A stretch of DNA of 64,000 nucleotides, from contig JASGHI010000004.1 of assembly GCA_049841155.1 (NCBI GenBank), forward strand, positions 433,477 through 497,476. The letters are read 5' to 3'. Below the pieces are notes generated by a model that saw only the letters and a program-made list of their open reading frames with translations, had not been told where the DNA came from and did no database searches. This document shows positions 1-64,000 of this stretch, one piece after another. Source of the stretch: Steroidobacteraceae bacterium (GTDB taxonomy: Bacteria > Pseudomonadota > Gammaproteobacteria > Steroidobacterales > Steroidobacteraceae). Position 1 is the first letter of the stretch. Every line of letters begins with the position of its first letter. The position numbers and the translations under genes are program-made.

Positions 1-79
1 GAAGGACTACGGCGCCGTGATCCGCGCCATGCGTGAAGCCATTGCCGCAGGTGGGCGGCCGCTGCCGCTGCGGGCTTGA
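1..79 (+). CDS. 3' end of an unidentified upstream gene (partial; ...KDYGAVIRAMREAIAAGGRPLPLRA*)
   Basis: Frame 2 is open from the window edge to TGA at 77-79 and uses GC3-rich codons. 25 aa is too short to name a product. Confidence 0.25.
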   Translation, partial: KDYGAVIRAMREAIAAGGRPLPLRA

Positions 80-115
80 ACCAGGCGCCGGCCCTTCAGA
101 GGCCGGGCCAGCGCA

Positions 116-865
116 TCAATCCTCGTCGTCCTCGTCTTCGTCGTCGAAGTGCGTGACAGCAGGTCTGGCGCGCGCCTTGTCGGCGCCCTGGGTGGCCGGC
201 ACGATCACCGGCCGCGTTTTCATCTTGGGGCGCGCATTGAACACGACGATGGTCTTGCCGGTGGCGCGCAGCAGACCCTGCTCTTCGAGCACCTTGAGCA
301 CGCGGCCGGCCATTTCGCGCGAGCAGCCCACCAGGCGCGAAAGCTCCTGGCGCGAAACCTTGATCTGCATGCCTTCCGGATGCGTCATCGCATCGGGTTC
401 GCCGCACAGGTCCATGATGGCGTGCGCCACGCGGCCGGTGACGTCGACGAAGGCGAGGTCGCCCAGCTTGCGGTTGGTGCGGTCCAGGCGCGTGGCCAGC
501 TGCGTCGCGAGCTCGAACACCAGGCCCGGCGATTCGGCCGCAATCTGGCGGAAGCGCGGATAGGTCATCTCCGCGAGCTCGCACTGGTTGCGCGTGCGCA
601 CCCAGGCGCTGCGTGTGGGCGTTTCGTGGAACAGGCCCATCTCGCCGAAGAACTGGCCCTTGTTGAGGTAAGCCAGCACCATCTCGTTGCCTTCCTCGTC
701 CTCGATCATCACCTCGACCGAGCCGCTGATGATGTAGTAGAGGACGTCGGGCAGGTCGCCCGCGTGGATGATGACGGTCTTGGACGGAACGGTGCGGATC
801 CGGCAATAGCTGAGGAAGCGGTTGATCGCCGGGATGTCGCTCAACGGCTTGATGCTGTCTTCCAT
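116..865 (-). CDS. crp: CRP/FNR-family cyclic-nucleotide-binding transcription regulator (Clp/Vfr-like) with an unusual C-terminal extension
   Basis: 249 aa. cNMP-binding core (YYIISGSVEV...GEMGLF) and C-terminal HTH (VSRQELSRLVGCSREMAGRVLKVL) align to Clp/Vfr. An extra tail ends in DDEDEDDED. Confidence 0.9.
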   Translation of the reverse strand: MEDSIKPLSDIPAINRFLSYCRIRTVPSKTVIIHAGDLPDVLYYIISGSVEVMIEDEEGNEMVLAYLNKGQFFGEMGLFHETPTRSAWVRTRNQCELAEMTYPRFRQIAAESPGLVFELATQLATRLDRTNRKLGDLAFVDVTGRVAHAIMDLCGEPDAMTHPEGMQIKVSRQELSRLVGCSREMAGRVLKVLEEQGLLRATGKTIVVFNARPKMKTRPVIVPATQGADKARARPAVTHFDDEDEDDED

Positions 866-968
866 TGTTCTAATTCTCGTCCCTTGGGTTCTGCGGCAAG
901 TCTGCGCGGCCTTTGTATTACATAACGCGCAGTCGTGGCAACCGCGCGGGTCGTGAGCCAGTTCGCAA

Positions 969-1601
969 TTATATCCAGCGGGCGGTGCCGGTCATCACGC
1001 GGGCGGTGGCGCGCATGGCCGCCCGGACGGGAGCCGGCAGCTCGATGCCGCCCGAGGCCCGTGCCCGAGCACCGTGTTCGATCTCGTCCTCCCGCATCTG
1101 CTCGAGGATGGCGCGGCTGCGCTGGTCGTTCGGCGGCAGGCGCTCCAGGTGTGAATCCAGATGTGCTTCGACCTGGCGCTCGGTCTCCGAAACGAAACCC
1201 AGTCCCACCTTGTCGCCGGCAAGGCCAGCCACGGCGCCGATGGTGAAGGAGCCCAGGTACCAAAGCGGGGTCAGCAGGCTCGGCCGGTCGGACAGTTCGC
1301 GCAACCGCAGCTCGCACCAGGCGAGGTGGTCGGTTTCCTCCCGGGCTGCGTTGTCGAGCTGCTCGCGCAGCAGCGGATTGCCGGCCAGCAGGGCCTGCCC
1401 GTGGTAGAGGCCCTGGGCGGCCATTTCGCCTGCGTGGTTGACCCGCATCAGCGCGGCAGCCTCGCGCCGTTCGGCTTCGGTGAGGGGGATGGGCGCCGGT
1501 CCCGGAACCGGCCGGGCGGGGCGGGCAGGCGCCAGCATGGAGCGCAGCGCGCGGTCCACCGTCGCAAGCACCTGATCGGCAAGGGAGGTTTGAGGTTCCA
1601 T
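969..1601 (-). CDS. coq7: Demethoxyubiquinone hydroxylase (di-iron Coq7 family)
   Basis: [12 protein letters not shown]...EETDHLAWC...EDEIEHG di-iron carboxylate motifs, collinear with Pseudomonas Coq7. I chose the ATG at 1601 (MEPQTS...) over the upstream TTG at 1658. Confidence 0.88.
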
Positions 1602-1746
1602 GGGAGGCAGAATACAAGCCCGGAAGGGGCCGTGGGGCACTGCCGGACACCTTTGCAATGATGCGGGGGCTTCGATTAAACTCTGCGGCCCATTTTTCAG
1701 GCCCTCCGAAACTTAGGATTTCGGGGCACACGACCGGGAAGCCAAC

Positions 1747-2175
1747 ATGAGCACAGTATTCGCCAAGCCCGCCACCGTCCGGGCGGACTGGTACGTCGTC
1801 GATGCCGCCGGCAAGACGCTGGGCCGCCTTGCCACGCAGCTGGCGCATCGCCTGCGCGGCAAGCACAAGGCCGACTACAGCCCGCACGTGGACATGGGCG
1901 ACAACCTCATCGTGCTGAACGTGGAGAAGATCCGCGTCACCGGCAACAAGCTCGAGGACAAGTTCTACCACCACCACACCGGCTACATGGGCAACCTCAA
2001 GTCCATCTCGCTGGGCAAGCTGCTGCAGGAGCACCCCGAGCGGGCGCTGCAGTTCGCGGTGAAGGGCATGCTGCCGAAGAACACGCTCGGCCGCGCCATG
2101 TTCCGCAAGCTGCACGTGTTCGCGGGCGACAAGCACCCGCACCAGGCGCAGCAGCCCAAGACGCTCGATATTTAA
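1747..2175 (+). CDS. rplM: 50S ribosomal protein L13
   Basis: 142 aa, full-length match to the L13 pattern (WYVVDA..KTLGRLA..LRGKHK). Followed by rpsI as in most bacteria. Confidence 0.97.
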
Positions 2176-2187
2176 GGAAAGCTACAG

Positions 2188-2577
2188 ATGGCATCGACCC
2201 AATACGGCACCGGCCGGCGCAAGACTGCAACGGCGCGCGTGTACGTGAAGTCCGGTACCGGCAAGATCACCGTCAACGACCGCCCGCTGGACGAGTTCTT
2301 CGGCCGCGAGACCGGCCGCATGATCGTGCGCCAGCCGCTGGAGCTGGCCCAGCTTGCCGACCGCTTCGACATCAGCGTGACGGTTGCCGGCGGCGGCATC
2401 ACCGGCCAGGCCGGCGCCATCCGCCACGGCATCACTCGCGCGCTGATCGAATACGATGAGACGCTGCGTTCGCCGCTGCGCCAGGCCGGCTTCGTCACCC
2501 GCGACGCCCGCGAGGTGGAGCGCAAGAAGGTCGGCCGCCGCAAGGCCCGCCGCGGCCCGCAGTACTCGAAGCGATAA
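2188..2577 (+). CDS. rpsI: 30S ribosomal protein S9
   Basis: 129 aa ending ...RRGPQYSKR, the typical S9 C-terminus. 12 nt after rplM. Confidence 0.97.
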
Positions 2578-2603
2578 GCGAAATCGGCCTTCGGCCATTT
2601 CGC
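2578..2603 (+). terminator. Hairpin immediately after the rpsI stop (putative intrinsic terminator)
   Basis: GCGAAAT(c)GGCC-ttc-GGCCATTTCGC stem (11 bp, one bulge) starts at the first base after TAA. A modestly T-rich stretch (cacTTCGTTTG) follows. Confidence 0.4.
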
Positions 2604-2692
2604 GGATCACTTCGTTTGCGGCAGCGGGAAGTAAATTCCCGCTGCCTGCGAAGCAGCCCGGCGCGCTGATGCGCGCGGAAGCAGGAATGTGG

Positions 2693-2766
2693 TGGGGGAT
2701 CGTCCAGCGGTAGGACTACGGACTCTGACTCCGTCAACCTAGGTTCGAATCCTAGTCCCCCAGCCA
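2693..2766 (+). tRNA. tRNA-Gln (anticodon CUG), encoded CCA end
   Basis: 74 nt. Acceptor stem UGGGGGA/UCCCCCA, anticodon stem ACGGA/UCCGU with loop CU-CUG-AC, T-arm GGTTCGAATCC, 3' GCCA. Close to the E. coli tRNA-Gln architecture. Confidence 0.92.
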
Positions 2767-2768
2767 AC

Positions 2769-4532
2769 TCACCGCGTCTTGGCCCAGGAATCGCGCAGCG
2801 TCACGACGCGATTGAACACCGGCGCTTCCGGCTTCGAGTCCACGCGGTCAGCCACGAAATAGCCGTGCCGTTCGAACTGGCAGCTCGATCCGGCCTGCGC
2901 CTGCTGCAGGGCCGGCTCCAGTTGGGCGCGAATCACGCGTTTGGCGTCCGGGTTGATGTCCAGCAGGAAGTCGCGCTCACCCGCGCCGGGGTTCGGGACG
3001 CCGAACAGCCGATCGTAAAGCCGTACCTCGCATTCGCAGGCGGCCTGCACAGCCACCCAATGCACATTGCCCTTCACCTTGTACTGGTCCGCGCCCGCCG
3101 ACCCGGAGTGTGAGTCGGGGAAGTAGTTGCAGTGCACCGCGACAATCCTTCCGGCGGCATCCTGCTCGCAGCCGGTGCATTCCACGACATATCCATAGCG
3201 CAGCCGGACGCGATTCCCGGGATAGAGCCGGAAATAGCCCTTGCTCGGGGTCAGCATGAAATCGTCCCGCTCGATCCACAGCTCGCGCGCGAACAGCAGT
3301 TCGCGCGCGCCCAGCTCCGGCCGTTGCGGATGGTTCGGCGCGACGCATCGTTCGGTCTGCCCATCGGGGTAGTTGTCGATGATGAGCTTCACCGGGTCCA
3401 GTACGCCGATTCGCCGCGGAGCGGTCTCGTTCAGGTGATTGCGCACGCAGTCTTCCAGCACACCCATGTCGATCCAGGAATCGGACCTGGAAACGCCGAT
3501 CCGCTCGGCAAACGCCCGGATTGCCTCGGGCGTGAACCCGCGCCGGCGCGCACCGGCCAGCGTCGGCATGCGGGGGTCATCCCAGCCGCCGACGTGGCCT
3601 TCTTCGACCAGCTGCATCAGCTTGCGCTTGGACAGCACCGTGTAGCTGAGATTCAGGCGGGAGAACTCGTACTGCTGCGGCAGCGGCAACGGAAAGAATC
3701 CCGCCTCGTGCAGGCGCTCGAGCAGCCAGTTGTAGAAGGGCCGCTGGTCTTCGAATTCCAGCGTGCACAGCGAATGGGTGATGTTCTCCAGCGCATCCTC
3801 GATCGGGTGCGCGAAGGTGTACATCGGGTAGATGCACCAGGTATCGCCCGTATTGTGGTGATGCGCGTGGCGGATCCGGTAGATGGGCGGATCGCGCAGA
3901 TTCATGTTCGGGGAGGCCATGTCGACCTTTGCCCGCAGCACATGCGCGCCATCGGGAAACTCGCCGCGCCGCATGCGCTCGAACAGGTCGAGATTCTCGG
4001 CGGGGCTGCGCGTGCGATGGGGGCTGTCCTTGCCCGCTTCGGTCAGGGTGCCGCGATTGGCCCGCATCTCTTCCGGGCTCTGGCTGTCGACATAGGCGTG
4101 GCCGCGCTCGATCAGTGCCACGGCGCAGCGGTGCATCGTCTCGAAGTAGTTCGAGGCGAAGTAGAGATTCGGGCCCCAGTCGAAACCCAGCCAACTCACC
4201 ACATCGACGATCGAATCGACGTATTGCTGTTCTTCACGCGCCGGATTGGTGTCGTCGAAGCGCAGGTGGCAGGCGCCGCCGAACTCCTGCGCCAGACCGA
4301 AGTTCAGGCAGATCGACTTGGCGTGCCCGAGGTGCAGGTAGCCGTTCGGCTCAGGCGGAAAACGCGTGCGAATGCGCGCCGGGTCGAGCGGACCGGATGC
4401 GTGCTGCGCCGCCTCGCCGGGCTCGCCAGCCCAGTGTCGTGAGGCGTACTTGTCTGCGGCAAGATCTGCCTCGACGATCTGATGGATGAAGTTGCTGGCC
4501 GGCTGGGCGGGCGCGGAATCTTTGGCTGCCAT
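2769..4532 (-). CDS. glnS: Glutaminyl-tRNA synthetase
   Basis: 587 aa with class I motifs (PEPNGYLHLGHAKS; VLSKRKL = KMSKS-like). Collinear with E. coli and Pseudomonas GlnRS. Confidence 0.96.
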   Translation of the reverse strand: MAAKDSAPAQPASNFIHQIVEADLAADKYASRHWAGEPGEAAQHASGPLDPARIRTRFPPEPNGYLHLGHAKSICLNFGLAQEFGGACHLRFDDTNPAREEQQYVDSIVDVVSWLGFDWGPNLYFASNYFETMHRCAVALIERGHAYVDSQSPEEMRANRGTLTEAGKDSPHRTRSPAENLDLFERMRRGEFPDGAHVLRAKVDMASPNMNLRDPPIYRIRHAHHHNTGDTWCIYPMYTFAHPIEDALENITHSLCTLEFEDQRPFYNWLLERLHEAGFFPLPLPQQYEFSRLNLSYTVLSKRKLMQLVEEGHVGGWDDPRMPTLAGARRRGFTPEAIRAFAERIGVSRSDSWIDMGVLEDCVRNHLNETAPRRIGVLDPVKLIIDNYPDGQTERCVAPNHPQRPELGARELLFARELWIERDDFMLTPSKGYFRLYPGNRVRLRYGYVVECTGCEQDAAGRIVAVHCNYFPDSHSGSAGADQYKVKGNVHWVAVQAACECEVRLYDRLFGVPNPGAGERDFLLDINPDAKRVIRAQLEPALQQAQAGSSCQFERHGYFVADRVDSKPEAPVFNRVVTLRDSWAKTR

Positions 4533-4558
4533 AAGCCCGGTAGTTTACCTTACTGCAG

Positions 4559-6154
4559 TCAGCGCGCCGTCGCGAGCAGGAAGTCGGCGCAGCGCTCGGC
4601 GATCATGATCGTGGGCGCATTGGTATTGCCGCGTACGATCGTCGGCATCACCGATGCGTCGCATACCCGCAGGCGGCCCACTCCACGCAGGCGCAACTGG
4701 GGATCCACCACGGCCGCTGCATCGCTGCCCATCCGGCAGGTGCAGGACGGATGGTAGACCGTCTTGGCGAGGTTGCGCACATGGGTTTCGAGCACCGCAT
4801 CGGACAGCTGCTCGTCGCGTCCCGGCGCGATTTCCTCGCTGACCATGGCCTGCAGCGACGGCGCACGCAGGATGCGCCGTGCCAGTTTCACGCCGCGCAC
4901 CAGCGTATCCACATCGGCCTGTTCACGCAGATAGCCGCCATCGAAGATGATGGGAACAGCCGGATCGGGGCTGCGCAGGCGCACGCTGCCGCGCGAGCGT
5001 GGCTGTAGGAAACAGGGGTTGATCGTCAGGCCATGGCCGGCCGGCGCATCACGGCCCACGTCACCGGCCAGCGTCGGCAGCACATGGAACTGCACATCGG
5101 CACGTCCCGAGCCATCGGTATCGACGAAACCGCCGCTTTCGACCACGTTGGAGGTCAGCAGCCCGCTGCGCAGCGCCAGCCATTGGGCACTATGCCGAAG
5201 CGCGCGCAGGCCTCGGTCCTCGCCCAGCAGGCTGATCGGCTCCCGCGTGCGGCAGTAGACCGGCACCTCCAGGTGATCCTGGTAGTTCTGGCCCACGCCC
5301 GGCAGGTCGCGCAGCACGGCAATGCCATGCTGCTGCAACTGTGCACCCGGACCGATGCCTGACAGCATCAACAGCTTCGGCGAGGCCAGTGCGCCCGCCG
5401 CGAGGATCACCTCGTTCCGCGCCAGTGCGGTGGTTTCGAGCCCGTCCCCGACGCGGTAGGCCACGCCCGCCGCCTCGCCATCGCGCATCAGCACCCGCTG
5501 CACCTGCGCGCCGGTGATCACCTGCAGCAGCGGGTTGTGCAGCACCTGCGCAAGGTAGGTGGCCGCCGTGCTGCCGCGCGCGCCCTCATGCGTCGTCGTC
5601 TGGTAGAAACCCACACCGCGCTGCTCGGCGCCGTTGAAGTCGTGGTTGTAGGAGAGTCCGGTCTCCTGCGCGGCCTTCACGAATGCCAGGCTCAAAGGGT
5701 GGCGAAAGCGTGGGTCGCTGACCACAAGAGGGCCGGAGATGCCATGCAGCGGCTCGGACAGGCGCTGGTTGCGCTCGGCGCGCTTGAACACCGGCAGCAC
5801 ATTGTGCCAGCCCCAGCCTGTGCACCCCTGTGACTCCCATTCGTCATAATCGCGCGCCGTGCCGCGGATGTAGACCATCGCATTGACCGAACTGCCGCCA
5901 CCGAGCGTGCGCCCCTGCGGCACCGTCATGCGTCGACCGCCGGCTGCGGGTTGCGGCTCGGTTTCGTACAGCCATGTGCGCCGGGTGCCGATCACGCGCA
6001 CGAAAGTCGCCGGCATGCGGACGTAGAGGGAGTCGTCCTTCGGCCCGGCCTCGAGCAGCAGGACTGTGCGCCCTGCCTGCACCAGCCGCTGCGTCACGAC
6101 GCAGCCTGCCGAACCACCCCCTACCACCACGTAGTCGAAACCCGTTTCCGCCAC
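4559..6154 (-). CDS. GMC-family FAD oxidoreductase (choline/alcohol dehydrogenase-like)
   Basis: 531 aa. N-terminal DYVVVGGGSAGCV Rossmann motif, GMC signature region and C-terminal HPSCTCRMG active-site block. Confidence 0.85.
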   Translation of the reverse strand: MAETGFDYVVVGGGSAGCVVTQRLVQAGRTVLLLEAGPKDDSLYVRMPATFVRVIGTRRTWLYETEPQPAAGGRRMTVPQGRTLGGGSSVNAMVYIRGTARDYDEWESQGCTGWGWHNVLPVFKRAERNQRLSEPLHGISGPLVVSDPRFRHPLSLAFVKAAQETGLSYNHDFNGAEQRGVGFYQTTTHEGARGSTAATYLAQVLHNPLLQVITGAQVQRVLMRDGEAAGVAYRVGDGLETTALARNEVILAAGALASPKLLMLSGIGPGAQLQQHGIAVLRDLPGVGQNYQDHLEVPVYCRTREPISLLGEDRGLRALRHSAQWLALRSGLLTSNVVESGGFVDTDGSGRADVQFHVLPTLAGDVGRDAPAGHGLTINPCFLQPRSRGSVRLRSPDPAVPIIFDGGYLREQADVDTLVRGVKLARRILRAPSLQAMVSEEIAPGRDEQLSDAVLETHVRNLAKTVYHPSCTCRMGSDAAAVVDPQLRLRGVGRLRVCDASVMPTIVRGNTNAPTIMIAERCADFLLATAR

Positions 6155-6230
6155 GACCCTTCACTCCCTTGCGCTAGTGCAAGTCATCAAATGACTGGCA
6201 CGGGGCTCCGGAATCTCTACACTCCCGGAG

Positions 6231-7985
6231 ATGAAAACGGCTCCCTCTGCCGAAATGGCCGAATCCACCCCCTTTTCTTCGCTGGGTCTCCCCGACGCCG
6301 TATTGCGCGCCGTGAAAACCATCGGCTATGAATCGGCGTCTCCCATCCAGGCCGCGACCATCCCGGCATTGCTTGAAGGCGCCGATATCCTCGGCCAGGC
6401 GCAGACCGGCACCGGCAAGACGGCCGCGTTCGCCCTGCCTATCCTGTCACAGATCGCTCTGAAGCAGCACGCTCCCCAGGCACTGGTGCTGGTGCCCACT
6501 CGGGAGCTCGCCATACAGGTCGCCGAGGCTTTCCAGAAATACGCCACTGGCATGACCGGCTTCCATGTGCTGCCCATCTACGGCGGCCAGAGCTATGTAC
6601 CGCAACTCAATGCACTCAAGCGCGGCCCGCAGGTCATCGTGGGCACGCCGGGCCGCATCATCGATCACCTGGAGCGCGGCACCCTGCAGCTCGATTCCAT
6701 CCGGACTGTAGTGCTCGATGAAGCCGACGAGATGCTCGCCATGGGCTTTGCCGATGCCATGGAAGCCATCCTGTCGCGGACTCCGGCCGAGAAGCAGGTG
6801 GCACTGTTCTCCGCCACCATGGCGCCCAATATCAGGCGCATTGCCCAGCGCCACCTGAAGCAGCCGCGCGAGGTGGTCATCAAGGGCAAGACCGGCACTG
6901 CCGCCAACATCAGGCAGAGCTACTGGATGGTCAGCGGGCTGCACAAGCTCGATGCACTCACCCGCATCGTGGAAGTGGCCGAGTTCGATGCCATGCTGGT
7001 ATTCGTGCGCACCAAGCAGGCCACGATGGAACTGGCCGAGAAACTGCAGGCCAGGGGATTTTCGGCCGTCGCACTCAATGGTGATGTGCAGCAATCCATG
7101 CGCGAGAAGACGATTGCACAGCTCAAGGCCGGCAAGATAGACATCCTGGTGGCCACCGACGTGGCCGCACGTGGCCTTGATGTGGAACGCGTGACCCATG
7201 TGGTCAACTACGACGTTCCCTACGACACCGAGTCGTACGTGCATCGCATTGGCCGCACCGGGCGGGCGGGCCGCAGCGGCGAGGCCATCCTGTTTATCGC
7301 TCCGCGCGAGCGCAACCTGCTGCGCCTGATCGAACGCGCCACCCGCCAGACCATAGAGCCGCTGAGCCTGCCCAGTGTCGACGACGTGAACAGCCGGCGC
7401 CTCGCCAAATTCAAGGCGCGCATTGCCGACGTGCTGGCTGCAGGGAATATCAGTGATTTCCATCGTCAGGTGGTGCAGGAGGTAGCAAGGGAGAGCGGCG
7501 CTGATGTGCTGCATGTTGCCGCCGCCATTGCCTCCATGGTGGAGGGCGGCGCCCCCGTGACCTCATCCTGGCAACAACCTGCAGATGCACCGTCCGCAAA
7601 GGCGGACCAAGCCGAGCGGCGCAATTACAAGGATCAGCGCGATGAAAACGCACCGGAGCCGCCGTCCCTGCCGGAAGGCGCCTATGCGTTCGAGGATGAC
7701 GGCAAGCAGGTGGTATATCGCCTTGCCATAGGCCGACGGCGCGGTGCCCAGCCGGGCAACATCGTCGGAGCCATTGCCAACACGGCGCGGTTGTCCGGCG
7801 CGCACATCAATGGCGTGGATATCCGCGCCGACTACACACTGGTGCGTCTGCCTGCGAACCTGCCGCAACCAGTGCTCGATCTGCTGTCCAAGGTCAGGAT
7901 TCGCGGGCTGGCGCTGAACCTGCAGCCGCAGGGGCCGGCGCAGCCCGGCCCGAAGGCGCACCGCAAGGGATCAAGAAAGAAATAG
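6231..7985 (+). CDS. deaD: DEAD-box ATP-dependent RNA helicase (DeaD/CsdA type)
   Basis: Q-motif, AQTGTGKT, DEAD (VLDEADEM), SAT and HRIGRTGRAG motifs, plus a DbpA-like C-terminal RNA-binding domain. An alternative start lies at 6255. Confidence 0.93.
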   Translation: MKTAPSAEMAESTPFSSLGLPDAVLRAVKTIGYESASPIQAATIPALLEGADILGQAQTGTGKTAAFALPILSQIALKQHAPQALVLVPTRELAIQVAEAFQKYATGMTGFHVLPIYGGQSYVPQLNALKRGPQVIVGTPGRIIDHLERGTLQLDSIRTVVLDEADEMLAMGFADAMEAILSRTPAEKQVALFSATMAPNIRRIAQRHLKQPREVVIKGKTGTAANIRQSYWMVSGLHKLDALTRIVEVAEFDAMLVFVRTKQATMELAEKLQARGFSAVALNGDVQQSMREKTIAQLKAGKIDILVATDVAARGLDVERVTHVVNYDVPYDTESYVHRIGRTGRAGRSGEAILFIAPRERNLLRLIERATRQTIEPLSLPSVDDVNSRRLAKFKARIADVLAAGNISDFHRQVVQEVARESGADVLHVAAAIASMVEGGAPVTSSWQQPADAPSAKADQAERRNYKDQRDENAPEPPSLPEGAYAFEDDGKQVVYRLAIGRRRGAQPGNIVGAIANTARLSGAHINGVDIRADYTLVRLPANLPQPVLDLLSKVRIRGLALNLQPQGPAQPGPKAHRKGSRKK

Positions 7986-8042
7986 CGCGCTGGCAGGCCG
8001 GCCGGAATCGCGGAGCAATGCGGGACCCCTGATGAGGCCGTG

Positions 8043-8076
8043 ATCTGCGCGGCGTGGCGGTCTGCGCCGCGCAGAT
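8043..8076. terminator. 12-bp perfect hairpin between convergent deaD and the DUF1428 gene (possible bidirectional terminator)
   Basis: ATCTGCGCGGCG (8043-8054), a 10-nt loop, then CGCCGCGCAGAT (8065-8076). No clear U-tract. Confidence 0.4.
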
Positions 8077-8100
8077 GCTCGCGATGAGCCCGAAGCGGCT

Positions 8101-8463
8101 TCAGGAAGAGGAAACCACGGTCTTGAAGCCGCCCCAGAACATGCGCTTGCCATCAAACGGCATGTTGTCCGGGCCATAGCCCTGCATGCGTGGGTCGCTC
8201 ATGACCTTCTTCATCACCTGGTCGCGGTGACGGCGTGACTTGTACACCGCCCAGGAGAACCACACCTCTTCGCCGGCCTTGAGTTTCACCGCCTGCGGAA
8301 ACGAGGTGAGCTTGCCAGGCTGCACGTCATCGGCCACGCACTCGTGATATTCCAGCGCGCCGTGGTCCAGCCAGACCTTGCGGCCCAGCCGTGCCATTTT
8401 CAGGTAGGCGGCGCGATTCTTCTTCGGCACCGGGAGGATGAAGCCATCTACGTAGCGAGCCAT
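8101..8463 (-). CDS. DUF1428-family small protein
   Basis: 120 aa, MARYVDGFILPVPKKN...YLKMA pattern typical of DUF1428. Function unknown. Confidence 0.7.
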   Translation of the reverse strand: MARYVDGFILPVPKKNRAAYLKMARLGRKVWLDHGALEYHECVADDVQPGKLTSFPQAVKLKAGEEVWFSWAVYKSRRHRDQVMKKVMSDPRMQGYGPDNMPFDGKRMFWGGFKTVVSSS

Positions 8464-8681
8464 GGAAGTCTCCTTGTTTCAGCAGGAACCCGGGAGGGCA
8501 CTGGCATGACGACGATCGACGACCCGGGATTTCGACAGCAGTTCTTCTCCCGTACCGCACTATTCGGCATCATGAAGACCTCGCGTATCCTGCCTGATGA
8601 CAGGCCCCGCGATTCTGGTTTCCGTCTTGCGCCTCACAGCAAGACCCCATGGATGGCATGAATTGATGGTGGGAGACGCAA

Positions 8682-10244
8682 ATGACCACGATGTGGAGAG
8701 TGTTGGCGCTGGCCTGCGCCATTGCAGTGTTCCCGCCGCTGGCCGCGGCGCAGGTGGCCACGGTGGCCGAAGGCGCATTGTCCGGAATGCAGGAGCGGGA
8801 TGTCTCCGTCTTCTACGGAGTTCCGTTCGCTGCGCCGCCCGTCGGAGCGTTGCGCTGGGCCGCGCCGCAACCTGCGGTGGCCTGGCAGGGGCCGCGAGCG
8901 GCGAACCGCCTTCCGGCCAGCTGCCCGCAGGTGCTGATGCCCGATGGATTCATGATGTACACCCGGGAGTACCTCACGCCGGCGCCGCCCGGGGTCAGTG
9001 AGGACTGCCTGTTCGCGAACATCTGGACACCGCAGCTGCCCGGCAGCACCCAGGCGCGCGCTGCGTTGCCGGTGCTGGTGTTCATCCACGGTGGCGGCTA
9101 CACCTCGGGTTCCGGCACGGTGCCCATCTACAACGGCGCAAATCTGGCTCGCAAGGAGCTGGTGGTCGTCACGATCAACTACCGGTTGAGTGCGCTGGGC
9201 TTCCTTGCGCATCCGGAGCTCACGGCCGAACAGGGCGGCGCTTCCGGCAACTACGCGATACAGGACCAGATTCAGGCGCTGCGCTGGATCCAGCGCAACA
9301 TCGCCGCCTTCGGCGGCGATCCCTCGAAGGTGACGATCGCAGGCCAGTCCGCCGGCGCCGGTTCGGTATTGGCGCTGCTCGTTTCGCCGCAGGCCAAGGG
9401 GTTGTTCCGAAACGCCCTCGTGCAGAGTGCGCCGGGGATGGGCGACTACCCGCTGCTGACGCAAGCCGAACAGCGCGGCGCGGCATTGTTGCGGAGCTGG
9501 GGTGTGGATTCCATTGCCGCGGCGCGCGCGCTGCCGGCGGAGAAGCTTGCGGTACCAGCCGGTCCCGCGGGCGGCGGTTCGATGATCGCAGACGGCAAGG
9601 TGATTCCCCGTGTACCGTCACCACCGCTGATGGCCAGTGATGTGCCGGTGATGGTGGGATACACCTTCAACGACCTGTTCGCGGTCACGCGCAAGCTCAC
9701 TGCGGCGCAATGGCAGGTCGAGGCGCGGCAGCGCTATGGTGGCCGCGCCGCCGAGTTCCTGCGCTACTATCCGGGCGGCACGGACGCCGAAGCTTCGCGC
9801 TCCGCGACCCGTGAATCGGTGGATCGCAGCCAGATGGCGCCGATACTGCAATGGATGGCCACACGGGGAGCGAACAGCCCCGTGTACGCCTACCTCTTCA
9901 GCCATGTTGAGCCGGGCCCGAAGTCTGCCGAGTACGGTGCATTCCATTCCTCGGACTTGCCCTACATGTTCGACACGCTGAGCATGTCCCCGGAGCGGAA
10001 CTTCACGGAGGTAGACCGCCGCGTCGTCGAGCAGTTCGGTGGAGCCGTGGTCAATTTCGTCAAGACTGGCAAGCCCGAAGGCGGCTCGGTGCCTGCGTGG
10101 CCCGCGCTGACGCAACAGGGCAAGGCGGTGATGGAGTTCGGCGATGAGGCGCGCCTGGTGCGCGTATATCCAGCCGGTGCCGATGCTGTGATGGCAGCCG
10201 GCCGTGCGCCGCAGGGTCCGCCTGCAGGCGCTCATGCCGAATAG
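8682..10244 (+). CDS. Secreted type-B carboxylesterase (para-nitrobenzyl esterase-like)
   Basis: 520 aa with a signal peptide (...PPLAAAQV), the oxyanion motif FIHGGGYTSGSG and the nucleophile elbow GQSAGAGS. Confidence 0.85.
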   Translation: MTTMWRVLALACAIAVFPPLAAAQVATVAEGALSGMQERDVSVFYGVPFAAPPVGALRWAAPQPAVAWQGPRAANRLPASCPQVLMPDGFMMYTREYLTPAPPGVSEDCLFANIWTPQLPGSTQARAALPVLVFIHGGGYTSGSGTVPIYNGANLARKELVVVTINYRLSALGFLAHPELTAEQGGASGNYAIQDQIQALRWIQRNIAAFGGDPSKVTIAGQSAGAGSVLALLVSPQAKGLFRNALVQSAPGMGDYPLLTQAEQRGAALLRSWGVDSIAAARALPAEKLAVPAGPAGGGSMIADGKVIPRVPSPPLMASDVPVMVGYTFNDLFAVTRKLTAAQWQVEARQRYGGRAAEFLRYYPGGTDAEASRSATRESVDRSQMAPILQWMATRGANSPVYAYLFSHVEPGPKSAEYGAFHSSDLPYMFDTLSMSPERNFTEVDRRVVEQFGGAVVNFVKTGKPEGGSVPAWPALTQQGKAVMEFGDEARLVRVYPAGADAVMAAGRAPQGPPAGAHAE

Positions 10245-10373
10245 GCTCTGAACTCCCGAGCGTTGTGTTATCGCAACGCTTCCCAAGTCTTCGGCATATC
10301 TCAATTAGATGCTTTTACTTCATAATGGTGATAATAGTTGGCGTGACGAGCTGAAGTTCAAATCCGGGGGGTT

Positions 10374-10955
10374 ATGTCTGACATTAGAGTGGAAGTTCTA
10401 AGCAGGCGCAGCCTTATGGCGGGCGGCACGTCGGTGATCGCGGGGTTGTTGCTGGATGGAGCGTGGCTGTCGCAGGCGCATGCGGCCGGTGCGCGTTACC
10501 AGTCCGATCCGCGTCATGCCTTCGCCGACCGGATCAGCGATTTGTTGATACCCACCACGGATACGCCTGGTGCGTCCGCCGCGGGTGTTGCGGGTTTCGT
10601 GTTGCTGGCGCTGGACAGCGGCGTGAGCGGCCTGAAGCCGGCGTTGCTGGATGCGGTGCAAGCTGAGCTGGATGCGTCCGCTGGCGGAAAGTTCGTGGGT
10701 CGGCCTCGCAATCGCCAGGCCGGGTTGCTTGCGGAGCTGGACCGCAAGGCGTTTGCGGCGGCAAGTCCGGCGGAAAATTCGGCGGAATTTGCATGGCGGC
10801 GGATCAAGTCAGCGATTGTTGCCGGCTACTACACCAGCGAGATCGGTGGGTCGAAAGAGCTGATCTACGAGCCGGTGCCCGGCAAATTCGAGAACATCGC
10901 GCTGACGGCTGAATACCGTGCTCGTTCCAATGACGGTCAGGGAGGGGCTATCTAA
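10374..10955 (+). CDS. Tat-signal small subunit, gluconate 2-dehydrogenase subunit-3 family
   Basis: 193 aa with a twin-arginine motif (SRRSLMAGG). Its stop overlaps the start of the GMC flavoprotein gene (ATCTAATG), the typical pairing for this family. Confidence 0.7.
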   Translation: MSDIRVEVLSRRSLMAGGTSVIAGLLLDGAWLSQAHAAGARYQSDPRHAFADRISDLLIPTTDTPGASAAGVAGFVLLALDSGVSGLKPALLDAVQAELDASAGGKFVGRPRNRQAGLLAELDRKAFAAASPAENSAEFAWRRIKSAIVAGYYTSEIGGSKELIYEPVPGKFENIALTAEYRARSNDGQGGAI

Positions 10956-12631
10956 TGCCAGACTTCGACGCCATCGTCGCCGGCTCCGGTATCACCGGCG
11001 GGTGGGCGGCCAAGGAACTTACCGAGCGCGGCCTGAAAGTGCTGATGATCGAGCGTGGCCCGAATCTCGAGCATCGTACCGACTACAAGACCGAGTTTAC
11101 GCCTCCGTGGGAGCTGGACTTCCGCGGCTACACCGATCCCAAGTTGCTGGCGGGTTCGAAGCGCGTGCAGAAGTACTCGCGCATGAACGAGTGGGTCAAG
11201 GACATGTTCGTCGATGACGACATCGAGACCTACCAGACGCCCCCCGAGAGCAACTTCCGCTGGATGCGCGGCTACCACCTCGGGGGTCGTTCCGTGATGT
11301 GGGGCCGGCACAGTTATCGCATGAGCGAGGCCCATTTCGCGGCCAATGCCAATGACGGCCATGGCGTGGATTGGCCCGTGCGGTATCGGGACGTCGCGCC
11401 CTGGTACGACCATGTCGAGCAGTTTATTGGAGTCAACGGGACCGTCGATGGCATTGCCAGCTTGCCGGACGGCAAATATCAGCCCTCGATGGGCTTCAAT
11501 GCCGGCGAGCAACGGCTGGCGGATCTCATCAGGGCCAAGTATCCGGACCGTCGCCTGCTGCCGGGCCGCACAGCGAACCTCACCAAAGCGATCGGTGATC
11601 GTTCTCCATGCCAATATCGCAACCAGTGCGGGCGCGGATGCTCGTACGGGGCGTATTTCAGCACGCAAAGCTCCACCTTGCCCGCGGCGCGGGCCACGGG
11701 GCTGCTCACATTGCTGACTGACACGATCGTCGAAACGGTTGATCATGATCCGAAGACCAGGCGTGCCACCGGCGTAAGGTTGCGCAACGTCAATACGGGC
11801 GAGCGTTCCACGGCCACAGCGAAAATCATTTTTCTCTGCGCCGGGTCGGTCAACAGCGTGGCGATACTGTTGCGCTCGGTATCCGAGACGATGCCGGGTG
11901 GTCTGGGCAACTCGGGCGGTGTGTTGGGCAAATACTTCATGGACCATGCTTTCGGCCCCAACGTAACCTCGACCATACCGGGCCTCGGTGATCGCATGTA
12001 CCTCGGGCGCAAGCCCAACGGGCTTACCATGCCGCGTTTCGTCAACATGTCCGGGCAGGAGACGGATTTCCTGCGCGGCTATGCCTTTCAGGGAGGAGGC
12101 CAGCGGCAGGGATGGAGCCGCGGCGGCAATCTTCCCGGCATAGGTAGTGATTTCAAGCACCAGTTGCGGCAACCGGGTGAGTGGATGATATCGCTGGAGC
12201 CCTCCATCGAGTGTCTGCCCCGCAAGGAGAACGCGATCACTGTCGATTTCCGCAAACCGGACAAGCACGGCCTGCCCACAATTCGTATCGATCTGCGCTG
12301 GAGCGACAATGAGCAGAAAGCCGCCGTGCATGCGGTGAACGAGGCAAAGGCGATACTGTCGTTGCTCGGCGGCCAGATAACCAATGCCCGCGCGGAGATT
12401 GCGCCGCCGGGCACGGCGATCCACGAGATGGGCGGGGCATGCATGGGTCGGGATCCGCGTACCTCGGTGACCAATGCCTACAACCAGGTGCATGACGCTC
12501 TGAATGTATTCGTCACCGACGGCGCCTGCATGTCGTCGACAGGGGACCGCAATCCTTCGCTGACCTACATGGCGTTGACGGCCCGTGCCGCAGCCGCGGC
12601 GGTGGATATGTTCAAGCAGGGCACTCTGTGA
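10955..12631 (+). CDS. GMC-family FAD dehydrogenase large subunit (gluconate 2-dehydrogenase flavoprotein-like)
   Basis: 558 aa with N-terminal AIVAGSGITGGWAAKEL FAD motif and the C-terminal GMC block (IHEMGGACMG...FVTDGA). No signal peptide of its own, so probably co-exported with the Tat subunit. Confidence 0.8.
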   Translation: MPDFDAIVAGSGITGGWAAKELTERGLKVLMIERGPNLEHRTDYKTEFTPPWELDFRGYTDPKLLAGSKRVQKYSRMNEWVKDMFVDDDIETYQTPPESNFRWMRGYHLGGRSVMWGRHSYRMSEAHFAANANDGHGVDWPVRYRDVAPWYDHVEQFIGVNGTVDGIASLPDGKYQPSMGFNAGEQRLADLIRAKYPDRRLLPGRTANLTKAIGDRSPCQYRNQCGRGCSYGAYFSTQSSTLPAARATGLLTLLTDTIVETVDHDPKTRRATGVRLRNVNTGERSTATAKIIFLCAGSVNSVAILLRSVSETMPGGLGNSGGVLGKYFMDHAFGPNVTSTIPGLGDRMYLGRKPNGLTMPRFVNMSGQETDFLRGYAFQGGGQRQGWSRGGNLPGIGSDFKHQLRQPGEWMISLEPSIECLPRKENAITVDFRKPDKHGLPTIRIDLRWSDNEQKAAVHAVNEAKAILSLLGGQITNARAEIAPPGTAIHEMGGACMGRDPRTSVTNAYNQVHDALNVFVTDGACMSSTGDRNPSLTYMALTARAAAAAVDMFKQGTL

Positions 12632-12747
12632 GAGGCGCCACTCGGGAAAGTTCAGCCCAATCCGGGGCGGGTGCGGGAGCGGTGCCCCGGGTATTGAGGT
12701 GGGGGCCGAGCGTCCGCAGCACGTGTGCCGCGCAGCCGCGGCAGCAG

Positions 12748-12792
12748 TTGTCGAGCCGCGGCGCACGGGACTATACTGTATCGTATGGGCAG
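12748..12792 (+). promoter_or_regulatory. Putative sigma70-type promoter of module A (TTGTCG-N18-TATACT, then ATGGGCAG)
   Basis: -35-like 12748-12753 and -10-like 12772-12777. The architecture repeats at 15756-15801 upstream of the paralogous gene. Confidence 0.45.
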
Positions 12793-12835
12793 GAAGCGTT
12801 CCGCCTGAATCCGGCAATCGCAAGAGGTATGCGCC

Positions 12836-13252
12836 ATGGTTAGCAAGAAATCGGCAGCGCTGGTGCTGGTCGCCCTGCTGGGGGCGGCGGCTGCACAGGC
12901 GCATCATTCGTTTTCGTCCACTTTCGATGCGCACAAGCCTATCGAGATCACCGGTGTGATCACCAAGGTGGAATGGATCAACCCGCACAGTTATGTCCAC
13001 ATGGACGTGAAGGACAAGAGCGGCAAGACGGTGCCGTGGGCCTTCGAGAGCCTGCCACCGGCGATGTTCAAGCGCGCCGGGCTGAAAAAAGAGATGCTGC
13101 CCATCGGCTCCACCGTGACCATCACGGGCTTCGGCGCGAAGGACGGCACACAGGCGCTGGGCTGGATCAAGAAGTTCAAGTTCGCCGATGGCCGCGAGAT
13201 CCAGGTGACGGCTGATAATCCGAGCGACGCCAATTTCGTCGACGTCCACTAG
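12836..13252 (+). CDS. Exported DUF6152-like protein, copy A (predicted mature N-terminus HHSFS)
   Basis: 138 aa. Signal peptide ends AAQA, followed by HHSFSSTFD. Shares HHSFS..FD..KP..TK.E.INPH..V..DV...VTI.GF..DG...ADG with the copy at 15849-16241. Confidence 0.75.
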   Translation: MVSKKSAALVLVALLGAAAAQAHHSFSSTFDAHKPIEITGVITKVEWINPHSYVHMDVKDKSGKTVPWAFESLPPAMFKRAGLKKEMLPIGSTVTITGFGAKDGTQALGWIKKFKFADGREIQVTADNPSDANFVDVH

Positions 13253-13280
13253 CACGCGCGCCTACCGGGGGGATTACAAC

Positions 13281-14141
13281 ATGATCATCAGACTGCGATT
13301 GGGTGAGGCGCTGGCGGCGGCGGTGTTGGCGGCGCCGCTGCTGGTTCTGGGCGCTGAAGGTGGCGGTAATGCGATGCAGGAGCGCGTTGCGCAGGAAGCA
13401 GCCAAACCGACACCGAAAACGGCATCGGGCGTGCCGGATCTGAGCGGCTACTGGAGCGTCGTGGGCGGGTTCGTCAACCCGAGCGCTATTCCGGGCACGG
13501 CGGTGACCGCCGACGGCACGACCACACGGCCGATCGCCGGCGCAGAGATCGAGGAGCACCAGGGCAACAAGGCGGGTGTCGCGCGTCGTCTGGCCGATAC
13601 CGCGGCCCGGCCGACGTACAAGCCACAGTTCGACGTCAAGGCGAAGGCCAACTGGGATCGTGCCAATTTCCTCGATCCCGGCTATAGCTGTCAGCCGCTG
13701 GGCGTGCCGCGCATCGGCGTACCGAACGAGATCGTGCAGACTCCGACGACGCTGTACTTCCTGTATCAGAACCACAACATCTACCGCGTCGTGCATCTCG
13801 ACCGCGGTCACGACCCGGATGCCGAACGCCTGCCCATGGGCGAATCGGTCGGCCGCTGGGAGGGCGATACACTGGTGGTCGACGTGACCTCGCTCCCGGA
13901 GGGGGACGAGACCTGGCTGGATGGCGATGGCTCGTACCACAGCGCGGACATGCACGTGATCGAGCGCTTCACCCGCAAGGGCAACACGCTGAACTACGCG
14001 CTGACGGTCGAGGACCCGATCTTCGCCGCGCCGTTCACGCCCAAGCCCAAGACGCTGCTGCTAGGCAACGAACACGTCGGCGAAGACTACCCATGCACGG
14101 AGAGGGACCTGCCGCACATGGTGACCAAGGAGCGTCACTGA
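13281..14141 (+). CDS. Secreted protein of unknown function, 'WEGDTLV' family, paralogue 1
   Basis: 286 aa with an N-terminal signal. Motifs PDLSGYW, C..LGVPR, YRVV, GRWEGDTLVVDV, WLD..G..H...MHVIERFT and YPCTE are shared with 16318-17160 and 17168-18427. Confidence 0.7.
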   Translation: MIIRLRLGEALAAAVLAAPLLVLGAEGGGNAMQERVAQEAAKPTPKTASGVPDLSGYWSVVGGFVNPSAIPGTAVTADGTTTRPIAGAEIEEHQGNKAGVARRLADTAARPTYKPQFDVKAKANWDRANFLDPGYSCQPLGVPRIGVPNEIVQTPTTLYFLYQNHNIYRVVHLDRGHDPDAERLPMGESVGRWEGDTLVVDVTSLPEGDETWLDGDGSYHSADMHVIERFTRKGNTLNYALTVEDPIFAAPFTPKPKTLLLGNEHVGEDYPCTERDLPHMVTKERH

Positions 14142-14293
14142 GCCAGATGCGCGGTTGAGGGACGCGCGGCAGCGGCGCCTATTGTCCGCATGACCCGTGG
14201 CGCAGCAGGCATGAAGCGTCACGGGTCCATCGCTGCCGGCATCTGCGGACCCGTCCAGGAATTGAATACAAGAGCCGTCTTGGGGGAGCCGTA

Positions 14294-14800
14294 GTGCTGG
14301 AACAACTCTCGAACCTGCCTTTGTCCGTGTGGATCCGTGAGTCCACGGACATCTATGCCTTCACGCTGATCCTGACGCTCCATGCCATCGGGCTGGCAAC
14401 GGTGGTGGGTATCAGCACGGTGGTCGGACTGCGGCTGCTGGGAGTGGGCCCCGGCATTCCGCTGGTGCTCCTGAAGCGCTTCTTCCGCGTGCTGTACGTC
14501 GGCTTCTGGATCAATGCGGTTTCGGGGCTGATGCTGTTCATCGCCGAGCCGGTGAAGATGGTGGAGATGCCGGCCTTCTGGGCCAAGATGTTCTTCATCG
14601 CCTGCGGCCTGGTGGTGGTGCGCCTGCTCACGGTGCGCGTATTCAGTGACGCGCAGATGATGGCCAGCAACATTCCGAACCAGCAGGCGCGCAGGCTCGC
14701 GTGGGCGTTGCTGGGGTGCTGGTACATGGCGCTGATCGTCGGACGGCTCACGGGCTATCCGGAGATGGTCGGTCAGATGCTCAGGGCCATCGGCCTGTAA
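14294..14800 (+). CDS. 4-TM integral membrane protein, unknown function (paralogue of the next gene)
   Basis: 168 aa, GTG start preceded by GGGGGAG. Four hydrophobic helices. The TM1 motif LHAIGLATVVG....LRLLG is shared with the next ORF. Confidence 0.65.
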   Translation: MLEQLSNLPLSVWIRESTDIYAFTLILTLHAIGLATVVGISTVVGLRLLGVGPGIPLVLLKRFFRVLYVGFWINAVSGLMLFIAEPVKMVEMPAFWAKMFFIACGLVVVRLLTVRVFSDAQMMASNIPNQQARRLAWALLGCWYMALIVGRLTGYPEMVGQMLRAIGL

Positions 14801-14815
14801 GCGGGGAGGGAGCGG

Positions 14816-15334
14816 ATGGACTGGTTCAGACACATTCTCGATATCCACGCGATGCAGGCCTATGTGAACGGTCACGCCTGGGTGTGGTCGGTATGCGAGA
14901 TGATCCACTACGTGGGCATGTCGCTGATCGTCGGCCTGATCGGGCTGCTGGATCTGCGCATCCTCGGCTTCTGCAAGAGTCTGCCGATCGGCGCGCTCAA
15001 GCCTTTCGTGCCCATCGCCATTGCCGGCTTCGTCGCCAACCTGATCACGGGCTTCATATTCGTCTCCGGCAATCCGGTGGGCGGGCCGGGCGCCTACCTC
15101 GACAACCTGTCATTCCAGTGCAAGCTGGTGGTGCTGGGGATCGCGTTCATCAACCTGGTCATCTTCCGGCTCACGGGGCTCGAGCACGAGGTTTACGCCA
15201 CACCAGCCAACGGCGATGCACCGGGCAGCGCTAAAGTGATCGCGGTCGTCTCCCTCCTCAGCTGGGCGTTCATCATCTTCTTCGGCCGCATGCTGATGTA
15301 CAACGACACGCTGCTGCTGTTCCTGGGACTTTGA
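14816..15334 (+). CDS. 4-TM integral membrane protein, unknown function (paralogue of the previous gene)
   Basis: 172 aa with RBS GGGAGGGAG. TM1 IHYVGMSLIVG....LRILG, GF..N...G in TM2, F..K in TM3 and GR...Y in TM4 all align with the previous ORF. Confidence 0.65.
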   Translation: MDWFRHILDIHAMQAYVNGHAWVWSVCEMIHYVGMSLIVGLIGLLDLRILGFCKSLPIGALKPFVPIAIAGFVANLITGFIFVSGNPVGGPGAYLDNLSFQCKLVVLGIAFINLVIFRLTGLEHEVYATPANGDAPGSAKVIAVVSLLSWAFIIFFGRMLMYNDTLLLFLGL

Positions 15335-15347
15335 TCCGGCACCGCCT

Positions 15348-15366
15348 GCGCCGCCGGTCGCGGCGC
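15348..15366. terminator. Short GC hairpin between the convergent membrane-protein gene and the HiPIP gene
   Basis: GCGCCGC-cggtc-GCGGCGC (7-bp stem) lies in the 45-nt convergent spacer. Confidence 0.3.
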
Positions 15367-15379
15367 GGGTGGCGTTACG

Positions 15380-15703
15380 CTAGCGGCTGCCGCGCAGCTT
15401 CCAGAGCTTGCACCATCCGGCGGCGTTCACCAGGCGGCCGGGCACAATGGAGCAGCCGCGCTGGCGTCCCGAGCCGAATTCGATGAACGAACAGGTTGTG
15501 CAGCTCTGTCCGCGTTTGTAGGTGGGATGGGTGCCCACGTTCACCGTCTTGGCGTCCGCGACATAATCAATGGTCCTGGCCGCCGGTTCTTTCTCGTCCA
15601 GCGGCGTACGTGCTGCCGCTGCGGCCAGCGCCCAGCGCGGGGCGCTGATCGTCGCGGCCAGCGCGAGTGCGCGCAGCAGTCTGCGTCGTGCGATGAAGCT
15701 CAT
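15380..15703 (-). CDS. High-potential iron-sulfur protein (HiPIP), Tat-exported
   Basis: 107 aa. Twin-arginine signal (ARRRLLRALALAA). Cys pattern C-x2-C-x12-C-x13-C with the last Cys preceded by Trp (GWC), diagnostic of a HiPIP [4Fe-4S] site. Confidence 0.85.
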   Translation of the reverse strand: MSFIARRRLLRALALAATISAPRWALAAAAARTPLDEKEPAARTIDYVADAKTVNVGTHPTYKRGQSCTTCSFIEFGSGRQRGCSIVPGRLVNAAGWCKLWKLRGSR

Positions 15704-15755
15704 GTGCGGGATTGTAGCAATCCGCGCGGCGTGCAGGCCGCGCGTACGTGAATGG

Positions 15756-15801
15756 TTGTGGCCGTGCCGCTCAATACGTTATAGTATGGAAAAATGGGCA
15801 G
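15756..15801 (+). promoter_or_regulatory. Putative sigma70-type promoter of module B (TTGTGG-N18-TATAGT, then ATGGGCAG)
   Basis: -35-like 15756-15761 and -10-like 15780-15785. The ATGGGCAG motif at 15794-15801 matches 12785-12792, and the downstream leader shares GCG.TT.CGCC and AATCG blocks with module A. Confidence 0.45.
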
Positions 15802-15848
15802 CGCGATTTTCGCCGCTGCATCGTGGGGGAATCGTCATCGGAGGGTTT

Positions 15849-16241
15849 ATGAGCACTTTGCGTCGTGTATGGATCGCGGGCGCCGTGCTGCAGCTGGGAG
15901 TCATGGCTGCAGCGCAGGCGCATCATTCGTTTTCGGCGGTGTTCGATGGCACCAAGCCCGTTACCCTCGACGGCACCGTCACCAAGTTCGAGTTCATCAA
16001 TCCGCACGGATGGGTGACATTGGACGTGCCTGGCGCTGCCGGTACACCGGCGGCCACGTGGCGTGTCGAGGTGGCCAACCCGAACGCGCTGATCCGCCTC
16101 GGCTGGCGCAAGGACAGCCTCAAGCCGGGCGACAAGGTCACCATTCAGGGCTTCCGCTCGCACGATGGTTCGAACACCGCCTTCGGCAAGGAGTTCAAGC
16201 TGGCGGACGGCAAGACCGTGCTGAACAGCGTGGCTCCGTAG
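15849..16241 (+). CDS. Exported DUF6152-like protein, copy B (predicted mature N-terminus HHSFS)
   Basis: 130 aa, RBS GGAGGG. Signal peptide ...MAAAQA followed by HHSFSAVFD. The 21-nt stretch caggcgcatcattcgttttcg is identical to copy A. Confidence 0.75.
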   Translation: MSTLRRVWIAGAVLQLGVMAAAQAHHSFSAVFDGTKPVTLDGTVTKFEFINPHGWVTLDVPGAAGTPAATWRVEVANPNALIRLGWRKDSLKPGDKVTIQGFRSHDGSNTAFGKEFKLADGKTVLNSVAP

Positions 16242-16317
16242 ACGCACAACCCACAAGAGGCAGTACCCGATGAGGCAGCAGACTGTCCGCCCGGATGGCG
16301 GCGCAAGGGGAGGGAGC

Positions 16318-17160
16318 ATGCGCAGCATGCATCTGATTGGCATTTGCGCCGCGTTGGCGCTCGGTGCGGCCGCGAGCGTCGCGTCGGCCTATTCGCCGGG
16401 CAAGCTTTACGACGGCAAGACGCCGGATCTGCGCGGCATCTGGCAGGCACGCGGCACGGCGTACGTGAACATCGAAGGCCACAAGGGCGGCAAGGGCGTG
16501 GCCCCGTCGCGGAGCATCATCGTCGATCCCGCGGACGGCAAGATTCCGTACAAGCCGGAGGCGCTGGCCAAGCGCGACGAGAACTTCAGGAATCGCAACG
16601 AGGCCGACCCATCGCTGCGCTGCAGCCAGGCGGGCGTGCCGCGCATCACCTATCTGCCGACGCCGTTCCAGATCGTGCAATCGCCGGGGTACACGGCCTT
16701 CGTGTATCAGGACAACCACTCCTACCGCATCATCTATCCGAGCACCAAGCCGCACCTCACCGGCGTCGACTGGTGGATGGGCGACTCGCGCGGCCACTGG
16801 GAGGGCGACACGCTCGTGGTCGATGTCACGACGCAGAACGACCTGACGTGGCTGGACGCCTCCGGCAACCCTCACAGCAGTGACATCCACGTGGTCGAGC
16901 GCTACACGCCGACAGGCCCCGACACGATGACCTATGAGGCGCGCATCGAGGATCCGAACACCTACACCAGGCCCTGGACGCTGCGCACGACGCTCTACCG
17001 CAACACGGCCAAAGGCGCGCGCATCATCGAAGACGAGTGCCTGGAGGACATCCATGGCGTGTTCCGGCACATCTCGCCGACCGATCCGGCCAACCTCCTC
17101 CGCAACAACTATCGGCGCTGGTTGCTGCCCGCCGATGGCGCAGCGCCGGCCAACAAGTGA
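16318..17160 (+). CDS. Secreted protein of unknown function, 'WEGDTLV' family, paralogue 2
   Basis: 280 aa from the ATG at 16318 (RBS GGGAGGGAG), with a signal peptide ...ASVASA. Motifs PDLRGIW, C..AGVPR, YRII, GHWEGDTLVVDV, WLD..G..H...IHVVERYT and DECLE. Confidence 0.7.
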   Translation: MRSMHLIGICAALALGAAASVASAYSPGKLYDGKTPDLRGIWQARGTAYVNIEGHKGGKGVAPSRSIIVDPADGKIPYKPEALAKRDENFRNRNEADPSLRCSQAGVPRITYLPTPFQIVQSPGYTAFVYQDNHSYRIIYPSTKPHLTGVDWWMGDSRGHWEGDTLVVDVTTQNDLTWLDASGNPHSSDIHVVERYTPTGPDTMTYEARIEDPNTYTRPWTLRTTLYRNTAKGARIIEDECLEDIHGVFRHISPTDPANLLRNNYRRWLLPADGAAPANK

Positions 17161-17167
17161 GCCACCC

Positions 17168-18427
17168 ATGAATACTCGCGAACAGTTCATGCAGAGGATG
17201 ACGCTGATGGCGGCCGTCGCGACCATCGCGCTGGCCGGCCTGGTGCAGAGCGCAGCGGCGCAAGTGGCGGTCCAGGGTACGGTAACGGCGGCGCCGGAGG
17301 AGGCGGCTGCTCTGCCCATTCCGCGTCTGCCGGACGGCAAGCCGGATTTCCAGGGCACCTGGTACAAGTCGCGCGGCTATCAGCCCAATGGCACGGTCGT
17401 CGTCGCGCCCGGCGGCGGCCGCGCCGCCGCCGAGCCGGGTAATACGGCTGGCAATCAGCCTCAGGGTGGTGCCGGTGCGGCGGCCGGCGGTGGTGGTGCC
17501 GCCGGCACGGGGCCCAATCCGTTCGGCCTCTCGTCGGCCGAGAACGCCGAAGTGTTCCTGCTGCACGGGGTGAAGATCCCGTACCGGCCCGAGGCCATGC
17601 AGGAGAAGCGCTGGCGCGCCGTCAACCAGTATCTCGACGGCGAGCCGCGCTGCCACCTCGCCGGCGTGCCGCGCTCGGCCGAGCAGCCGCCGTATCCGCA
17701 CATGATCATCCAGGACGACAAGACCGTCACCATCCTGTACGAATACGTGCACGAGCCGCGCATCATTCCGATTACCAGCGAGCCGCACCCGAAGAATTAC
17801 CGCGCGTGGGACGGCGATTCGCGGGCCCACTGGGAGGGCGATACGCTGGTCATCGACGTCAGCAACTTCAACGGCCGCAGCTGGCTCGACATGACCGGCA
17901 ACTTCGTCGATGAAAACCTGCACGTGGTCGAGCGCTACACGATGACGAGCGGCAACACCTATCTGTACGAAGCGATCCTGACCGATCCGACCGTTTTCAC
18001 TGAGCCGTTGAAGATCAGTTTCGAGTTGGTGCGCCAGAAGGACGAGGACCAGATCATCGAATACAGCTGCCTCGAGGGGGAGAGTGACCGCCAGCATTAC
18101 ACCGCGCAGACCGGCGGCGTGAAGGCCGACGCGTTCCGGGATACCGCCGTCAGCACCGTAGTGCATGCCGGCGAAGCGACGAGTGTGCATGGCTGCCTGC
18201 GCGGCGATCTGGTCGATGGTGCGGTGAAGTACTCGCTGGAACTGCGCCCGAAGGGCAAGGTGCCGGTGAGCCTTGCCGCTGGCGCACAGCAGGGTCTGCG
18301 TGAACTGGTCGATCGCGACGTGTGGCTGAACGGCTCGTGGAAGGCACAGCCCGGCAAATCACCGTTCGAGGTGACCAGCGCGCGGGCTCAAGCCGAAGGC
18401 TGCGCCTGGGACGGCAAGAGTCCGTGA
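17168..18427 (+). CDS. Secreted protein of unknown function, 'WEGDTLV' family, paralogue 3 (Gly/Ala-rich insert and extra C-terminal domain)
   Basis: 419 aa. Signal ...QSAAAQ. Motifs PDFQGTW, C.LAGVPR, PRII, AHWEGDTLVIDV, WLD..G......LHVVERYT and YSCLE. Roughly 100 extra C-terminal residues. Confidence 0.7.
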   Translation: MNTREQFMQRMTLMAAVATIALAGLVQSAAAQVAVQGTVTAAPEEAAALPIPRLPDGKPDFQGTWYKSRGYQPNGTVVVAPGGGRAAAEPGNTAGNQPQGGAGAAAGGGGAAGTGPNPFGLSSAENAEVFLLHGVKIPYRPEAMQEKRWRAVNQYLDGEPRCHLAGVPRSAEQPPYPHMIIQDDKTVTILYEYVHEPRIIPITSEPHPKNYRAWDGDSRAHWEGDTLVIDVSNFNGRSWLDMTGNFVDENLHVVERYTMTSGNTYLYEAILTDPTVFTEPLKISFELVRQKDEDQIIEYSCLEGESDRQHYTAQTGGVKADAFRDTAVSTVVHAGEATSVHGCLRGDLVDGAVKYSLELRPKGKVPVSLAAGAQQGLRELVDRDVWLNGSWKAQPGKSPFEVTSARAQAEGCAWDGKSP

Positions 18428-19824
18428 GCAGCTACCAGCCGCCGCAGAGCGCCGGCGGGCCGCCGACGGGCCCGGCAGCGCAGGCTGCCGGGACGGCGCG
18501 CGGCGGCTGGTATCTGGTGAGTGTGCTGCTGGTCTGCTACACGTTCTCGTTCATCGACCGGCAGATCCTCAGCCTGCTGGTCGGGCCCATCAAGCGTGAC
18601 CTTGCGATCAGCGACACGATGATGGGCCTGCTGCAGGGTTTTGCCTTCGCGCTGTTCTACACGCTGATGAGCATCCCGCTGGGGCGCATCGGCGACATCG
18701 GCAACCGGCGCAAGCTCATCGCCGCCGGTGTGCTCGTCTGGAGTCTGATGACCTCGGCCTGCGCGCTGGCGCGCAGCTACACGTCGCTGTTCCTGACGCG
18801 CATCGGCGTCGGCATCGGCGAGGCGGCGCTGTCGCCCGCCGCATTCTCGATGATCACCGACACCTTCCCGCGCGAGCGGCTGTCGGGCGCGCTCAGCGTG
18901 TACTCGATGGGCATCTTCATCGGCTCGGGGCTGGCGCTGATGGTCGGCGGCATCATCGTGCAGGCCACCAGCACCATGTCGGCGATCACACTGCCGATCT
19001 TCGGCAGCATGTCCGCGTGGCGCCTGACCTTCCTGGTCGTGGGCCTGCCCGGCCTTCTGATCGCGCTGTGGGTGCTCACGCTGCGCGAGCCGGCGCGCCG
19101 CGGCCTGCTGCGGCGTGCAGCGAGCGAGAGCCGTCACCTGTCGATCGGCGAGACCTTCGCGCAGATCCGCATGCGCTGGGGTTCGTTCATCGGCCTGTCG
19201 CTGGGCATGATCTTCCAGTCGATGGTGGTGTTCGCGTTCATGGCGTGGACGCCGGCATTCTTTCAGCGCATCCATCACTGGAGTCCCAGGCAGACGGGCC
19301 AGGTGCTGGGCCTGCTGATACTGGTCTTCGGCTGCCTCGGCATGTACGTCGGCGGTCGGCTGTCGGACCGGTGGAAGCGCGCCGGCCAGCACGATGCGGC
19401 ACTGAAGGTCACCGTCATCAGCGCGCTCGGCTGCGGCCTGTTCTTCGTGCCGGCGTACTTGATCGACGATCCGGTGTGGACGGTGGTGCTGCTGGCGCCG
19501 GCGCTGTTCTTCGAAGGCATGCCGGTGGGCAGCGCCTTCGCTGCGGTGCAGCTCATCTTTCCGAACCAGGTGCGCGCCTCGGCCTCAGCGTTGTTCATGT
19601 TCATGCTGAACCTGGGCGGCCAGACGCTGGGACCGCTGCTGCCGGCGCTGTTCAATGACGACGTGTTCCATTCGGAGCTGGCGCTGGGCAAGTCGCTGGC
19701 CATCACCATGGCCATCGCTTCGCTCGGCATGCTGGTCATCATGTCGCTGACGCGCGCGCCGTATCGCCGGCACTACGAGGAGCTGCTGCCGCAACTCTCC
19801 GACGTGCCGCCCGCCGGCCACTGA
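18424..19824 (+). CDS. MFS transporter
   Basis: About 466 aa from the GTG at 18424, which overlaps the upstream stop (GTGA). 12 predicted TM helices and the MFS loop motif GRIGDIGNRRK. The upstream part of the tracked ORF overlaps the previous gene and was trimmed. Confidence 0.8.
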   Translation: MSSYQPPQSAGGPPTGPAAQAAGTARGGWYLVSVLLVCYTFSFIDRQILSLLVGPIKRDLAISDTMMGLLQGFAFALFYTLMSIPLGRIGDIGNRRKLIAAGVLVWSLMTSACALARSYTSLFLTRIGVGIGEAALSPAAFSMITDTFPRERLSGALSVYSMGIFIGSGLALMVGGIIVQATSTMSAITLPIFGSMSAWRLTFLVVGLPGLLIALWVLTLREPARRGLLRRAASESRHLSIGETFAQIRMRWGSFIGLSLGMIFQSMVVFAFMAWTPAFFQRIHHWSPRQTGQVLGLLILVFGCLGMYVGGRLSDRWKRAGQHDAALKVTVISALGCGLFFVPAYLIDDPVWTVVLLAPALFFEGMPVGSAFAAVQLIFPNQVRASASALFMFMLNLGGQTLGPLLPALFNDDVFHSELALGKSLAITMAIASLGMLVIMSLTRAPYRRHYEELLPQLSDVPPAGH

Positions 19825-19850
19825 CCAGAGCCGTCCGGAGTACGACGCCG

Positions 19851-20645
19851 ATGCCACGGCTGGCCGCGAATCTGTCGACGCTGTTCCGCGAGCTGCCGTT
19901 CCGCGAGCGCTTTGGCGCCGCGGCGGCGGCCGGCTTCCGCTATGTCGAATACCAGTTCCCCTATGCAGAGGGGAGCGCTGCGGACGTGGCCGCCTGGGCG
20001 CGCGCGGCCGGTCTGCAGGTGGTGCTGCACAACCTGCCACCCGGTGATCTGGACCGTGGCGATCGCGGTCTGGCCTGCCTGGCGGGCCGCGAGGCCGAGT
20101 TCCGCGACGGGGTCGAGCGGGCCATCGATTACGCGCGCGCTGCGTGCTGCCCGCGCCTGAATTGTCTGGTCGGTGTGGCGCCGCCGGACGTGCCGCCCAC
20201 CGCCGTGCTCGCGACGCTGGTGGCCAACCTGCGGCATGCAGCCGACCGTCTGGCCGCTGCCGGCCTCACGTTGCTGATCGAGCCGCTGAACGTGCGCAGC
20301 ACGCCGGGCTATCTGCTGACGCGCAGCGCCGAGGCGCTCGAGGTGATCCGGGCGGTCGACCGGCCGAACCTGCGGCTGCAGTACGACCTGTTCCACATGC
20401 AGATCTCGGAGGGCGATCTGTTCACCACATTGCACCGGATCCTGCCCGATGTCGGTCATGTGCAGATCGCCGGTGTACCCGAGCGCGCCGAGCCGGACGT
20501 GGGCGAGGTGAACTTCCCGTGGCTGCTCGGGCAACTCGATGCGCTCGGGTACGAGGGCTGGGTGGGCTGTGAATACACGCCGCGTGCGCAGACTCTGGCC
20601 GGCCTCGGCTGGGCGCGCCGCTGGCTGCAAGGAGAGGGACGATGA
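19851..20645 (+). CDS. Hydroxypyruvate isomerase-like TIM-barrel protein (xylose isomerase-like fold)
   Basis: 264 aa. The N-terminus [24 protein letters not shown] is typical of Hyi/OtnI-type isomerases. Confidence 0.75.
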
Positions 20646-22315
20646 CGAAGCTGCGGAGCCGGGTGCTGGTGGAGGGGCGCGAGCGCACGGCGGGCCGTGC
20701 GCAGCTGCGCGCGGTCGGTCTCACCGACGCCGACCTGAAGAAGCCGTTTGTCGGCGTCGCCAACACCTGGATCGAGACCATGCCCTGCAACGTGCATCTG
20801 CGCGCGCTGGCGGCTTCGGTGAAGGAAGGCATCCGCGAGGCGGGCGGCGTGCCGTTCGAATTCAACACGGTGGCAGTCAGCGACGCGGTGACCATGGGCA
20901 CGGAGGGCATGCGCGCCTCGCTGGTGAGCCGCGAAGTCATCGCCGATTCCATCGAGCTGATGGGCAAGGCCTACATGTTCGATGCCGTGGTGGCGCTGGT
21001 GGGCTGCGACAAGACGCTGCCCGGCGCGGCCATGGGCCTTGCGCGCCTGGACGTGCCCAGCATGGTGCTGTACGGCGGCACCATCGCGCCGGGCCTGTAT
21101 CGCGGCCGCGAGATCCTGCTCGGCGACGTCATGGAGGCCGTGGGCGCCAACTCCGCCGGCAAGCTCAGCGATGCGGAACTCGAGGAGATGGAGCGCGTGG
21201 CCTGTCCCGGCGCCGGTGCCTGCGGTGGCCAGTACACGGCGAACACGATGGCCATGGCCATGGAGGTCCTTGGTCTCTCGCCCGCGGGTTTCAACAGCAT
21301 TCCGGCCGTGCATGCGGGCAAGCATCCGGCCGCGCGCCAGAGCGGTCACGTGCTGATGGAGGCCCTGCGCGCCGGGCGCTGCTTCTCCAGCCTGGTGTCG
21401 CGCACTTCGTTCCTGAACGCCATCGCCGCGGTGTGCAGCAGTGGCGGATCCACCAACGCCGTGCTGCATCTGCTGGCCATCGCTGCGGAGGCGGGCATAA
21501 CGCTGCAGCTCGATGATTTCCAGGCGATCAGCGACCGCACGCCGCTGCTGGCGGACATGGCGCCGGGCGGACGCTACTCCGCTTACGATCTCTTCAATGC
21601 GGGGGGCAGTGGCGTGCTCACCTCGCGCCTCGTCGCCGGCGGCCACGTCGACGGCAGTACGCCCACGATCACGGGGCGCACGCTGGGCGAGGAAGCCGCA
21701 GCCACCGTGGAGAGGGAGGGGCAGAAAGTGATCCTGCCGCTGAGCGAGCCGCGGCGCGCCACCGGCGGCATCGTCATCCTGCGCGGGAACCTGGCACCCG
21801 ATGGCTGCGTGGTGAAAGTGGCGGGTCACGAGGCGCAGCAGTTCCGGGGTCCGGCGCGCGTCTACGATTCCGAGGAACAGGCCATGGCGGCGGTGCTGGG
21901 CGGCCACATCCGCAAGGGTGACGCGGTGGTCGTGCGCTATGAGGGGCCGCACGGCGGCCCGGGCATGCGCGAGATGCTGGATGTGACTTCGGCCATCGTC
22001 GGGGCAGGACTCGGCGAGAGCGTCGCACTGGTGACCGACGGGCGTTTCAGCGGCGCGACACGCGGCCTGATGATCGGCCACGTGGCACCCGAGGCGTCGC
22101 GCGGCGGCCCGCTGGCGGCGCTGCGCGAGGGTGACACCATCGTCATCGACGTGGCCACAAAGAGCATCCGGGTGGAGCTGGACGCCGCGCAGCTCGCGCA
22201 GCGTCTCGCGCAGGTGCAGCCGCCGGCGCTGCCGCAGCCCGGCCGCGTGTTCGCCAAGTATCGTGCGCTGGTTGGCTCGGCCGCCACGGGCGCGATCACC
22301 GGTGCCGGGCTGTAG
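20642..22315 (+). CDS. IlvD/Edd-family dehydratase (dihydroxy-acid or sugar-acid dehydratase)
   Basis: 557 aa. Motifs CNVHL, CDKTLPG and [15 protein letters not shown] (Fe-S cluster Cys ligands). The start overlaps the upstream stop (ATGA). Confidence 0.85.
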
Positions 22316-22356
22316 TGGTCGTCACGGGTCACTGAAAGCGCACGAGGCGGAACAAG

Positions 22357-23232
22357 ATGGCGACACTGGGCTGGATCGGCGCGGGCGAGATCGGCATGCC
22401 GATGGCGCAGCGCCTGCTGCGGGCGGGCCATGTGCTGCACGTCTGGGGCCGCGATGCGCGCAGGTTGCAGCCCCTCCTCGATGCCGGCGCGTACCGCGCC
22501 GCATCGCCGGCTGCGCTGGGCCGCGACTGTGAGGCCGTGCTGCTGTGCGTCACCGACACCGAGGCCGTGCGTCAGGTGGTGTTCGGCGAGCAGGGCATCG
22601 CCACGGTGCCCGGCCACGACAAGATCCTCATCGATCATTCCACCATCCATCCACAGAGCTGCCGCGACATGGCGGCGACGCTGCGTGCGACTTGCGGCCG
22701 CGAGTGGCTCGATGCGCCCGTGTCCGGCGGCCCGGCCGGCGCCACGCAGGGCAGGCTCGCGATCTTCGTCGGCGGGGACGCTGCGGCCTTCGCGCGCACG
22801 TGTCCATGGATGCAGAGCTATGCCGAGACCATCACGCACGTCGGCGGGAGCGGAGCGGGCCAGATCCTGAAGTCCTGCAACCAGGCCGTCGTCGCCACCA
22901 CCATCGCGGCGTGGGCCGAGGCGCTCAACTACGCGAAGAACTGCGAGGTTGACGTTGCGCAGCTGGTCGCGGCGCTGGCCGGCTCGTGGTCCGACTCGCC
23001 AGTCCTGCGCCAGCTGGTGCCGCACATGCTGCGCAATGCGTATCCGCCGGGCGCGGCCGCGCTGATGCTCAAGGATCTGGATATCGTCGGCGACATGGCG
23101 AAGCAGACGCGCTCGCCGATGCTGCTTGCCTCCACGGCGGCCTCGCTGCTGCGCCTGCAGATCGCGCTGGGCGAAAACGACGCCGGGCCGCCGGGGCTCA
23201 TGCGAATCTACCGGAAAGATCCGCTGCTGTAG
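22357..23232 (+). CDS. NAD(P)-dependent beta-hydroxyacid dehydrogenase (3-hydroxyisobutyrate / tartronate-semialdehyde reductase family)
   Basis: 291 aa with N-terminal GWIGAGEIGMPMA Rossmann motif and the DAPVSGG catalytic block. Confidence 0.8.
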   Translation: MATLGWIGAGEIGMPMAQRLLRAGHVLHVWGRDARRLQPLLDAGAYRAASPAALGRDCEAVLLCVTDTEAVRQVVFGEQGIATVPGHDKILIDHSTIHPQSCRDMAATLRATCGREWLDAPVSGGPAGATQGRLAIFVGGDAAAFARTCPWMQSYAETITHVGGSGAGQILKSCNQAVVATTIAAWAEALNYAKNCEVDVAQLVAALAGSWSDSPVLRQLVPHMLRNAYPPGAAALMLKDLDIVGDMAKQTRSPMLLASTAASLLRLQIALGENDAGPPGLMRIYRKDPLL

Positions 23233-23282
23233 GGCCCGGGCAAGGCTGGCGCGCCAGCGGCGGCGCCAGCCGGCGTTACGCG

Positions 23283-24263
23283 TCAGTCCAGGTGCTTCTT
23301 CTGCAGCTTCCAAGCCGGATTGCTGCACAGGCCGCAATTCGCGCCGGTGAACAGGCGGCCGGCAGCACGCTGGCCCTTGAGCTGCCAGTCGAGCCAGGCG
23401 ACACCCAGTGGCGCCCAGTTGCCGCCGTTCTCCTGCGCGAGCGGACCGCCATGGCCGGCGCCCTCGTTGTCGGCGATGACCACCGGCACCTTCTCGATCA
23501 CTTCGTAGTCTTTCTGCGCGAAGGGCGTGGCCTGATCACTGCTGCCGCCGAGCACATAGAGGATGGGGCCGTGCAGCTTCTGCAGATCGGCGCGCGTCAC
23601 GTCGGCGCCGGCGCGCGCGTAGTCCAGCGTGCCGCTGCTCCAGGCAATCACGGTCTTCACGCGTGGATCGCCGGCGATCTCGATGGCCTGCAGTCCGCCG
23701 CAGGACGCGCCCATGGCCGCGACGCGCGTGGCATCGACGCGGCCGTACCAGGGGCTGCCCTTGCGCGCGTTTTCCTTCGCGGCCCAGTCGAGCGCCTCGT
23801 AGAGCTGGGCGGTCTTCGAGAGATTCTCGGTGCCGGCGGCGCCCGGTGGCGGACCGACGCGCTGCGCGCCGCCTTCGGCGGTGGCCGCTGGCGCAGAAGC
23901 CGGCGCGGGTGCCGCGGGGCGGGCCGGGGGCAGTTCCTTCACCGGTCCGCTGGCGATGACCAGATAGCCATGTGAGGCCAGCTCGGTGAGCAGCGCGCGC
24001 GACGAGTTGCCGGCATTGGAGCACCCGCCATTGCCCCAGACGACCACCGGCAGGCGATTGCTGCGGCCGAAGGCCTTGAGTGACTGCGGCGCGTATACCG
24101 TGTGGTTGGGCAGGGCGAGATCCTCGCTCATCGCGGCCGGATAACGTCCCGTGCCCGGTGTGATGGGCGCCGTGTCGGCCGCCTGCGCCGCGACGGCGAC
24201 GCCTGCGCCCAGGATGATCGCGGCCGCGAACCGTGGCGCGCGGCAAAAAACGGTACCAGTCAT
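23283..24263 (-). CDS. Secreted alpha/beta-hydrolase (dienelactone-hydrolase/chlorophyllase-like) with a Pro/Ala-rich insertion
   Basis: 326 aa. Signal peptide ...AAQAAD, nucleophile elbow GASCGG (G-x-S-x-G), a distal ...GAGHGG His region and a C-terminal Cys pair (NCGLCS). Confidence 0.6.
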   Translation of the reverse strand: MTGTVFCRAPRFAAAIILGAGVAVAAQAADTAPITPGTGRYPAAMSEDLALPNHTVYAPQSLKAFGRSNRLPVVVWGNGGCSNAGNSSRALLTELASHGYLVIASGPVKELPPARPAAPAPASAPAATAEGGAQRVGPPPGAAGTENLSKTAQLYEALDWAAKENARKGSPWYGRVDATRVAAMGASCGGLQAIEIAGDPRVKTVIAWSSGTLDYARAGADVTRADLQKLHGPILYVLGGSSDQATPFAQKDYEVIEKVPVVIADNEGAGHGGPLAQENGGNWAPLGVAWLDWQLKGQRAAGRLFTGANCGLCSNPAWKLQKKHLD

Positions 24264-24355
24264 GACGGTTCCCCCCTTATTATGAACATACTGTAGCGTA
24301 CTGGAGTGGCATGTCGATTGCCAGCCGGCGCCAGGCTCTTCCCCAGTTCCTTATC

Positions 24356-24416
24356 TTGTTATGAGTTATAACAACAAATTTATTATGTGTTATAATAAAT
24401 GTTGTTCTGAAACAAC
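24356..24416. promoter_or_regulatory. AT-rich block of three consecutive inverted repeats upstream of the TonB-dependent receptor (operator/promoter candidate)
   Basis: TTGTTAT-N5-ATAACAA (24356-24374), ATTTATTAT-N5-ATAATAAAT (24378-24400) and GTTGTT-N4-AACAAC (24401-24416). GTTATAA occurs as a direct repeat at 24365 and 24389. Confidence 0.5.
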
Positions 24417-24519
24417 GGAAGTTGCCACCGTACGGTGTTGAACGGAGAGGGGTCGCCCTCTATACTGATCCGTACGCTGCGGGCAATGCGCAGTACTCAA
24501 AACAAAGTAGGGGGACGAT

Positions 24520-27009
24520 ATGTCATCGCTGAGAAAGTGCGCAGTCTCGACCGCGTCATTCATGGCGTTTGCCGCCACTGCCCCGGTACACGCCCAGACC
24601 GCAGGCAATGAGGTCACGCTCGACGAGGTGGTGGTCACCGCGCAGAAGCGCGAGGTCAATCTGCAGGCAGTGGCCCAGACAGTCACGGCCGTCAGCGGCG
24701 AGGCGCTGGTGCGGCAGGGTGTCAAGGACATCACCGACCTCGCGCGCGTCGCGCCGGAAGTCAATGTGATCGCCGGCAGCATGAACAACATCACCATCCG
24801 CGGCATCCGCACCAATTCGTTCGGCCCGACGCTGGACAACGCCAATGCGGTGTACGTGGACGGCAACTACAACGCCCGTTTCACGTCGCTGAACGGCCTG
24901 TTCTTCGACGTGCAGCGCATCGAGGTGCTGGACGGTCCGCAGGGCACCCTGTATGGCCGCAACAGCGCCGGTGGCGCGATCAACGTCATCACCAACCGCC
25001 CCGGCAGCGAATTCGGCGGCACCGGCACCGTGGAGATCGGCAACTACAACGCCGTGATGCTGACCGGCGCGGTGAACCTGCCGCTCACCGACACGCTGTC
25101 GAGCCGCTTCTCGTACTACCGGACCAAGCGCTCGGGTTTCTACACCGACACCGGCCTGAACGATCAGAACATCGAGTCCTGGCGCGCACAGCTGCAGTGG
25201 AAGCCGGGCGAGAACGACACGCTCCTCATCAGCGCCTATGCCAGCACGCTGGGCGGCAAGGGCAGTGGCGCCACGACGCTCAAGGAAGTGCTGAAGAACC
25301 CCACCATCCTGACCAACACGACCACCGGCAACATCGTCGCCTACAATGGGGCCTGCCCGGCTGGCGCCACATGCACGTCGGCCGTGGTGCCGATCCGTGC
25401 CTCGGACGACCCGTGGCACAACGCCACGCTGTACGGCAACGCGGACCTGACCTTTGCCGGCGTCAAGAGCGATGCCTTCGCGCTGCAGTACGATCATGTT
25501 TTCCAGGAGTTCGCGACGCTGACCTTCCAGGCCTCGCGCATGACCAACAAGGCCGACAACGGCGGCGGCACGGCCAATGGCCTGCAGCAGGATCGGCGGC
25601 TGACCGCGGCGCAGCTGCTCTTCAACACGGCTTATGGCTCGCCGGCGGCCGTCGACGATACCTGGGACAGCCAGGAGCTGCGCCTGACCTCGATCGCCAC
25701 ACGCCCGCTGCAATGGGTGGTGGGTCTGTACCGCTTCCACGAGAAGGGCGGTGGTTCGAATGCGACCTATGCGCGCTCGGTGGTCACCGATGTCAACTCG
25801 CCGAACCTGGGCTCGTTCATCTTCCCTGCCACGCGCAGCATCGCGCAGGACATCCCGAACATCCTGAACGAGACCACCGCGCTGGCGGCGTTCGGCCAGG
25901 CCACGTGGACGCCGGCGGCACTGGATCGCCTGCACCTGACGGCGGGTCTGCGCTACAACAAGGATGACAAGCACGGCGTGCTGTACATCTATCCGCAGAA
26001 CGGCCCCATCTCGGTCGGCGCCTTCGGGCCGACGGGTCTGTTCGACCAGTCCAAGAGCTGGACCTCGACCACTTACAAAGCCAACATCTCGTGGGATCTG
26101 ACCGAACAGAACATGATCTACATCGACCGCGCCACCGGCTTCCAGTCGGGCGGCTACGGTTACGGTGCATCGCCGGCGTACGAGCCGACGAAGATCTCAG
26201 CCTGGGAAATCGGCTCGAAGAACCGCTTCTTTGACAACCGGCTGCAGGTGAACTTCTCGGCGTGGGACTACAAGTACACCGGGCAGACGCAGAACATCAA
26301 CGACGTGTTCCTGGTCAACTTCGCCGGTCTGCCCTGCCCGGGCAGCCCGGGCTGCATACCCTTCAACTTCATCACCGTGGCCAACGCCGGCAGCACGAAG
26401 GTCAGGGGCCAGAGCCTGGACATCCAGGTCCAGCCGACGGCGAACGACCATCTGTCGTTGAACGTGCAGCACATCGACGGCAAGTTCGAGGACTATGACC
26501 TGACGGCGCGCTATACGGCGAATGCCATCAGGTTCGGCACCACGTTCGCCGCGCTGAACCCGGGCTACTCACCGACCGGTGACCAGAGCGGTCCGAGCTT
26601 CAACTTCAACGGCACGCAGGTCGGTGCGACTCCGAAGATCGGCATCCGCGCCGGTTACGATCACACCTTCCGCGGGGGAGACTTCGAGTACACGCCGGCC
26701 CTGTACTACGTCTACAACGGCAAGCAGCGCAACGGCAACGGCGTGGCGCCGAACATGCCGCCGGGCGAGGACTTCTGGACCCTTCCGGCCTGGAGCACGA
26801 TCGATCTGTCGTTCGCGATTGCGCGCGCCGACGGCAGGTACAGCCTGACGTTCTGGGGCCGCAACCTCGCGAACAAGCTGACCGTCACAGGTCGCGGCTA
26901 CTCGGCCAACAGCGCCGCGCTGTCGCCAGCCGCCGCGCTGTATGCCTACACGACGGAGAGCTACGGTCCGCCGCGGACCTACGGTTTGACGGTGAACGCG
27001 AACTTCTGA
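24520..27009 (+). CDS. TonB-dependent outer-membrane receptor
   Basis: 829 aa with a signal peptide, a TonB-box/plug region (DEVVVTAQKR...), a beta-barrel with a repetitive Y/G/N pattern and a terminal aromatic residue (...VNANF). Confidence 0.9.
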   Translation: MSSLRKCAVSTASFMAFAATAPVHAQTAGNEVTLDEVVVTAQKREVNLQAVAQTVTAVSGEALVRQGVKDITDLARVAPEVNVIAGSMNNITIRGIRTNSFGPTLDNANAVYVDGNYNARFTSLNGLFFDVQRIEVLDGPQGTLYGRNSAGGAINVITNRPGSEFGGTGTVEIGNYNAVMLTGAVNLPLTDTLSSRFSYYRTKRSGFYTDTGLNDQNIESWRAQLQWKPGENDTLLISAYASTLGGKGSGATTLKEVLKNPTILTNTTTGNIVAYNGACPAGATCTSAVVPIRASDDPWHNATLYGNADLTFAGVKSDAFALQYDHVFQEFATLTFQASRMTNKADNGGGTANGLQQDRRLTAAQLLFNTAYGSPAAVDDTWDSQELRLTSIATRPLQWVVGLYRFHEKGGGSNATYARSVVTDVNSPNLGSFIFPATRSIAQDIPNILNETTALAAFGQATWTPAALDRLHLTAGLRYNKDDKHGVLYIYPQNGPISVGAFGPTGLFDQSKSWTSTTYKANISWDLTEQNMIYIDRATGFQSGGYGYGASPAYEPTKISAWEIGSKNRFFDNRLQVNFSAWDYKYTGQTQNINDVFLVNFAGLPCPGSPGCIPFNFITVANAGSTKVRGQSLDIQVQPTANDHLSLNVQHIDGKFEDYDLTARYTANAIRFGTTFAALNPGYSPTGDQSGPSFNFNGTQVGATPKIGIRAGYDHTFRGGDFEYTPALYYVYNGKQRNGNGVAPNMPPGEDFWTLPAWSTIDLSFAIARADGRYSLTFWGRNLANKLTVTGRGYSANSAALSPAAALYAYTTESYGPPRTYGLTVNANF

Positions 27010-27090
27010 CGCGGAGCTGACACGCCTGACGCGCCCATCGCTGCTGGCCTCAAGCCAGTGGCGATGGGCATTTCTGCATGCGTTGTCGGG

Positions 27091-27714
27091 CTAGTCCCTG
27101 GCTGACTGGCTCTTGACGGGCTGGGCTGCGGCGTAACGCTTGACGATGTCGATCATCTGATTGATCAGGCTGTCACGCTCGGCCTCGCCGAGTCCGTCCG
27201 TGATCCACAGAACCGTCATCGTGGCCGCCAGTATCCGCGTCAGGCCGAGCAGGTCGGCGTCGCCGACACCACAGCCGGTCAGGATTTTCGCCATGGTCTT
27301 GTGCCGATACCGATACAGGTCTCTCAGCATGGCGCTGACATACTTGTCGCGGCGGGCCCACAGCCGCAGCGCAAGTTCGATCCGTGAGCCTTCGTTGGTG
27401 TCGTTCGCTGTTTGCGGCGCCCGCATCAACGTGCGCAGCTGTTCGAAGGCGTCCTCGGGATGCTGCTCTATTGCCAGCTCTATGATGTGGTTCGAGTACA
27501 CGCGCCACTCGGCCAGCATGGCGTCGAGCAGCGCCTTGCGGTCCTTGAAGTGCCAGTAGAAGCTGCCCTTGGTAACTTTCAGGTCACGCGCCAGCCGCTC
27601 GATGCGCACATTGGCCATGCCATAGCGTGCCAGCGTGACCAGTCCGGCGCGGACCCAGTCGTCTGCTCCGAGCCGGGGCGCACGCGAGACCGCTTTCTTT
27701 TTGCTTTCCGCCAT
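27091..27714 (-). CDS. TetR/AcrR-family transcriptional regulator
   Basis: 207 aa with an N-terminal HTH (VRIERLARDLKVTKGSFYWHFKDRKALL). Confidence 0.85.
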   Translation of the reverse strand: MAESKKKAVSRAPRLGADDWVRAGLVTLARYGMANVRIERLARDLKVTKGSFYWHFKDRKALLDAMLAEWRVYSNHIIELAIEQHPEDAFEQLRTLMRAPQTANDTNEGSRIELALRLWARRDKYVSAMLRDLYRYRHKTMAKILTGCGVGDADLLGLTRILAATMTVLWITDGLGEAERDSLINQMIDIVKRYAAAQPVKSQSARD

Positions 27715-27815
27715 CCGGGGAGTTTAACATTCCGGTTTGCACCGGTCCCAGGCGGCCTGCAGCCCGGACAACCCGCCGGCTATGGCACGCCGCGCTGCGC
27801 GCGCCGGAGGGCGGC

Positions 27816-28940
27816 TCAGGCCAGTGCGGCGCGGCAGTAATCGAGGCAGCGCCGCACTTCGGTGACGGCGTCGGAAGTGGTGCGGCAGCCGTAGTCGTAC
27901 TCGATCTGCACCGGGATGTCCCACTTTTCCTTCTTCAGCAGCTGCAGCACCTCGCTCAGCGGCGCATCGCCCTGGCCCCAGGGCCAGTTGTTGAGCAGAT
28001 TGTTGGTGACATCGCCACCCAGCGACTTGCTGCGCTTGCGGTCCTTCAGATGGATGTCGGTGATGCGCGCATGATGCTTCTGGATGAAGGCCACCGAATC
28101 GTAACCGGCGGCCGTGAAGTAGCCGACATCCAGGCAGATGCCCAGATACGGACTCAGCGCCAGCAGCTTTTCATAGGCCTCGGGCGTCGCGAACTGGTCG
28201 GGATTGTGGATGTTGTCCTGGGTGTGGCCGGCCCACACCATCTTGTGCCGGTCTGCCGCCGCGGCTATGCGCGGTGCGATATTCAGCATCGAGCTGCCGG
28301 ACATCGTCTTCACGCCCAGGCCCCGGGCCATCGTGAAGGCATACTCGATGGTCTCGTCGGTGGGCGGATTGCCGCCGAAGCCCAGCCCGTACCACAGCAC
28401 GCGCAGGTCGATGCCGGCGTCGGTGAACTTCTTGCGCACGGCCCGCCAGGTGGCCGGTGTGGTGGCATTGCGCCAGTCCTGCAAGCGCCGGGCCTGCGCC
28501 TGCTGCGCGGCCTGCTGTTCCGGCGTTGATGGCGGACCGGCGACGCGGTTGCCCTCGCCGCCGGTGGTGCTGAAGGGCAGCACCATTTGCATGTCGGCGC
28601 AGCGTGGCAGCAATCCGTGGGCATTGAGCTGCGGCGGCTCGGCCGCCGGAGTGCCGCCGCCACCGGCACCCGCGGGTGCACCGGCCAGCGCTTCGGCGTG
28701 GCCGGACGTCAGCGCGACCTCGCTGAGCCCCACCTTCAGCAGTGAAGGAATCAGCTGGTCGACCGGCAGGGTGCCGAAACTGCCGCTGATGGCGCCGATC
28801 TGCACGCCGCCGAAACGCGAATCGGGACGGCCCGGGGCGGCACCCTGGGCGAACAGCACCCGGGCGGAGAAACCTGCCGCCACCGGCAGCGTGGCCAGTG
28901 CGAGCGTGCCGAACTCGCGCCGGTTGAATTGACTCGACAT
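27816..28940 (-). CDS. Tat-exported sugar-phosphate isomerase/epimerase-like (xylose isomerase-like TIM barrel) protein
   Basis: 374 aa with a twin-arginine signal (NRREFGTLALA). C-terminal ...ITDIHLKD...IEYDY blocks are typical of the AP-endonuclease-2/xylose-isomerase-like fold. Contains a long low-complexity Ala/Gly/Pro/Gln insert. Confidence 0.65.
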   Translation of the reverse strand: MSSQFNRREFGTLALATLPVAAGFSARVLFAQGAAPGRPDSRFGGVQIGAISGSFGTLPVDQLIPSLLKVGLSEVALTSGHAEALAGAPAGAGGGGTPAAEPPQLNAHGLLPRCADMQMVLPFSTTGGEGNRVAGPPSTPEQQAAQQAQARRLQDWRNATTPATWRAVRKKFTDAGIDLRVLWYGLGFGGNPPTDETIEYAFTMARGLGVKTMSGSSMLNIAPRIAAAADRHKMVWAGHTQDNIHNPDQFATPEAYEKLLALSPYLGICLDVGYFTAAGYDSVAFIQKHHARITDIHLKDRKRSKSLGGDVTNNLLNNWPWGQGDAPLSEVLQLLKKEKWDIPVQIEYDYGCRTTSDAVTEVRRCLDYCRAALA

Positions 28941-28989
28941 GCGGATCTCCTTCGGGTGCGTGTGCCGGGAGCGGGTGTCACTGCCTGTC

Positions 28990-29802
28990 CTATCTAGGCC
29001 GTGTGGGCGCGTAGCCGAGGTGCATGCCGGCGTCGATGATCATGAACTCGCCGGTGACGTGGCGGCTTTCGGGGCCCGCAAAGAACAGGATCGCTTCGGC
29101 GATGTCTTCGGGCATCGATGCCACTTGCAATGGCACGGATCTGGCGACGGCTTCGGCGGTCTGCGATTCGGCTGTGTCACCTTGATATTTCGCGAACCAG
29201 CCCGAGCCGATATAGCCGGGGCAGACGACATTGACGCGAATGTCGGGCGCGAGGGCACGGGCGAGCGACAGCGTCATCGTGTTGAGCGCCCCCTTGGTGG
29301 AGGCGTATGCGATGGACGAGCCCATGCCGGTCACGCCCGCGATCGAGGATACATTGACCACGGAGGCCTTGCCCGCCGCAACAAGATGCGGCTGGGCGGC
29401 GCGGATCATCTGGTAGACGGCGACGACGTTGACTTTGTAGAGGCGCAGGAAGTCTTCGGCGTCGAGCGCGTCGAGGTCGGAATGCCTGGCGAACTTGGTT
29501 ATGCCTGCATTGTTGATCAGGATGTCGAGGCCTCCGAACCTTTCGACGGCTGCGCCGACGAGTGCGCGGCAGTCGGGATCTTCTGCGACGTTGGCCCTCA
29601 CGGCAAAGGCTTCGACGCCGAGCCTCTGGCATTGGGCGACGACTTCATTGGCGGCTTCGGCGCTGGAATTGTAGTTGATGCAGACGTTGACGCCGCGACG
29701 GGCCAGGCCGACCGCAGTTGCCGCGCCGAGGCCGGTGCCCCCGCCCGTGACGATGGCGCGCTTGCCTTTCATGCTGTTGATATCCGTCATTGCCGGTTCC
29801 AT
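28990..29802 (-). CDS. Short-chain dehydrogenase/reductase (SDR)
   Basis: 270 aa with TGGGTGLGAA cofactor motif, NNAG, and the S...Y.ASK catalytic triad region. Confidence 0.88.
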   Translation of the reverse strand: MEPAMTDINSMKGKRAIVTGGGTGLGAATAVGLARRGVNVCINYNSSAEAANEVVAQCQRLGVEAFAVRANVAEDPDCRALVGAAVERFGGLDILINNAGITKFARHSDLDALDAEDFLRLYKVNVVAVYQMIRAAQPHLVAAGKASVVNVSSIAGVTGMGSSIAYASTKGALNTMTLSLARALAPDIRVNVVCPGYIGSGWFAKYQGDTAESQTAEAVARSVPLQVASMPEDIAEAILFFAGPESRHVTGEFMIIDAGMHLGYAPTRPR

Positions 29803-29898
29803 ACTTTAACGTATCGTTGGTGCAGGTGCAGCAGGAAAGTCCGTGGGAAGTTCTTGCTCCAAGTATGATCACACGCGCAGTTCTGCAACCGGAGGCTG

Positions 29899-30852
29899 GT
29901 GATGAGCAAAGCCGTACAAGTTTCCCCCGCCGCTGGGGCGCTCCGGACGATCCTTCTGGCAGCCTCCGCGGCCGGCTTGCTGGCCGCAGCGGCCTGCAGT
30001 TCCTCTACTGACCAGCCGTCCGCAGCTGTCAAAGCTGCCGACTATGTGCCGGGCAAGGCGTTCGAGACCGGTGTGGTCGAGGCCGGCGGCTACACGCTTC
30101 GCTACAGCGTCGCGGGTCCCTCAGGGGCGCCGGTGATCGTCAGTCTGCCGGGTTCCGCCGGGCTGGAGATGTCGCGGGCAAAGGATCAGCTCGTGGACCA
30201 GTTCCGCATCATCGAGATCAATCCGCCGGGGTGGGGGGACGATCCTGAACTTTCTGCAGAGATGACCCAGGAGGAGATCGGCAGGATTCTGGGCGAGGCT
30301 GCCAACAAGCTGGTGGAGGGCCGCTACCATCTGATCGGCACCTCGATGGGGGGCGGCAACGCCCTGTGGCTGGCCGCCCATTATCCGGACCGGGTCAAAT
30401 CGATCCTGCTCGAGGGTGGCATGGCGCCTACGCGTGAATCAGACCTGACATCACCGCTCATCACTACGGCATTCGTGCGGCAACAGCGTGCCGCTCCCTC
30501 GCAGCCCAACGGCGGCTACCCGACGCCGCCCATGGATCCGGCCAAGCCCTGGGCCACGGGCGAGTACAACATGAAGCAGATGCAGAACCGCTTCAAGATG
30601 ATGAGCTGGGTCCAGTGCGACATTGGTGACGATGCGCTGTTCGCGAAGATCCGGGCCAGCGGCATTCCAGTCTATGGACTGCTCGGCGACAAGGACGGCA
30701 TCATCAAGCCGACGGTGCAGGAATACTATGCACAGGTGCTGCCTGAGTCGAAGTTCATGCTGGTGCCGGGAGGCGGGCATGACCTGCAGAACACGCAGAC
30801 GGACGTCTTCGTCAGGGAAGCCCGTCAGTTCTTTCGAACAGCCGGGCCCTGA
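29899..30852 (+). CDS. Alpha/beta-hydrolase, probable lipoprotein
   Basis: 317 aa. Signal with ...LLAAAAC (lipobox-like), nucleophile elbow GTSMGG and C-terminal PGGGHD (catalytic His region). Confidence 0.7.
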   Translation: MMSKAVQVSPAAGALRTILLAASAAGLLAAAACSSSTDQPSAAVKAADYVPGKAFETGVVEAGGYTLRYSVAGPSGAPVIVSLPGSAGLEMSRAKDQLVDQFRIIEINPPGWGDDPELSAEMTQEEIGRILGEAANKLVEGRYHLIGTSMGGGNALWLAAHYPDRVKSILLEGGMAPTRESDLTSPLITTAFVRQQRAAPSQPNGGYPTPPMDPAKPWATGEYNMKQMQNRFKMMSWVQCDIGDDALFAKIRASGIPVYGLLGDKDGIIKPTVQEYYAQVLPESKFMLVPGGGHDLQNTQTDVFVREARQFFRTAGP

Positions 30853-30882
30853 GTTCTCCGACCTGAAAAACCGGCAGCCCGT

Positions 30883-32952
30883 CTATTTGATCAGCTTCAC
30901 CGCCACGGAAGTGCCCGTTACATAGCCGATCGCGGCGCCCTTCATCAGCCCCTTGTAGTTGGCAATGATCCCCGGGCCGGCGGCATCCTTGACGGCCTGC
31001 ACTGTGCCGCTGGTGTATTCACCGGCGTGCTGGAAGCCGCTGAGGATGTAGGTCCATCCATTCAGATCATCCACGCCCTGCAGGCCGGTGCATTCTGCTC
31101 CGGCGGGTGCCGAAAGCACGCGCAACAGGCGTCCCGTATCCAGCTCATAGGCCCACACGAAGTTGCTGACGTGGTTGCCGCTGTCCTCGCCGATGAAAAG
31201 CGTGCGCAGCTTTTCGGAATACTTGAGATTGTCGGGGCAGGAGATGCCATCCACGTCATTGGTGTTGCCCACGGCATCGGCAGCAACCTGCATGCCGTTG
31301 ATCAGCATGCTGGTCTGGTAGGGAACCCAGTCGCTGGCGATGAGATTGCCGTCCGTGTCGGTCTGGTTTGCGCCCAGCGCGTGCATGAGGACCATGCCGG
31401 CGCTGTTCGCGGCGAAGCCGACCAGGCTGTTGACCAGTGCCCCGCCACCGAGCGGCACTTCCTTGTTGTGCGCATTGCCGGGCGTCAGTGAGCCGGAGAT
31501 GGCGGAAATCGCCGAATAGGCCATCTTGTCCTGCTTGTTGACCGTCGTGCCTTCCATCTTCGTGAACACCATGCTGGCGCCCTTGAGGGCCGCATAGCGA
31601 TGCGTTTCGAGGAAGGCGGCGGCCTTCTCCTGCCCGGGCACCAGCCTCACCCACATGCTCTTGCCGGCGTTCTTGATTTCCGTGTAGCTCGGATCGCCGG
31701 GGTTTGTCGTGGTGGAATAGAAGATGCCGTTGTTCTTGATGCTGCCGGCCGCCGTGACGGTTGTAAGAGCGCTGTCATTGGCAAGCGTCTCGATCTCGCT
31801 GCTGCTCGCATGGCCGAGCTTGATCCACTTGATGTCGCCCGGCGTCGTTTCGTTGAGTGGGCTCACGTACTTGGCAGCGTACAGCGTGCCGGATGACAGG
31901 TTGCCGGCGCTGTCGGCCACGAACATGAACAGGGCGCCATTGTTGGTGTCGTCACCGCCCAGCACCGTCTTGTTGTCGGGGAATACCTGCACCAGTTCGC
32001 GCGAGTAGCGGCCCAGGTTGTAGTACTTCCTGATCGTGCCCGTGCCGTTGGCGGCGTTGACGGTCACTTCCGGCAGGTGGCCGTAGTGATAGGGCGATGC
32101 CGTTGCGGGATTGAGGCCCGCATTGGCAATGAAGGTGCGGTACAGCTCCAGCGTCTGGTTGTCGCCCTGGTCGAAGGCGTCGGGCATGTATTCCTCGGAG
32201 GACAGGTGCGTACCCCAGGGCGACAGGCTGCCGCCGCAGGGAATCCACAGGCCATGGATGCCGGAGGTATCCACGTTGTGGTAACTCACCAGCGTCAGGT
32301 GGCCGGTGTCCGGATTCTGTTTCAGCGTCAGCACCGCGATGGGCGAGGGGTAAGCCCCATAGGCGGCGGACTGGTATTCGAACTGGACTACCGCATGCAC
32401 GGTGTTTGCCGGGGAACCCGGCACCTTGAACAGCGAGCTGCCGTCCACGCAGTCGGAGTAGACCTGTGCGCCCGCGACTTCAATGGGCGTGCCATCCGGC
32501 CTGAAGTAACCACCCGCAACAATGGTTCCGCCACCGGCCTTGGGCACGGAGTCGCCGGTGACGAAGAATTCCGTGTAGCCCAGTTTGACCTGCCGGGTGC
32601 TGCCATCGGCGAATTCCAGCTCCAGCATGGCGCCGTCGCTGCTGGATTTTCCCAGCGCTGCAGCCGCCGCCACTGATGGAGCCGCCATGCCTACGAAGCG
32701 GGCGGATTTGATGGACTGCGGAGCGTCGCTACCATTGGTGCCGTTGGCACCGTTGCTGCCATTCGCGCCGTTGGTGCCATTGGTGCCGTCCTTTCCGTCC
32801 TCGCCACAGCCCGTCAGCAGCGTTGCCAGGCTGGCGCCTGCCATCGGCAGCAGCGGGGCGCCACCGAACAGCTGCAGCAGCGCGCGACGGGTGCGCAACT
32901 CCGGCCTGGGGAAATTCGCGGCGGCGTCTTCAGGGAACGGCTCGTTTTGCAT
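30883..32952 (-). CDS. PhoX/DUF839-like exported protein (possible phosphatase), Tat signal plus lipobox, with an N-terminal GxN collagen-like repeat
   Basis: 689 aa. TRRALLQ twin-arginine motif, LLTGC lipobox and (G-x-N) triplets. C-terminal CPDNL...FIGEDSG...GFQHAGE blocks resemble PhoX-family proteins. Confidence 0.5.
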   Translation of the reverse strand: MQNEPFPEDAAANFPRPELRTRRALLQLFGGAPLLPMAGASLATLLTGCGEDGKDGTNGTNGANGSNGANGTNGSDAPQSIKSARFVGMAAPSVAAAAALGKSSSDGAMLELEFADGSTRQVKLGYTEFFVTGDSVPKAGGGTIVAGGYFRPDGTPIEVAGAQVYSDCVDGSSLFKVPGSPANTVHAVVQFEYQSAAYGAYPSPIAVLTLKQNPDTGHLTLVSYHNVDTSGIHGLWIPCGGSLSPWGTHLSSEEYMPDAFDQGDNQTLELYRTFIANAGLNPATASPYHYGHLPEVTVNAANGTGTIRKYYNLGRYSRELVQVFPDNKTVLGGDDTNNGALFMFVADSAGNLSSGTLYAAKYVSPLNETTPGDIKWIKLGHASSSEIETLANDSALTTVTAAGSIKNNGIFYSTTTNPGDPSYTEIKNAGKSMWVRLVPGQEKAAAFLETHRYAALKGASMVFTKMEGTTVNKQDKMAYSAISAISGSLTPGNAHNKEVPLGGGALVNSLVGFAANSAGMVLMHALGANQTDTDGNLIASDWVPYQTSMLINGMQVAADAVGNTNDVDGISCPDNLKYSEKLRTLFIGEDSGNHVSNFVWAYELDTGRLLRVLSAPAGAECTGLQGVDDLNGWTYILSGFQHAGEYTSGTVQAVKDAAGPGIIANYKGLMKGAAIGYVTGTSVAVKLIK
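32728..32805 (-). repeat. In-frame tandem triplet-codon repeat encoding GEDGKDGTNGTNGANGSNGANGTNGS
   Basis: Degenerate 9-nt repeats (e.g. accattggtgcc / gccgttggcacc / gccattcgcgcc / gccgttggtgcc on the + strand) lie directly after the lipobox Cys codon. Confidence 0.7.
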
Positions 32953-33088
32953 GGCCTTCGGCTCGCAGGGTTGTCTTGGAGGAGGCCATGAAGGCTAGGC
33001 ATTCCATGTGACGGAGCGGTTGCGCGAAGATAGCAGTGAGGTTGCAACGTCGGTTTGTGCTGCCTGGCGCTTCTGCGCGCCAGCCCTC

Positions 33089-34207
33089 TTAAGGATGGCT
33101 TTCGCTGGCCAGCCGCCGATCGAAAAATCGCCAGATCAGCGCATAAGCCTCCTGCGATTCGGGAAGCTCAGGCCGCATGAAGAAGGCATGACCCAGCCCG
33201 TCGAACAATACCAGTTCGCTTGCGACGCCTGCGGTCAGCAATTTGCGATGCATGAGAGTGAGCGCACTGGCTGCGAAGTCACGGCTGCCGGCGAGCAGCA
33301 ACGTCGGCGGGAATCTGGCCAGGAGCGGCAGTGAGTTGATGGGATAACCCAGCGGATCGGTGGCAGCGACACCGCTCATGTATGCGTTCGCCAGCGTATC
33401 CTGGACCCGGGGCAGGGTGGCGCGGCCACTCAGCGGGCCGGAGAGCACGGCGCTGTCTCCCCCGTACGGCGCCCCGGTCGCGCAAAAGGTGCCGATGGCA
33501 CCGGGCATGGGCAAGCCTCTGGCGTCGAACCATGCGATGGCCTGGGCGGTGATGATGCCGCCGGCCGAGCAGCCATAGATGCCGATACTGGCCGCGGAAT
33601 AGGTTTTCAGCAGCGCCGCATACACGGCGGCGACGTCTTCGGAGGCTGCCGGAAAGCGGTGCTCCGGCGCGAGCCGGTAGTCCACGGTGATCACTTCGAT
33701 GCCGCCGGCCGCCGCGATGGGAATGGCTTCCACCAGTGCGCCACTGCCCGAGCCCCACATGAACGCACCGCCGTGCACGTTGATGAGGACGCGGCGACGG
33801 TTGGCTGGATGAATGCCGGAAGCAGGCACCACGCGATGGACGATCACGCCCCCCATTCGCTCCTGCCGGATCTGCACGGGGTATCGCTGGCGCATCTGCG
33901 CCAGCTGCTGGTCGTTGAACCGGCCGTAGAATGTCCGGGCGGCCGCGATGTCCTGGCCGAAGGCGGGATCCGGGTTGTCCAGCGCGCGCTGCTGCACGGC
34001 GCGGGCTTCGGGGCTCGTGTAGCTCGACGGCGGCAACTCGAACGCCGGTACCGGCAGGGCGCCCGGCTCGGCTGCCGAGGCCCACATGCTTCCGCCCATA
34101 ACCCATTGAAAATAGAAAACAAAAAACACCGCGATCCGGATGGCGCGGGGTTTGCGGGCTCTCTCCAGCATGCCGGCACGGTGACGCGGCCCCGGCGTCA
34201 GCGTCAA
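33089..34207 (-). CDS. Secreted alpha/beta-hydrolase, hormone-sensitive-lipase (HSL) type esterase
   Basis: HGGAF oxyanion motif (VHGGAFMWGSG), nucleophile GCSAGG and a distal DGLGHAF. Hydrophobic N-terminal signal. The true start may be the internal MLERARK. Confidence 0.75.
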   Translation of the reverse strand: MTLTPGPRHRAGMLERARKPRAIRIAVFFVFYFQWVMGGSMWASAAEPGALPVPAFELPPSSYTSPEARAVQQRALDNPDPAFGQDIAAARTFYGRFNDQQLAQMRQRYPVQIRQERMGGVIVHRVVPASGIHPANRRRVLINVHGGAFMWGSGSGALVEAIPIAAAGGIEVITVDYRLAPEHRFPAASEDVAAVYAALLKTYSAASIGIYGCSAGGIITAQAIAWFDARGLPMPGAIGTFCATGAPYGGDSAVLSGPLSGRATLPRVQDTLANAYMSGVAATDPLGYPINSLPLLARFPPTLLLAGSRDFAASALTLMHRKLLTAGVASELVLFDGLGHAFFMRPELPESQEAYALIWRFFDRRLASESHP

Positions 34208-34295
34208 CTGGATTATTTCTTCTGCCGAGGTTTCCTTTTGGTCCCGCCGGACGCTCTAATGATTCGGTGTCCCTGCACATTGCCGTGCGGGGGCG

Positions 34296-34835
34296 GTGGA
34301 GGGTTCGTTGAGTTCCAAGGGCATCCAGGCATTCGTTTCGGGCATGGAACAGGAGCACGGCCGGCAGCTGCGCCGGTTCCTGTCCGTGCGGTTGCGCAAT
34401 GCCGCGGCGGACGTGCCCGATCTGGTGCAGGAAGTGTTTCTGCGGCTGCTGCGGATCAGGGACCACGAGTCCATCCGCAATCCGCAGGCGTACCTGTACA
34501 CGGTGGCGCTGCACGTCCTGCATCAGCACACGTTGCGCTTGTCCAGCCGGCCGACCAGCGCGCTGCCCGCGGACATGGCAAGCGATCTGGATTCGTTCCT
34601 GGCCGGCGACCCGGCCGAAGAAGCGGAGATCGAGGACCGTTTCGAGAAAGTGGGCAGGGCGCTGCAGGAGCAATCCCCACGTGCCTACCTGACGCTGGTG
34701 ATGTACCGCTGCGACGGAGCGACCCTCGAACAGATCGGAGAGCGGCTCGGCGTTTCGCGGGTCATGGCGAAGAAGTACCTGGTCAAGGCGCTCGCGTTCT
34801 GTCAGGAGCACCTCGCCGAAGGTAGAGTGAAATGA
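34296..34835 (+). CDS. ECF (sigma-70 family, FecI-like) sigma factor
   Basis: Region 2 (DLVQEVFLRLL...NPQAYLYTVA) and region 4 (ATLEQIGERLGVSRVMAKKYLVKA). The stop overlaps the anti-sigma start (ATGA). An alternative ATG start lies at 34344. Confidence 0.85.
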   Translation: MEGSLSSKGIQAFVSGMEQEHGRQLRRFLSVRLRNAAADVPDLVQEVFLRLLRIRDHESIRNPQAYLYTVALHVLHQHTLRLSSRPTSALPADMASDLDSFLAGDPAEEAEIEDRFEKVGRALQEQSPRAYLTLVMYRCDGATLEQIGERLGVSRVMAKKYLVKALAFCQEHLAEGRVK

Positions 34836-35956
34836 CCGCGCGCGATAGCCGATTCAACAGGCAGATTGCCGAGGAAGCCGCTGAGTGGTTCGTCGATTTC
34901 AGTGTCGGCGACGTGGATTCGGAGCAGCGCGCACGGTTTCACCGCTGGTTGCGGACCTCGCCCGTGCATGTGCGCGCTTATTTGCAGGTGACCGCCATCT
35001 GGGAAGAAGCGGATCTGCTCGAACTCACGCCCGAAGCGATGGAAGAACTCGCCCGGCAGGTTGCCAGCGGCGTCAGCGTGGTGCCGTTGAGAGCAGCGGA
35101 GCGCGCCGAAGTCGCCCGCTCTGGCGCTGCAATGGGCGACCAGCCGCACACTCCAGCGACACCCGGCTTCCGCCCGCGCCTGCAGTGGCGGCACATGGCG
35201 GTGGCCGCCAGCGTGGCGTTGCTGGGCATCCTCATCGGCGCCGTGCTGTGGATGCGGCAGGACCAGGGTGTGTCATATGCCACGGCCATCGGTGAGCAAC
35301 GCATCATCACCCTGGCGGATGGCTCGGTCGTGAAACTCAACTCCCGGTCGCGCCTGCGGGTGAGCTTCAGCGAGCAACTGCGCAGCGTGGAATTGTTCGA
35401 AGGCCAGGCGCTGTTCGAGGTGGCCAAGAATCCGCGGCGGCCGTTCGTGGTCACGAGTGGCAAGACCAGCGTGCGTGCCGTGGGCACGCAGTTCGATGTG
35501 TATCGCAAGGGTGCCGGCACCGTCGTCACGGTGGTGGAAGGCCAGGTCGCCGTGTCGGGCGATGCTTCGCTGGTGGGGGCGTCTTCGCGGCAGGAACCCA
35601 TACCCTCGGCCACCGGTGCCGGAGCTGGCGGAGCGGTATTGCTTTCTGCCGGGGAACAGGTTGTGGTCATGCCGGCCGCCCCGCTCGCGCCGCAATCGGT
35701 CAATGTCGAGGCCACCACCGCCTGGACGCAGAACAAACTGGTGTTCGATGCTGCGCCCCTGTCCGAGGTGGTGGCGGAGTTCAACCGCTACAGCCCGACG
35801 CCGCTGGTCATCGAAGACCCTGCACTCGATCAGGTCCGCATCAGTGGCGTGTTCACGTCCACGTCTGTTGATCACCTGGTGGAGTTCCTCGAGCAGCGCT
35901 TTGCTGCCGAGGCGCAGCTCCGGGACGGCCAGCTGCATCTCGTCTCCCGCCCCTGA
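34832..35956 (+). CDS. FecR-family transmembrane anti-sigma factor / sensor
   Basis: 374 aa. N-terminal A.EWFV......R..F..WL motif, a single TM (MAVAASVALLGILIGAVLW) and a periplasmic FecR domain (ITLADGSVVKLNSRSRL...). Confidence 0.85.
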   Translation: MTARDSRFNRQIAEEAAEWFVDFSVGDVDSEQRARFHRWLRTSPVHVRAYLQVTAIWEEADLLELTPEAMEELARQVASGVSVVPLRAAERAEVARSGAAMGDQPHTPATPGFRPRLQWRHMAVAASVALLGILIGAVLWMRQDQGVSYATAIGEQRIITLADGSVVKLNSRSRLRVSFSEQLRSVELFEGQALFEVAKNPRRPFVVTSGKTSVRAVGTQFDVYRKGAGTVVTVVEGQVAVSGDASLVGASSRQEPIPSATGAGAGGAVLLSAGEQVVVMPAAPLAPQSVNVEATTAWTQNKLVFDAAPLSEVVAEFNRYSPTPLVIEDPALDQVRISGVFTSTSVDHLVEFLEQRFAAEAQLRDGQLHLVSRP

Positions 35957-36147
35957 GCGCTGCATCCCACCCCCGCCGCGCAACCCTCCGCATGAGCGGC
36001 GGGCGGGGCTTTGGCAAGCGGGCCCTCGAAGAATTTTTCGCCGCTGGTTTCCTTTTCACTCTCCCGACCGCTCATACAGGCAAGACAAGCATCGCCATTC
36101 AGAGCGATGCACCAGATGTGTGCGCTTTGCGAATCGGGGGAAAATTG

Positions 36148-38988
36148 ATGCGTACCTTAGTCACTGCGACGGCCCTGTGCCTGTCGATTGCTGGTCTGTC
36201 CATTTCCAAGGAAGCCGCCGGCTCGGTACGCAGGGGTATCGACATTCCCGCGCAGGGCCTGGGGCCCGCGTTGCAGAGCCTGGCGCGGGAGCATCAGCTG
36301 CAGCTGATGTTCGTGTCCGACGATGTGCTGAATATCACGGCGCCCGCCGTGTCCGGCAACCTTACGGTCGAGGAAGCGCTGAATCGAATGCTCCAGGGCA
36401 CCGGTCTGACGTACCGCCTGCTTGATGAGAGCACGGTGACGATCATTCCCGTGGGCGCCGCCCCATCCAGAAAAGCCATACCCACGGCCACGACCGGTGG
36501 CGCCGGCGCGGCCAGCGCAGTACCGACGCGCCCTGTCAGTGAGCGCATGCTCGTTGCCCAGGCAACGGGCGCTCCCCAGCCTGCCAGTTCGGGCGCGTCT
36601 GCGTCGGCGCCTGCGCCGGCACCGGCCAGCAACGGAGCCTCCAGCGCGCTCGATGAAGTGGTGGTGACCGGCACGGCCCGTGCCGGCGGCCTGCGCCGGC
36701 TGGACGCCGGCTTCTCCATCAATACCATCAGTGCCGACAGCCTGCAGCAGATCACGCCGCTGAGCACCGCCGACGTGCTGAAGAACGTGCCGGGCACGTA
36801 TGTCGAATCCAGCGGCGGTGTGGCGGGGTTGCGTGTCAACGTACGCGGCTTCCCGATGAACGGCGGCGGCCAGTTCTCGTCCGTGGAACTGGACGGCACG
36901 ACATTGCTGCCGCCCATGACCCTGAGTTTCATCGAGGGTTACAGCCTGTTCCGCGTCGACGACACCGTGGAGCGCGTGGAGGTGCTGCGCGGCGGACCGA
37001 GCCCGCTCTTTTCCAGCGGCCAGCCCGGAATCACCCTCAATTTCATCCAGAAGAAGGGCCGTGAAGAGACCGAAGGCAGCGCGCGGCTGACGCTGGGCGC
37101 GGAAGGCTTGTATCGGTTCGACGGATTCCTCGGCGGCAAGATCGCGGACGGCTGGTACGGCACGGTCGGCGGCTTCTATCGCCAGAGCGACGGTGTGCGC
37201 GATCCCGGGTTCACGGCTGACAAGGGCGGGCAGTTGAGCGGCACGCTCCGGCGCGCCTTTGATGCAGGCGATATCACGCTGTCGGCGCGCGTGGTGAAGG
37301 ACTCCAACATCTTTTTCTCCGGCGCTCCGCTGCTGTCGCACAACAACGGCAGCAGTCTCAGCGTCTATCCGTTCTTCGATCAGCGCAAGCAAACGCTGGC
37401 CGGTCCCGATACCCGGAATCTGCAGTTCGAGGTGGCTCCCGGCCAGACGCTGTCCTCCGACTTCGGAGACGGCCGCACCATAGACCTCAAGCAGTTCGGC
37501 CTGAACTTCGAGTTCACTGCCGGGAACTGGGAGATCACCGACCGGCTGGGATATCTCGACGGCACGGCCGACACACGTGCGATCTTCACCAGCGCCGTAC
37601 CCCTGAGCCTGGGTTCGTATATCAGCGGCCGGATCGCGGCCGCCAATGGCAATGCCGCGCTGGTGACTGCGGCCGGCGGTGCCGCAACGAGCGCAACAGC
37701 GCGCTACACCACCAGCGGCGCGGCCATCACCGACATGAATACGCCGGTGATCGTTGCGGGATTCTGGTACGTGGACAAGGACATCGAGACGTTCAGCAAC
37801 GATCTGCGCTTCAGCCGCAGCTTCGGCGCACATACCCTCACCCTCGGCAACTACTACGCCTATCACTCGATCCAGGACCTCTGGTACCAGGGCAACAACG
37901 CGCTGCTGGCCTTCGAGAACCATGCGCGCCGCATCGACGTGGCGCTGAACAACGGCGTGCAGATCACCAAGGACGGCTTCACCGGTTACGCGACCAACCA
38001 CTTCGTGGATGATTTCAGCGGCCGCAACGTTGCGTTCTTCCTGGCCGATGAGTGGGAGATCAACGACCGCCTGCGGATCGACGGCGGCGTGCGCTTCGAG
38101 GACTACAATACCAAAGGCACCGTGGGACTGGCCTCGAACGTGAATCTCGACGGCAACCTGCTCACCTTCTACAACAACACGGTTTCGGTCCAGAACGGCA
38201 GCCAGCAGCGCTTTGAGTACGACGCTGACCAGACCTCCTTCACCTTCGGTGCCAACTACCGGCTGGCGCCGCAGCTGAGCACCTTCCTGCGGGTGAATTC
38301 GGGCTACCGCTTCCCGACGTTCGATGAGGTCCGCCAGGGTTCGAGCATCGTTCAGGAAGTCGATCAGTACGAACTGGGTCTCAAGACCGCCTTCGACAGG
38401 CTCGACGTCAATCTGACGCTGTTCTACAACGAGTTTGTCGGGCAGACCTACACGCAGCAGATCGTCGATTCAGTGACCGGCGCCATCACCAATCTGGTGG
38501 CCGTGGCCGGGTCGAAGGCCTATGGCGCAGAGCTCGACGGCAGCTGGCGCCCGTTCGAGCGCTTCGCGCTGGGCTACAACTTCACCTACTTCAAAGCCGA
38601 GTACACCGGCATCGTCAACGGCGCTCCATCGGGCGTGCAGAACGGCAACATGGTCGCCCGGCAGCCCAAGGTCCAGGCTCGCCTGTCGCCGAGCTACACC
38701 GTCCCGCTGCCGGTCGGCGACCTGACCATGTTTGCGGCGTACACCCATGTGGGCTCCCGTTTCTCCGACATCCAGAACCTCCAGCGCCTGCCCGCGTACC
38801 GCACGCTGGATCTGGGAGTGGGGCTGAAGATGGGAGCGGTCGATGTGCAGGTGACGGGCATGAACCTCACCAACGATCTGGGCCTGACGGAAGGCAATGC
38901 GCGCATCGTCGGCACGACCGATGCGGCGGTGATCGGTCGCTCCATTTTCGGCCGCTCTTTCCAGGCGACGGCGGTGTATCGCTTCTGA
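36148..38988 (+). CDS. TonB-dependent transducer (receptor with N-terminal STN signalling domain)
   Basis: ATG at 36148 (RBS GGGGGA) and a signal peptide. STN domain (IDIPAQGLGPALQSLAREHQLQLMF...GTGLTY), plug, barrel and terminal ...AVYRF. Confidence 0.88.
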   Translation: MRTLVTATALCLSIAGLSISKEAAGSVRRGIDIPAQGLGPALQSLAREHQLQLMFVSDDVLNITAPAVSGNLTVEEALNRMLQGTGLTYRLLDESTVTIIPVGAAPSRKAIPTATTGGAGAASAVPTRPVSERMLVAQATGAPQPASSGASASAPAPAPASNGASSALDEVVVTGTARAGGLRRLDAGFSINTISADSLQQITPLSTADVLKNVPGTYVESSGGVAGLRVNVRGFPMNGGGQFSSVELDGTTLLPPMTLSFIEGYSLFRVDDTVERVEVLRGGPSPLFSSGQPGITLNFIQKKGREETEGSARLTLGAEGLYRFDGFLGGKIADGWYGTVGGFYRQSDGVRDPGFTADKGGQLSGTLRRAFDAGDITLSARVVKDSNIFFSGAPLLSHNNGSSLSVYPFFDQRKQTLAGPDTRNLQFEVAPGQTLSSDFGDGRTIDLKQFGLNFEFTAGNWEITDRLGYLDGTADTRAIFTSAVPLSLGSYISGRIAAANGNAALVTAAGGAATSATARYTTSGAAITDMNTPVIVAGFWYVDKDIETFSNDLRFSRSFGAHTLTLGNYYAYHSIQDLWYQGNNALLAFENHARRIDVALNNGVQITKDGFTGYATNHFVDDFSGRNVAFFLADEWEINDRLRIDGGVRFEDYNTKGTVGLASNVNLDGNLLTFYNNTVSVQNGSQQRFEYDADQTSFTFGANYRLAPQLSTFLRVNSGYRFPTFDEVRQGSSIVQEVDQYELGLKTAFDRLDVNLTLFYNEFVGQTYTQQIVDSVTGAITNLVAVAGSKAYGAELDGSWRPFERFALGYNFTYFKAEYTGIVNGAPSGVQNGNMVARQPKVQARLSPSYTVPLPVGDLTMFAAYTHVGSRFSDIQNLQRLPAYRTLDLGVGLKMGAVDVQVTGMNLTNDLGLTEGNARIVGTTDAAVIGRSIFGRSFQATAVYRF

Positions 38989-39022
38989 TACGCCGCCGGT
39001 TGCCGGCGCCACGCATCAAGGA

Positions 39023-40444
39023 GTGGACATGAAACGACGCACTTTGCTTGCTTCCGCGGCCGGTGTGATGCTGGGCTCGGCGCTGCCCTCTCTGGGGGCC
39101 GCCGGTGCCGCGCCTCGCCGCAACGTGCTGCTGCTCATCGCCGATGACCAGGGGCTGGATGCGGGCTGTTACGGCTCGGGTATCCCCACTCCTCACATCG
39201 ATGCGCTGGCCCGCCGGGGCACACGCTTCACCGAGGCGTTCGCAGCGGTCAGCTCCTGCAGTCCCAGCCGGTCGGTGATCTACACCGGACTCTACTCCCA
39301 TACCAATGGCATGTATGGCCTCGCACACGATGTGCACAACCAGTCGCTGCTGAACGGGATCGAGACCCTGCCGACGTGGTTCAAGCGGGCCGGATACGCC
39401 ACCGCGCTGGTGGGCAAGAAACATGTGCGGCCGGACAGCGCATTCGTCTACGACGCGGAGCTGGCGCCGGAGAAGTCCGGTATTCGTGATGTCTCCTTCA
39501 TGGCGGAGGAAGCCTTGCGCTTCATTCGCGGCGCCGATGCGCCGTTCTTCGTCACCGTGGCGTACAGCGATCCGCACCGCGCACCAGTGAACTTCGGCAA
39601 CGACCGGCAATGGCCGCGCGTAACGCCGGTCCACTACGATCCGGCCCGCGTGCCGCTGCCGTCCCATCTGCCGGATCTGCCGGAGGTGCGGCAGGACCTG
39701 AGCGAATACTACGAATCCGTGAGCCGGCTCGACAGCGGCATCGGTCTCTTGCTGGATGGTCTGCGCGAAAGCGGGCATGGGGACCAGACGCTGATCGTCT
39801 ACCTGAGTGACAACGGCCGGCCTTTCCCCGGCGCCAAGACCAATCTCTACGACCCTGGTCTGCATTTGCCGTTGATCGTGCAGGCGCCGGGTGTGGCGGG
39901 CAATGCCGTAAATGATGCGATGGTGAGTTTCGTCGACATCGTGCCGACCCTGCTGGAGTGGGCGAGGGTGCCGCAGCCGGCACGGACACTGCCCGGGCGG
40001 TCGCTGTGGCCATTGTTGGGCCACACCGGCGGTACGGGCTGGGACCGTATCTTCGCGTCGCACGATTTCCACGAGATCAACCAGTACTACCCGATGCGCT
40101 GCGTGCGCACGCGCACCCACAGCTACATCGTGAACATCGCGCATCCGCTGGAATATCCGATCGCCGGCGATGTCGCCGGGTCACCGAGCTGGAAGGCCAT
40201 CAGCGCGCGGCCGGAGATCCGTCTGGGCCGGCGCAGCCAGCGCGCATATCTGCAGCGTCCCGCCGAGGAGCTCTACGACCTGCGCAGCGACCCGGATGAA
40301 GTGGTGAATCTCGCGGGGGATGCCGCGTCAGCGGGCGTTCTCGCCGACCTGCGCCGGCAGTTGTTCGAGTTCCGCCGTGACACACACGACCCCTGGCTGG
40401 ACGGGCAGACATCGCCCTATGACCACCTGAGCGGCACTGCCTGA
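39023..40444 (+). CDS. Exported sulfatase (formylglycine-dependent; N-sulfoglucosamine sulfohydrolase-like)
   Basis: 473 aa with a Tat-like KRRTLLASAAG signal, the LLLIADDQG metal site and the CSPSRS (C-x-P-x-R) formylglycine motif. Confidence 0.88.
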   Translation: MDMKRRTLLASAAGVMLGSALPSLGAAGAAPRRNVLLLIADDQGLDAGCYGSGIPTPHIDALARRGTRFTEAFAAVSSCSPSRSVIYTGLYSHTNGMYGLAHDVHNQSLLNGIETLPTWFKRAGYATALVGKKHVRPDSAFVYDAELAPEKSGIRDVSFMAEEALRFIRGADAPFFVTVAYSDPHRAPVNFGNDRQWPRVTPVHYDPARVPLPSHLPDLPEVRQDLSEYYESVSRLDSGIGLLLDGLRESGHGDQTLIVYLSDNGRPFPGAKTNLYDPGLHLPLIVQAPGVAGNAVNDAMVSFVDIVPTLLEWARVPQPARTLPGRSLWPLLGHTGGTGWDRIFASHDFHEINQYYPMRCVRTRTHSYIVNIAHPLEYPIAGDVAGSPSWKAISARPEIRLGRRSQRAYLQRPAEELYDLRSDPDEVVNLAGDAASAGVLADLRRQLFEFRRDTHDPWLDGQTSPYDHLSGTA

Positions 40445-40482
40445 AGCCCCTTGCCGCGACGCCACCCCTCCAGGCAGACGAA

Positions 40483-43400
40483 GTGAGTATCTCACCGGGG
40501 CCCATAGCCATCATGTTGAACGGGCAGCAGCCTGGCCCTTCAAGCCGCCGCTCCCGGTGGGCGGCGCACGCCGACAGCTGGTGCCTGTTGCAGACCCAGC
40601 TCGATCCCGCGCAGCGCGACACCGATGACACGCTGTTCGCGCTTGCCAACGGCTCGCTCGGCATACGTGGCGGTTTCGAGGAGGTGGCAGGCGCGGGCGG
40701 CGGTTGCTTCATGGCGGCGGCCTACGAGCGTCATCCGATCCACTACCATGAGCGGTTTCCCGGCTACGCGCGCCACAGCGACACCCGCGTGCCGGTTGCC
40801 GATGGCAGGCGCATCCTCATCCTGCTCGATGGCGAGCCACTCGACATCGATGTCTGCGAATGGCTGGACTTCGAGCGCTCGCTGGATCTGCGCCGCGGCC
40901 TGCTGCTGCGCCGGCTGCGGTTGCGCACGCCTGCCGGCGCGACCCTGCAGATAGACAGCGAACGATTCGTGGCGCTGGACCAGGATCTGCTCATGATCCG
41001 CTACCGCGTCACGTCGATCGACTGGCGCGGCATGCTGACGCTGGAATCCTCGATTGTCGCTGGCCGGCGCGCTGCGGCTCAGGGCGATGATCCGCGTATC
41101 GGCGCGGCCGGCGGGGAGGCCATGCAATGCCGGTATGCCGAGACCGACGAGAACGTGGGGGCGCTGGCCCAATGCACCCGTCACAGCGGCATCGCGGTGT
41201 ACTGTGCCCAGTCGCATCGGCTTGCCGGAGACGGACTGCGCCATGCCGGCATCGTCACGGGTGAAGGCAGTGCGGGGCAGTTCTTCCAGGCCAGCATCAC
41301 CCCGGGCCAGACTGTAGAACTGCAGAAGTTCGTCGCCTATGCGGCTGCCGGGGACGTTTCCACCGACACGATCGATGCCTTGTCTGCGGCCACCCGGCAG
41401 CGGCTCGGCAATGCCGTTGGCAGCGGCTATGACGCGCTGAAGGCCGTGCACTCCGGCGCGCTGGCCGCGTTCTGGGACGACGCCTGCATTGATGTTCCTG
41501 ACGATGCCGACGCCAGTCTGGCGTTGCGCTTCAATCTGTTCCATCTGCTGCAGTCGGCCAGCCGCAGTCCGCAGCACGGCACTGCCGCCAAGGGATTGAC
41601 CGGGGAAGGCTACGAAGGGCATTGCTTCTGGGATACGGAAGTCTTCGTGCTGCCGGTCATGGCGCTGACAGCCCCGCGGATCGCGCGGGCGATGCTGTTG
41701 TTCCGCCATCGCCAGCTCGACAGCGCCCGCGCGAACGCCCGCGAACTCAACCACACCACCGGTGCGCTGTATCCGTGGCGCACCATTGCCGGCGCGGAAT
41801 GCTCCGCGCACTATCCCACCGGCTCGGCCGCCTACCACATCAACGCCGACATCGCATGGGCGATCGGCCTGTACTACGACGCCACCGGCGACGATACCTT
41901 CCTGCTCGAGGCCGGCGCGGAAATGCTGTTCGAGACTGCGCGAATCTGGCCGCAGGTGGGGCACTTCGACTGGCTGCGCGGCGGATTCGGCATCTACGGC
42001 GTGACCGGTCCGGACGAGTACAGCGTGCTCGTCGACAACAATTTCTACACCAACCGCATGGCGCAGCGGCATCTGCAGCGTGCCGTCCGCGTGTGGGAGT
42101 GGCTGCAGTCGGAGCATTCACAGAGCCTGCAGGCAATCGCCTCGCGCCTGGCGCTGCAGCAGGACGAGATCGACGACTGGCGACGGATCGCTGCAGCAAT
42201 GCGGCTGCCTGTCGACGGGCAGCTCGATATCTATGCGCAGGACGACGCCTTCCTGCATAAGCCGCTCTGGCCGTACACCGATCCGGCCGGCAGGCGGCCA
42301 CTGCTGCTGCACTATCACCCGTTGACTCTCTTCCGCCACCAGATCAGCAAACAAGCCGATCTGGTGATGGCGCTGATGATGGCCGGCGATGATCTGGACT
42401 CGCAGCGCAAGCGGCGCAGCTTCGAGCACTACGAGGCGGTTACCACCCACGATTCGACCCTGTCGGCGGCGGTGCACGGCATCGTTGCCAGCGAGGTCGA
42501 GTTGCACGACAAGGCCTGGCACTACTTCAACGAAGCGCTGCGCATCGACCTCGACAATCTGCATGGCAATACCACTCACGGCGTGCACATGGCCGCGATG
42601 GCCGGCAGCTGGCTGGGTCTGGTTCAGGGTTTCGCCGGCCTGCGCATCGTCGATGGCACGCTGTGCTTCCGGCCGTCGCTGCCCGGGCGCTGGGGCGGCT
42701 ATGCCTTCGGACTGCACTGGCGCGGGCGCAGGCTGCGCGTGCAGATTGATCCCGGCGGCACCGTCTATCACCTGCTGGATGGCGATGCGCTGGACATCAT
42801 GCATGAAGGCGCGGCAGTGCGCTTGCAGCCCGGAGGCCGGTTGCAGCTGCCGTTCGCGCCCCACGGCAACGCACAGCCCACGTTCCCGCGCCATTGCCGC
42901 GCGCTGATTTTCGATCTCGACGGCGTGCTTACAGACACGGCGCGGATGCACTACCTGGCCTGGAAGCGCCTCGCCGACGAGATCGGTGTGCCTTTCGATG
43001 AAGGTACCAATCGCCGTCTCAAGGGCATCAGCCGCGCGCAGTCGCTGGACATCCTGCTCGAACGCGCCGGGCGTGACTACGACGACGCCGAGAAATGGTT
43101 GCTGATGGAACGCAAGAACGGGTACTACCGCGAGGCGATCGCAGCCTTCGGCGTGGATGACCTGTTCCCGGGTGCCCGACGGCTGCTCGATGGCGCGCGC
43201 CGCACCGGTCTGCGCATTGCGCTGGCCTCGGCCAGCCGCAATGCGCCCGAGCTGCTGCGCCGCCTTGGCATCGATGGGTGTTTCGACGCCGTAGTGGACG
43301 CTGCGGCCATCACCAGTCCGAAGCCGGACCCCGAGATCTTCCTCGCCGCTGCGCAGGCCCTGGGAGTGTCCCCGGCCGACTGCATCGGCATCGAGGACGC

Positions 43401-43584
43401 CGCGGCCGGCATCGCGGCGATCAAGGCCGCGGGCATGGCGGCGATCGGCATCGGCGATCCCGAAGAACTCAGGCAGGCCGATGCGGTCCTTGCGTCCCTC
43501 CGGGACCTCAGGCTCGAGGCATTCGTCGGTACATCGGCGGACGCGCACTCATCCGGGCGCGAATGCGCCGAAGGAATCGCATGA
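40483..43584 (+). CDS. Fusion protein: GH65 glycoside (alpha-glucoside) phosphorylase plus C-terminal beta-phosphoglucomutase (HAD)
   Basis: 1033 aa. GH65 blocks (LFALANGSLGIRG, GEGYEGHCFWDTE, HGVHMAAMAG) are followed by beta-PGM motifs (FDLDGVLTDT, KGISR, KPDPEIF, GIEDAAAGI). GTG start at 40483, with an alternative ATG at 40513. Confidence 0.85.
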   Translation: MSISPGPIAIMLNGQQPGPSSRRSRWAAHADSWCLLQTQLDPAQRDTDDTLFALANGSLGIRGGFEEVAGAGGGCFMAAAYERHPIHYHERFPGYARHSDTRVPVADGRRILILLDGEPLDIDVCEWLDFERSLDLRRGLLLRRLRLRTPAGATLQIDSERFVALDQDLLMIRYRVTSIDWRGMLTLESSIVAGRRAAAQGDDPRIGAAGGEAMQCRYAETDENVGALAQCTRHSGIAVYCAQSHRLAGDGLRHAGIVTGEGSAGQFFQASITPGQTVELQKFVAYAAAGDVSTDTIDALSAATRQRLGNAVGSGYDALKAVHSGALAAFWDDACIDVPDDADASLALRFNLFHLLQSASRSPQHGTAAKGLTGEGYEGHCFWDTEVFVLPVMALTAPRIARAMLLFRHRQLDSARANARELNHTTGALYPWRTIAGAECSAHYPTGSAAYHINADIAWAIGLYYDATGDDTFLLEAGAEMLFETARIWPQVGHFDWLRGGFGIYGVTGPDEYSVLVDNNFYTNRMAQRHLQRAVRVWEWLQSEHSQSLQAIASRLALQQDEIDDWRRIAAAMRLPVDGQLDIYAQDDAFLHKPLWPYTDPAGRRPLLLHYHPLTLFRHQISKQADLVMALMMAGDDLDSQRKRRSFEHYEAVTTHDSTLSAAVHGIVASEVELHDKAWHYFNEALRIDLDNLHGNTTHGVHMAAMAGSWLGLVQGFAGLRIVDGTLCFRPSLPGRWGGYAFGLHWRGRRLRVQIDPGGTVYHLLDGDALDIMHEGAAVRLQPGGRLQLPFAPHGNAQPTFPRHCRALIFDLDGVLTDTARMHYLAWKRLADEIGVPFDEGTNRRLKGISRAQSLDILLERAGRDYDDAEKWLLMERKNGYYREAIAAFGVDDLFPGARRLLDGARRTGLRIALASASRNAPELLRRLGIDGCFDAVVDAAAITSPKPDPEIFLAAAQALGVSPADCIGIEDAAAGIAAIKAAGMAAIGIGDPEELRQADAVLASLRDLRLEAFVGTSADAHSSGRECAEGIA

Positions 43585-44828
43585 CCCGTGCCCGCATGAT
43601 CCTGGCGATGACCCTGACCTACATGGTGTTCGCCGTGCTGCTCAACAGCGTGGGCGCACTGATCCTGCAGTCGATGCAGGCCTGGGGCGTGGACAAGCAG
43701 GCCACCAGCGTGCTCGACGCGTTCAAGGACCTGCCGATCGCGATCGTCTCGTTCCTGGTGGCCTCATTGCTGCCGCGGCTGGGCTATCGCCGTTCGATGA
43801 TGCTCGGGCTGGTGGTCGTGGCTGTCGCCTGCGCGGCGATGCCGCTGCTGGACGCATTCTGGATGACCAAGCTGCAGTTCATGGCAGTCGGTGCCGCGTT
43901 CGCGCTGGTCAAGGTATCGGTGTACTCGACCATCGGCCTGCTGACCGGGAACCGTCAGGCCCACGCCAGTCTGACCAGCTTCATCGAGGGCTGGTTCATG
44001 GTCGGAGTGTTGGTCGGGCCATGGATATTCGCCGAGTTCATCAAACTGCAGCAGGCACCCGACGATCCGGTCTGGCTGTCGGTGTACTGGCTGCTCGCGG
44101 CCGTCTGCGTTGCGGTCATTGTGCTGCTGGGAACCTGCAGGATCGACGAATCGGCAGCGATGGACCGGCAGGATGTCGCCGATTCATTCCTCGACACTTT
44201 CCGCCTGCTGAGACTGCCGCTGGTCATCGTGTTCGTGGTCTCGGCCTTTCTCTATGTGCTGATAGAGCAGGGCATCAACACCTGGTTGCCGACCTTCAAT
44301 GCCGAGATCCTGCGCCTGCCGACGATCACCAGCGTGCAGTTGGCCAGCTTGTTCGCGGCATCGACTGCACTGGGGCGTCTCGGGGCAGGCTTCGTGCTGC
44401 GCTTCGTCCCCTGGCACGTGCTGCTGATGCTGTGCATCGCGATGACCGCTGCGCTGGTTCTGCTGGCCTTGCCCATGGCGGCGAATGCCGGGCCGTCGTT
44501 GCAGCCGGGGTGGTGGAACGCGCCGGCGGTGGCCTTCGTGTTTCCGCTGATCGGGCTGTTCATGGCGCCGATCTACCCCACGATCAACTCCGTGGTGCTC
44601 AGTGCGCTTCCCAAGGCGCGCCACGCCGTGATGACAGGCCTGATCGTGGTGTTCTCGGCGCTTGGGGGTTCCACCGGGTCTTTCCTGACGGGACAGGCCT
44701 TCGCGCAGTTCGGTGGCCGCACGGCGTTCTATCTGTCACTGCTGCCGATGGCGCTGCTTCTGCTTGCGATCCTCGTGCTGAAGCAGCGTTCGTCGCACGC
44801 GTCGATGCCCGCTCCCGCGCACGGTTGA
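43581..44828 (+). CDS. MFS transporter (sugar-type)
   Basis: 415 aa from an ATG that overlaps the upstream stop (ATGA). 12 TM pattern. The upstream part of the tracked ORF overlaps the GH65 gene in another frame and was trimmed. Confidence 0.8.
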   Translation: MTRARMILAMTLTYMVFAVLLNSVGALILQSMQAWGVDKQATSVLDAFKDLPIAIVSFLVASLLPRLGYRRSMMLGLVVVAVACAAMPLLDAFWMTKLQFMAVGAAFALVKVSVYSTIGLLTGNRQAHASLTSFIEGWFMVGVLVGPWIFAEFIKLQQAPDDPVWLSVYWLLAAVCVAVIVLLGTCRIDESAAMDRQDVADSFLDTFRLLRLPLVIVFVVSAFLYVLIEQGINTWLPTFNAEILRLPTITSVQLASLFAASTALGRLGAGFVLRFVPWHVLLMLCIAMTAALVLLALPMAANAGPSLQPGWWNAPAVAFVFPLIGLFMAPIYPTINSVVLSALPKARHAVMTGLIVVFSALGGSTGSFLTGQAFAQFGGRTAFYLSLLPMALLLLAILVLKQRSSHASMPAPAHG

Positions 44829-44879
44829 CCCGTGACCTTGCTGGGCTGGGGCAGCGCCCGCGAGCGTCGATTCGGCAGG

Positions 44880-46670
44880 TCAGTGTCCCTCAGGCCCGGG
44901 TGCATTGACCAGCAGCAGGTCGGAGCGGCGCGCATGCAGTCCCTCGACGGACTCTATCGCCAGACGCTGGGCATCGCGCGCGCGGATCGAATCGACCAGC
45001 CGGTCTGCGTCCTCAGGCGTGTCGCCGAGTCGCACCAGCGCCTCGCGGCTGATCGAAAGCGCGGATTCGAAAGTCTCGCGCATCTGGAAATCGGCGCCCT
45101 TGTGCATCAGCTCCAGCGCATGCTGCCGGTCGGCGGCCCGCGCCAGGACCGGCACCAGCGCAAATTCGTGCTTCACCAGTTCCACTATTTTCGTCGTTGC
45201 AGCGGGATCTCCCGGCGCTGCGATGATCAGGCTGGCGTTGGCGGCCCCGGCCGCGCGCAGGATGTCCAGCCGTGACCCGTCGCCGTAATAGACTTTGAAC
45301 CCCACTTTGTTGGCTTCCTCTATCATCTCGGGATCGGTCTCGATGATCGACAGGCTGTAGCCGCGCGCCAGCAGGGGCTGGCTTGCGATCTGCCCGACGC
45401 GATCGAAGCCGATCAGCAGGATGCTGGCGGCCAGGTCCTTCGGGGCTTCGACGCCCTCCATCGATGCCGCCACGCGGGGCGCGAAACGGTCGTGCAGTAT
45501 CACCATCAGTGGCGTGAGCACCATCGAGCAGATGATGATGGCTGTGAGGATGGCGTTCTGCTCCGGGGCAAGGATGCCCACCGACATCGCCGTGGCGTAA
45601 AGCACGAAGGCGAACTCACCGCCCTGCGCCATCAGCACCGCGCGCTCCAGCGCCTCGGCATTCGAGGCCTTCAGCAGGCGCGCCACCCCATACACGACGA
45701 TCATCTTGAGGACTACATAGATGGGCACCCACAGCGCGATCAGCTTCCAGTTGCCGGCCACGATGTCCAGGTTCAGCGCCATGCCGACGCCAAGGAAGAA
45801 CAGGCCCAGCAGCAGGCCGCGGAACGGTTCGATATCGGCCTCGAGCTGGTGGCGGAAGCTCGACTCCGACAGCATCACGCCCGCGAGGAATGCGCCCATC
45901 GCCATCGACAGCCCACCCGCCTGCATCAACATGGCCGCGCCCAGCACCACCAGCAACGCGCCGGCAGTCATCACGTCGCGGCCACCGAAGCGGGCGAGGA
46001 AGCGGAACATCGGGTCCAGCAGGTAGCGGCCGATCAGGATCAGCGCGGCGATGGCGGCAAGGCCGATGCCAATGCCTTTCATCCGGTCGGCGTATGAAGC
46101 CTCCTCGGCGGCCGGCGCAATGAACGCGACGATGGCCAGCAGCGGCACGACGGCCAGGTCTTCCAGCAGCAGGATGGCGACGATGCGCCGCCCGAAGGGC
46201 GTGGACATCTGTCTGCGCTCGTCCAGCATCTGCATCACGATGGCTGTCGAGGTCAGCACGAAGCCCGTGCCGGCGACGAAACTGACCGGCGCCGGGAAGT
46301 CCATGATCACGCCCATGGCGGTCAGCACCAGAATGGCGCCGCCCACCTGCAGTGCGCCAAGCCCGAAGATCTCGCCGCGCATGGCCCAGAGGCGCGAAGG
46401 CTGCATCTCCAGCCCGATGGCGAACAGGAACAGCACCACTCCCAGTTCGGCGACGTGGAGGATGGCCTGTGGGTCCTGGAAGAAGCCGAGCCCGAACGGG
46501 CCTATGGCAAGCCCTCCGGCCAGGAAGCCCAGCACCGTACCCAACCCGAGTTTGCGGAAGATCGGCACTGCCACCACTGCGGCCGCAAGCAGTACGACCA
46601 CGGCCGTCAGGTCGGCACCACCGGCGTGATGCGCGGCAGTCTGCGCCAGTTGTGAGCCGTCGGGTGTCAT
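44880..46670 (-). CDS. kefC: Glutathione-regulated K+/H+ antiporter (CPA2, KefB/KefC-like) with an RCK/TrkA-N domain
   Basis: About 596 aa from the ATG at 46670 (RBS GAGGGA). Na+/H+ exchanger membrane domain plus C-terminal ILLIGFDRVGQ Rossmann (TrkA-N). Confidence 0.85.
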   Translation of the reverse strand: MTPDGSQLAQTAAHHAGGADLTAVVVLLAAAVVAVPIFRKLGLGTVLGFLAGGLAIGPFGLGFFQDPQAILHVAELGVVLFLFAIGLEMQPSRLWAMRGEIFGLGALQVGGAILVLTAMGVIMDFPAPVSFVAGTGFVLTSTAIVMQMLDERRQMSTPFGRRIVAILLLEDLAVVPLLAIVAFIAPAAEEASYADRMKGIGIGLAAIAALILIGRYLLDPMFRFLARFGGRDVMTAGALLVVLGAAMLMQAGGLSMAMGAFLAGVMLSESSFRHQLEADIEPFRGLLLGLFFLGVGMALNLDIVAGNWKLIALWVPIYVVLKMIVVYGVARLLKASNAEALERAVLMAQGGEFAFVLYATAMSVGILAPEQNAILTAIIICSMVLTPLMVILHDRFAPRVAASMEGVEAPKDLAASILLIGFDRVGQIASQPLLARGYSLSIIETDPEMIEEANKVGFKVYYGDGSRLDILRAAGAANASLIIAAPGDPAATTKIVELVKHEFALVPVLARAADRQHALELMHKGADFQMRETFESALSISREALVRLGDTPEDADRLVDSIRARDAQRLAIESVEGLHARRSDLLLVNAPGPEGH

Positions 46671-46948
46671 GGCATTTCCCTCGTTGACAGTTTCAGCTGC
46701 GCAGCAGCTTGCGGTGTTCCTCGTCAAATTTCATCAGGTCATCGAATGCGACCCGACGCCGCGTGCCGGCCATGCGCGCCGGCAACTTCCCTGGGGGAAT
46801 CGGGATCACTTCGGGCTGGCTGCTCTGCGTGACGAGACGCAACGGTCGTTGGTTCGTAACAATCAGCGCGATACTCCCGAATTCCCGTGCGGGAAGCCTG
46901 GCTCACATTCGAAACAAACGAAATTATCGAAACCAAGGATTTGACAGA

Positions 46949-48529
46949 ATGCCGCTTGTTGGTAGCGAGAGCGTGGGCATGACATCCCCCAGCCCGAGGT
47001 CGGGACACTCAACGGGACTTCCCGAACGTCTTTTCCCCTGGGCGCTGGGGTCCTGCGTCTTCCTCGACTATTTCGACAACTCGATGTTTTCGTTCTTTGC
47101 CGGCCACATCGCCGGCGGCGTGCACGCATCGCCTGACGAGCTGGTGTTGGCATTCAGTGCCTATGCGGTGGCTTCGGTGCTGGGCATCCTGCAGCAGCAG
47201 TGGTGGGTTGAGCGTCTTGGGTACCGCCGCTACATCTCGGGATGCGTGCTGCTCTTTGCTCTTGCCTCAGTGGCGTGTTGCTTCACCGAATCGTCCGCCG
47301 AACTGGCCTTCGCCAGGGGTGTGGCGGGCTATTTCATGGGCCCCATGCTCAGCGCCTGCCGCATTCTCATCCAGGTGAGCTTCTCGCCACAGGAGCGTTC
47401 GCCGGCAACGCGCAAGTTCCTCAGCCTGATCCTTTTTGAAAGCGCGCTTGCGCCACTGGCCGGCGGCTATTTCGTGGCGCAGTCCGGCTGGCAGGCCCTG
47501 TTTGCAGCCACGTCCCTGGCCAGCTGCGGAGTGGCCGCCTTCGCTTTCCTTGCCATTCCATCCAGCGGGAAGAAACCCGTCGAGGAACATGGGGAAAACC
47601 ATTTCTGGCCCTACATCATCTTCGCGCTGGCATTCAGCGCGCTGCAGATCGCCATGCAGCAGGTGCGGTTCGAGGTCTTCAGTGCTTCGCCCGATCTGAT
47701 TCTTCTGACCCTGGGCGGCCTCGCGGCACTGGTCTGGTTCGTGCAACACCAGTGGCGGCATCCCAGGCCATTGATGCAACTGCAGGTGCTCAAGGAAAGG
47801 ACCTTCCAGGTGGGCATGTTGATGTATGCCTTCTACTACTACATCAGCAATGCACTGGGCTTCCTGCTCTCGCGCTTCCTGGAGGGCGGTCTCGGCTATC
47901 CGGTCGAAAACGGGGGCAGGGTGGTCGGTCTGGCCGCCCTGGCTTCGCTGCCTATGTGCTTCATCTATTTCCGCTACTCGGCGAGGGTCGCCAGCAAGAA
48001 ATGGATAGTGGTCTGCGGCTATCTGGTGGCTCTGTCCCTGTGCCTGTGGATGATGCGCCTGCCCCCGGATGCCAGCACGCCCTGGCTCGTTCCGGCGCTG
48101 CTCATGCGCGGCAGCTTGCTGCTGACGATGGCTTTGCCGGTTGCCAATGTCGCCTTCAGCATTTTCGCGCTGGAGACCTACAACCATGGCTACCGCTTCA
48201 AGAATATCGTCAAGCAATTGACGTACTCGTTTTCGACGGCTACGACCATCATCCTGCAGCAACACCGCAATGCCCTGCATTACGACCGTCTGATTGAACC
48301 CGTAAATCCGCTCAATCCGGCCTATCAATCCGCCATGGAGACCTTGAGTCAGTCTTTTGAGGCGATGGGGCATTCACCCGAAGAATCCCATGGCCTGGCC
48401 ATCGCCGAGATGAGTCAATGGGTCATCTCGCAGGCGGCATTCCTCAGCGCGCAGGATGGCTTTGCGTTCCTGGCCCTGATTGCCTTGTGCGGGCTTGTCC
48501 TCGGGCTATGGCAACGCCAAATCCGGTGA
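46949..48529 (+). CDS. MFS transporter (DHA2/EmrB-like, about 14 TM)
   Basis: Repeated hydrophobic helices and MFS-like loops. Start at the ATG at 46949 (alternative 46979). The longer tracked ORF overlaps the kefC start. Confidence 0.7.
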   Translation: MPLVGSESVGMTSPSPRSGHSTGLPERLFPWALGSCVFLDYFDNSMFSFFAGHIAGGVHASPDELVLAFSAYAVASVLGILQQQWWVERLGYRRYISGCVLLFALASVACCFTESSAELAFARGVAGYFMGPMLSACRILIQVSFSPQERSPATRKFLSLILFESALAPLAGGYFVAQSGWQALFAATSLASCGVAAFAFLAIPSSGKKPVEEHGENHFWPYIIFALAFSALQIAMQQVRFEVFSASPDLILLTLGGLAALVWFVQHQWRHPRPLMQLQVLKERTFQVGMLMYAFYYYISNALGFLLSRFLEGGLGYPVENGGRVVGLAALASLPMCFIYFRYSARVASKKWIVVCGYLVALSLCLWMMRLPPDASTPWLVPALLMRGSLLLTMALPVANVAFSIFALETYNHGYRFKNIVKQLTYSFSTATTIILQQHRNALHYDRLIEPVNPLNPAYQSAMETLSQSFEAMGHSPEESHGLAIAEMSQWVISQAAFLSAQDGFAFLALIALCGLVLGLWQRQIR

Positions 48530-48597
48530 TCGATCCGTCGCCAGGCAGGCGGCCTGGCAGGGTAATATCGCAGTCACCCCTCCGCGAACCCACTCTC

Positions 48598-50394
48598 ATG
48601 CAATCCGGCGCACCAAGATGGCAGACGACCTGGTGGGTGGCGCCGCTGCTCGCAGCGCTGCTGGCTGCGTCGCCTGCGGGCGCGCAGACCGTGACGCTGG
48701 ACGTCTCTCCCGCCGTCCGTCACCAGACCATCGACGGCTTTGGCGCCTGCTGCGGCGTACTGGGATCGCAGGACTGGTATGCGCGGCTGTTCCTCGACGA
48801 TGCGGGTTTCTCCATTCTCCGCATGGATATCACGCCCATCTTCTCGGCAAAATATGCCCATCTGCATTATTGCTCGGCGTGGTTCGGCCAGGCGGAGCCG
48901 CTGAGCCTCGACAATGGTGGCAAGGGTCCCGACGGCAGACGCGCCCGAACCTACAGCGGGCCCGAGGATTACTCGCGCCGCTTCGGCGGCTGCTCGGCGC
49001 CCATTGCGGTGATGGGTCCGGACATCGACGCGAACGTACGGGCTTTCGACTACGGCCAGGCAGCCGTCTCCGGCGCCGGTACGCTCGCAAGGCGCGGGAC
49101 TTCGATGAGGAAGTCGTTGGGCGACTTCAAGCTCTACGCCTCGGTGTGGTCGCCTGCGCCCTGGCTGAAGGTGAAATCCGGCAACACCTACGGCGCGCAG
49201 GACAGCGCGCCCCTGCCTGCCGCAGGCACACCTTTCCCCTTCATCTGGGGCGGCAATTTTGCCGGTGGCGTGCTGGACGTCTCGGACGTGCCACGGGCTG
49301 AGTTCGACGACTCATCCATGGGCGGGAAGGGGCCGACCAGCGCACTCACCCAGTTCGCCCGCGGTCTTGCGGCCTACCTGCGGGGTTTCCAGAACACGTT
49401 CGGAGTAAGGTTCTACGCCATCAGCATCCAGAACGAACTGTCCTTCGAGCAGTTCTACAACAGCGCGCGGTACCCGCTGTCATCCGACTACATCAAGGCG
49501 CTGGTGGCGGCCCGCGCCGAGCTGGACAAATACGCGGACCTCGCCGGCATCAGGATCGCAGGCCCCGAGGATGTGATCGGCGATTCGCCCTACCAGCTGT
49601 GGCAGCTGGCCCGAGGAACGGACATCAGCCACAAGAACCTGCAGTTCATCGCCAGGGTGCAGTCCGATCCAGCGGCGGCAGCGGCGCTCTCGTTCTTCAA
49701 CGTCCACGGCTACGCTGCCGATGGCGTCAGCTCGGGCGGCACGAACCCCACTGCTTGGGACTGGTGGGCCAATGGCTGGGCGGCGAGCCCAGCGGCCGGT
49801 CTGCCGGCGAACGTGAAAGGCTTTTCCTCCTTCGGCAAGAAGTCGTGGATGACCGAGACATCGGGCGAGAATCCCGCCTGGCGCTCACCGGCGACGGGCT
49901 TTCCCGGAAATGGCGCCTGGAGCCTCGTGCTGAAGATCCACCAGGCCCTTACCGTGGGAAACCAGAGCGCCTGGCTCTATTGGCAGCTGGCCGATGGCGA
50001 AGCAGTCAGAGGCGAGTCCCTGACCGACCGCACACTCGGCACCCAGTCGCCGAAATTTGTGGCGCTGAAACACTTCGCCCGCTACATCCGCCCGGGTTCG
50101 GTGCGGGTGGACGCAGCGGTGAGCGGTTCGGCCACGATGGCTGCGAGCGCGTTCATCCATGAAGCGGACGGCACCCTGACCCTGGTCCTCATCAACGAAA
50201 CTGCGCAGCCGGCAAACGTGACCGTGCGTGCGCCAGCAGCGCTCCCGGGCCTGACCTCTTTCGAGGTACGTACGTCGAGCGATGGCAGCTACTGGCAGCG
50301 TTCCACGGCGACCCTCATTGCCGGGGCCGTGTCAGTGCCGGTGCCTGGGTACGGCGTCGTGACGCTTCATGGCTCGGGGACCGAGAAGCGGTAA
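48598..50394 (+). CDS. Secreted glycoside hydrolase family 30-like enzyme
   Basis: About 598 aa from the ATG at 48598, with a signal peptide ...SPAGAQT. GH30-type acid/base block AISIQNELSFE and nucleophile block KKSWMTETSGE. SPAPWLK motif. Confidence 0.7.
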   Translation: MQSGAPRWQTTWWVAPLLAALLAASPAGAQTVTLDVSPAVRHQTIDGFGACCGVLGSQDWYARLFLDDAGFSILRMDITPIFSAKYAHLHYCSAWFGQAEPLSLDNGGKGPDGRRARTYSGPEDYSRRFGGCSAPIAVMGPDIDANVRAFDYGQAAVSGAGTLARRGTSMRKSLGDFKLYASVWSPAPWLKVKSGNTYGAQDSAPLPAAGTPFPFIWGGNFAGGVLDVSDVPRAEFDDSSMGGKGPTSALTQFARGLAAYLRGFQNTFGVRFYAISIQNELSFEQFYNSARYPLSSDYIKALVAARAELDKYADLAGIRIAGPEDVIGDSPYQLWQLARGTDISHKNLQFIARVQSDPAAAAALSFFNVHGYAADGVSSGGTNPTAWDWWANGWAASPAAGLPANVKGFSSFGKKSWMTETSGENPAWRSPATGFPGNGAWSLVLKIHQALTVGNQSAWLYWQLADGEAVRGESLTDRTLGTQSPKFVALKHFARYIRPGSVRVDAAVSGSATMAASAFIHEADGTLTLVLINETAQPANVTVRAPAALPGLTSFEVRTSSDGSYWQRSTATLIAGAVSVPVPGYGVVTLHGSGTEKR

Positions 50395-50445
50395 CCGGAC
50401 CGGCTTGCAGCGGCACGCCGCCGGCCGTCCGGAGGATAATGGGCC

Positions 50446-51546
50446 ATGGCCAGCGCCAGGCAGACCATCGAACGCTTCCTTGCGGATTGCGATGTGCGCG
50501 TCGGCGGAGGCCGGCCCACCGACCTGCAAGTGCATGACGATCGGCTGTACGCACGCCTGCTGGCGCAGGGGTCGCTGGGCCTCGGCGAGTCGTACATGGA
50601 CGGCTGGTGGGATGTGGCCGATCTCGATGGTTTCATCACCCGTGTGCTGGAAGCGGGCGTGGACCAGCGCGTGCACGGCTGGTCGGAGGTCGCGGCGTAT
50701 GCCGCGGCGCACCTCTCGAACCTGCAAAGCCGGGCACGGGCGTTCCAGGTCGGCGAGCACCACTACGACATCGGCAATGACCTGTACGAACGCATGCTGG
50801 ATCGCCGGATGATCTACAGCTGCGCCTACTGGGTGAATGCTTCGACGCTGGATGCGGCGCAGGAGGCCAAGCTCGACCTGGTGTTCGACAAGCTGCAGCT
50901 GCAGGGCGGGCAGCAGGTGCTGGACATCGGCTGCGGCTGGGGTGGGGCGCTGCGTTATGCCGTGGAGCGCCACGGCATCCGCGGCGTCGGCGTGACGGTG
51001 TCGCGGGAGCAGGCGGCGCTGGCACAGGCGGCCTGTGCGCAGTTGCCGGTGGAGATCCGCCTCACCGACTATCGTGCGCTGGAGGAGCGCTTCGACCATG
51101 TGTATTCGATCGGCATGTTCGAACACGTGGGATCGAAGAACTACCGCACCTACTTCGAGACAGTGCGGCGCTGTCTGGTGCCGGAGGGACGCTTCCTGCT
51201 GCATACGATCGGGTCACGGCGGCTCACGCACAACGACATCGACCCGTGGATAGGCCGCTACATCTTCCCGAATGCCGTGGTCCCGCAGCAGCGGCAGATC
51301 ACCGAGGCGATCGATGGGCTGTTCTTCATCGAGGGCTGGCAGTGCATCGGGCCGCATTACGACCCGACACTGATGGCCTGGCGCCGGAACTTCGACGGCG
51401 CGTGGCCGGAGCTGTCCGCGACACGGGACGAACGTTTCCGGCGGATGTGGCACTACTACCTCGGCGCCTGTGCGGCCGGGTTCCGTGCCGGGATCACCGA
51501 CGTGTGGCAGGTGCTGCTGGCGCCGGTTCCGCCAGGACATCAATGA
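50446..51546 (+). CDS. cfa: Cyclopropane-fatty-acyl-phospholipid synthase
   Basis: 366 aa. SAM motif VLDIGCGWGG and C-terminal FRRMWHYYLGACAAGFRAG, collinear with E. coli Cfa. Confidence 0.9.
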   Translation: MASARQTIERFLADCDVRVGGGRPTDLQVHDDRLYARLLAQGSLGLGESYMDGWWDVADLDGFITRVLEAGVDQRVHGWSEVAAYAAAHLSNLQSRARAFQVGEHHYDIGNDLYERMLDRRMIYSCAYWVNASTLDAAQEAKLDLVFDKLQLQGGQQVLDIGCGWGGALRYAVERHGIRGVGVTVSREQAALAQAACAQLPVEIRLTDYRALEERFDHVYSIGMFEHVGSKNYRTYFETVRRCLVPEGRFLLHTIGSRRLTHNDIDPWIGRYIFPNAVVPQQRQITEAIDGLFFIEGWQCIGPHYDPTLMAWRRNFDGAWPELSATRDERFRRMWHYYLGACAAGFRAGITDVWQVLLAPVPPGHQ

Positions 51547-51943
51547 ATTTCACGCGATTGTTCAGCCGATAGACGGCGAAGTCGCGCCGGTCGGTGGTCA
51601 ATACCTCGCGGATGCCGCTGCGCGTCGCCAGCTGCACGACAGTGGCATCGGCGAAATCCATCGGCTGGTCGGCATACTTGCATGCGAGCTTTTGCAGCGC
51701 GTCGATGTCCAGCGGTTCGCGGTCGATGCGCAGCAGACGGGCTCTTTCGGCGCCCGCCAGCCATTGCAGGCAGCGCAACTGCTGAGGGATGGACAGCAGT
51801 GCCATTGTCTCGGTGAGCACCGCCTCGGTGGTCAGCAGCCGTCCGCGATATCCTTTCAGGAACTCGCGGCAATGTCCGTGCAGCGGGTCCGTTTCATCGA
51901 ACAGTGCGATGAAAAAACCTGAATCAGCGACGGTGTTTTTCAC
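51494..51943 (-). CDS. vapC: PIN-domain toxin (VapC family)
   Basis: 149 aa. N-terminal acidic residue (VADSGFFIALFD), TTEAVLTE, and C-terminal DFADAT...TTDRRDF typical of PIN. Overlaps the antitoxin gene by 20 nt. Confidence 0.75.
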   Translation of the reverse strand: MKNTVADSGFFIALFDETDPLHGHCREFLKGYRGRLLTTEAVLTETMALLSIPQQLRCLQWLAGAERARLLRIDREPLDIDALQKLACKYADQPMDFADATVVQLATRSGIREVLTTDRRDFAVYRLNNRVKFIDVLAEPAPAAPATRR

Positions 51944-52193
51944 GCACGTGATCGCGGTAACGCTGCTGGCGCGGTGCGCGGAGCGCGGCGTTCTCTGGTT
52001 CGGCCGGAGGCGGGGGAAGAATCTGTTCGGCCAAGCTTGATAGCGTGGGGCCCTGCTGCGACAGCAGGTACTGTCCCAGGCTCTCTTGCACGGCGTAACT
52101 GCGAGTCACGCCGGCGCGGGCGCAGTACTGGTCCAGTGCGGCTTCAAGGTCGGCGTCTAGGCGAACGGAGATGGGGCGATTGGATGTTGTCAT
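51924..52193 (-). CDS. vapB: Ribbon-helix-helix (CopG/VapB-like) antitoxin
   Basis: 89 aa from the ATG at 52193. MTTSNRPISVRLDADLEAALDQYCARAGVTRSYAVQESL is an RHH pattern. Sits upstream of and overlaps the PIN gene. Confidence 0.7.
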   Translation of the reverse strand: MTTSNRPISVRLDADLEAALDQYCARAGVTRSYAVQESLGQYLLSQQGPTLSSLAEQILPPPPAEPENAALRAPRQQRYRDHVREKHRR

Positions 52194-52332
52194 ACAATTA
52201 TTAAAATGTATGACCATGCCAGCTGCAAAGCAAGGACTGCGCGGGTCCGCCGAAATTTCCATTCTCGCAACGGCAGGTTTGGGGGAGCCCCGTATTTTTG
52301 ACTGATTGTTCTTGAACGTATATTCTCAATTA

Positions 52333-52707
52333 ATGGGGCGTCCACGACAATATGAAGAGATGAGCGCAGTGGCCGCCGCCGCCGCGGTGTTCCGGCGTCG
52401 CGGGTACGCCGCGACCTCCATTGATCATCTTGTCGAGGCAACGGGCATGCACCGGGGCAGCCTGTACGGTGTCTTCGGGAGCAAGCACGGCTTGTTCCTG
52501 CGCGTACTCGATGCCGCTGCATCCAGTATCGACCCGGCTGATCGCCTTGATCTCATGCTGGTCGCATTGCTCGAACTTGCCCCCGTCGATCCGCGTGTCC
52601 GTGAACGGCTGGGCAAACTCCTGAGCGAAAACGGCATTACAGAAGAGCAGCTGGGCGGCCGCCTGCTGATCCGCGCGGGGCTGCGCAATGAAGGGGGGCC
52701 AGCATGA
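52333..52707 (+). CDS. Short TetR-family regulator (HTH domain with a reduced C-terminal domain)
   Basis: 124 aa from MGRPRQ. HTH AATSIDHLVEATGMHRGSLYGVFGSKHGLF. Roughly 70 aa shorter than typical TetR proteins. Confidence 0.65.
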   Translation: MGRPRQYEEMSAVAAAAAVFRRRGYAATSIDHLVEATGMHRGSLYGVFGSKHGLFLRVLDAAASSIDPADRLDLMLVALLELAPVDPRVRERLGKLLSENGITEEQLGGRLLIRAGLRNEGGPA

Positions 52708-52978
52708 GCAACCGGGTTACTGTGACTGGAGATAGTCTGGTGGTCGAGCCTCTGGGATTGAACAAAGTGTGGTCACTTACCAGGCGCCTGCGGTTCCCGC
52801 TTGCCCACGTGCGGGGAGCGACCTTCGATCCGGGTTTGAGAGACGAGCCCAAAGGTTGGCGCGGACCGGGCCTGGCAATTCCCGGCAAACTGTCCGGAAC
52901 TTTGTGATCACCGTCGATGATCCGCACGAGGTGGTCGATGCCATAAATGGGGCTCTGGGCATGAGCCGTCCGCTCTGA
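52704..52978 (+). pseudogene. Decayed small PH-domain-like gene (internal deletion/frameshift)
   Basis: ORF 52704-52907 (MSNRVTVTGDSLVVEPLGL...PGKLSGTL*) stops where a second frame continues (..NFVITVDDPHEVVDAINGAL*, ending at 52978). The two halves look like the N- and C-terminal parts of one small protein with its middle missing. Confidence 0.45.
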
Positions 52979-53060
52979 TCAGCCCCGATCTTCGCTCTGG
53001 CAGGCCAGTGCAAAAGGCATGCGGCGATCAGGGGCGCCGTGCAACCGGCGCCCTGTCGCC

Positions 53061-54755
53061 TTACGCTCCCACTGCCTTGCCCGGTTCGGGCAGCAGCCCG
53101 CGTGCATCCGCACGCCGCACCGCCGACAGCACCGCGAGAATGGAGGCGGTGATGATGTTGGCATGCACGCCCACGCCGAACAGCGTCACCCGCGAGGGCG
53201 TGGTGATCTCGACGAAGGCCACGGCCCTGGCTTCGCTGCCGTTGCCGATGGACTTCTCCTCGTAGGAGAGCACGTCGAAGGGCAGCCCCAGCGCATGCAC
53301 CAGCGCGTCGATGGGTCCGTTGCCGCGGCCGGTGAGCTGCATGGGCTGGCCGCCGCGCACCACGTTGAGCGTGAGCTGTTCGCCATCGCTGCCGTCGGTG
53401 GCCGTGACCAGGTGGTGGCCGCGGTACTGGTATTCGCGGCCTTCATGCGCAATGTATTCCTTCTCGAACAGCTCCCAGATCTGCGGCGCGGTGACCTCCT
53501 TGCCGCTGGAATCTGTCACCGCCTGCACGGCCGGGCTGAACTCGATCTGCAGCCGTCGCGGCAATGACAGGCCGTATTCCTGCTCGAGCAGGTAGGTCAC
53601 GCCGCCCTTGCCGGACTGGCTGTTCACGCGGATCACCGATTCATAAGTGCGCCCCACGTCGCGCGGATCGATGGGCAGGTAGGGGATTTCCCACAGGTCG
53701 CTTTCCTGGCGCTCAGCGAAGCCTTTGCGGATGGCGTCCTGGTGGGAGCCGGAGAATGCCGTGAACACCAGGTCGCCCACGTAGGGGTGGCGCGGATGGA
53801 TGGGCAGCTGGTTGCAGTATTCGACCAGCCGCGCCGCCTCGTTGATGTTCGAGAAATCGAGGCCGGGATTGACGCCCTGGGTGTAGAGATTCAGCGCCAG
53901 CGTGACGATGTCCACATTGCCGGTGCGCTCTCCATTGCCGAACAGCGTGCCTTCCACGCGGTCGGCGCCGGCCATCAGGCCCAGTTCCGCCGCTGCCACG
54001 CCGGTGCCGCGGTCATTGTGCGGGTGCAGGCTGATGACGGCGCAGTCGCGCCGCTTCATGTTGCGACAGAACCATTCGATCTGGTCGGCGTAAATGTTCG
54101 GCGTCGCGACTTCCACCGTCGACGGCAGGTTCAGGATCAGCGGCTTCTGCGGCGTGGGCTGGAATACGTCCATCACCGCCTCGCAGACCTCCAGCGCGAA
54201 ATCCTGCTCGGTGAAGGAGAAGGTCTCCGGGGAATACTCGAAGGACCAGTCCGTTTCCGGCTGCGCGGCGGCCAGCTCCCGGATCAGCTTCGCCGCATCC
54301 ACGGCGAGCTTCACGGTGGCGGGCTTGTCCTGCCGGAACACCACGCGGCGGAACACCGGCGCAGTGGCGTTGTAATAGTGGAGGATGGCGCGCTTGGCGC
54401 CCTTCAGGGATTCGAAGGTGCGGCGGATCAGGTCCGGCCGTGCCTGGGTCAGCACCTGGATGGTGACGTCGTCCGGCACCATGTCCTTCTCGATCAGCTC
54501 GCGGATGAAGTCGAAATCCGTCTGCGAGGCCGAGGGGAATCCCACCTCGATCTGCTTGAAGCCGGTGGCCACCAGCAGGGCGAACATGCGGCGCTTGCGC
54601 TCGGCATCCATGGGCTCGATGAGCGCCTGGTTGCCGTCGCGCAGGTCCACGCTGCACCACAGCGGCGGGTTGGTGATCTGGGCATCGGGCCAGCGCCGGC
54701 CGCGCAAGGGCTCGATGGTGAACGGGCGGTACTTCTTGGAAGGATCCTTCAACAT
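53061..54755 (-). CDS. leuA: 2-isopropylmalate synthase (long, LeuA type 2)
   Basis: 564 aa. [24 protein letters not shown] and the C-terminal LeuA dimerisation/regulatory domain. Confidence 0.93.
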
Positions 54756-54986
54756 GGTCGGCTCCAGTTCGACTCATCCCGCGTCGGATCGGGGGCGGCC
54801 CGCCGCGCGTGGACGGTCGGGGACGGTACGGAACTTGGAAAATGATGCGCCGGGGGCGCTGCAGAGTCGATCAGTGCGCCGGGCGGCGCAGGTGCAGGCG
54901 CGCCGCCAGCAACTCGCTGCCGGAGGAGGCAGAAACGATTGTGTGCTGCGGGTGACGCATGCACCGCAGACTAGCAGGCATGGCCG

Positions 54987-55006
54987 GGCGCTGCAATTGC
55001 GGCGCC
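54987..55006 (-). terminator. Hairpin just downstream of rpiA (GGCGCUGC-AAUU-GCGGCGCC)
   Basis: 8-bp stem (one G-U pair) centred on the palindrome GCAATTGC, 11 nt after the rpiA stop. No U-tract. Confidence 0.3.
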
Positions 55007-55016
55007 GCGGCATCGC

Positions 55017-55688
55017 TCAGGCCGGCTTTTCGATCCGGCTGACTCCCTGCGCAGAGCCCACCAGGAGCAGGTCCGCCGGCCGATGGGCGAACAGGCCCAC
55101 GGTGACCACCCCGGCGATCTGATTGATCGCAGTCTCCATGACCCGGGGCTCGTCGATGGCGAGGTCATGAACATCGAGGATGTGGTTGCCGTTGTCGGTG
55201 GTCACCCCTTCGCGGTACACGGGCCTCCCGCCCAGCCGGGCGAGCTCGCGGGCCACGAGGTTGCGTGCCATCGGAATCACCTCCACCGGCAGGGGGAAGC
55301 GGCCAAGCCGGGTGACCAGCTTGCTCTGGTCGACGATGCAGATGAAACGGCGCGCCGCGGCGGCCACGATCTTCTCGCGGGTCAACGCAGCGCCACCGCC
55401 CTTGATCAGTTCCAGTTCGCCATTGGCCTCGTCGGCTCCATCTATATAGAGAGCGAGGTCCTGCACCTGGTTCAGGTCCAGCACTGGTACCCCCAGCTCG
55501 CGCAGCCGGTGGCTGGATGCTTCGGAACTGGATACGGCGCCGCGCAACCGCGGCGCCCAGGGCGCCAGCTGATCGAGCAGTGCATTGACCGTGGACCCGG
55601 TGCCCACGCCGAGCACCATGCCGTCTTCGAGATAGGCCAGTGCCGCGGCTGCGACCTGGCGCTTCAATTGCTGCTGTTCTTTGCTCAT
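55017..55688 (-). CDS. rpiA: Ribose-5-phosphate isomerase A
   Basis: 223 aa from the ATG at 55688. GVGTGST, DGADE and [11 protein letters not shown] motifs. The longer tracked ORF would run through upstream hairpins. Confidence 0.92.
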
Positions 55689-55714
55689 CGATGTTTTGCC
55701 GGGTCCGGAAACGA

Positions 55715-55738
55715 CTGTGCCCGCTTTCGCGGGCACAG
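55715..55738 (-). terminator. 10-bp GC-rich hairpin with GAAA loop (terminator/attenuator) between the micro-ORF and rpiA
   Basis: On the minus strand: CTGTGCCCGC-GAAA-GCGGGCACAG followed by TCGTTTCC. A second 9-bp hairpin lies at 55760-55793. Confidence 0.5.
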
Positions 55739-55803
55739 TGGTTAGTAGCTTTCTGGTGATTCGGCGGGGGGATTCACATCCACACCCGCCGAACACCATC
55801 GAG

Positions 55804-55854
55804 TTACTTCTTCTTGGCGGCCTTTTTCTTGGCCTTCTTCTTGGCTTTCGCCAT
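55804..55854 (-). CDS. Candidate 16-aa poly-lysine micro-protein or leader peptide ([16 protein letters not shown])
   Basis: ATG preceded by GGAGA with a 6-nt spacer, a TAA stop and host-like codon choice (AAG/GCC). An AT-rich promoter-like island lies upstream and two hairpins lie downstream. Too short for the ORF track. Confidence 0.4.
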
Positions 55855-55952
55855 GAGAGTTCTCCAGTTACAGGTTAGTCCGGGGATCGAGTATATACAC
55901 GCGTTGCCAAATTACAAGCAAGCGTGTTAGCCACGTTGCACTCAGGCAACGC

Positions 55953-56441
55953 TCATCGACGACCAGAAGAAGCGGGACGAGTGAGCGAGAGGATGAACTT
56001 CCAGTGCTTCGCATCCACTGGTGTGATCGAAAGCCGGTTGCCACGGCGCAGCAGCCACATGCCCGCAAGCTCTTCGTCGGCGTATGCGCGCAACCGCTCG
56101 AGCGTCAGCAGTGGTTCGATGCGTTGCTTCAGTCGTACATCAACCGTGTACCAAAGCGGCTTGTTTTCAGGGCTTTTTGCATCGTAGTACTCGCTGCGGC
56201 GATCCCATGCGCTGGCATCGGGATAGCCGCTGCGGACAACCTCGACCACTGCGGCGATGCCCGGCTGCGGGCAGGAAGAGTGATAGAAGAACGCCAGATC
56301 ACCGGCCTGCATCTGGTCCCGAAGCATGTTGCGTGCCTGGAAGTTGCGCACGCCTTCCCAGCTGGTGCACTGACCCGGCGCGTGCTCGAGGTCGTCGATG
56401 CCGAAGGTCGAGGGTTCGGTTTTCATCAGCCAGTGCTTCAT
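55953..56441 (-). CDS. EVE-domain protein (PUA-like, thymocyte nuclear protein 1 family)
   Basis: 162 aa. MKHWLMKTEPSTF...W.GVRN.QARN.LR..M..GD..FFYHS is the EVE/DUF55 signature. Confidence 0.85.
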   Translation of the reverse strand: MKHWLMKTEPSTFGIDDLEHAPGQCTSWEGVRNFQARNMLRDQMQAGDLAFFYHSSCPQPGIAAVVEVVRSGYPDASAWDRRSEYYDAKSPENKPLWYTVDVRLKQRIEPLLTLERLRAYADEELAGMWLLRRGNRLSITPVDAKHWKFILSLTRPASSGRR

Positions 56442-56514
56442 GTTCCTCTTCCTGCGCGGCTTGGCGCGGTGAGTACTGCGTCACAGATGCGGCAGTGCGG
56501 CGCAAAGGAGGAAA

Positions 56515-56705
56515 GGCGCCACCCGCCTGTGCCGGTGCGGATCGTTGCTCTCGAACCGGAGCAACAGGTGGGGCAGGCTGACCGCAGGTAAGGCTTCCCG
56601 CTCGAGGCGGACATGCACAGTGCTGCCGAAAGCCGGGCCCCTTGGGTGTTTCAATTAGGGTCCGAGGTAACCCGATCCACGTGTCGAACACCGCAGGTGG
56701 CGCAA
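56515..56705 (-). ncRNA. ssrS: 6S RNA (approximate ends)
   Basis: Non-coding gap directly downstream of zapA, the conserved gammaproteobacterial position. The 5' GCCACC pairs with the 3' GGTGGC (closing stem). An internal GGGAAGCCTTACCTGCGG resembles E. coli GAGAAGCCUUAAAACUGCG. The 3'-bubble hairpin is GTTGCTC-cggttc-GAGCAAC. Confidence 0.7.
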
Positions 56706-56715
56706 TGCCACTCTA

Positions 56716-57033
56716 CTACAGTTCGAGTTGCTGGCTGCGGGCCACTGCCTTCTCGACGCGCTCGCGCAGATGGCGCACGCGGGTGCCGACCTGGACCTCG
56801 AGGTGGTGGTCCTTGGCCTTCAGGCGCGCAAGGTCATTGGCCATGTTCAGGGCGGCCATCACCACCATGCGTTCGATGCCGATCACCTTGCCGGTTTCGC
56901 GGATGCTGCGCAGGCGCTCGTTCAGCAGGGCGGCGGATTCGAGCAGCGCGGCGCGCTCCTCCGGCGGACAGGCGATGAGGTAGTCCTTTTCGAGGATCTG
57001 CACGGTGACCGGAGCGCCGTCCGCGTCGTTCAT
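56716..57033 (-). CDS. zapA: Cell division protein ZapA
   Basis: 105 aa. VTVQILEKDYLIACPPEE...L..AA..LNERL...R pattern. Its start overlaps the stop of the upstream coiled-coil gene. Confidence 0.88.
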   Translation of the reverse strand: MNDADGAPVTVQILEKDYLIACPPEERAALLESAALLNERLRSIRETGKVIGIERMVVMAALNMANDLARLKAKDHHLEVQVGTRVRHLRERVEKAVARSQQLEL

Positions 57034-57266
57034 GTGCCGGACTCCATGGTGCGCAGGCGGCCGATGATGGCGTCGACGCGGGCGCGGACCTGCTCGTTCT
57101 TCTGCAGCAGGGTGGCGCGCTCGGTGGACAGCGAGTCCTGGCGGTTGCGCAGTGCGCGGTTTTCTTCCTGCAGCTGGGCCACGACGGCGAGCAGCTCGTC
57201 GAGCCGCTGTTCCAGGTGGCGCAGTTCGGTTTCGATCGGCATGCTGTTCTTGTTGTCTGGCATCAC
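57030..57266 (-). CDS. Coiled-coil protein, ZapB-like (TIGR02449-type)
   Basis: 78 aa with heptad-rich sequence (LEQRLDELLAVVAQLQEENRALRNRQDSL). Sits immediately upstream of zapA as in Pseudomonas and Xanthomonas. Confidence 0.6.
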   Translation of the reverse strand: MMPDNKNSMPIETELRHLEQRLDELLAVVAQLQEENRALRNRQDSLSTERATLLQKNEQVRARVDAIIGRLRTMESGT

Positions 57267-57336
57267 GGCGGATAGTGCCCTTGCCGCCCGGAGCGGTCAA
57301 TCCACGCCGCGAAGGATGAGGCATAATCCGGCGCGG

Positions 57337-57900
57337 ATGATCGCAAGCAACCTGGCATTCGAAGACCTGCAGCGCGTACTGGTGCAGCAACGCGCGCTCA
57401 CCGATGCGGCCGAGGCCCATGGCGTGCTGGTCGGCGCGCTGTGCGCCATGACCTGCTCTCTGGACGACTGGATGGCTGAAATCCTGCCGGAGGGGCGTGC
57501 GGACCGGGCCGGTGCCGCCAGCCTCAGGGCCATCTTCGACTCCACCTGCGGCACGCTTGGCGACGACAATCTCGCATTCGAGCCGCTGCTGCCCTCCGAC
57601 GATGCATCCATCGGCGAGCGCACCGCGGCGCTGGGGGAATGGTGCCAGGGTTTCCTTTATGGATTGGGCAGCGGTTGCGTGCCCGACCCTGCTGCTATGG
57701 ATGCCGAGGCTGCCGAGGTGTTGCGCGACCTCACCGAGATCTCGCAGGTGGAGGCCGATATGGGCGACGACATCGAGACCAACGAGGAGGCCTATGCCGA
57801 ACTCGTGGAGTTCGTGCGCGTCGGGGTGCAGCTGATCTATGCGCACCTGACGCCGCTGCGCGAGCTGCCGTCCCCCGGTCCACGGGAATCGCTGCATTGA
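57337..57900 (+). CDS. ygfB: UPF0149 family protein YgfB
   Basis: 187 aa. AEAHG.L.G..C and C-terminal acidic EAYAELVEFVRVG blocks. Conserved position divergent from zapA and upstream of pepP. Confidence 0.8.
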   Translation: MIASNLAFEDLQRVLVQQRALTDAAEAHGVLVGALCAMTCSLDDWMAEILPEGRADRAGAASLRAIFDSTCGTLGDDNLAFEPLLPSDDASIGERTAALGEWCQGFLYGLGSGCVPDPAAMDAEAAEVLRDLTEISQVEADMGDDIETNEEAYAELVEFVRVGVQLIYAHLTPLRELPSPGPRESLH

Positions 57901-57938
57901 GCGCCGCCCGCGTCAAGGCCCTGCGGCAACCCTCCCGG

Positions 57939-59249
57939 GTGGTTGCATCGCAGGCTGAATTCGCCCGCCGGCGGCGGCAGCTGATGAAGATGATGGGGCG
58001 TGGCGCCATCGCCATCCTGCCGGCCGCACCCGTGCGTCACCGCAACAGCGACGTCGAGTACGCCTACCGCCAGGACAGTGATTTCCACTATCTCACCGGC
58101 TTCCCGGAACCCGAAGCCGTGGCGGTGCTGGTGCCGGGGCGGGCGGCTGCCGAATACGTGCTCTTCGTCCGGGACCGCGATCCGCTGCGCGAGACCTGGG
58201 ATGGCCGGCGTGCGGGACCCGCCGGCGCCGTTGCGCGCTTCGGTGCGGATGATGCCTTTCCGATCTCCGACATCGACGAAATCCTCCCGGGGCTTCTGGA
58301 GAACCGGGAGCGCGTCTACTACGCCATGGGCCATGCGGAGTTCGACCAGCGGATGCTGGCCTGGCTGGCGCAGCTGCGCAGCCAGGCGCCGCGGCAGGGC
58401 CGGCATCCGCCGCAGGAGATCGCCGCGCTGGACCATGTGCTGCACGACATGCGGCTGTACAAGAGCCGCACGGAAATCGCGCTGATGCGCGAGTCCGGCC
58501 GCATCGCGGCGGCCGCGCAGCTGCGCGCCATGCGCTTCTGCCGGCCCGGCCGCTACGAATACGAGATCATGGCCGAACTGGTGCACGAATACCGGCGCCA
58601 CAACGCCGATACCTCCTACCACCCCATCTGTGGCGGCGGCGCCAATACCTGCATCCTGCATTACAACGAGAACGATGCCATGCTGCGGGACGGCGACCTG
58701 CTGCTGGTGGATGCCGGCTGTGAATACCAGTACTACGCCTCGGACATCACGCGTACCTGGCCGGTGAACGGCCGCTTCACGCCGGCGCAGCGCGCGGTGT
58801 ACGAAGTGGTGCTGGCCGCGCAGAGCGCGGCCATCGCGCGGGTGAAGCCCGGCAACCACTGGAACGAGCCGCACGAAGCGGCCGTGCAGGTGATCACGCA
58901 GGGCCTGGTGGAGCTGGGCCTGCTGAAGGGGCGTGTGCCGGCCCTGATCAAATCCGAGGCCTACCGGCGCTTCTATATGCACCGCACGGGGCACTGGCTG
59001 GGGCTGGATGTGCACGACGTCGGTGACTACCGCGTCGGCGAGCAGTGGCGCGTGCTCGAACCCGGCATGGTGATGACGGTCGAGCCGGGCATCTACATCC
59101 CGGCCGGCTCGCGCGGCGTGCCGAAGCGTTTCTGGGACATCGGCATCCGCATCGAGGACGATGTGGCGGTTACCGCCGATGGCCACGAGATCCTCACCGA
59201 CGACGTGCCGCGCACCGTCGGGGAGATCGAGGCCGCGATGGCGGCCTAG
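57939..59249 (+). CDS. pepP: Xaa-Pro aminopeptidase
   Basis: About 436 aa. The GTG at 57939 aligns (M)VASQAEFARRRRQL with E. coli MSEISRQEFQRRRQAL. A TTG at 57897 is an alternative. Metal ligands are in the DAGCEY..YASDITRT, HGTGHWLG and EPGIY blocks. Confidence 0.88.
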   Translation: MVASQAEFARRRRQLMKMMGRGAIAILPAAPVRHRNSDVEYAYRQDSDFHYLTGFPEPEAVAVLVPGRAAAEYVLFVRDRDPLRETWDGRRAGPAGAVARFGADDAFPISDIDEILPGLLENRERVYYAMGHAEFDQRMLAWLAQLRSQAPRQGRHPPQEIAALDHVLHDMRLYKSRTEIALMRESGRIAAAAQLRAMRFCRPGRYEYEIMAELVHEYRRHNADTSYHPICGGGANTCILHYNENDAMLRDGDLLLVDAGCEYQYYASDITRTWPVNGRFTPAQRAVYEVVLAAQSAAIARVKPGNHWNEPHEAAVQVITQGLVELGLLKGRVPALIKSEAYRRFYMHRTGHWLGLDVHDVGDYRVGEQWRVLEPGMVMTVEPGIYIPAGSRGVPKRFWDIGIRIEDDVAVTADGHEILTDDVPRTVGEIEAAMAA

Positions 59250-59260
59250 GCCTGCCTGCC

Positions 59261-60505
59261 ATGGCAAATACGGCGATGCCGCAGCAAGTTTTCGACATCG
59301 CCATCGTCGGTGGGGGGCTGGTCGGCGCAAGCCTTGCCGCCGCGTTGCGCGGCTCGCATCACAAGGTGCTGCTGGTGGAGGCTTTTGCGCCCGATTCCGC
59401 TGCGCAGCCGAGCTTCGATGAGCGCACTACGGCGCTGGGCAATGCCAGCCGCAGGATCTTCGAGGGCCTCGGCGTATGGCAGGCGCTGCTGCCGCAGGCT
59501 GCGGCCATCACCCGAATCCATGTTTCCGACGCCGGGCGCTTCGGCACGGCGCTGCTTGTGGCCGAGGCGCTGGATGTGGCGGCGCTGGGTTATGTAGTGC
59601 CGAACCGGGCCATCGGCCACGCGCTGTGGCAGTCGCTGGCGGGCGCCGCGAACCTCAGCTGCGCCATGCCGGCGCGGCTGGAAACGGTGACGCTGCAGGA
59701 GGATTGTGCGCTGGTGGGCATTGTCGATGCGCAGGGCCGCAGCGAGGCGCGGGCGCGCCTGGTGATCGCCGCCGACGGTGTGCATTCGCAGGTGCGCGCC
59801 GCGGCGCGCATCGGCATGCAGACGCATGACTACGGGCAGCACGCCATCGTCGCGGCGCTGCGCACCGACCGCAGCAACGATGGCACGGCCTTCGAGCGTT
59901 TCACGGCTGCCGGGCCGATGGCGCTGCTGCCCCTGACCGTTCCTGGCGCTGCCGGATGGCGCACGCTGGTGTGGGCAGCGCGGCCCGAAGATGCCCGCCG
60001 GCTCATGGCGCTGGAGCCGGAAAGTTTTCTCGCCAGCTGGCAGCAGGCCTTCGGCTGGCGCGCCGGCCGCGCGCTGCAGCTGGGACCGCGCAATGTCTAT
60101 CCGCTGGCGCTGTCGCGGGCCGATGCCTCGCATGCGCCGCGTGTTGCGCTGATCGGCAATGCTGCACAGGCGCAGCATCCGGTGGCAGGGCAAGGCTTCA
60201 ATCTGGGGCTGCGTGATGCCGCGGAGCTGGCCGAGCGTCTGCTCATCCACCGGGGAGATCCGGGAGATCCCGCGCTGCTCGCCGGTTTCGCCGCGGCGCG
60301 CGAGGCAGACCGGCGTGGCGTGATGCAATTCACGGACACCCTGGTACGTGCCTTTTCCGATCAGCGGCACGGCGTGGGTGCGCTGCGCGATGCGGGCCTC
60401 CTGTTTTTTGATCTGCTGCCGCCGGCCAAGCGGTTGCTGAGCCGCGTCAGTCTCGGGTTCGGCGGGAGCAGTCCGCGGCTGGCGCGCGGGGCCGGGTTGC
60501 CATGA
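59261..60505 (+). CDS. ubiH: 2-octaprenyl-6-methoxyphenol hydroxylase (FAD monooxygenase)
   Basis: 414 aa from the ATG at 59261. FDIAIVGGGLVGASLA, DG..S and GNAAQ..HP.AGQG.N.G..D motifs. Conserved pepP-ubiH-ubiI order. Confidence 0.85.
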   Translation: MANTAMPQQVFDIAIVGGGLVGASLAAALRGSHHKVLLVEAFAPDSAAQPSFDERTTALGNASRRIFEGLGVWQALLPQAAAITRIHVSDAGRFGTALLVAEALDVAALGYVVPNRAIGHALWQSLAGAANLSCAMPARLETVTLQEDCALVGIVDAQGRSEARARLVIAADGVHSQVRAAARIGMQTHDYGQHAIVAALRTDRSNDGTAFERFTAAGPMALLPLTVPGAAGWRTLVWAARPEDARRLMALEPESFLASWQQAFGWRAGRALQLGPRNVYPLALSRADASHAPRVALIGNAAQAQHPVAGQGFNLGLRDAAELAERLLIHRGDPGDPALLAGFAAAREADRRGVMQFTDTLVRAFSDQRHGVGALRDAGLLFFDLLPPAKRLLSRVSLGFGGSSPRLARGAGLP

Positions 60506-61701
60506 AAGCCGATGTCCGGATCGCGATAGTGGGCGGCGGAATCGTCGGCAGTGCGCTGGCGCTGCAGCTGCTGCGCGAGGCAGGGCTGGCGGCCGGGGAC
60601 ATCTGCATCTTCGAGCGCGAGCCGCCACGGGAGCCGGCCGCGGACGCGCCGCCCGAGCAGCGCGTCTATGCGCTGTCGCCGGCGAGCATGGAGTTGCTGG
60701 CAGGCATTGGCGTGTGGTCGCGGCTGGACCGCCGGCGCATCGCTGCCATCGAACACATGCGGGTATGTCCCGAGGGGCTTCCTGCAGACAGCCCCGATGC
60801 GCTGCGCTTCGATGCGGCCGAATCGGGCGCTGCGCTGCTCGGCGCCATAGCCGGTGCGCGTGCCGTGCAGGCGGCGCTGCATGCGGCCTGCCGTGACGCG
60901 GGCATCGGCATCGTCAGTGAACCGGTGGAGTCGGTTGAGGTGCTGCCTGCGCCGGTGGTGCGCACGGCTGGCGGCCTCTGTACGGCCGAGCTGCTGGTCG
61001 GCGCCGATGGCGCGCGCTCGGCGGTGCGCGCCGCGGCAGGCATTGCCGCGCATGAACGCGACTATGGCCAGACCGGCATCGTCGCCACCGTGCAGGCGCA
61101 GCGCCCGCCGGTGGCCACTGCGTTCCAGCGTTTCCTCGACACCGGGCCACTGGCGCTGCTGCCGCTGCCCGGAGGATTGCTGTCCATCGTGTGGTCGGCG
61201 ACGGCATCGCGCGCCGAACAACTTCTGGCGCTCGATGATGCGGCGTTCTCTGCCGAGCTCACACGCTCTGCGGCCGCGGGCTTCGGCGAGCTTGTGCTGT
61301 GCGGTCCGCGCGCCGCCTTTGCCCTGCGGCGGCTGCAGGCTGCGCAGTACGTGGCCGGGCCCTGCGTGCTGGTCGGAGATGCTGCCCATGTGATCCACCC
61401 GCTCGCGGGGCAGGGCGTGAACCAGGGGCTGGGTGATGCACGGGCCCTGGCGGCAGCCCTGGCTGGCCGGCCGCGTGGCGAGGGTGTGGCGGCGCGGCGT
61501 GCGCTGCGCCGCTATGAGCGCGAGCGGCGGCTGGACAACGCCTTGATGGGGACGGTGGTGGATTCGCTGGACCGGATGTTCACCGGTGGCGGAGCGCTTG
61601 CGCAGCTGGCGGGGCGGGGGATGGCGCTGGCCGGGCAGGTGCCGCCGCTGCGCCATGCGCTCATGCGAGGGGCAGCTGGTCGATCTTCGCCGCGCAGATG
61701 A
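60502..61701 (+). CDS. ubiI: UbiH/UbiF/VisC-family ubiquinone biosynthesis hydroxylase
   Basis: 399 aa. VRIAIVGGGIVGSALA, GADGARSAVR and GDAAHVIHPLAGQGVNQGLGD. The start overlaps the ubiH stop (ATGA). Confidence 0.8.
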   Translation: MKADVRIAIVGGGIVGSALALQLLREAGLAAGDICIFEREPPREPAADAPPEQRVYALSPASMELLAGIGVWSRLDRRRIAAIEHMRVCPEGLPADSPDALRFDAAESGAALLGAIAGARAVQAALHAACRDAGIGIVSEPVESVEVLPAPVVRTAGGLCTAELLVGADGARSAVRAAAGIAAHERDYGQTGIVATVQAQRPPVATAFQRFLDTGPLALLPLPGGLLSIVWSATASRAEQLLALDDAAFSAELTRSAAAGFGELVLCGPRAAFALRRLQAAQYVAGPCVLVGDAAHVIHPLAGQGVNQGLGDARALAAALAGRPRGEGVAARRALRRYERERRLDNALMGTVVDSLDRMFTGGGALAQLAGRGMALAGQVPPLRHALMRGAAGRSSPRR

Positions 61702-61998
61702 AGTCGTTCTCCGACAGGCCGCGGATGGCATGCGTGGTGAAGCGCACGCGGCAGTAGCCCCAGCCGAATTCGATGTCCGGATGGTGGTCCTCGATGTTGG
61801 CGATGTGCGCCACCGCGTTGACGAAGCTCTGGGCGCGGAAGAAATCCTTGAAGCGGAATTCGCGGCGGATGGAGCCGGCGTCCACTTCCAGCTGCCAGCC
61901 CTCGTCGAGGCGCTGCAGCACTTCTTCGGCGGCAGCGCGCGACAGCGGCGCAACACCGCCCTCGCAGGGGACACAGCGCCGTTCGGCCAGGGGTTCGC

Positions 61999-62002
<4 letters not shown>
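61661..62002 (-). CDS. phhB: Pterin-4-alpha-carbinolamine dehydratase family protein
   Basis: 113 aa from the ATG at 62002. F.F.DF..A..F...VA..A....HHPD....W..V motif. The ATG overlaps the ispG stop (ATGA). Confidence 0.85.
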
Positions 62003-63234
<1,232 letters not shown>

Positions 63235-63293
63235 TGTACGGTTAGACTGCGCGGCGGACCCGCCCCCGCGCGGGATTGGACAGAATTTCCTGC

Positions 63294-63656
63294 ATGCAGC
63301 GCCCCAAGCCCACCGGCTTCACCCGGATTTTCCGCGCCTACGGCGCCAGTTCACGCGGCCTTGCCGGCGCCTTCCGGGAGGAGGCGGCCTTCCGCCAGGA
63401 ACTCGCCCTGTCGCTGGTGGTCATTCCCCTGGGGCTGTGGCTGGGCCGCGGCGGCGTCGAGAAGGCGCTGCTGGTCGCGCCGATGCTGCTGATCCTCGTC
63501 ATAGAACTGGTCAACAGCGCCATCGAGGCCACGGTGGATCGCGTCGGATTCGAGCACCATGAACTGTCCGGGCTCGCCAAGGACCTGGGCTCGGCGGCGG
63601 TGCTGCTGGGTTTCGTACTGCTGGCCGCCGTGTGGCTGCTGGTCCTGTTTTTCTGA
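63294..63656 (+). CDS. dgkA: Diacylglycerol kinase (prokaryotic DgkA)
   Basis: 120 aa from the ATG at 63294. TGFTRI......G....F..E.AFRQE and [13 protein letters not shown]...E.HELSG.AKD.GSAAV, collinear with E. coli DgkA. Confidence 0.9.
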
Positions 63657-63663
63657 GGTAGCG

Positions 63664-64000
63664 ATGAAAAAGACGCCTGCGCTTGCTGCGCTGCTGGCCC
63701 TGTATGCCTTCACGCCGGCGGTTCCGGCCCAGGCGCCCGCAATGCCCCTGCCGCCGGCTCCCGGGGCAGGCGTGGTGGCGGAGGTGCCCGCCGCCATGCC
63801 GCAGCGCGAGGATGCGGTCTGGTCCGCGACGCTGGAGCGCATCGCGCAGAGCGTGGTGGCGATCGAGATCGACGCCACGCGCGCCTTCGATACCGAGTGG
63901 AACAGCTCGGCGCAGGCAACGGGCTTCGTCATCGATGCCGAGCGCGGCCTGGTGCTGACCAACCGCCATGTGGTCACGCCCGGACCGGTCACGGCCGAGG
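63664..64000 (+). CDS. Secreted trypsin-like serine protease (HtrA/Nma111-like), 5' partial
   Basis: ATG at 63664 and a signal peptide (MKKTPALAALLALYAFTPAVPAQA). ...SVVAIEID...ATGFVIDAERGLVLTNRHVV contains the catalytic-His block. The frame runs off the window end. Confidence 0.55.
   Translation, partial: MKKTPALAALLALYAFTPAVPAQAPAMPLPPAPGAGVVAEVPAAMPQREDAVWSATLERIAQSVVAIEIDATRAFDTEWNSSAQATGFVIDAERGLVLTNRHVVTPGPVTAE

Follow-up and report, generated by a model that had tools for sequence, protein, structure and literature searches.

The question raised by this locus is whether a row of exported and membrane proteins, which in a first-pass annotation was chained to an upstream GMC dehydrogenase and a downstream MFS-dehydratase operon, functions as one pathway. 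The region, from a Steroidobacteraceae genome, contains two copies (A and B) of a widespread, unstudied gene module for exported and β-barrel proteins (Table 1). A comparison with approximately 170 related loci splits it into four units: DUF6152 with the 'WEGDTLV' (WEG) proteins, the 4-TM pair with its electron carrier, the GMC unit, and the MFS/acid-sugar operon. The best explanation is that the region is a mosaic and not a single pathway. An HMM scan of the whole window, being the entire 64-kb stretch of DNA that was analyzed, finds no further copies of the DUF6152, WEG, and 4-TM families.

Every gene of the first-pass annotation is present at its coordinates, with a small correction for WEG2, for which the start of the NCBI call is adopted (giving a protein of 280 aa); the start of WEG3 is most likely the one listed. 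Both gene overlaps are also where they had been placed. The ATGA overlap (20642–20645) is read off the ORF coordinates, and at the GTGA overlap (18424–18427) the MFS reading frame is open upstream to 18322, the GTG at 18424 being a candidate start. Since the HiPIP gene is on the opposite strand, the region falls into at least two transcription units. The seven core proteins (two DUF6152, three WEG, and two 4-TM proteins) have no NCBIfam match and no sequence relative in the PDB, and a literature search found no study on DUF6152, DUF6644, or DUF2214. This agrees with their earlier description as being outside characterized families. From their sequences, all seven look exported or membrane-embedded, also as described before.

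Table 1. Features of the region, in window coordinates
Feature	Positions	Strand	Evidence and remarks
Tat small subunit (Gluconate_2-dh3) and GMC FAD dehydrogenase large subunit	10374..12631	+	Pfam matches; upstream context
DUF6152-A	12836..13252	+	Exported; predicted mature N-terminus HHSF after AQA cleavage site; PF19649 E = 1.7e-27, 95.8 bits
WEG1	13281..14141	+	Divergent single 'WEGDTLV' calycin-like barrel protein (predicted), signal peptide; WEG HMM E = 3.6e-73
4-TM protein a (DUF6644-like)	14294..14800	+	DUF6644 match 18.5 bits, below cut-off 27
4-TM protein b (DUF2214-like)	14816..15334	+	411 homologs, some with PF09980
HiPIP, Tat-exported	15380..15703	-	PF01355 E = 3.2e-17; convergent with 4-TM pair
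DUF6152-B	15849..16241	+	PF19649 E = 1.1e-30, 106 bits; NCBI name 'DUF6152 family protein'
WEG2	16318..17160	+	Second-position subtype, as in nearest relatives
WEG3	17168..18427	+	First-position subtype; WEG HMM E = 7.2e-95; Gly-rich insert; C-terminal extension of ~120 aa
MFS, isomerase, IlvD-family dehydratase, beta-hydroxyacid dehydrogenase	18424..23232	+	NCBIfam and Pfam matches; downstream context

The DUF6152–WEG module

The linkage of DUF6152 with WEG is real and extends across phyla. A DUF6152 gene lies at most 10 kb from WEG in 60 of the 80 genome loci (75%) that were selected by WEG, and WEG is present in 26 of the 27 well-flanked metagenome loci that were selected by DUF6152, being directly adjacent and on the same strand in 21. 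With D for DUF6152 and W for WEG, the most frequent multi-gene orders are D-W-W (26), W-W (22), and W-W-D (11), and the single-gene runs are W (35) and D (13). WEG usually occurs as a conserved tandem pair of two subtypes, sometimes fused, and the first and second positions are occupied by distinct orthologous subtypes, as the nearest neighbor in another locus shares the position in 121 of 136 cases. There are ten proteins with two WEG domains within one polypeptide, one in-frame DUF6152–WEG fusion, and one cytochrome c–WEG fusion (P0373). The modules occur as many paralogs within one genome and even within one locus, where as many as seven WEG genes can be found in 20 kb.

The neighborhoods of the modules differ widely, and there is no single recurring partner enzyme. 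They include metallo-β-lactamase-fold proteins, VOC-family (glyoxalase/dioxygenase-fold) proteins, lactonases, esterases, PQQ dehydrogenases, and genes resembling TonB-dependent receptors, the last of these being among the commonest; no metal-homeostasis family is found among the most frequent neighbors. The c-type cytochromes make up 9 of the 196 genes directly adjoining modules, and most WEG loci are without an adjacent redox protein. The regulators nearby are of the GntR/FCD, LysR, and TetR types, which are organic-ligand or generic regulators and not metal sensors, and the adjoining two-component systems resemble CpxRA and score below the heavy-metal family cut-offs.

The paralogies that were claimed earlier for the locus are borne out by the alignments. 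The three WEG proteins are 30 to 41% identical, with 55 invariant columns that include the WEGDTLV motif, and WEG1 reaches a best identity of about 33% with any relative in the loci. A C-terminal extension similar to that of WEG3 is seen in P0362. Pfam has no model for the family, the structure of no relative has been solved, WEG1 matches neither Pfam nor NCBIfam, and the more than 7256 homologs of WEG2 are, where named, all 'hypothetical' and carry no Pfam domain. Signal peptides are present in 114 of 115 full-length WEG proteins. The conserved positions are mainly charged or polar (R125, R153, H162, H207, E210, R211, and D228), and the last six of these, together with C118/C257 (WEG2 numbering), are conserved in WEG1.

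The AlphaFold2 model of WEG2 (pLDDT 77) has about ten strands, with an insertion of about 70 residues, including helices, after strand A; the invariant G56-x-W58 is on the first strand. The top 50 Foldseek matches are all FABP, CRABP, or NanoLuc, and these matches are weak (E about 2e-3; TM-score of ~0.3 when normalized by the query and 0.55–0.6 when normalized by the target; rmsd ~6 Å). The Pfam calycin families give no match even at E = 10. WEG is tentatively predicted, from this model, to be a calycin/FABP-like barrel family with a conserved disulfide. The predicted ten-stranded barrel with G-x-W on its first strand would be shared with the calycins (FABP/CRABP, lipocalins, YceI, ZinT, and the N-terminal domain of NlpE), whereas the low structural scores, the helical insertion, the disulfide, and the conserved charged core set WEG apart. 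Among the calycins, ZinT binds metal, and NlpE has an OB domain in addition to its lipocalin-like one.

Both DUF6152 copies of the region, which are 46% identical (E = 2e-28), exceed the Pfam gathering cut-off of 27 bits. The protein is small (about 105 aa). In all 120 homologs, a His-His pair follows a predicted A-x-A-type cleavage site, with a median of 24 residues ahead of it; the residue just before the pair is A or G in 119 homologs and T in the remaining one. The His-His pair is also kept in all full-length divergent copies. With the cleavage site placed by the -3/-1 rule, the first mature residue is predicted to be a His, as histidine-brace copper proteins require. The alignment has two more invariant histidines besides position 1, H2 and H29, as candidates for the second His of a T-shaped N3 coordination of Cu, and an NPH motif is present in 120 of 120 homologs. 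Because the mature His-His and the NPH motif are invariant, DUF6152 may be considered a candidate N-terminal-histidine metal site, and a metal-dependent component, as had been suggested for this locus, is plausible from the sequences.

The AlphaFold2 model of DUF6152-B (pLDDT 85, with residues 1–3 below 50) shows an OB barrel of five strands, a helix lying between the third and the fourth, and this fold assignment is taken over for copy A. Its Foldseek matches are generic OB-folds, the best being SSB, PriB, and LysRS OB domains. An Ig-like or cupredoxin-like β-sandwich, the histidine-brace fold, is not supported by this predicted barrel. Like DUF6152, the N-terminal-His metalloproteins (LPMOs, CopC, YcnI, DUF4198, DUF6702, and the 'anglerases') are secreted, with a conserved His1 exposed by cleavage and more conserved histidines in the chain. 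They are, however, β-sandwich or cupredoxin-like proteins, whereas DUF6152 has a predicted OB-fold and His-His at positions 1 and 2, and none has a barrel-family partner such as WEG, the obligate partner of DUF6152. Periplasmic N-terminal-His metal binders of this kind ('anglerases'; DUF4198 and DUF6702), some of them encoded beside TonB receptors or permeases, have been described (PMC12537917); DUF6152 is not mentioned there.

A small periplasmic OB-fold protein is also known in the Cu(I)/Ag(I) chaperone CusF, for which the Met2-His-Trp Cu(I) site was used for comparison. Its metal ligands are on strands 2 and 3, where also the NPH and W-x-x-E motifs of DUF6152 fall. CusF has an RND pump as partner and no N-terminal His-His, whereas DUF6152 lacks Met ligands. 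Membership of the CusF family is rejected, as the hhalign probability is 2% and the alignment has no conserved Met.

The 4-TM pair and its electron carriers

The two 4-TM proteins are related to each other (23% identity, E = 3e-9; hhalign probability of relatedness 92%). The family conserves a His in TM1, a DLRLLG motif, F..K, and W..GR, and the family of protein b has 38 invariant columns, including H31. Neither protein passes a Pfam gathering cut-off, protein b having no Pfam match. A 4-TM pair of Novosphingobium humi that aligns with the family is annotated as DUF6644, and some homologs of protein b carry PF09980, so by sequence comparison the proteins of the region are taken as distant members of the DUF6644/DUF2214 superfamily. 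The charge distribution suggests that their conserved residues face the periplasm. CopD (PF05425) was considered and rejected, since the family of protein b versus Escherichia coli CopD/YebZ gives an hhalign probability of 0.4% and there is no Pfam CopD match at E = 10. In the CopC–CopD and YcnI–YcnJ copper uptake systems, a periplasmic N-terminal-His protein likewise adjoins a polytopic, His-conserving membrane protein; here, in contrast, the 4-TM proteins accompany only about 6% of the modules (5 of 80 WEG loci) and occur with electron carriers.

The HiPIP between the modules was correctly recognized as Tat-exported: it scores 63 bits (cut-off 22) and has the twin-arginine leader RRRLL and four cysteines (C-x2-C...C...C). 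It goes with the 4-TM pair and not with module B, the same convergent order being found in L086–L088, where the HiPIP is 56% identical. Every 4-TM pair examined has a HiPIP, cytochrome b561, cytochrome c, P460, or cytochrome c'-like protein beside or near it. In L089 it is a b561 gene, in Methylobacter the order DUF6152-WEG-WEG-4TM-4TM-cytochrome c' is on one strand, and a similar cluster is on a plasmid of N. humi. The 4-TM pair with its carrier is a facultative unit: together with a small redox protein it joins the module in several unrelated lineages. The co-occurrence across taxa that had been proposed for checking thus holds for DUF6152 with WEG, and for the 4-TM pair with a redox protein, but the 4-TM pair is infrequent and no HiPIP homolog is found in 85 WEG loci. 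Given this rarity, and the many loci without an adjacent redox protein, electron input is either not obligatory or comes from unlinked genes.

Possible functions of the module

The best reading, with a probability of about 0.4, is that the core acts on organic substrates in the periplasm, as a metal-dependent redox or processing module; this is suggested by the observed linkage, motifs, and fusions, by the redox and organic-substrate neighbors and regulators, and by the predicted folds. Each copy would be self-contained, with DUF6152 partnering one WEG protein or a two-subtype WEG pair. The His-His N-terminus, the NPH histidine, and probably W-x-x-E on strand 3 would hold a metal ion, Cu(II) being a first guess, and the WEG barrels, lined by conserved Arg, His, Asp, Glu, and Tyr, would accommodate the ligand or substrate. 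Module A here, like the module in a minority of other genomes, may be wired to the membrane. The 4-TM pair would be a heterodimer whose conserved residues, among them a TM1 His in each subunit, face the periplasm, and a one-electron carrier (the HiPIP here, a cytochrome c'-like protein elsewhere) would stand beside it. Through the pair and the carrier, electrons could move between the redox pool of the membrane and the metal center in the periplasm. The DUF6152–WEG complex would oxidize or otherwise process a small organic compound, which probably enters via a TonB-dependent receptor and would then be passed to ordinary catabolism. What we infer here is that a metal is bound and that a complex forms, together with the direction in which electrons move and the type of substrate.

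It is possible, although rather unlikely, that the locus serves metal trafficking, the second of the two hypotheses put forward initially. DUF6152 would then be a metallochaperone or metal-capture protein (compare CopC, YcnI, CusF, and the 'anglerase' type), the 4-TM pair an inner-membrane acceptor or importer like CopD/YcnJ, and WEG a siderocalin-like metallophore binder, with the HiPIP or cytochrome c' reducing Cu(II) or Fe(III). The invariant His-His, which could equally serve metal capture instead of catalysis, agrees with this, as do the NPH motif, the 'anglerase' precedent, the frequent TonB-dependent-receptor-like neighbors, and the putatively periplasm-facing 4-TM residues. The many paralogous copies are unusual for metal homeostasis, however, the frequent neighbors include no such family, homology to CusF or CopD is undetectable, and the regulators, being no metal sensors, weaken this alternative, as does the CpxRA-like character of the two-component systems. 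It is unlikely that the WEG barrels are non-catalytic carriers. In this view, their ligands would be hydrophobic or aromatic nutrients or, as for YceI, isoprenoid quinones, which they would ferry between receptors in the outer membrane and transporters in the inner membrane (such as the MFS or the 4-TM pair), DUF6152 being an adaptor. The predicted calycin/FABP-like fold, the nearly universal signal peptides, and the recurring TonB-dependent-receptor and MFS neighbors would fit, and the gene of the lipocalin-like E. coli YceI adjoins the cytochrome b561 gene yceJ, which is analogous to the b561 gene of L089. Nevertheless, the charged and polar WEG positions fit a catalytic or cofactor site better than a hydrophobic pocket, and the cytochrome c fusion and the His-His pair are left unexplained.

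Very unlikely is the integrated pathway proposed at first, in which periplasmic GMC oxidation is followed by processing by the seven proteins, import by the MFS transporter, and dehydration and reduction. The tight co-directional packing with its two overlaps in this genome speaks for it, as does a 51% identical MFS relative that follows a double module in a MAG of the Terriglobia. The acid-sugar genes are probably co-transcribed with module B in this genome. Among the 85 WEG loci, however, GMC, IlvD, and Hyi homologs occur 0 times and an MFS homolog only 3 times (the Terriglobia case included), and the strand of the HiPIP gene splits the region. In L086, moreover, neither module B nor acid-sugar genes interrupt the run of 4-TM pair, HiPIP, and esterase, whereas here the block 15849–23232 sits between HiPIP and esterase. 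The upstream pair is the Tat two-subunit GMC dehydrogenase that had been annotated, as in the membrane-bound three-subunit flavoprotein dehydrogenases of the gluconate 2-dehydrogenase type, but without a cytochrome c subunit gene beside it, and in other genomes it is not linked to the modules. The enzymes encoded downstream match families of ordinary acid-sugar catabolism: the MFS is galactonate-transporter-like, and the isomerase, of the 2-oxo-tetronate/hydroxypyruvate type, scores 335.6 with the OtnI model (cut-off 325). The L-threonate/D-erythronate (Otn) pathway consists of the OtnI isomerase, OtnK kinase, and OtnC decarboxylase, whereas this operon carries an IlvD-family dehydratase and a β-hydroxyacid dehydrogenase. 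The GMC unit and the MFS/acid-sugar operon are not conserved partners of the module; of the single system once envisaged, the DUF6152–WEG core and its 4-TM/redox extension stand.

Returning to the metal-dependent redox or processing module, a bolder form of it, which we consider improbable, is that DUF6152 is the first OB-fold metalloprotein of the histidine-brace type and forms with the WEG heterodimer a new class of periplasmic oxidase or oxygenase, dependent on copper or another metal and fed with electrons, where needed, by a new membrane module (the DUF6644/DUF2214 pair with a HiPIP or cytochrome c'-like protein). With about 17,000 WEG clusters at 50% identity, which are concentrated in Acidobacteriota of soils, this would, if true, be a major unrecognized enzyme system acting in the turnover of organic matter in soil.

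Gene content of the window and conservation of the DUF6152-WEG pair

All of the genes and features listed in the first-pass annotation are present in the window, as mapped from an ORF listing and family scans (see the table of features). Module A consists of DUF6152-A, WEG1 and the 4-TM proteins a and b, and module B of DUF6152-B, WEG2 and WEG3. WEG2, DUF6152-B and 4-TM b are each 100% identical to an NCBI protein on an 830-kb contig of the Steroidobacteraceae MAG from which the window derives. The two copies of DUF6152 (PF19649) each score far over the Pfam cut-off and share 46% identity, the three exported proteins of the 'WEGDTLV' family (WEG) can be aligned with 55 invariant columns, and the two 4-TM proteins are paralogues. 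The overlaps GTGA (18424-18427) and ATGA (20642-20645) also exist, the real start of the MFS gene being uncertain. An HMM scan finds no further copies of the DUF6152, WEG and 4-TM families in the 64-kb window.

Features of the window, with the basis of each assignment or a remark
Feature	Position	Strand	Basis or remark
tRNA-Gln(CTG)	2693-2766	+	Abuts the next gene, on the opposite strand
Class I Glu/Gln-tRNA synthetase	2769-4532	-
Second GMC oxidoreductase	4559-6154	-	Single-subunit; just past the synthetase gene
Carboxylesterase	8682-10244	+	ORF and family scan
Tat small subunit (Gluconate_2-dh3)	10374-10955	+	ORF and family scan
GMC FAD dehydrogenase	10955-12631	+	ORF and family scan
DUF6152-A	12836-13252	+	ORF and family scan
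WEG1	13281-14141	+	ORF listing
Imperfect palindrome	14221-14254		19-nt arms, 79% complementary; in the 152-bp WEG1/4-TM a gap
4-TM a	14294-14800	+	ORF listing
4-TM b	14816-15334	+	ORF listing
HiPIP	15380-15703	-	Clear PF01355 member with twin-arginine leader; Tat-exported
DUF6152-B	15849-16241	+	ORF and family scan
WEG2	16318-17160	+	ORF listing
WEG3	17168-18427	+	ORF listing
WEG3 C-terminal extension	17900-18427	+	About 120 residues, two Cys, no family match; similar one in protein P0362
MFS	about 18424-19824	+	ORF and family scan; true start uncertain
2-oxo-tetronate/hydroxypyruvate isomerase	19851-20645	+	ORF and family scan
IlvD-family dehydratase	20642-22315	+	ORF and family scan
Beta-hydroxyacid dehydrogenase	22357-23232	+	ORF and family scan
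PETase-like esterase	23283-24263	-	ORF and family scan
Two adjacent palindromes	24356-24398		Between divergent esterase and receptor genes
TonB-dependent receptor	24520-27009	+	ORF and family scan
6S RNA (SsrS)	56516-56702	-	Rfam, 71.9 bits

A scan of one genome per species gives 557 WEG relatives, and the best 80 loci of these have been examined. They are mostly from Acidobacteriota (Bryobacterales, Vicinamibacterales, Terriglobia) and also cover Gamma- and Alphaproteobacteria, Methylobacter and Myxococcales. When searched with family HMMs, 60 of these 80 loci have DUF6152 at most 10 kb from WEG, and five have the 4-TM pair. In the reverse direction, 27 metagenome loci were selected by DUF6152, each flanked by 1.2 kb or more on either side; WEG is found in 26 of them, directly adjacent and on the same strand in 21. 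The two families, DUF6152 and WEG, are thus tightly linked as one module. Among its multi-gene arrangements (D, DUF6152; W, WEG), D-W-W (26), W-W (22) and W-W-D (11) are the most frequent. It is tightly conserved in Acidobacteriota, in Gamma- and Alphaproteobacteria, in Myxococcota and in Planctomycetota-like genomes, and is strongly multiplied in soil Acidobacteriota.

The first-pass annotation had chained both modules, the HiPIP, the GMC dehydrogenase and the MFS-dehydratase operon into one candidate system. When the other proteins of the window are used as queries against 85 WEG loci, homologues of the HiPIP, the GMC dehydrogenase, the IlvD-family dehydratase and the isomerase (Hyi) occur in none, the MFS in three and the TonB-dependent receptor in two. 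What stands across taxa is the linkage of DUF6152 with WEG and, as an optional part, that of the 4-TM pair with an electron carrier; the chaining to the GMC, IlvD and Hyi genes does not.

The gene order of L086, a related locus, is also informative. Here 4-TM a and 4-TM b converge with a HiPIP gene, which is followed on its own strand by a PETase-like esterase. The window shares these four genes (identity is 56% for the HiPIPs and 41% for the esterases), and the block 15849-23232, with module B, the MFS and the acid-sugar genes, separates its HiPIP from its esterase. This interrupted synteny indicates that module B, with the genes downstream of it, is a block of its own, and suggests a block insertion or deletion of this 7.4-kb stretch. 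Membership of the HiPIP in module B is rejected, since the L086 synteny groups it with the 4-TM pair. The PETase/dienelactone-hydrolase-like esterase adjoins the HiPIP gene in L086 (8848-9795, minus strand).

The genes downstream of module B match ordinary families. The MFS resembles the D-galactonate transporter subfamily, the isomerase scores 335.6 against the OtnI model (cut-off 325), the dehydratase scores 747.8 against the dihydroxy-acid dehydratase subfamily (cut-off 644), and the dehydrogenase resembles tartronate-semialdehyde reductase and L-threonate dehydrogenase, under both cut-offs. A Terriglobia MAG has, behind a D-W-W-D-W cluster, an MFS with 51% full-length identity to that of the window; a local link of module B to the MFS is therefore possible, rare as it is among the 85 loci.

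Sequence conservation and predicted folds of DUF6152 and WEG

In an alignment of 40 DUF6152 members, the HHSF motif directly after the A-x-A-type signal-peptidase site is invariant, as are NPH, W47, E50 and R59. The His-His pair is found in all of 120 homologues, preceded by a median of 24 residues, with alanine at position -1 in 118. Divergent copies in the loci keep HH, and the next residues vary (HHSV, HHSI, HHG, HHL). The AlphaFold2 model (pLDDT 85) has the classic OB-fold, with strands 1-3, a helix and strands 4-5. Its Foldseek matches are generic OB domains alone (SSB, PriB, the anticodon-binding domain of LysRS); a nucleic-acid-binding role is rejected, as the protein is exported and the SSB and PriB matches reflect generic OB-fold similarity. 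An exported OB-fold whose predicted processed N-terminus is always His-His is as expected of an N-terminal-histidine metal site. When N-terminal-histidine proteins were surveyed in 2025, DUF4198, DUF6702 and anglerases were covered and DUF6152 was not mentioned (PMC12537917). Between DUF6152 and CusF, hhalign finds no relationship.

At least 7,256 WEG homologues have been scored; every name given is 'hypothetical' and none has a Pfam domain. The WEG profile finds 17,131 clusters (50% identity) at E <= 1e-3, and 9,155 at E <= 1e-10, among 1.84 billion representatives; the family, with its about 17,000 such clusters, is absent from Pfam. An N-terminal hydrophobic signal is present in 114 of 115 full-length members. 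The predicted structure (pLDDT 77) begins with a strand carrying an invariant G-x-W; about 70 inserted residues, which form three short helices, separate it from the nine further strands. Its Foldseek matches are FABP, CRABP and related calycins alone, all weak.

Tandem WEG genes are of two positional subtypes and are not recent duplicates: the partners within a pair share about 37% identity, and the nearest neighbour in another locus has the same position, first or second, in 121 of 136 cases. The subtypes are resolved by this nearest-neighbour analysis; average-linkage clustering does not separate them. In the window, WEG3 is of the first-position subtype and WEG2 of the second-position subtype of their nearest relatives, the order being swapped here, and WEG1 is a divergent single copy. 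Both subtypes keep the cysteine pair C118 and C257 (96-99%) and the polar set R125, Q137, R153, H162, D185, D196, H207, E210, R211, Y222 and D228.

Several fusions are found. Ten proteins have two WEG domains in one chain, another starts with a monohaem cytochrome c domain (CQACH) ahead of its WEG domain, and in one locus DUF6152 continues in frame into a WEG domain that lacks its own signal peptide. By the Rosetta-stone argument, these fusions argue for a physical complex of the two WEG subtypes with DUF6152, and also for a passage of electrons into or out of WEG. The DUF6152-WEG fusion (L086, 14183-15352, plus strand) runs in one frame to about residue 275, where it breaks, and WEG resumes in another frame, probably by an assembly indel; the source annotation calls genes on the opposite strand.

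The 4-TM pair, electron carriers and genomic setting

The 4-TM proteins are distant DUF6644/DUF2214 relatives; hhalign finds no similarity between them and CopD/YebZ. Their common motifs are a histidine in TM1, DLRLLG after TM1, F..K and W..GR..Y. Judging by how their charges are distributed, the N-terminus would lie outside the cytoplasm and the conserved residues would then face the periplasm.

Redox proteins near the 4-TM pair and presence of DUF6152/WEG
Locus	Redox protein	DUF6152/WEG
Window, Steroidobacteraceae MAG	HiPIP, convergent with 4-TM pair	Yes (module A)
L086-L088, metagenome/MAG contigs (ENA, NCBI)	HiPIP, convergent, 56% identical to that of the window	In L086 alone, at about 6 kb
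L089-L091, metagenome contigs	Cytochrome b561 near 4-TM pair	Yes
L094, metagenome contig	Cytochrome c a few genes off 4-TM pair	Yes
L095, Steroidobacteraceae MAG	Cytochrome P460 one gene past 4-TM pair	No
L075, Methylobacter	Cytochrome c'-like, C-terminal CxxCH (4809-5372)	D-W-W-4TM-4TM-cyt c', one strand
L098, Novosphingobium humi plasmid	Cytochrome c'-like near 4-TM pair (5589-6095, minus strand)	Yes
L059, Bryobacterales	Cytochrome c'-like about 1.2 kb from 4-TM pair (19309-19986)	Yes

A small redox protein is found beside or near the 4-TM pair in every context examined, and three of the four contexts selected by the 4-TM proteins have DUF6152 and WEG within 8 kb. An extended form, in which DUF6152 and WEG are joined by the 4-TM pair and a one-electron carrier, is therefore real, present in several phyla and optional. 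The CxxCH proteins (170-226 residues, exported, with the motif C-terminal and weak similarity to cytochrome c', PF01322) directly follow the 4-TM pair in Methylobacter and Novosphingobium and lie beyond a WEG gene in the Bryobacterales MAG; they appear to take the place of the HiPIP of the window. In L095/L096 (8611-10421), from another Steroidobacteraceae contig, a Meth_synt_2-domain protein and the cytochrome P460 come after the 4-TM pair, and neither DUF6152 nor WEG is close by; Meth_synt_2 proteins occur three times among WEG neighbours.

Judged from gene content, the DUF6152/WEG clusters are set among genes for taking up organic compounds and breaking them down in the periplasm, with a redox element. 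Among 196 directly adjoining genes scanned against Pfam there are 10 with the metallo-beta-lactamase fold, about 10 or more CarboxypepD_reg/OMP barrel/TonB-type outer-membrane receptors, nine c-type cytochromes, seven VOC-family (glyoxalase/dioxygenase-fold) proteins, five SMP-30/lactonases and four PQQ dehydrogenases, together with esterases, amidases and GntR/FCD and LysR regulators; no metal-homeostasis family is among the frequent ones. Two-component systems near 4-TM/TonB clusters are rejected as heavy-metal sensors, being CpxRA-like with scores under all cut-offs.

As for regulatory elements, ATGGGCAG, considered as a motif shared upstream of modules A and B, has chance-level similarity, and alignment of these upstream regions finds no common element. 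Terminator-like sites are no commoner than in shuffled sequence, and Rfam finds no riboswitch or leader at 8-28 kb of the window. Between the PETase-like esterase and the TonB-dependent receptor, an unusually AT-rich segment has two 19-bp 7-5-7 palindromes (TTGTTAT-N5-ATAACAA and TTATTAT-N5-ATAATAA; two matches against 0.1 expected by chance), which are probably the operator of a regulator.

Possible function of the DUF6152-WEG module

In the favoured reading, DUF6152 would bind a metal at its His-His N-terminus and associate with a WEG heterodimer (or, in module A, with the single WEG), an organic ligand being held by WEG. Where present, the 4-TM pair and the HiPIP or cytochrome c' would link the metal centre to the membrane redox pool, and the ligand would be oxidised or otherwise transformed in the periplasm. 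Confidence in this mechanism as a whole is moderate to low; the linkage, motifs, predicted folds and fusions are observed, and a bound metal, the formation of a complex, the flow of electrons and the kind of substrate are proposed.

The main rival is that the module captures and delivers a metal, which agrees with the His-His motif and with the neighbouring TonB receptors, whereas the high number of paralogues, the neighbouring enzymes and the types of regulators fit it poorly. A purely carrier role is less likely, as is the single integrated pathway of the first-pass annotation, whose GMC, IlvD and Hyi genes are those lacking from the 85 WEG loci. The absence of a known function for the core families, as first claimed, is borne out: for DUF6152, WEG and the 4-TM pair alike, sequence, profile and fold searches find no relative whose function is known. 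WEG and 4-TM proteins give nothing usable against Pfam (E = 10) and NCBIfam, and the WEG, DUF6152 and 4-TM alignments, used as profiles against PDB sequences, give chance-level matches alone. A literature search on DUF6152, DUF6644, DUF2214 and the accessions finds no study of any, and in the literature searched three of the four families have no characterised member, solved structure or dedicated paper.

Within the sources searched, the OB and calycin folds and N-terminal-histidine metal sites are known already, and the families and their combination are new; the module may prove a variant of N-terminal-histidine metal handling. With its invariant N-terminal His-His on an OB-fold, DUF6152 would carry the concept of N-terminal-histidine metalloproteins over to a new fold. 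If the module is a carrier or metal system, a role would be assigned to a very large block of 'hypothetical' proteins; if it acts as an enzyme system, this would be a new one in the periplasm of bacteria that are among the most abundant in soil.

Follow-up and report, generated by a model that had tools for sequence, protein, structure and literature searches.

Results

We analyzed a 64,000-nt stretch of DNA from a Steroidobacteraceae bacterium (the window), in which two genes, A and B, encode members of DUF6152 (PF19649), a very large family without prior study that comprises 18,945 clusters at 50% identity (E<=1e-3). Gene A (12836..13252, plus strand) encodes 138 amino acids and matches the family at E=1.7e-27 and 95.8 bits; gene B (15849..16241, plus strand) encodes 130 amino acids from an ATG start at 15849 and matches at E=1.1e-30 and 106 bits, the curated gathering cutoff being 27 bits. 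A longer open reading frame starting at 15570 was rejected as gene B. The two genes are 46% identical, and both proteins contain an INPH motif. As described in the initial annotation, both translations read ...AAAQA followed directly by HHSFS, with the two histidines right behind a predicted signal peptide. In gene A, the predicted signal peptide spans 12836..12901, the His1-His2 codons lie at 12902..12907 and the codon for the NPH His at 12986..12988; in gene B, the corresponding positions are 15849..15920, 15921..15926 and 16005..16007 (all plus strand). Upstream of each gene lies a palindrome of the form ATAC-N6-GTAT. The first (12773..12786) sits 50 nt before gene A, where it shares positions with a sigma-70-like site (TTGTCG-18-TATACT), and the second (15774..15787) lies 62 nt upstream of gene B, between this gene and a HiPIP gene. 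The sequence around the gene B palindrome, CAATACGTTATAGTATGG, is exactly retained in the orthologue L091.

The 21 nt that encode QAHHSFS had been noted as identical in the two genes and taken as a sign of constraint. This string, CAGGCGCATCATTCGTTTTCG, indeed occurs exactly twice in the window (12896..12916 and 15915..15935, plus strand), with no further match at <=2 mismatches, and it occurred in none of 100 shuffles. Genes A and B use the same codon at 30 of their 53 identical degenerate residues, the longest run being 10 with the motif included, and the chance that seven identical residues have all seven codons alike is about 0.5-0.8%, a hand estimate from codon frequencies for a 7-residue segment chosen after the fact. 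As a sign of constraint, however, the nucleotide identity did not hold up, because other family members use different codons: the gene B orthologues L091 (87% amino acid identity) and L092 (81%) each differ from the string at 3 of 21 positions, and the codons for the QAHHSFS residues are mixed across 102 family genes. The identity is thus specific to this genome and not a conserved nucleotide element. We consider it very improbable that the string acts as a functional nucleotide element (RNA structure, translation or regulatory signal) in place of protein constraint. It does hold codons seldom used by this genome (TTT 8%, CAT 38%), and CAT is used at 58% of the His1/His2 positions versus 26% of the other His codons of family genes (Fisher p=4e-11). 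Against such an element stand the mixed codons of the 102 genes, the CAT CAC TCG TTC found at the HHSF codons in both readable gene B orthologues (L091 and L092), and the generally lower GC3 of the first 28 codons (0.70 vs 0.79), a common 5'-end bias; moreover, when the exact 21 nt were sought in independent lineages, they were not found to be conserved. The identity is best explained by coincidence aided by 5'-end bias, or by gene conversion over a very short stretch of the paralogues A and B. At the protein level, the sharing clearly goes beyond chance, as judged by the invariance across the family, and at the nucleotide level it does so weakly.

The two histidines themselves are conserved family-wide, as the metal-binding proposal of the initial annotation had presupposed. 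HH is present in 119 of 120 close homologues, the sole exception being an N-terminally truncated fragment, and in 148 of 148 of the best 50%-identity cluster representatives. In a 70-sequence alignment, HH is invariant together with G42, P52 and G94, and nothing else; the polar residues D33, N51, H53 and E74, plus W71, are near-invariant (gene B numbering), and the alignment contains no conserved Met. The His of the NPH motif, which had been called invariant, is conserved at 90% or more but is not among the invariant columns. Across 260 sequences, the residue directly before HH is Ala in 248 (95%), the (-3,-1) rule is satisfied directly before HH in 249, a hydrophobic core precedes HH in 250, the n-region contains K/R in 255, and the prefix before HH has a median length of 23 residues. 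From this pattern we infer that the mature proteins of genes A and B very probably begin with the two invariant histidines after signal removal. A second (-3,-1)-compatible site, after HHxFx and five residues downstream, is found in 238 of the 260 sequences, so that sequence rules alone allow either cleavage position. Cleavage at this second site, between HHxFx and the next residue, would make HH part of the leader and leave no N-terminal His. This seems improbable to us: Ala does follow the downstream site in 220 of 260 sequences, but it precedes that site in 64% as against the 95% before HH, HH is 100% conserved whereas leader c-regions normally vary across phyla, and the median leader length suits the upstream site. 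In addition, four internal second domains, none of them preceded by a signal peptide or hydrophobic leader, retain HHS[YF]..YD, which argues that HH is part of the folded domain and not of the leader. These domains come from the 4 of 10 two-domain family members that keep HH inside the chain, where the NPH His is lost. There, HH has no free amino group, and thus a free amino group is not always needed.

The fold of DUF6152 is predicted to be an OB barrel. The AlphaFold2 model of the gene B protein (pLDDT 87) has strands at residues 32-48, 54-60, 69-75, 96-104 and 110-118 and a helix at 78-83, so that the barrel has five strands and the helix falls between the third and the fourth. Its N-terminal segment is weakly modeled (pLDDT 58 for residues 21-30). 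Among PDB entries, Foldseek matched this model best to OB domains from Rim1/SSB, PriB and LysRS, with E values starting at 6e-4 and TM reaching 0.73 on target. On the predicted fold, N51, H53, W71 and E74 map to the beta1-beta2 loop and beta3.

Next to DUF6152 we found a partner family, X. X1 (13281..14141, plus strand, 286 amino acids) carries a GxW motif and an invariant Cys pair, is predicted to form a lipocalin/calycin-like barrel, and has no match in Pfam or NCBIfam. X2 (16318..17160, plus strand, 280 amino acids) is 40% identical to X1 and 43% identical to X3 (17168..18427, plus strand, start codon checked), which begins 7 nt past the X2 stop and combines an X domain with a C-terminal extension of ~110 residues (~419 amino acids in total). 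No Pfam domain was found among more than 7,256 homologues of X2. Within the family, GxW is 91-93% conserved and the Cys pair is invariant, and there is no conserved His. The AlphaFold2 model of X2 (pLDDT 79) shows eight consecutive strands (residues 117-228), which we read as a barrel, and Foldseek returned weak likeness to FABP/CRABP/nitrophorin only (E ~0.02, TM ~0.5 on target). X is a large family of lipocalin-like appearance. It resembles Blc, YceI and ZinT in the predicted eight-strand barrel, the near-N-terminal GxW and the disulfide-type Cys pair, and differs from them in its ~280 amino acids with a long N-terminal helical part, the lack of a Pfam match and the weak structural similarity. 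X adjoins DUF6152 on the same strand in 63 of 80 loci, which span Acidobacteriota and Alpha-, Beta- and Gammaproteobacteria.

The genes around these loci are mixed. The 136 flanking proteins include PQQ dehydrogenases, esterases, lactonases and TonB receptors, and their 25 commonest Pfam families include no metal pump, metallochaperone or metal regulator. Some modules are adjoined by TonB-dependent receptors, and some loci are flanked by peroxiredoxins and PQQ dehydrogenases. A crude consensus-based scan detected no enrichment of Fur-, Zur-, CueR- or NikR-like boxes upstream of 111 clusters. One possible, though rather unlikely, explanation of these observations is that DUF6152 and X form a metal-free pair for handling ligands: X would bind a hydrophobic or aromatic small molecule, DUF6152 would bind this or a related organic ligand or pass it on, with the HH/NPH/Glu/Trp cluster as a binding or acid-base site, and the role of the pair would lie in periplasmic catabolism (with PQQ and GMC dehydrogenases and esterases) or in uptake via TonB-dependent receptors. 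This would fit the wide same-strand linkage of the two genes, the lipocalin hallmarks of X, neighbors that are mainly catabolic or periplasmic enzymes and not metal genes, and internal HH motifs that function without a free amino end; OB folds, moreover, usually bind oligonucleotides, oligosaccharides and other non-metal ligands (PMC10656224). It leaves unexplained, however, why all single-domain members have HH precisely where the signal peptide would be cut, the likeness of X to known lipocalins is weak, and none of the data here points to a ligand.

In the window, the gene order is DUF6152-X-M1-M2, where M1 (14294..14800, plus strand, 168 amino acids, GTG start) and M2 (14816..15334, plus strand, 172 amino acids) encode a tandem pair of membrane proteins. 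M1 is predicted to cross the membrane about four times, and its first hydrophobic segment contains an invariant His. The gathering cutoff of PF20349 (DUF6644; 27 bits) was not reached by either protein, M1 scoring 18.5 bits and M2 having no match. A profile built from M1, M2 and their relatives, however, retrieves PF20349 proteins almost exclusively, and 37 of 38 aligned members match PF20349 at E<=1 with the gathering cutoff not applied. By these profile comparisons, M1 and M2 are divergent relatives of DUF6644. Tandem DUF6644 pairs are found at other loci too. DUF6152 lies within 6 kb of DUF6644 in 31 of 36 DUF6644-anchored metagenome loci, it adjoins DUF6644 in Paracoccus versutus, and the order is M-M-DUF6152 in a Sphingomonas locus (L066). 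The YceI gene adjoins a cytochrome b561-type membrane protein gene, an arrangement that, by analogy, resembles X and DUF6644. Divergent from gene B lies the HiPIP gene (15380..15703, minus strand, 107 amino acids), which has a twin-arginine signal and matches PF01355 at E=3e-17 (63 bits versus a cutoff of 22). The divergent HiPIP/DUF6152 pair also occurs in two close relatives. No HiPIP was found at the 80 genome loci anchored on DUF6152; being confined to the window and two close orthologous loci, HiPIP is lineage-specific. In 13 of 37 DUF6644-anchored loci, we observed a 130-amino-acid protein that carries CxxCH at its C-terminus and matches Cytochrome C' weakly (E=8e-4, below cutoff). DUF6152 is part of a conserved envelope module with X, the DUF6644 pair and often a small electron carrier, which is new here.

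The carriers raise the alternative of an electron-transfer module, in which the tandem DUF6644 proteins would hold b-type haem between the invariant His residues of their first hydrophobic segments, and periplasmic electrons would be moved by DUF6152 and a soluble carrier, either a HiPIP or a cytochrome c of class II, with DUF6152 holding a redox metal or a His-ligated haem. We regard this as unlikely, and it overlaps with metal binding if the center is copper. Besides the two carriers and the neighboring peroxiredoxins and PQQ dehydrogenases, it draws on weak matches of DUF6644 members to DUF2214 (10 of 38, best E=5e-6) and to UPF0093/HemJ (2 of 38, E ~0.03), HemJ being a dimeric membrane b-type haem protein (PMC13564367). 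The link to HemJ, however, is very weak, DUF6152 is not known to have a haem-binding motif, HiPIP is absent from the 80 genome loci, and most DUF6152-X modules (75 of 80 loci) lack a DUF6644 or carrier gene in their vicinity.

Discussion

Several known systems offer comparisons for a protein of this kind. Like the histidine-brace copper proteins CopC, YcnI and PmoF1, DUF6152 proteins are small, beta-rich and Sec-exported with a predicted mature His start, another conserved residue, a His or a carboxylate, could supply the rest of the site, and genes for small multi-pass membrane proteins often adjoin, as with the partners CopD or YcnJ. In contrast to the cupredoxin-like or Ig-like sandwich of these proteins, the predicted fold of DUF6152 is an OB barrel, and its second residue is also an invariant His; unlike for CopC and YcnI, neither copper pumps nor cop/ycn regulators are among the flanking proteins. 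Genes A and B have no CopC Pfam match, and comparison of the DUF6152 alignment with E. coli CopC/YobA (hhalign) gave a probability of 9% over 18 columns, which does not amount to similarity to CopC; for DUF6644 and the E. coli CopD protein YebZ, the probability was 1%, with a single-sequence template of limited sensitivity. LPMOs, which are histidine-brace enzymes, are secreted like DUF6152 and, like it, combine a His at the N-terminus (predicted in DUF6152) with another conserved His. In DUF6152, His53 of NPH (at least 90% conserved) would be the candidate for the second side chain of a T-shaped N3 coordination with the amine and imidazole of His1. Unlike LPMOs, DUF6152 proteins are far smaller, have another fold, and no carbohydrate-active neighbors were seen. 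With the Cu(I)/Ag(I) chaperones CusF and SilF, DUF6152 has in common that it is a small periplasmic protein of predicted OB fold. The CusF metal site is His/Met/Met/Trp, built from beta2 and beta3, close to where NPH, Trp71 and Glu74 would lie in DUF6152. DUF6152 has no conserved Met and, unlike CusF/SilF, no cusCBA-type pump nearby, and hhalign against CusF gave a probability of 6%, so that it does not join this family. CusF and SilF are existing OB-fold periplasmic metal carriers, and are described as the only OB-fold proteins with metal binding as their sole function (PMC10656224).

A parallel in sequence pattern comes from 'signal-strapping' metalloproteins. In 2025, a conserved His directly after the signal peptide was found experimentally to mark metal-binding proteins in unrelated folds, the proteins so marked in four families unrelated to one another being true binders of Ni and Cu, and TonB-dependent receptors adjoin the Ni-binding DUF4198 (PMC12537917). 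Like these families (DUF4198, DUF6702, Ang-1 and Ang-2), DUF6152 is a family of unknown function with a conserved His right after the predicted signal peptide and with TonB receptor or membrane permease neighbors, for which metal capture is proposed. The four are beta-sandwiches in which His1 is 79-100% conserved (PMC12537917), whereas DUF6152 has a predicted OB fold, an invariant HH and, unlike them, a conserved lipocalin-like partner. DUF6152 is not among the four families, and the term is absent from the main text of that study (PMC12537917).

We propose, as our best reading and at a confidence somewhat short of even, that the free HH end of DUF6152 binds metal. In its favor we count the invariance of HH, the near-invariant polar residues, the precedents of signal-strapping and of CusF and SilF, and the linkage to a membrane partner, which recalls CopC/CopD. 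Speaking against it are the absence of metal-homeostasis genes nearby, of enriched metal boxes and of a conserved His in X, the low hhalign probabilities for CusF, CopC/YobA and YebZ, the low model confidence at the N-terminus, as well as the internal HH in four two-domain proteins and the second cleavage site in 238 of 260 sequences. A free NH2-Xaa-His terminus chelates Cu(II) strongly through three nitrogens, and NH2-His provides the histamine-like chelate of the histidine brace. Genes A and B would encode small periplasmic OB-fold proteins that are Sec-exported and cut by signal peptidase I directly before HH. The resulting NH2-His-His (amino end, His1 and His2) probably chelates a transition-metal ion, most likely Cu(II)/Cu(I), with Ni or Zn possible, and the remaining ligands may come from the near-invariant NPH His and perhaps from Asp33 or Glu74 (gene B numbering). 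DUF6152 would act as one subunit of an envelope module with one or two copies of the lipocalin-like periplasmic X, and one module copy per genome would add the tandem DUF6644 pair, often with a small soluble electron carrier, which is the HiPIP in the window and, in Acidobacteria, a protein resembling class II cytochrome c. As in the pairs CopC-CopD, YcnI-YcnJ and anglerase-HupE/UreJ, by analogy, DUF6152 may take up the metal or keep it bound at the membrane pair, where it would be either handed on or used as a redox center. Overall, the HH pattern suggests that DUF6152 represents a new kind of metal-binding protein, with X and the membrane pair as its partners.

An invariant histidine pair at the predicted mature end of DUF6152 proteins

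The window encodes two proteins of the family DUF6152 (PF19649, cutoff 27 bits): gene A (12836..13252, 138 aa, 95.8 bits) and gene B (15849..16241, 130 aa, 106 bits), which share 46% identity across 107 residues. Gene B starts at the ATG at 15849, behind a GGAGG, and not at the upstream ATG at 15570. As the initial annotation had described, both genes read ...AAAQA|HHSFS... at the predicted end of the signal peptide, and both contain the common INPH motif. None of the NCBIfam models matched any of the seven cluster proteins. Directly upstream of gene A (10374..12631) lie genes for a Gluconate_2-dh3 small subunit and a GMC flavoprotein dehydrogenase, themselves preceded by a carboxylesterase gene; related membrane-bound dehydrogenases usually also carry a cytochrome c subunit, and no gene for one was noticed in the annotated stretch.

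The histidine pair (HH) is kept throughout the family. In a search of 5.8 billion proteins there were 153 matches, and HH was present in 119 of the 120 matches listed, the exception being an N-terminally truncated fragment. A profile searched against 1.84 billion cluster representatives found 18,945 members at E≤1e-3; among the best 148 of these, HH follows a hydrophobic leader in every case (148/148) and NPH is found in 142. In a 70-sequence alignment, the sole invariant residues are H25, H26, G42, P52, and G94, while A24 (position -1), F28, A30, D33, T43, V44, N51, H53, G65, W71, E74, L81, G85, G107, D120, and G121 are conserved at 90% or more. The expected family-wide conservation of the two histidines was thus confirmed; the histidine of the NPH motif (His53 in gene B numbering), which had been called invariant, is highly conserved but not fully invariant.

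The (-3,-1) rule fits the site directly before HH in 249 of 260 sequences, with Ala as the -1 residue in 248, and the leaders have a hydrophobic core (250/260), a lysine or arginine in the n-region (255/260), and a median length of 23. A second rule-compatible site that had not been raised before, HHxFx|A, is present in 238 of the 260 sequences, and this ambiguity would allow the pair to be lost together with the leader. We consider such a loss very unlikely, given the two-domain DUF6152 proteins, likewise not raised before, of which there are ten among the best representatives (listed are P0241, P0242, P0250, P0262, P0272, P0275, P0287, and P0320). In 4 of the 10, the second, internal domain keeps HHSY..YD without NPH; in the remaining ones, HH is gone from the second domain. 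The internal copies speak for HH being part of the folded domain and not of the leader, which favors cleavage before HH, and they also show that a free amino group is not needed in every case. One divergent DUF6152 protein, of the HHSF-AMFD type, has no X partner (see below); its gene, on a metagenome contig (L081, with P0117), immediately precedes those of an ABC transporter (ATPase, SBP_bac_11/8/6 binding protein, and 562-aa permease), after which come genes for an AtzD/TrzD-type ring-opening amidohydrolase and an amidase.

Searches of the PDB by sequence, with single sequences and profiles, gave nothing significant for DUF6152 or for the two families discussed below, X and DUF6644. The AlphaFold2 model of gene B (70-sequence alignment, pLDDT 87) has its elements in OB-fold order, and what it resembles best in the PDB are OB domains, those of Rim1/SSB, PriB, and lysyl-tRNA synthetase (E from 6e-4). 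Residues 21-30 are modeled with low confidence. In this model, the beta1-beta2 loop holds N51-P52-H53 and beta3 holds W71 and E74, a predicted placement that corresponds to the usual OB ligand face. The metal site of CusF sits in the same region of the OB fold. By sequence, DUF6152 is a member of neither CusF (hhalign probability 6%) nor CopC (hhalign probability 9%).

Constraint acts on the protein and not on the shared 21 nucleotides

The same 21 nucleotides, CAGGCGCATCATTCGTTTTCG, occur as exact copies in both genes (at 12896 and 15915) and have no further match in the window even at two mismatches. This identity had been taken as a sign of strong constraint, a view that was not borne out. 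Genes A and B use the same codon at 30 of 53 identical degenerate residues, the longest shared-codon run being 10 with the motif included, and the motif contains codons that this genome seldom uses (TTT 8%, CAT 38%). The orthologues of gene B, a comparison resting on the two loci L091 (87% amino acid identity) and L092 (81%), read CAT CAC TCG TTC at the motif. Across 102 family genes (the DUF6152 genes of the loci L001-L080 and of the window), codons are mixed, with CAT at 58-59% at His1/His2 and TTT at 33% at Phe4. Because codons differ in the orthologues and are mixed in the family, the identity is specific to this genome and only marginally meaningful; it is either a coincidence aided by 5'-end bias or a very short conversion tract. 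CAT is commoner at His1/His2 than at the other histidine codons of the same genes (58% vs 26%, p=4e-11), an excess that comes on top of a general drop of GC3 in the first ~28 codons of DUF6152 genes (0.70 vs 0.79), which is ordinary 5'-end bias. That a nucleotide element explains the exact copies is thus extremely improbable: the orthologues and the family codon counts rule out constraint on the 21-mer, and the constraint acts on the protein.

A palindrome, ATAC-N6-GTAT, is found three times in the window (0.08 expected): upstream of gene A (12773..12786), upstream of gene B (15774..15787), and in the intergenic region that separates the genes for a short-chain dehydrogenase and an alpha/beta-hydrolase (29801..29814). 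The copy at gene B with its flanks, CAATACGTTATAGTATGG, is identical in the orthologous locus L091, and the palindrome could serve as an operator or belong to a promoter.

DUF6152 genes are linked to a lipocalin-like family and to membrane protein pairs

Each DUF6152 gene in the window is followed by a paralogue of an unnamed ~280-aa family, here called X: X1 (13281..14141) after gene A and X2 (16318..17160) after gene B. A third paralogue, X3 (17168..18427), has a C-terminal extension of ~110 aa that is missing from X1 and X2, and the spacing of 7 nt between the X2 stop and the X3 start suggests coupled translation. The three are 40-43% identical to one another. X has at least 7,256 homologues; even at E≤10, it matches nothing in Pfam or NCBIfam. 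Fusions of the X-X type also occur. The AlphaFold2 model (pLDDT 79) has eight consecutive strands (residues 117-228), which we read as a barrel, so that X is predicted to be a lipocalin-like family; Foldseek found weak similarity to FABP, CRABP, and nitrophorin. Among 101 diverse members, a GxW motif, two cysteines (both 100%), Q121, R137, E194, R195, D212, and E238 are conserved, and no histidine is. X proteins are without an HH motif of the DUF6152 kind, which excludes HH as a sorting tag common to the partner proteins. In 80 DUF6152-anchored loci from GTDB species genomes (Acidobacteriota and Alpha-, Beta-, and Gammaproteobacteria), an X gene is found no more than 6 kb from DUF6152 in 69 and, in 63, on the strand of DUF6152 and at most 300 nt away, in the orders DUF6152-X, X-DUF6152, X-X-DUF6152, and DUF6152-X-X. 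These loci have no conserved third gene beside the pair, and the neighbors are very mixed.

Between the two DUF6152-X modules of the window lie the genes of two divergent DUF6644-type (PF20349) membrane proteins, M1 (14294..14800) and M2 (14816..15334), each with about four predicted transmembrane segments. DUF6644-type proteins, whose genes are usually paired, share an invariant histidine in the first hydrophobic segment, Arg47, Lys98, Trp143, and Gly150-Arg151. In DUF6644-anchored loci on metagenome contigs, which are related to one another so that the counts are not independent, DUF6152 lies within 6 kb in 31 of the 36 loci that span at least 6 kb, and in 15 of the 36 it shares the strand of DUF6644 and is no more than 300 nt away; a tally of 37 loci has X in ~25 and, in 13, a protein of 130 aa that carries a C-terminal CxxCH and weakly matches Cytochrome C'. 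The linkage also appears in cultured and distant organisms: DUF6152 is followed by DUF6644 on pTAV3 of Paracoccus versutus, a Sphingomonas locus (L066) has two DUF6644 genes before DUF6152, and Bryobacteraceae loci read peroxiredoxin, DUF6644, DUF6644, cytochrome-c-like protein, DUF6152, X. DUF6644 is present in only 5 of the 80 DUF6152-anchored loci, so most DUF6152-X copies stand alone and about one copy per genome goes with the membrane pair. Weak matches to DUF2214 were seen for 10 of 38 DUF6644 members, and very weak ones to UPF0093/HemJ for 2 of 38, HemJ being a dimeric membrane b-haem protein (PMC13564367); the possible likeness to HemJ is a lead only. Membership in the CopD family was rejected (hhalign probability 1% against the CopD protein YebZ, a single-sequence template of limited sensitivity). 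Near tandem DUF6644 pairs in two loci without a DUF6152 gene directly beside the pair, a conserved secreted protein of ~117 aa (MKINKL...) without Pfam match recurs (L086, 3923..4276; L090, 2036..2386).

A gene for a high-potential iron-sulfur protein (HiPIP) with a twin-arginine leader (15380..15703, minus strand) is divergent from gene B. L091 and a JGI contig, both close relatives, have the same divergent arrangement, and in Acidobacteria a class II cytochrome-c-like protein takes the matching position. DUF6152 with the membrane pair and such a carrier could be read as an electron-transfer module, a reading that overlaps with metal binding and that we regard as improbable, DUF6644 being found beside few DUF6152 genes.

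Proposed function and significance

We tentatively propose, at somewhat below an even chance, that mature DUF6152 is an OB barrel that would offer NH2-His-His as a metal-chelating end, with the NPH histidine as a likely further ligand, and that its partners would be X and, for one copy, also the DUF6644 pair and an electron carrier. We base this on the complete conservation of HH at the predicted cleavage site, on the experimental demonstration that histidines right after a signal peptide mark metalloproteins of unrelated folds (PMC12537917), on the existence of OB-fold periplasmic metal carriers (PMC10656224), and on a CopC/CopD-like pairing with a membrane protein. Against metal binding stand the ambiguous cleavage site, the internal HH copies, and surroundings without metal-related genes. 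Genes of many kinds flank the module, among them those for PQQ dehydrogenases, TonB-dependent receptors, lactonase-like proteins, esterases, and metallo-beta-lactamase-fold proteins, and the 25 most frequent flanking Pfam families include no metal pump, chaperone, or regulator. Upstream of 111 DUF6152/X clusters, Fur/Zur/CueR/NikR-like boxes showed no excess over shuffles in a crude consensus-string scan, a weak negative. Such surroundings, together with the predicted lipocalin-like barrel of X, would also suit a pair that handles a non-metal ligand, which we find rather unlikely. Extending the metal reading further, DUF6152, X, the DUF6644 pair, and the small electron carrier would make up a periplasmic metallo-redox system that has not been described before and is widespread among Acidobacteriota and Proteobacteria of soil, in which an OB-fold His-His brace-type copper center is fed electrons via a haem-b membrane dimer and HiPIP or cytochrome c and acts on, or is loaded through, a small molecule in X; this is a speculation to which we give a low probability.

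Proteins with a histidine brace or an N-terminal histidine are an active field (LPMOs, CopC, YcnI, and the signal-strapping families of 2025), and the examples known so far are, to our knowledge, all beta-sandwich folds. DUF6152 is not among the families of the signal-strapping study (PMC12537917), and we found no paper naming DUF6152, PF19649, or DUF6644. If it binds metal, DUF6152 would function like CopC and CusF, though no member of either by sequence, and would differ from other N-terminal-histidine proteins by its new fold, its doubled histidine, and its undescribed conserved partner set. The family is not rare, with ~19,000 clusters at 50% identity, and single genomes of soil Acidobacteriota and of sphingomonads often carry several copies. 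One conserved module joins three uncharacterized families, namely DUF6152, X (very large and without a Pfam model), and DUF6644, and provides a defined gene set for joint expression or deletion, with cultured hosts that include Paracoccus versutus, Novosphingobium, and Croceibacterium. On a plasmid of Croceibacterium atlanticum, the gene order is DUF6152, DUF6152, X, TonB receptor. With DUF6152, the field would gain an OB-fold example whose mature end is an invariant His-His, and even should the metal reading fail, an invariant His-His at a cleavage site still wants explaining.

Follow-up and report, generated by a model that had tools for sequence, protein, structure and literature searches.

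Three genes in a 64,000-nucleotide stretch of DNA from a Steroidobacteraceae bacterium (the window) encode members of a real, very large and unnamed family of barrel proteins, predicted to be exported and here called W, that is tied to DUF6152 (PF19649; D) by gene order and by co-occurrence across genomes. The W barrels are read, tentatively, as the ligand-holding subunits of a putative periplasmic metal-dependent redox complex.

Open reading frames at 13281..14141 (paralogue 1), 16318..17160 (paralogue 2) and 17168..18427 (paralogue 3), all on the + strand and at the coordinates given by an earlier sequence-only reading, were translated to proteins of 286, 280 and 419 aa that match P0121, P0001 and P0241 of a public protein collection letter for letter (100% identity and coverage). 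Paralogue 1 is a single W barrel, separated from the first DUF6152 gene by a 28-nt gap. Paralogue 2 is a W1-type, FABP-like barrel, and paralogue 3, which begins 7 nt after the paralogue 2 stop, consists of a W2-type barrel (aa ~55-310) and a C-terminal domain. The proposed paralogy was borne out by pairwise BLASTP at 31-43% identity, far above chance (paralogues 1 and 2, 40%, E 4e-33; 2 and 3, 43%, E 5e-38; 1 and 3, 31%, E 2e-19). The ordered motif set described for the family was recovered in full and in order: PD(L/F)xGxW at aa 52/36/59 (paralogues 1/2/3), CxxxGVPR at aa 137/102/162, WEGDTLV(V/I)DV at aa 193/161/222, then WLD and HV(I/V)ER(F/Y)T, and CxE at aa 272/241/301. The last motif had been written with Y or E two residues before the second Cys, but paralogue 2 has D there (DECLE).

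Paralogues 1-3 returned no Pfam or NCBIfam match at E up to 1, and W returned no sequence match among PDB chains at E up to 10, even with a 73-sequence profile, in agreement with the description of the family as uncharacterised; every database name met for a homologue was 'hypothetical protein'. Membership of DUF6152 itself was rejected, as none of the three matches PF19649. Clustering at 50% identity gives ~20,000 clusters for the family, whose members come from at least three phyla, and it is the largest paralogous family of the 3.1-Mb genome (49-50 copies, or ~2% of about 2,450 called genes). At this scale it still has neither a Pfam model nor a solved structure. For the analysis W was defined by a profile match, two conserved Cys, a GxWEGDTLVxD core and DUF6152 adjacency, all of which are found in paralogues 1-3.

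The signal peptides of the three proteins, judged by eye, look Sec-type and lack both a twin arginine and a lipobox. Each mature W barrel contains exactly two Cys. In paralogue 2 these are C102, kept in 100% of 73 diverse homologues, and C241, kept in at least 90%; both were present in the genome paralogues aligning at those columns (48/48 and 44/44). The two-Cys pattern is consistent with a disulfide, for which C102 and C241 are the candidate residues. A catalytic or metal site formed by conserved His, Glu and Asp had also been suggested for W, and a His-based site of this kind was not supported: no His was conserved in at least 80% of 49 genome paralogues. Residues reaching that level were the two Cys, D97, G106, R137, G155, E194, D212, P219 and part of the GxWEGDTLVxD(T/V) motif, and an Asp ~5 residues past R137 was conserved in 41/49. 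None of the conserved positions in these 49 paralogues looks catalytic, a point against the redox complex. The invariant His belong to the DUF6152 partner rather than to W.

The sequence-only reading could assign the family to no known fold. This is corrected by an AlphaFold (AF2) model of paralogue 2 (pLDDT 85, pTM 0.81), which predicts a 10-strand barrel of calycin/FABP-like type and a helical lid. An N-terminal strand is followed by helices at residues 80-112 and ten strands at 117-252, giving the antiparallel barrel and the helix-turn-helix lid between strands A and B by which FABP/iLBP proteins are recognised. The best Foldseek matches were FABP, CRBP and CRABP structures (probability ~1, TM 0.5-0.58 on target), with alignments spanning the whole FABP; E-values were weak (5e-3, none below 1e-3) and the assignment is made at fold level only. 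Paralogues 1-3 were unmatched by the corresponding Lipocalin profile (PF00061) and by YceI-like PF04264 at Pfam E up to 1, and no YceI structure was found among the top 50 Foldseek matches. The placement reaches superfamily level only, with no characterised family whose function explains the locus.

Resemblance to the FABP/CRBP lipid carriers gives weight to a non-catalytic alternative, in which W barrels with D as adaptor would bind poorly soluble organics, as periplasmic FABP-like carriers, and carry them through the periplasm from TonB-dependent receptors to MFS transporters or to enzymes in that compartment. This is judged unlikely.

Paralogue 3 carries two further elements, both of which had been noted from the sequence and both of which are real. 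Its Gly/Ala-rich insert (17411..17524, + strand, aa 82-119) is predicted to be disordered, its counterpart in the homologue P0243 (residues 349-377) having a pLDDT below 50. The C-terminal domain (18170..18424, + strand, about aa 335-419) recurs, with the conserved motif GCLRG...ELiDReVr.nG.W...EGC, in at least 21 homologues, and has its own Cys pair (C343 and C412). In P0243 the 56% identical region (residues 587-659) was modelled as b1-b2-b3-helix-b4-b5 with pLDDT about 90, the arrangement of an OB-fold, and Foldseek matched it to SSB and to the OB domain at the N-terminus of LysRS, with probability 1.0 and an rmsd of 3.3 A across 83 residues. The domain is accordingly predicted to be an OB-fold at fold level, outside any sequence family. 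Kinship with DUF6152 was tried and rejected (hhalign probability 0.4% against a DUF6152 profile).

Gene order was compared in a set of 80 loci drawn from Acidobacteriota, Gemmatimonadota and Alpha-, Beta- and Gammaproteobacteria, which were picked by similarity to paralogue 2, a choice that biases both the separation of W1 from W2 and the counts of neighbours. At least two W reading frames were found in 75 loci and DUF6152 in 64, the commonest orders being WWD (30), WW (18) and DWW (15). One clade, W1, holds 42/45 upstream W genes together with paralogue 2; paralogue 1 falls outside it. The common unit is DUF6152 with two different W genes, W1 and W2, a pair represented in the window by paralogues 2 and 3. 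W-W fusions made up 76-79 of 495 collected homologues, and three stop-free reading frames in the loci compared, two of them at locus L022 and the third at L074, span both D and W. P0243 is an in-frame fusion of a paralogue 2 orthologue (N-terminal half, 66% identity) to a paralogue 3 orthologue (residues 329-669, 56% identity), modelled with pTM 0.78 despite long disordered linkers. The top two Foldseek matches to this W1-W2 fusion model, DUF3598 (PDB 2o62) and BFA1 (PDB 5yvf), superpose on it very weakly (probability 0.47-0.54, TM 0.24-0.27, rmsd about 22 A). Natural fusions of this kind are ready constructs for structural work.

The window contains two DUF6152 copies, D1 (12836..13252, + strand; PF19649, E 1.7e-27) and D2 (15852..16241, + strand; E 1.1e-30). 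D1 has an AQA/HHSF junction, and both have the predicted mature N-terminus HHSFS. Genome-wide, 50 W and 31 DUF6152 matches were counted; DUF6152 lay within 3 kb of 44/50 W, and W within 3 kb of 29/31 DUF6152. Phylogenetic profiling of the two families, proposed in the sequence-only reading, gave agreeing presence or absence in 30/31 related genomes. The more two D paralogues differ, the more their neighbouring W paralogues tend to differ (r 0.43, permutation p 5e-4), and W is the more divergent of the two (mean paralogue identity 30%, compared with 37% for D), as would be expected of specificity subunits and as the carrier reading would have it.

All 30 of 30 DUF6152 copies in the genome have a signal peptide followed by HHS or HHT. 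Because mature D starts with two His, the N-terminus is likely to form a transition-metal site. Binding of Ni, Co or Cu is a property of exported proteins that begin with His, irrespective of fold (PMC12537917). The carrier reading leaves this invariant His-His start of an obligate partner unexplained. It would be accounted for by trafficking of a metal or metallophore, with D as a CopC/YcnI-type metallochaperone handing Cu, Ni or Fe to a CopD-like DUF6644 protein, a cytochrome or HiPIP shifting the redox state of the metal, and W binding the metallophore or scaffolding the transfer. The N-terminal-His exported proteins DUF4198 and Ang-1/2 do bind metals and adjoin TonB receptors or sit on permeases (PMC12537917); in addition, TM1 of DUF6644 contains a conserved His, and FecR/ECF/receptor sets adjoin four modules in the genome. 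Metal trafficking is nevertheless considered improbable, as a complement of 30 to about 100 modules in a single genome far exceeds any known metal-homeostasis system, most of the neighbouring genes have carbon-catabolic or regulatory roles (ALDH, esterases, amidases, SDR, PQQ dehydrogenases), and no known metal riboswitch was found in the locus.

Electron-transfer genes lie between the two halves of the window's locus. Two DUF6644-like 4-TM membrane proteins are encoded on the + strand at 14294..14800 (PF20349, E 0.0023, below the family cut-off; this copy has the conserved TM1 His) and 14816..15334 (a paralogue of the first), followed on the - strand by a HiPIP, a soluble one-electron carrier (15380..15703; PF01355, E 3.2e-17). 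The window also encodes a GMC oxidoreductase. The genome has six DUF6644-like members, arranged as three adjacent pairs. Elsewhere DUF6644 was found beside the triad in 20/80 loci, in exactly two copies in 18 of the 20, and jackhmmer with the second gene recovered the same 20 loci. A cytochrome c'-like gene was present in 16/20 of them and a HiPIP in 0/20; at the window locus the HiPIP fills the place of the cytochrome c'-like protein. The arrangement is frequently a single operon, D>W>W>M>M>c, and the system is tractable because complete operons are available in culture, in Methylomonas methanica R-45363 and Derxia lacustris HL-12. Redox-type neighbours, counted as DUF6644, PQQ dehydrogenase, cytochrome-like or Cu2_monoox-like genes, occurred at least once in 34/80 loci. 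DUF6644 or HiPIP adjoins only 1/29 module clusters of the genome, the window's own; together with the 25% of loci elsewhere, this means that redox wiring may be limited to a module subtype. A literature search returned no paper naming DUF6152 or DUF6644.

The recurrence of a DUF6644 pair with cytochrome c' or HiPIP is left unexplained if W and D are merely carriers. It would also fit an electron conduit, in which W holds a lipophilic redox cofactor (isoprenoid quinone or haem) in the manner of YceI/X158 and relays electrons among D, the membrane proteins and either the cytochrome or HiPIP. Conservation of several positions, polar ones included, in all paralogues suits one common ligand over many. 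Fifty divergent paralogues per genome sit badly with a single cofactor, however; YceI sequence similarity is absent (no Pfam match at E up to 1), and Foldseek favours 10-strand FABPs over 8-strand YceI or lipocalins. A conduit role is judged highly improbable.

Genes for uptake and catabolism complete the neighbourhood. The paralogue 3 stop overlaps the start of an MFS transporter gene (MFS_1/OATP-like; 18424..19824, + strand; PF07690, E 1.1e-48) in the sequence GTGA, indicating translational coupling, and a similar MFS gene lies downstream of a D-W-W-D-W block in locus L085. TonB-dependent receptors account for 25/209 module neighbours in the genome and MFS transporters for 9/209, and one receptor family has 19/44 members near a module (p 8e-10). 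The carrier reading draws on this coupling, on enrichment for receptors, MFS, FecR/ECF sigma factors and IclR/MarR/LysR regulators, and on varied catabolic neighbours elsewhere (carboxylesterases, amidohydrolase, GCV_T, metallo-beta-lactamase). Against it, MFS transporters are not known to need a binding protein, and module numbers are decoupled from receptor numbers: one relative (G176) has 35 Plug matches and 101 DUF6152 matches, and ten receptor-rich relatives lack W. This decoupling counts against the redox reading as well.

The redox complex is preferred, with reserve, as the reading of this locus. W barrels would act as obligate partners of DUF6152 and not alone. Paralogues 2 and 3 would most likely heterodimerise as two barrels and, with D2, form a D:W1:W2 complex, and paralogue 1 with D1 a simpler D:W unit. 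The barrels would be the variable subunits, presenting a small molecule, hydrophobic or amphipathic, to the metal centre of D, the part that stays constant. An electron path would be provided by the DUF6644 pair and HiPIP (the cytochrome c'-like protein in other phyla), and since the complex would be wired to these electron-transfer genes it is read as a periplasmic metal-dependent redox enzyme. Substrates would enter via TonB-dependent receptors and products leave via the coupled MFS transporter. A bolder proposal, possible but doubtful, is that periplasmic oxidoreductases of an undescribed and widespread class have D:W1:W2 as their catalytic core, with metal held by the DUF6152 His-His, substrates in a double FABP-like barrel, and power from a DUF6644 heterodimer with cytochrome c' or HiPIP. 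If so, 30-100 modules per genome would represent a broad substrate range, like that of PULs or P450 families, from which soil and water bacteria would benefit. Should barrels, DUF6152, DUF6644 and a one-electron carrier prove to be one machine, it would constitute new envelope chemistry at the point of organic-matter uptake, and could bear on the handling of hydrophobic or recalcitrant compounds between the two membranes.

Among known systems, W shares with FABP, CRBP, CRABP and myelin P2 (calycin superfamily) the predicted 10-strand antiparallel barrel and the helical lid after the first strand. It differs in lacking sequence similarity, in being exported (as predicted) where the FABP group is cytosolic, in being twice as large and extended at the N-terminus by about 70 aa, and in its conserved Cys pair, its W1/W2 pairs or fusions and its DUF6152 partner. 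DUF3598 (2o62) and BFA1 (5yvf), which contain two barrels, have no sequence relation to W and an unrelated biology. E. coli YceI-YceJ is a polyisoprenoid/quinone-binding barrel with a cytochrome, and YceI/X158 proteins are, like W, exported barrels encoded with membrane or c-type cytochrome partners. W has no detectable homology to them and a different barrel type, DUF6152 stands in place of the LPMO, and DUF6644 is the membrane partner; the resemblance is an analogy of parts only. In Cellvibrio, Cbp2D/E (X158) feed LPMOs, copper proteins with an N-terminal His (PMC8981238). The N-terminal-His metalloproteins DUF4198, DUF6702 and Ang-1/Ang-2 (PMC12537917, which has no mention of DUF6152) are exported and begin with His, as mature DUF6152 is predicted to do, there with His-His. 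DUF6152 and these proteins are both linked to TonB-dependent receptors and small membrane proteins. CopC/CopD and YcnI are further comparison systems; set against all of these, an obligate barrel partner and 30-100 copies per genome are known only for DUF6152. Receptor-based utilisation loci offer a last comparison, including the receptor and MFS uptake route of Sphingobium. W modules are not one-to-one with receptors and are predicted to be periplasmic rather than surface lipoproteins, and they share with SusC/SusD-type PULs the presence of many paralogous cassettes beside receptors, regulators, inner-membrane transporters and varied catabolic enzymes.

The open reading frames at 13281-14141, 16318-17160 and 17168-18427 (all on the forward strand; paralogues 1, 2 and 3) were confirmed at the coordinates assigned to them in the sequence-only reading, and their translations were identical to proteins in public collections. 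BLASTP identities for the three pairs were 40% (E 4e-33), 43% (E 5e-38) and 31% (E 2e-19), making the paralogy clear, and every motif listed by that reading was found in the proteins in unchanged order. Each mature barrel carries exactly two Cys; across 73 diverse homologues, C102 (paralogue 2 numbering) was invariant and C241 was kept in at least 90%, and the two residues were present in 48/48 and 44/44 of the host-genome paralogues aligning at those columns. The Gly/Ala-rich insert proposed for paralogue 3 was borne out at 17411-17524, and its extra C-terminal domain is real and conserved in at least 21 homologues.

The three proteins had no match in Pfam or NCBIfam at E up to 1, and none among PDB sequences at E up to 10 with a 3-sequence or a 73-sequence profile of the family (hereafter W). 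Word-seeded searches with the three proteins recovered at least 7,989, at least 4,375 and at least 1,538 relatives, and an exhaustive profile search, counted in clusters at 50% identity, yielded 19,909 of them at an E cut-off of 1e-3 and 11,220 at the stricter cut-off of 1e-10. All database names seen for these relatives were "hypothetical protein". Among the GTDB genomes carrying W are members of Terriglobia, Bryobacterales, Vicinamibacterales and Gemmatimonadota, many Gammaproteobacteria, Rhodospirillaceae, Methylomonas methanica and Derxia lacustris.

Paralogue 2 was modelled with AlphaFold2 from the 73-sequence alignment (pLDDT 85, pTM 0.81); the model has strands at its N-terminus, a helical segment spanning 80-112 and ten strands over 117-252. 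The only PDB matches that Foldseek gave for this model were FABP, CRBP, CRABP and myelin P2, at an E of about 5e-3 and a probability close to 1, with TM 0.5-0.58 on the target and alignments covering the whole FABP. Because all matches of the model were to these proteins, W is assigned, at fold level only, as a predicted calycin/FABP-like barrel with a helical lid; the earlier statement that it could be placed in no known fold is superseded to that extent. That W is a non-catalytic carrier with such a fold is a less likely reading than the one given below. The first conserved Cys lies just past the helices that come after the first strands and the second in one of the last strands, and a putative disulfide stapling the post-helix region to the late-strand region is plausible.

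Both W blocks of the window are preceded by a DUF6152 gene (PF19649; 12836..13252 and 15852..16241, forward strand; E 1.7e-27 and 1.1e-30). The host genome (3.1 Mb) contains 50 W and 31 DUF6152 matches, making W its largest and DUF6152 its fourth largest paralogous family. These fall into 29 clusters. For 44 of the 50 W matches a DUF6152 lies no more than 3 kb away, and for 29 of the 31 DUF6152 matches a W does; the genome-wide link is overwhelming. Distances among DUF6152 paralogues correlate (r 0.43, p 5e-4) with those of the adjacent W paralogues, and modules of DUF6152 with adjacent W genes thus diverge as units. A W copy with an in-frame TAG (contig C3:2065244-2065768, reverse strand) and a DUF6152 fragment with an in-frame TGA and a score under the family cut-off (contig C4:6435-6554, forward strand) were also seen in the host genome; both probably represent members of the expansion that are decaying.

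The profiling of W with DUF6152 suggested in the sequence-only reading showed the two families present or absent together, bar one weak DUF6152 match. Other species of the same genus carried both in 18/18 cases (8-37 W and 7-31 DUF6152 matches). Among 12 other families sampled in the order, the sole W carrier was a genome of 4.7 Mb in 2 contigs, with 101 DUF6152 matches, at least 78 W matches (a lower bound, 78 having been scored from 205 first-look candidates) and only 35 TonB Plug matches; the remaining genomes sampled were without either family, the weak DUF6152 match excepted. That W is common in the host's class was ruled out by its absence from all 150 other families sampled there, including the one other genus of the host's family. 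The pair is therefore patchy, expanded lineage by lineage and inherited together.

DUF6152 reading frames of the host genome encode a signal peptide followed by HHS (29/30) or HHT (1/30), so the mature protein would start with His-His. Chelation of Ni, Co or Cu has been demonstrated for exported proteins that begin with His, regardless of fold (PMC12537917); DUF6152 is absent from the text of that paper, and literature searches returned no paper naming DUF6152 and none naming DUF6644. A metal-trafficking module built on a predicted site of this kind is another, less likely reading.

In 80 loci fetched from other genomes, at least two W reading frames were found in 75 and DUF6152 in 64, the commonest same-strand orders (W, barrel gene; D, DUF6152) being WWD (30), WW (18) and DWW (15). 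In a tree of 90 W domains from clean triads, one clade including paralogue 2 took in 42 of the 45 upstream genes, with the downstream genes elsewhere; the result is biased because the loci were chosen for their resemblance to paralogue 2. Paralogues 2 and 3 are assigned as a pair of these two kinds of W, named W1 and W2. Fusions of two W domains made up 76-79 of the 495 collected homologues, and in three cases a single frame uninterrupted by stops in the fetched loci contained both DUF6152 and W. One fusion protein (P0243; 669 aa) joins two orthologues in frame, that of paralogue 2 at residues 13-279 (66% identity) and that of paralogue 3 at residues 329-669 (56% identity), with a Gly/Ala linker and the extra C-terminal domain; in the window, paralogues 2 and 3 are separated by 7 nt. 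Its model reached pTM 0.78 although 124 residues had pLDDT below 50, and would fit a defined packing of the two barrels. Some fusion genes from Acidobacteriota (L089 10546-14270 and L046 6687-7796) adjoin pairs of HXXSHH (DUF1552) and PSD/PSCyt (DUF1592/1588/1585) genes, and ankyrin-repeat proteins are also adjacent at these loci.

The C-terminal domain of paralogue 3 was analyzed on the P0243 model, in which about 75 residues form a strand1-strand2-strand3-helix-strand4-strand5 arrangement (pLDDT about 90). Its Foldseek matches were lysyl-tRNA synthetase and SSB, in their OB domains, with probability 1.0 and an rmsd of 3.3 A across 83 residues, and the domain is assigned, by modelled structure only, as an OB-fold. 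It carries its own conserved Cys pair (GCLRG...EGC). A fused DUF6152 at this position was rejected, with E above 0.9 for the DUF6152 HMM and an hhalign probability of 0.4%.

At least one redox-type neighbour was present in 34 of the 80 loci. By clustering, the commonest neighbour family was DUF6644, in 19 loci; PQQ dehydrogenases came next with 13, then ankyrin proteins with 8 and a cytochrome c'-like protein with 6, ahead of SDRs, TBDR-like barrels, amidases, PSCyt-type proteins and Cu2_monoox-like proteins. A Cu2_monoox_C protein (copper type II ascorbate-dependent monooxygenase-like), which also has a weak haem-binding-domain match, lies beside W-W pairs in 4/80 loci (e.g., L031 4120-5385). 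A more sensitive search found DUF6644 in 20/80 loci, in exactly two copies in 18 of these, and a cytochrome c'-like gene (C-terminal CxxCH) in 16/20. With M for DUF6644 and c for the cytochrome, the order D>W>W>M>M>c occurs in one operon in a Methylococcales MAG, Methylomonas methanica and Derxia lacustris, and W>W>D> followed by convergent c<M<M< in Gemmatimonadota and Acidobacteriota. The window reads D>W>M>M>, a HiPIP gene on the opposite strand (15380-15703) and D>W>W>, with a GMC flavoprotein dehydrogenase upstream of the modules. The HiPIP occupies the position held by the cytochrome c'-like gene in the 16/20 related loci of other phyla, and none of the 80 loci contains a HiPIP; it seems that the soluble electron carrier has been replaced by a different one. 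The DUF6644-like four-TM pair of the window (14294-15334, forward strand) is the sole host-genome pair beside W/DUF6152 modules, and two other adjacent pairs (C3:170652-171672 and C4:213535-214621) lie away from them. All six of these proteins share a His in TM1 (H-x-[IV]-[GA]-[LM]) and a C-terminal GR[LM] motif. A cofactor-holding W next to such redox genes is a less likely reading still.

Among the 209 host-genome genes lying no more than four genes from a module are 25 TonB-dependent receptors, 9 MFS transporters, 7 aldehyde dehydrogenases, FecR, ECF sigma factors, and IclR, MarR and LysR regulators. In one receptor family, 19 of 44 members sit close to modules (p 8e-10). An obligate one-to-one partnership with TonB-dependent receptors was ruled out, Plug-domain counts (7-79) not tracking W/DUF6152 counts across 31 genomes; the link is therefore one of enrichment. 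In the window, a type-B carboxylesterase gene (8682-10244, forward strand) lies upstream of the modules and an MFS gene overlaps the stop of paralogue 3. Modules elsewhere adjoin carboxylesterases, metallo-beta-lactamase, GCV_T, amidohydrolase, TBDR-like barrels and an MFS/OATP-like transporter. On a metagenome contig (L081 1230-4631), the genes flanking D-W-W/D-x-W blocks encode two type-B carboxylesterases, a metallo-beta-lactamase and a PETase-like hydrolase. Exported SRPBCC (Polyketide_cyc2) proteins, a second hydrophobic-ligand-binding fold family in W neighbourhoods, adjoin two W-W-D modules of the host genome (C3:1278177-1278674 and C3:341876-342385). An Rfam scan of window positions 8000-19000 for a ligand-naming riboswitch found none, its single match being a chance miRNA, and sigma-70 and terminator scans performed no better than on shuffled sequence.

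The most likely role of the W barrels is that of the variable subunits which hold the ligand in a periplasmic complex. The constant element of that complex would be the predicted His-His metal site of DUF6152, and at least in the subtype of the window it may exchange electrons with the membrane via DUF6644 and a one-electron carrier. In Cellvibrio, Cbp2D/E, which combine a YceI-like quinone-binding barrel with c-type cytochrome domains, reduce N-terminal-His copper LPMOs (PMC8981238). Cbp2D/E is the nearest parallel to the proposed W/DUF6152 complex, in parts and not in ancestry.
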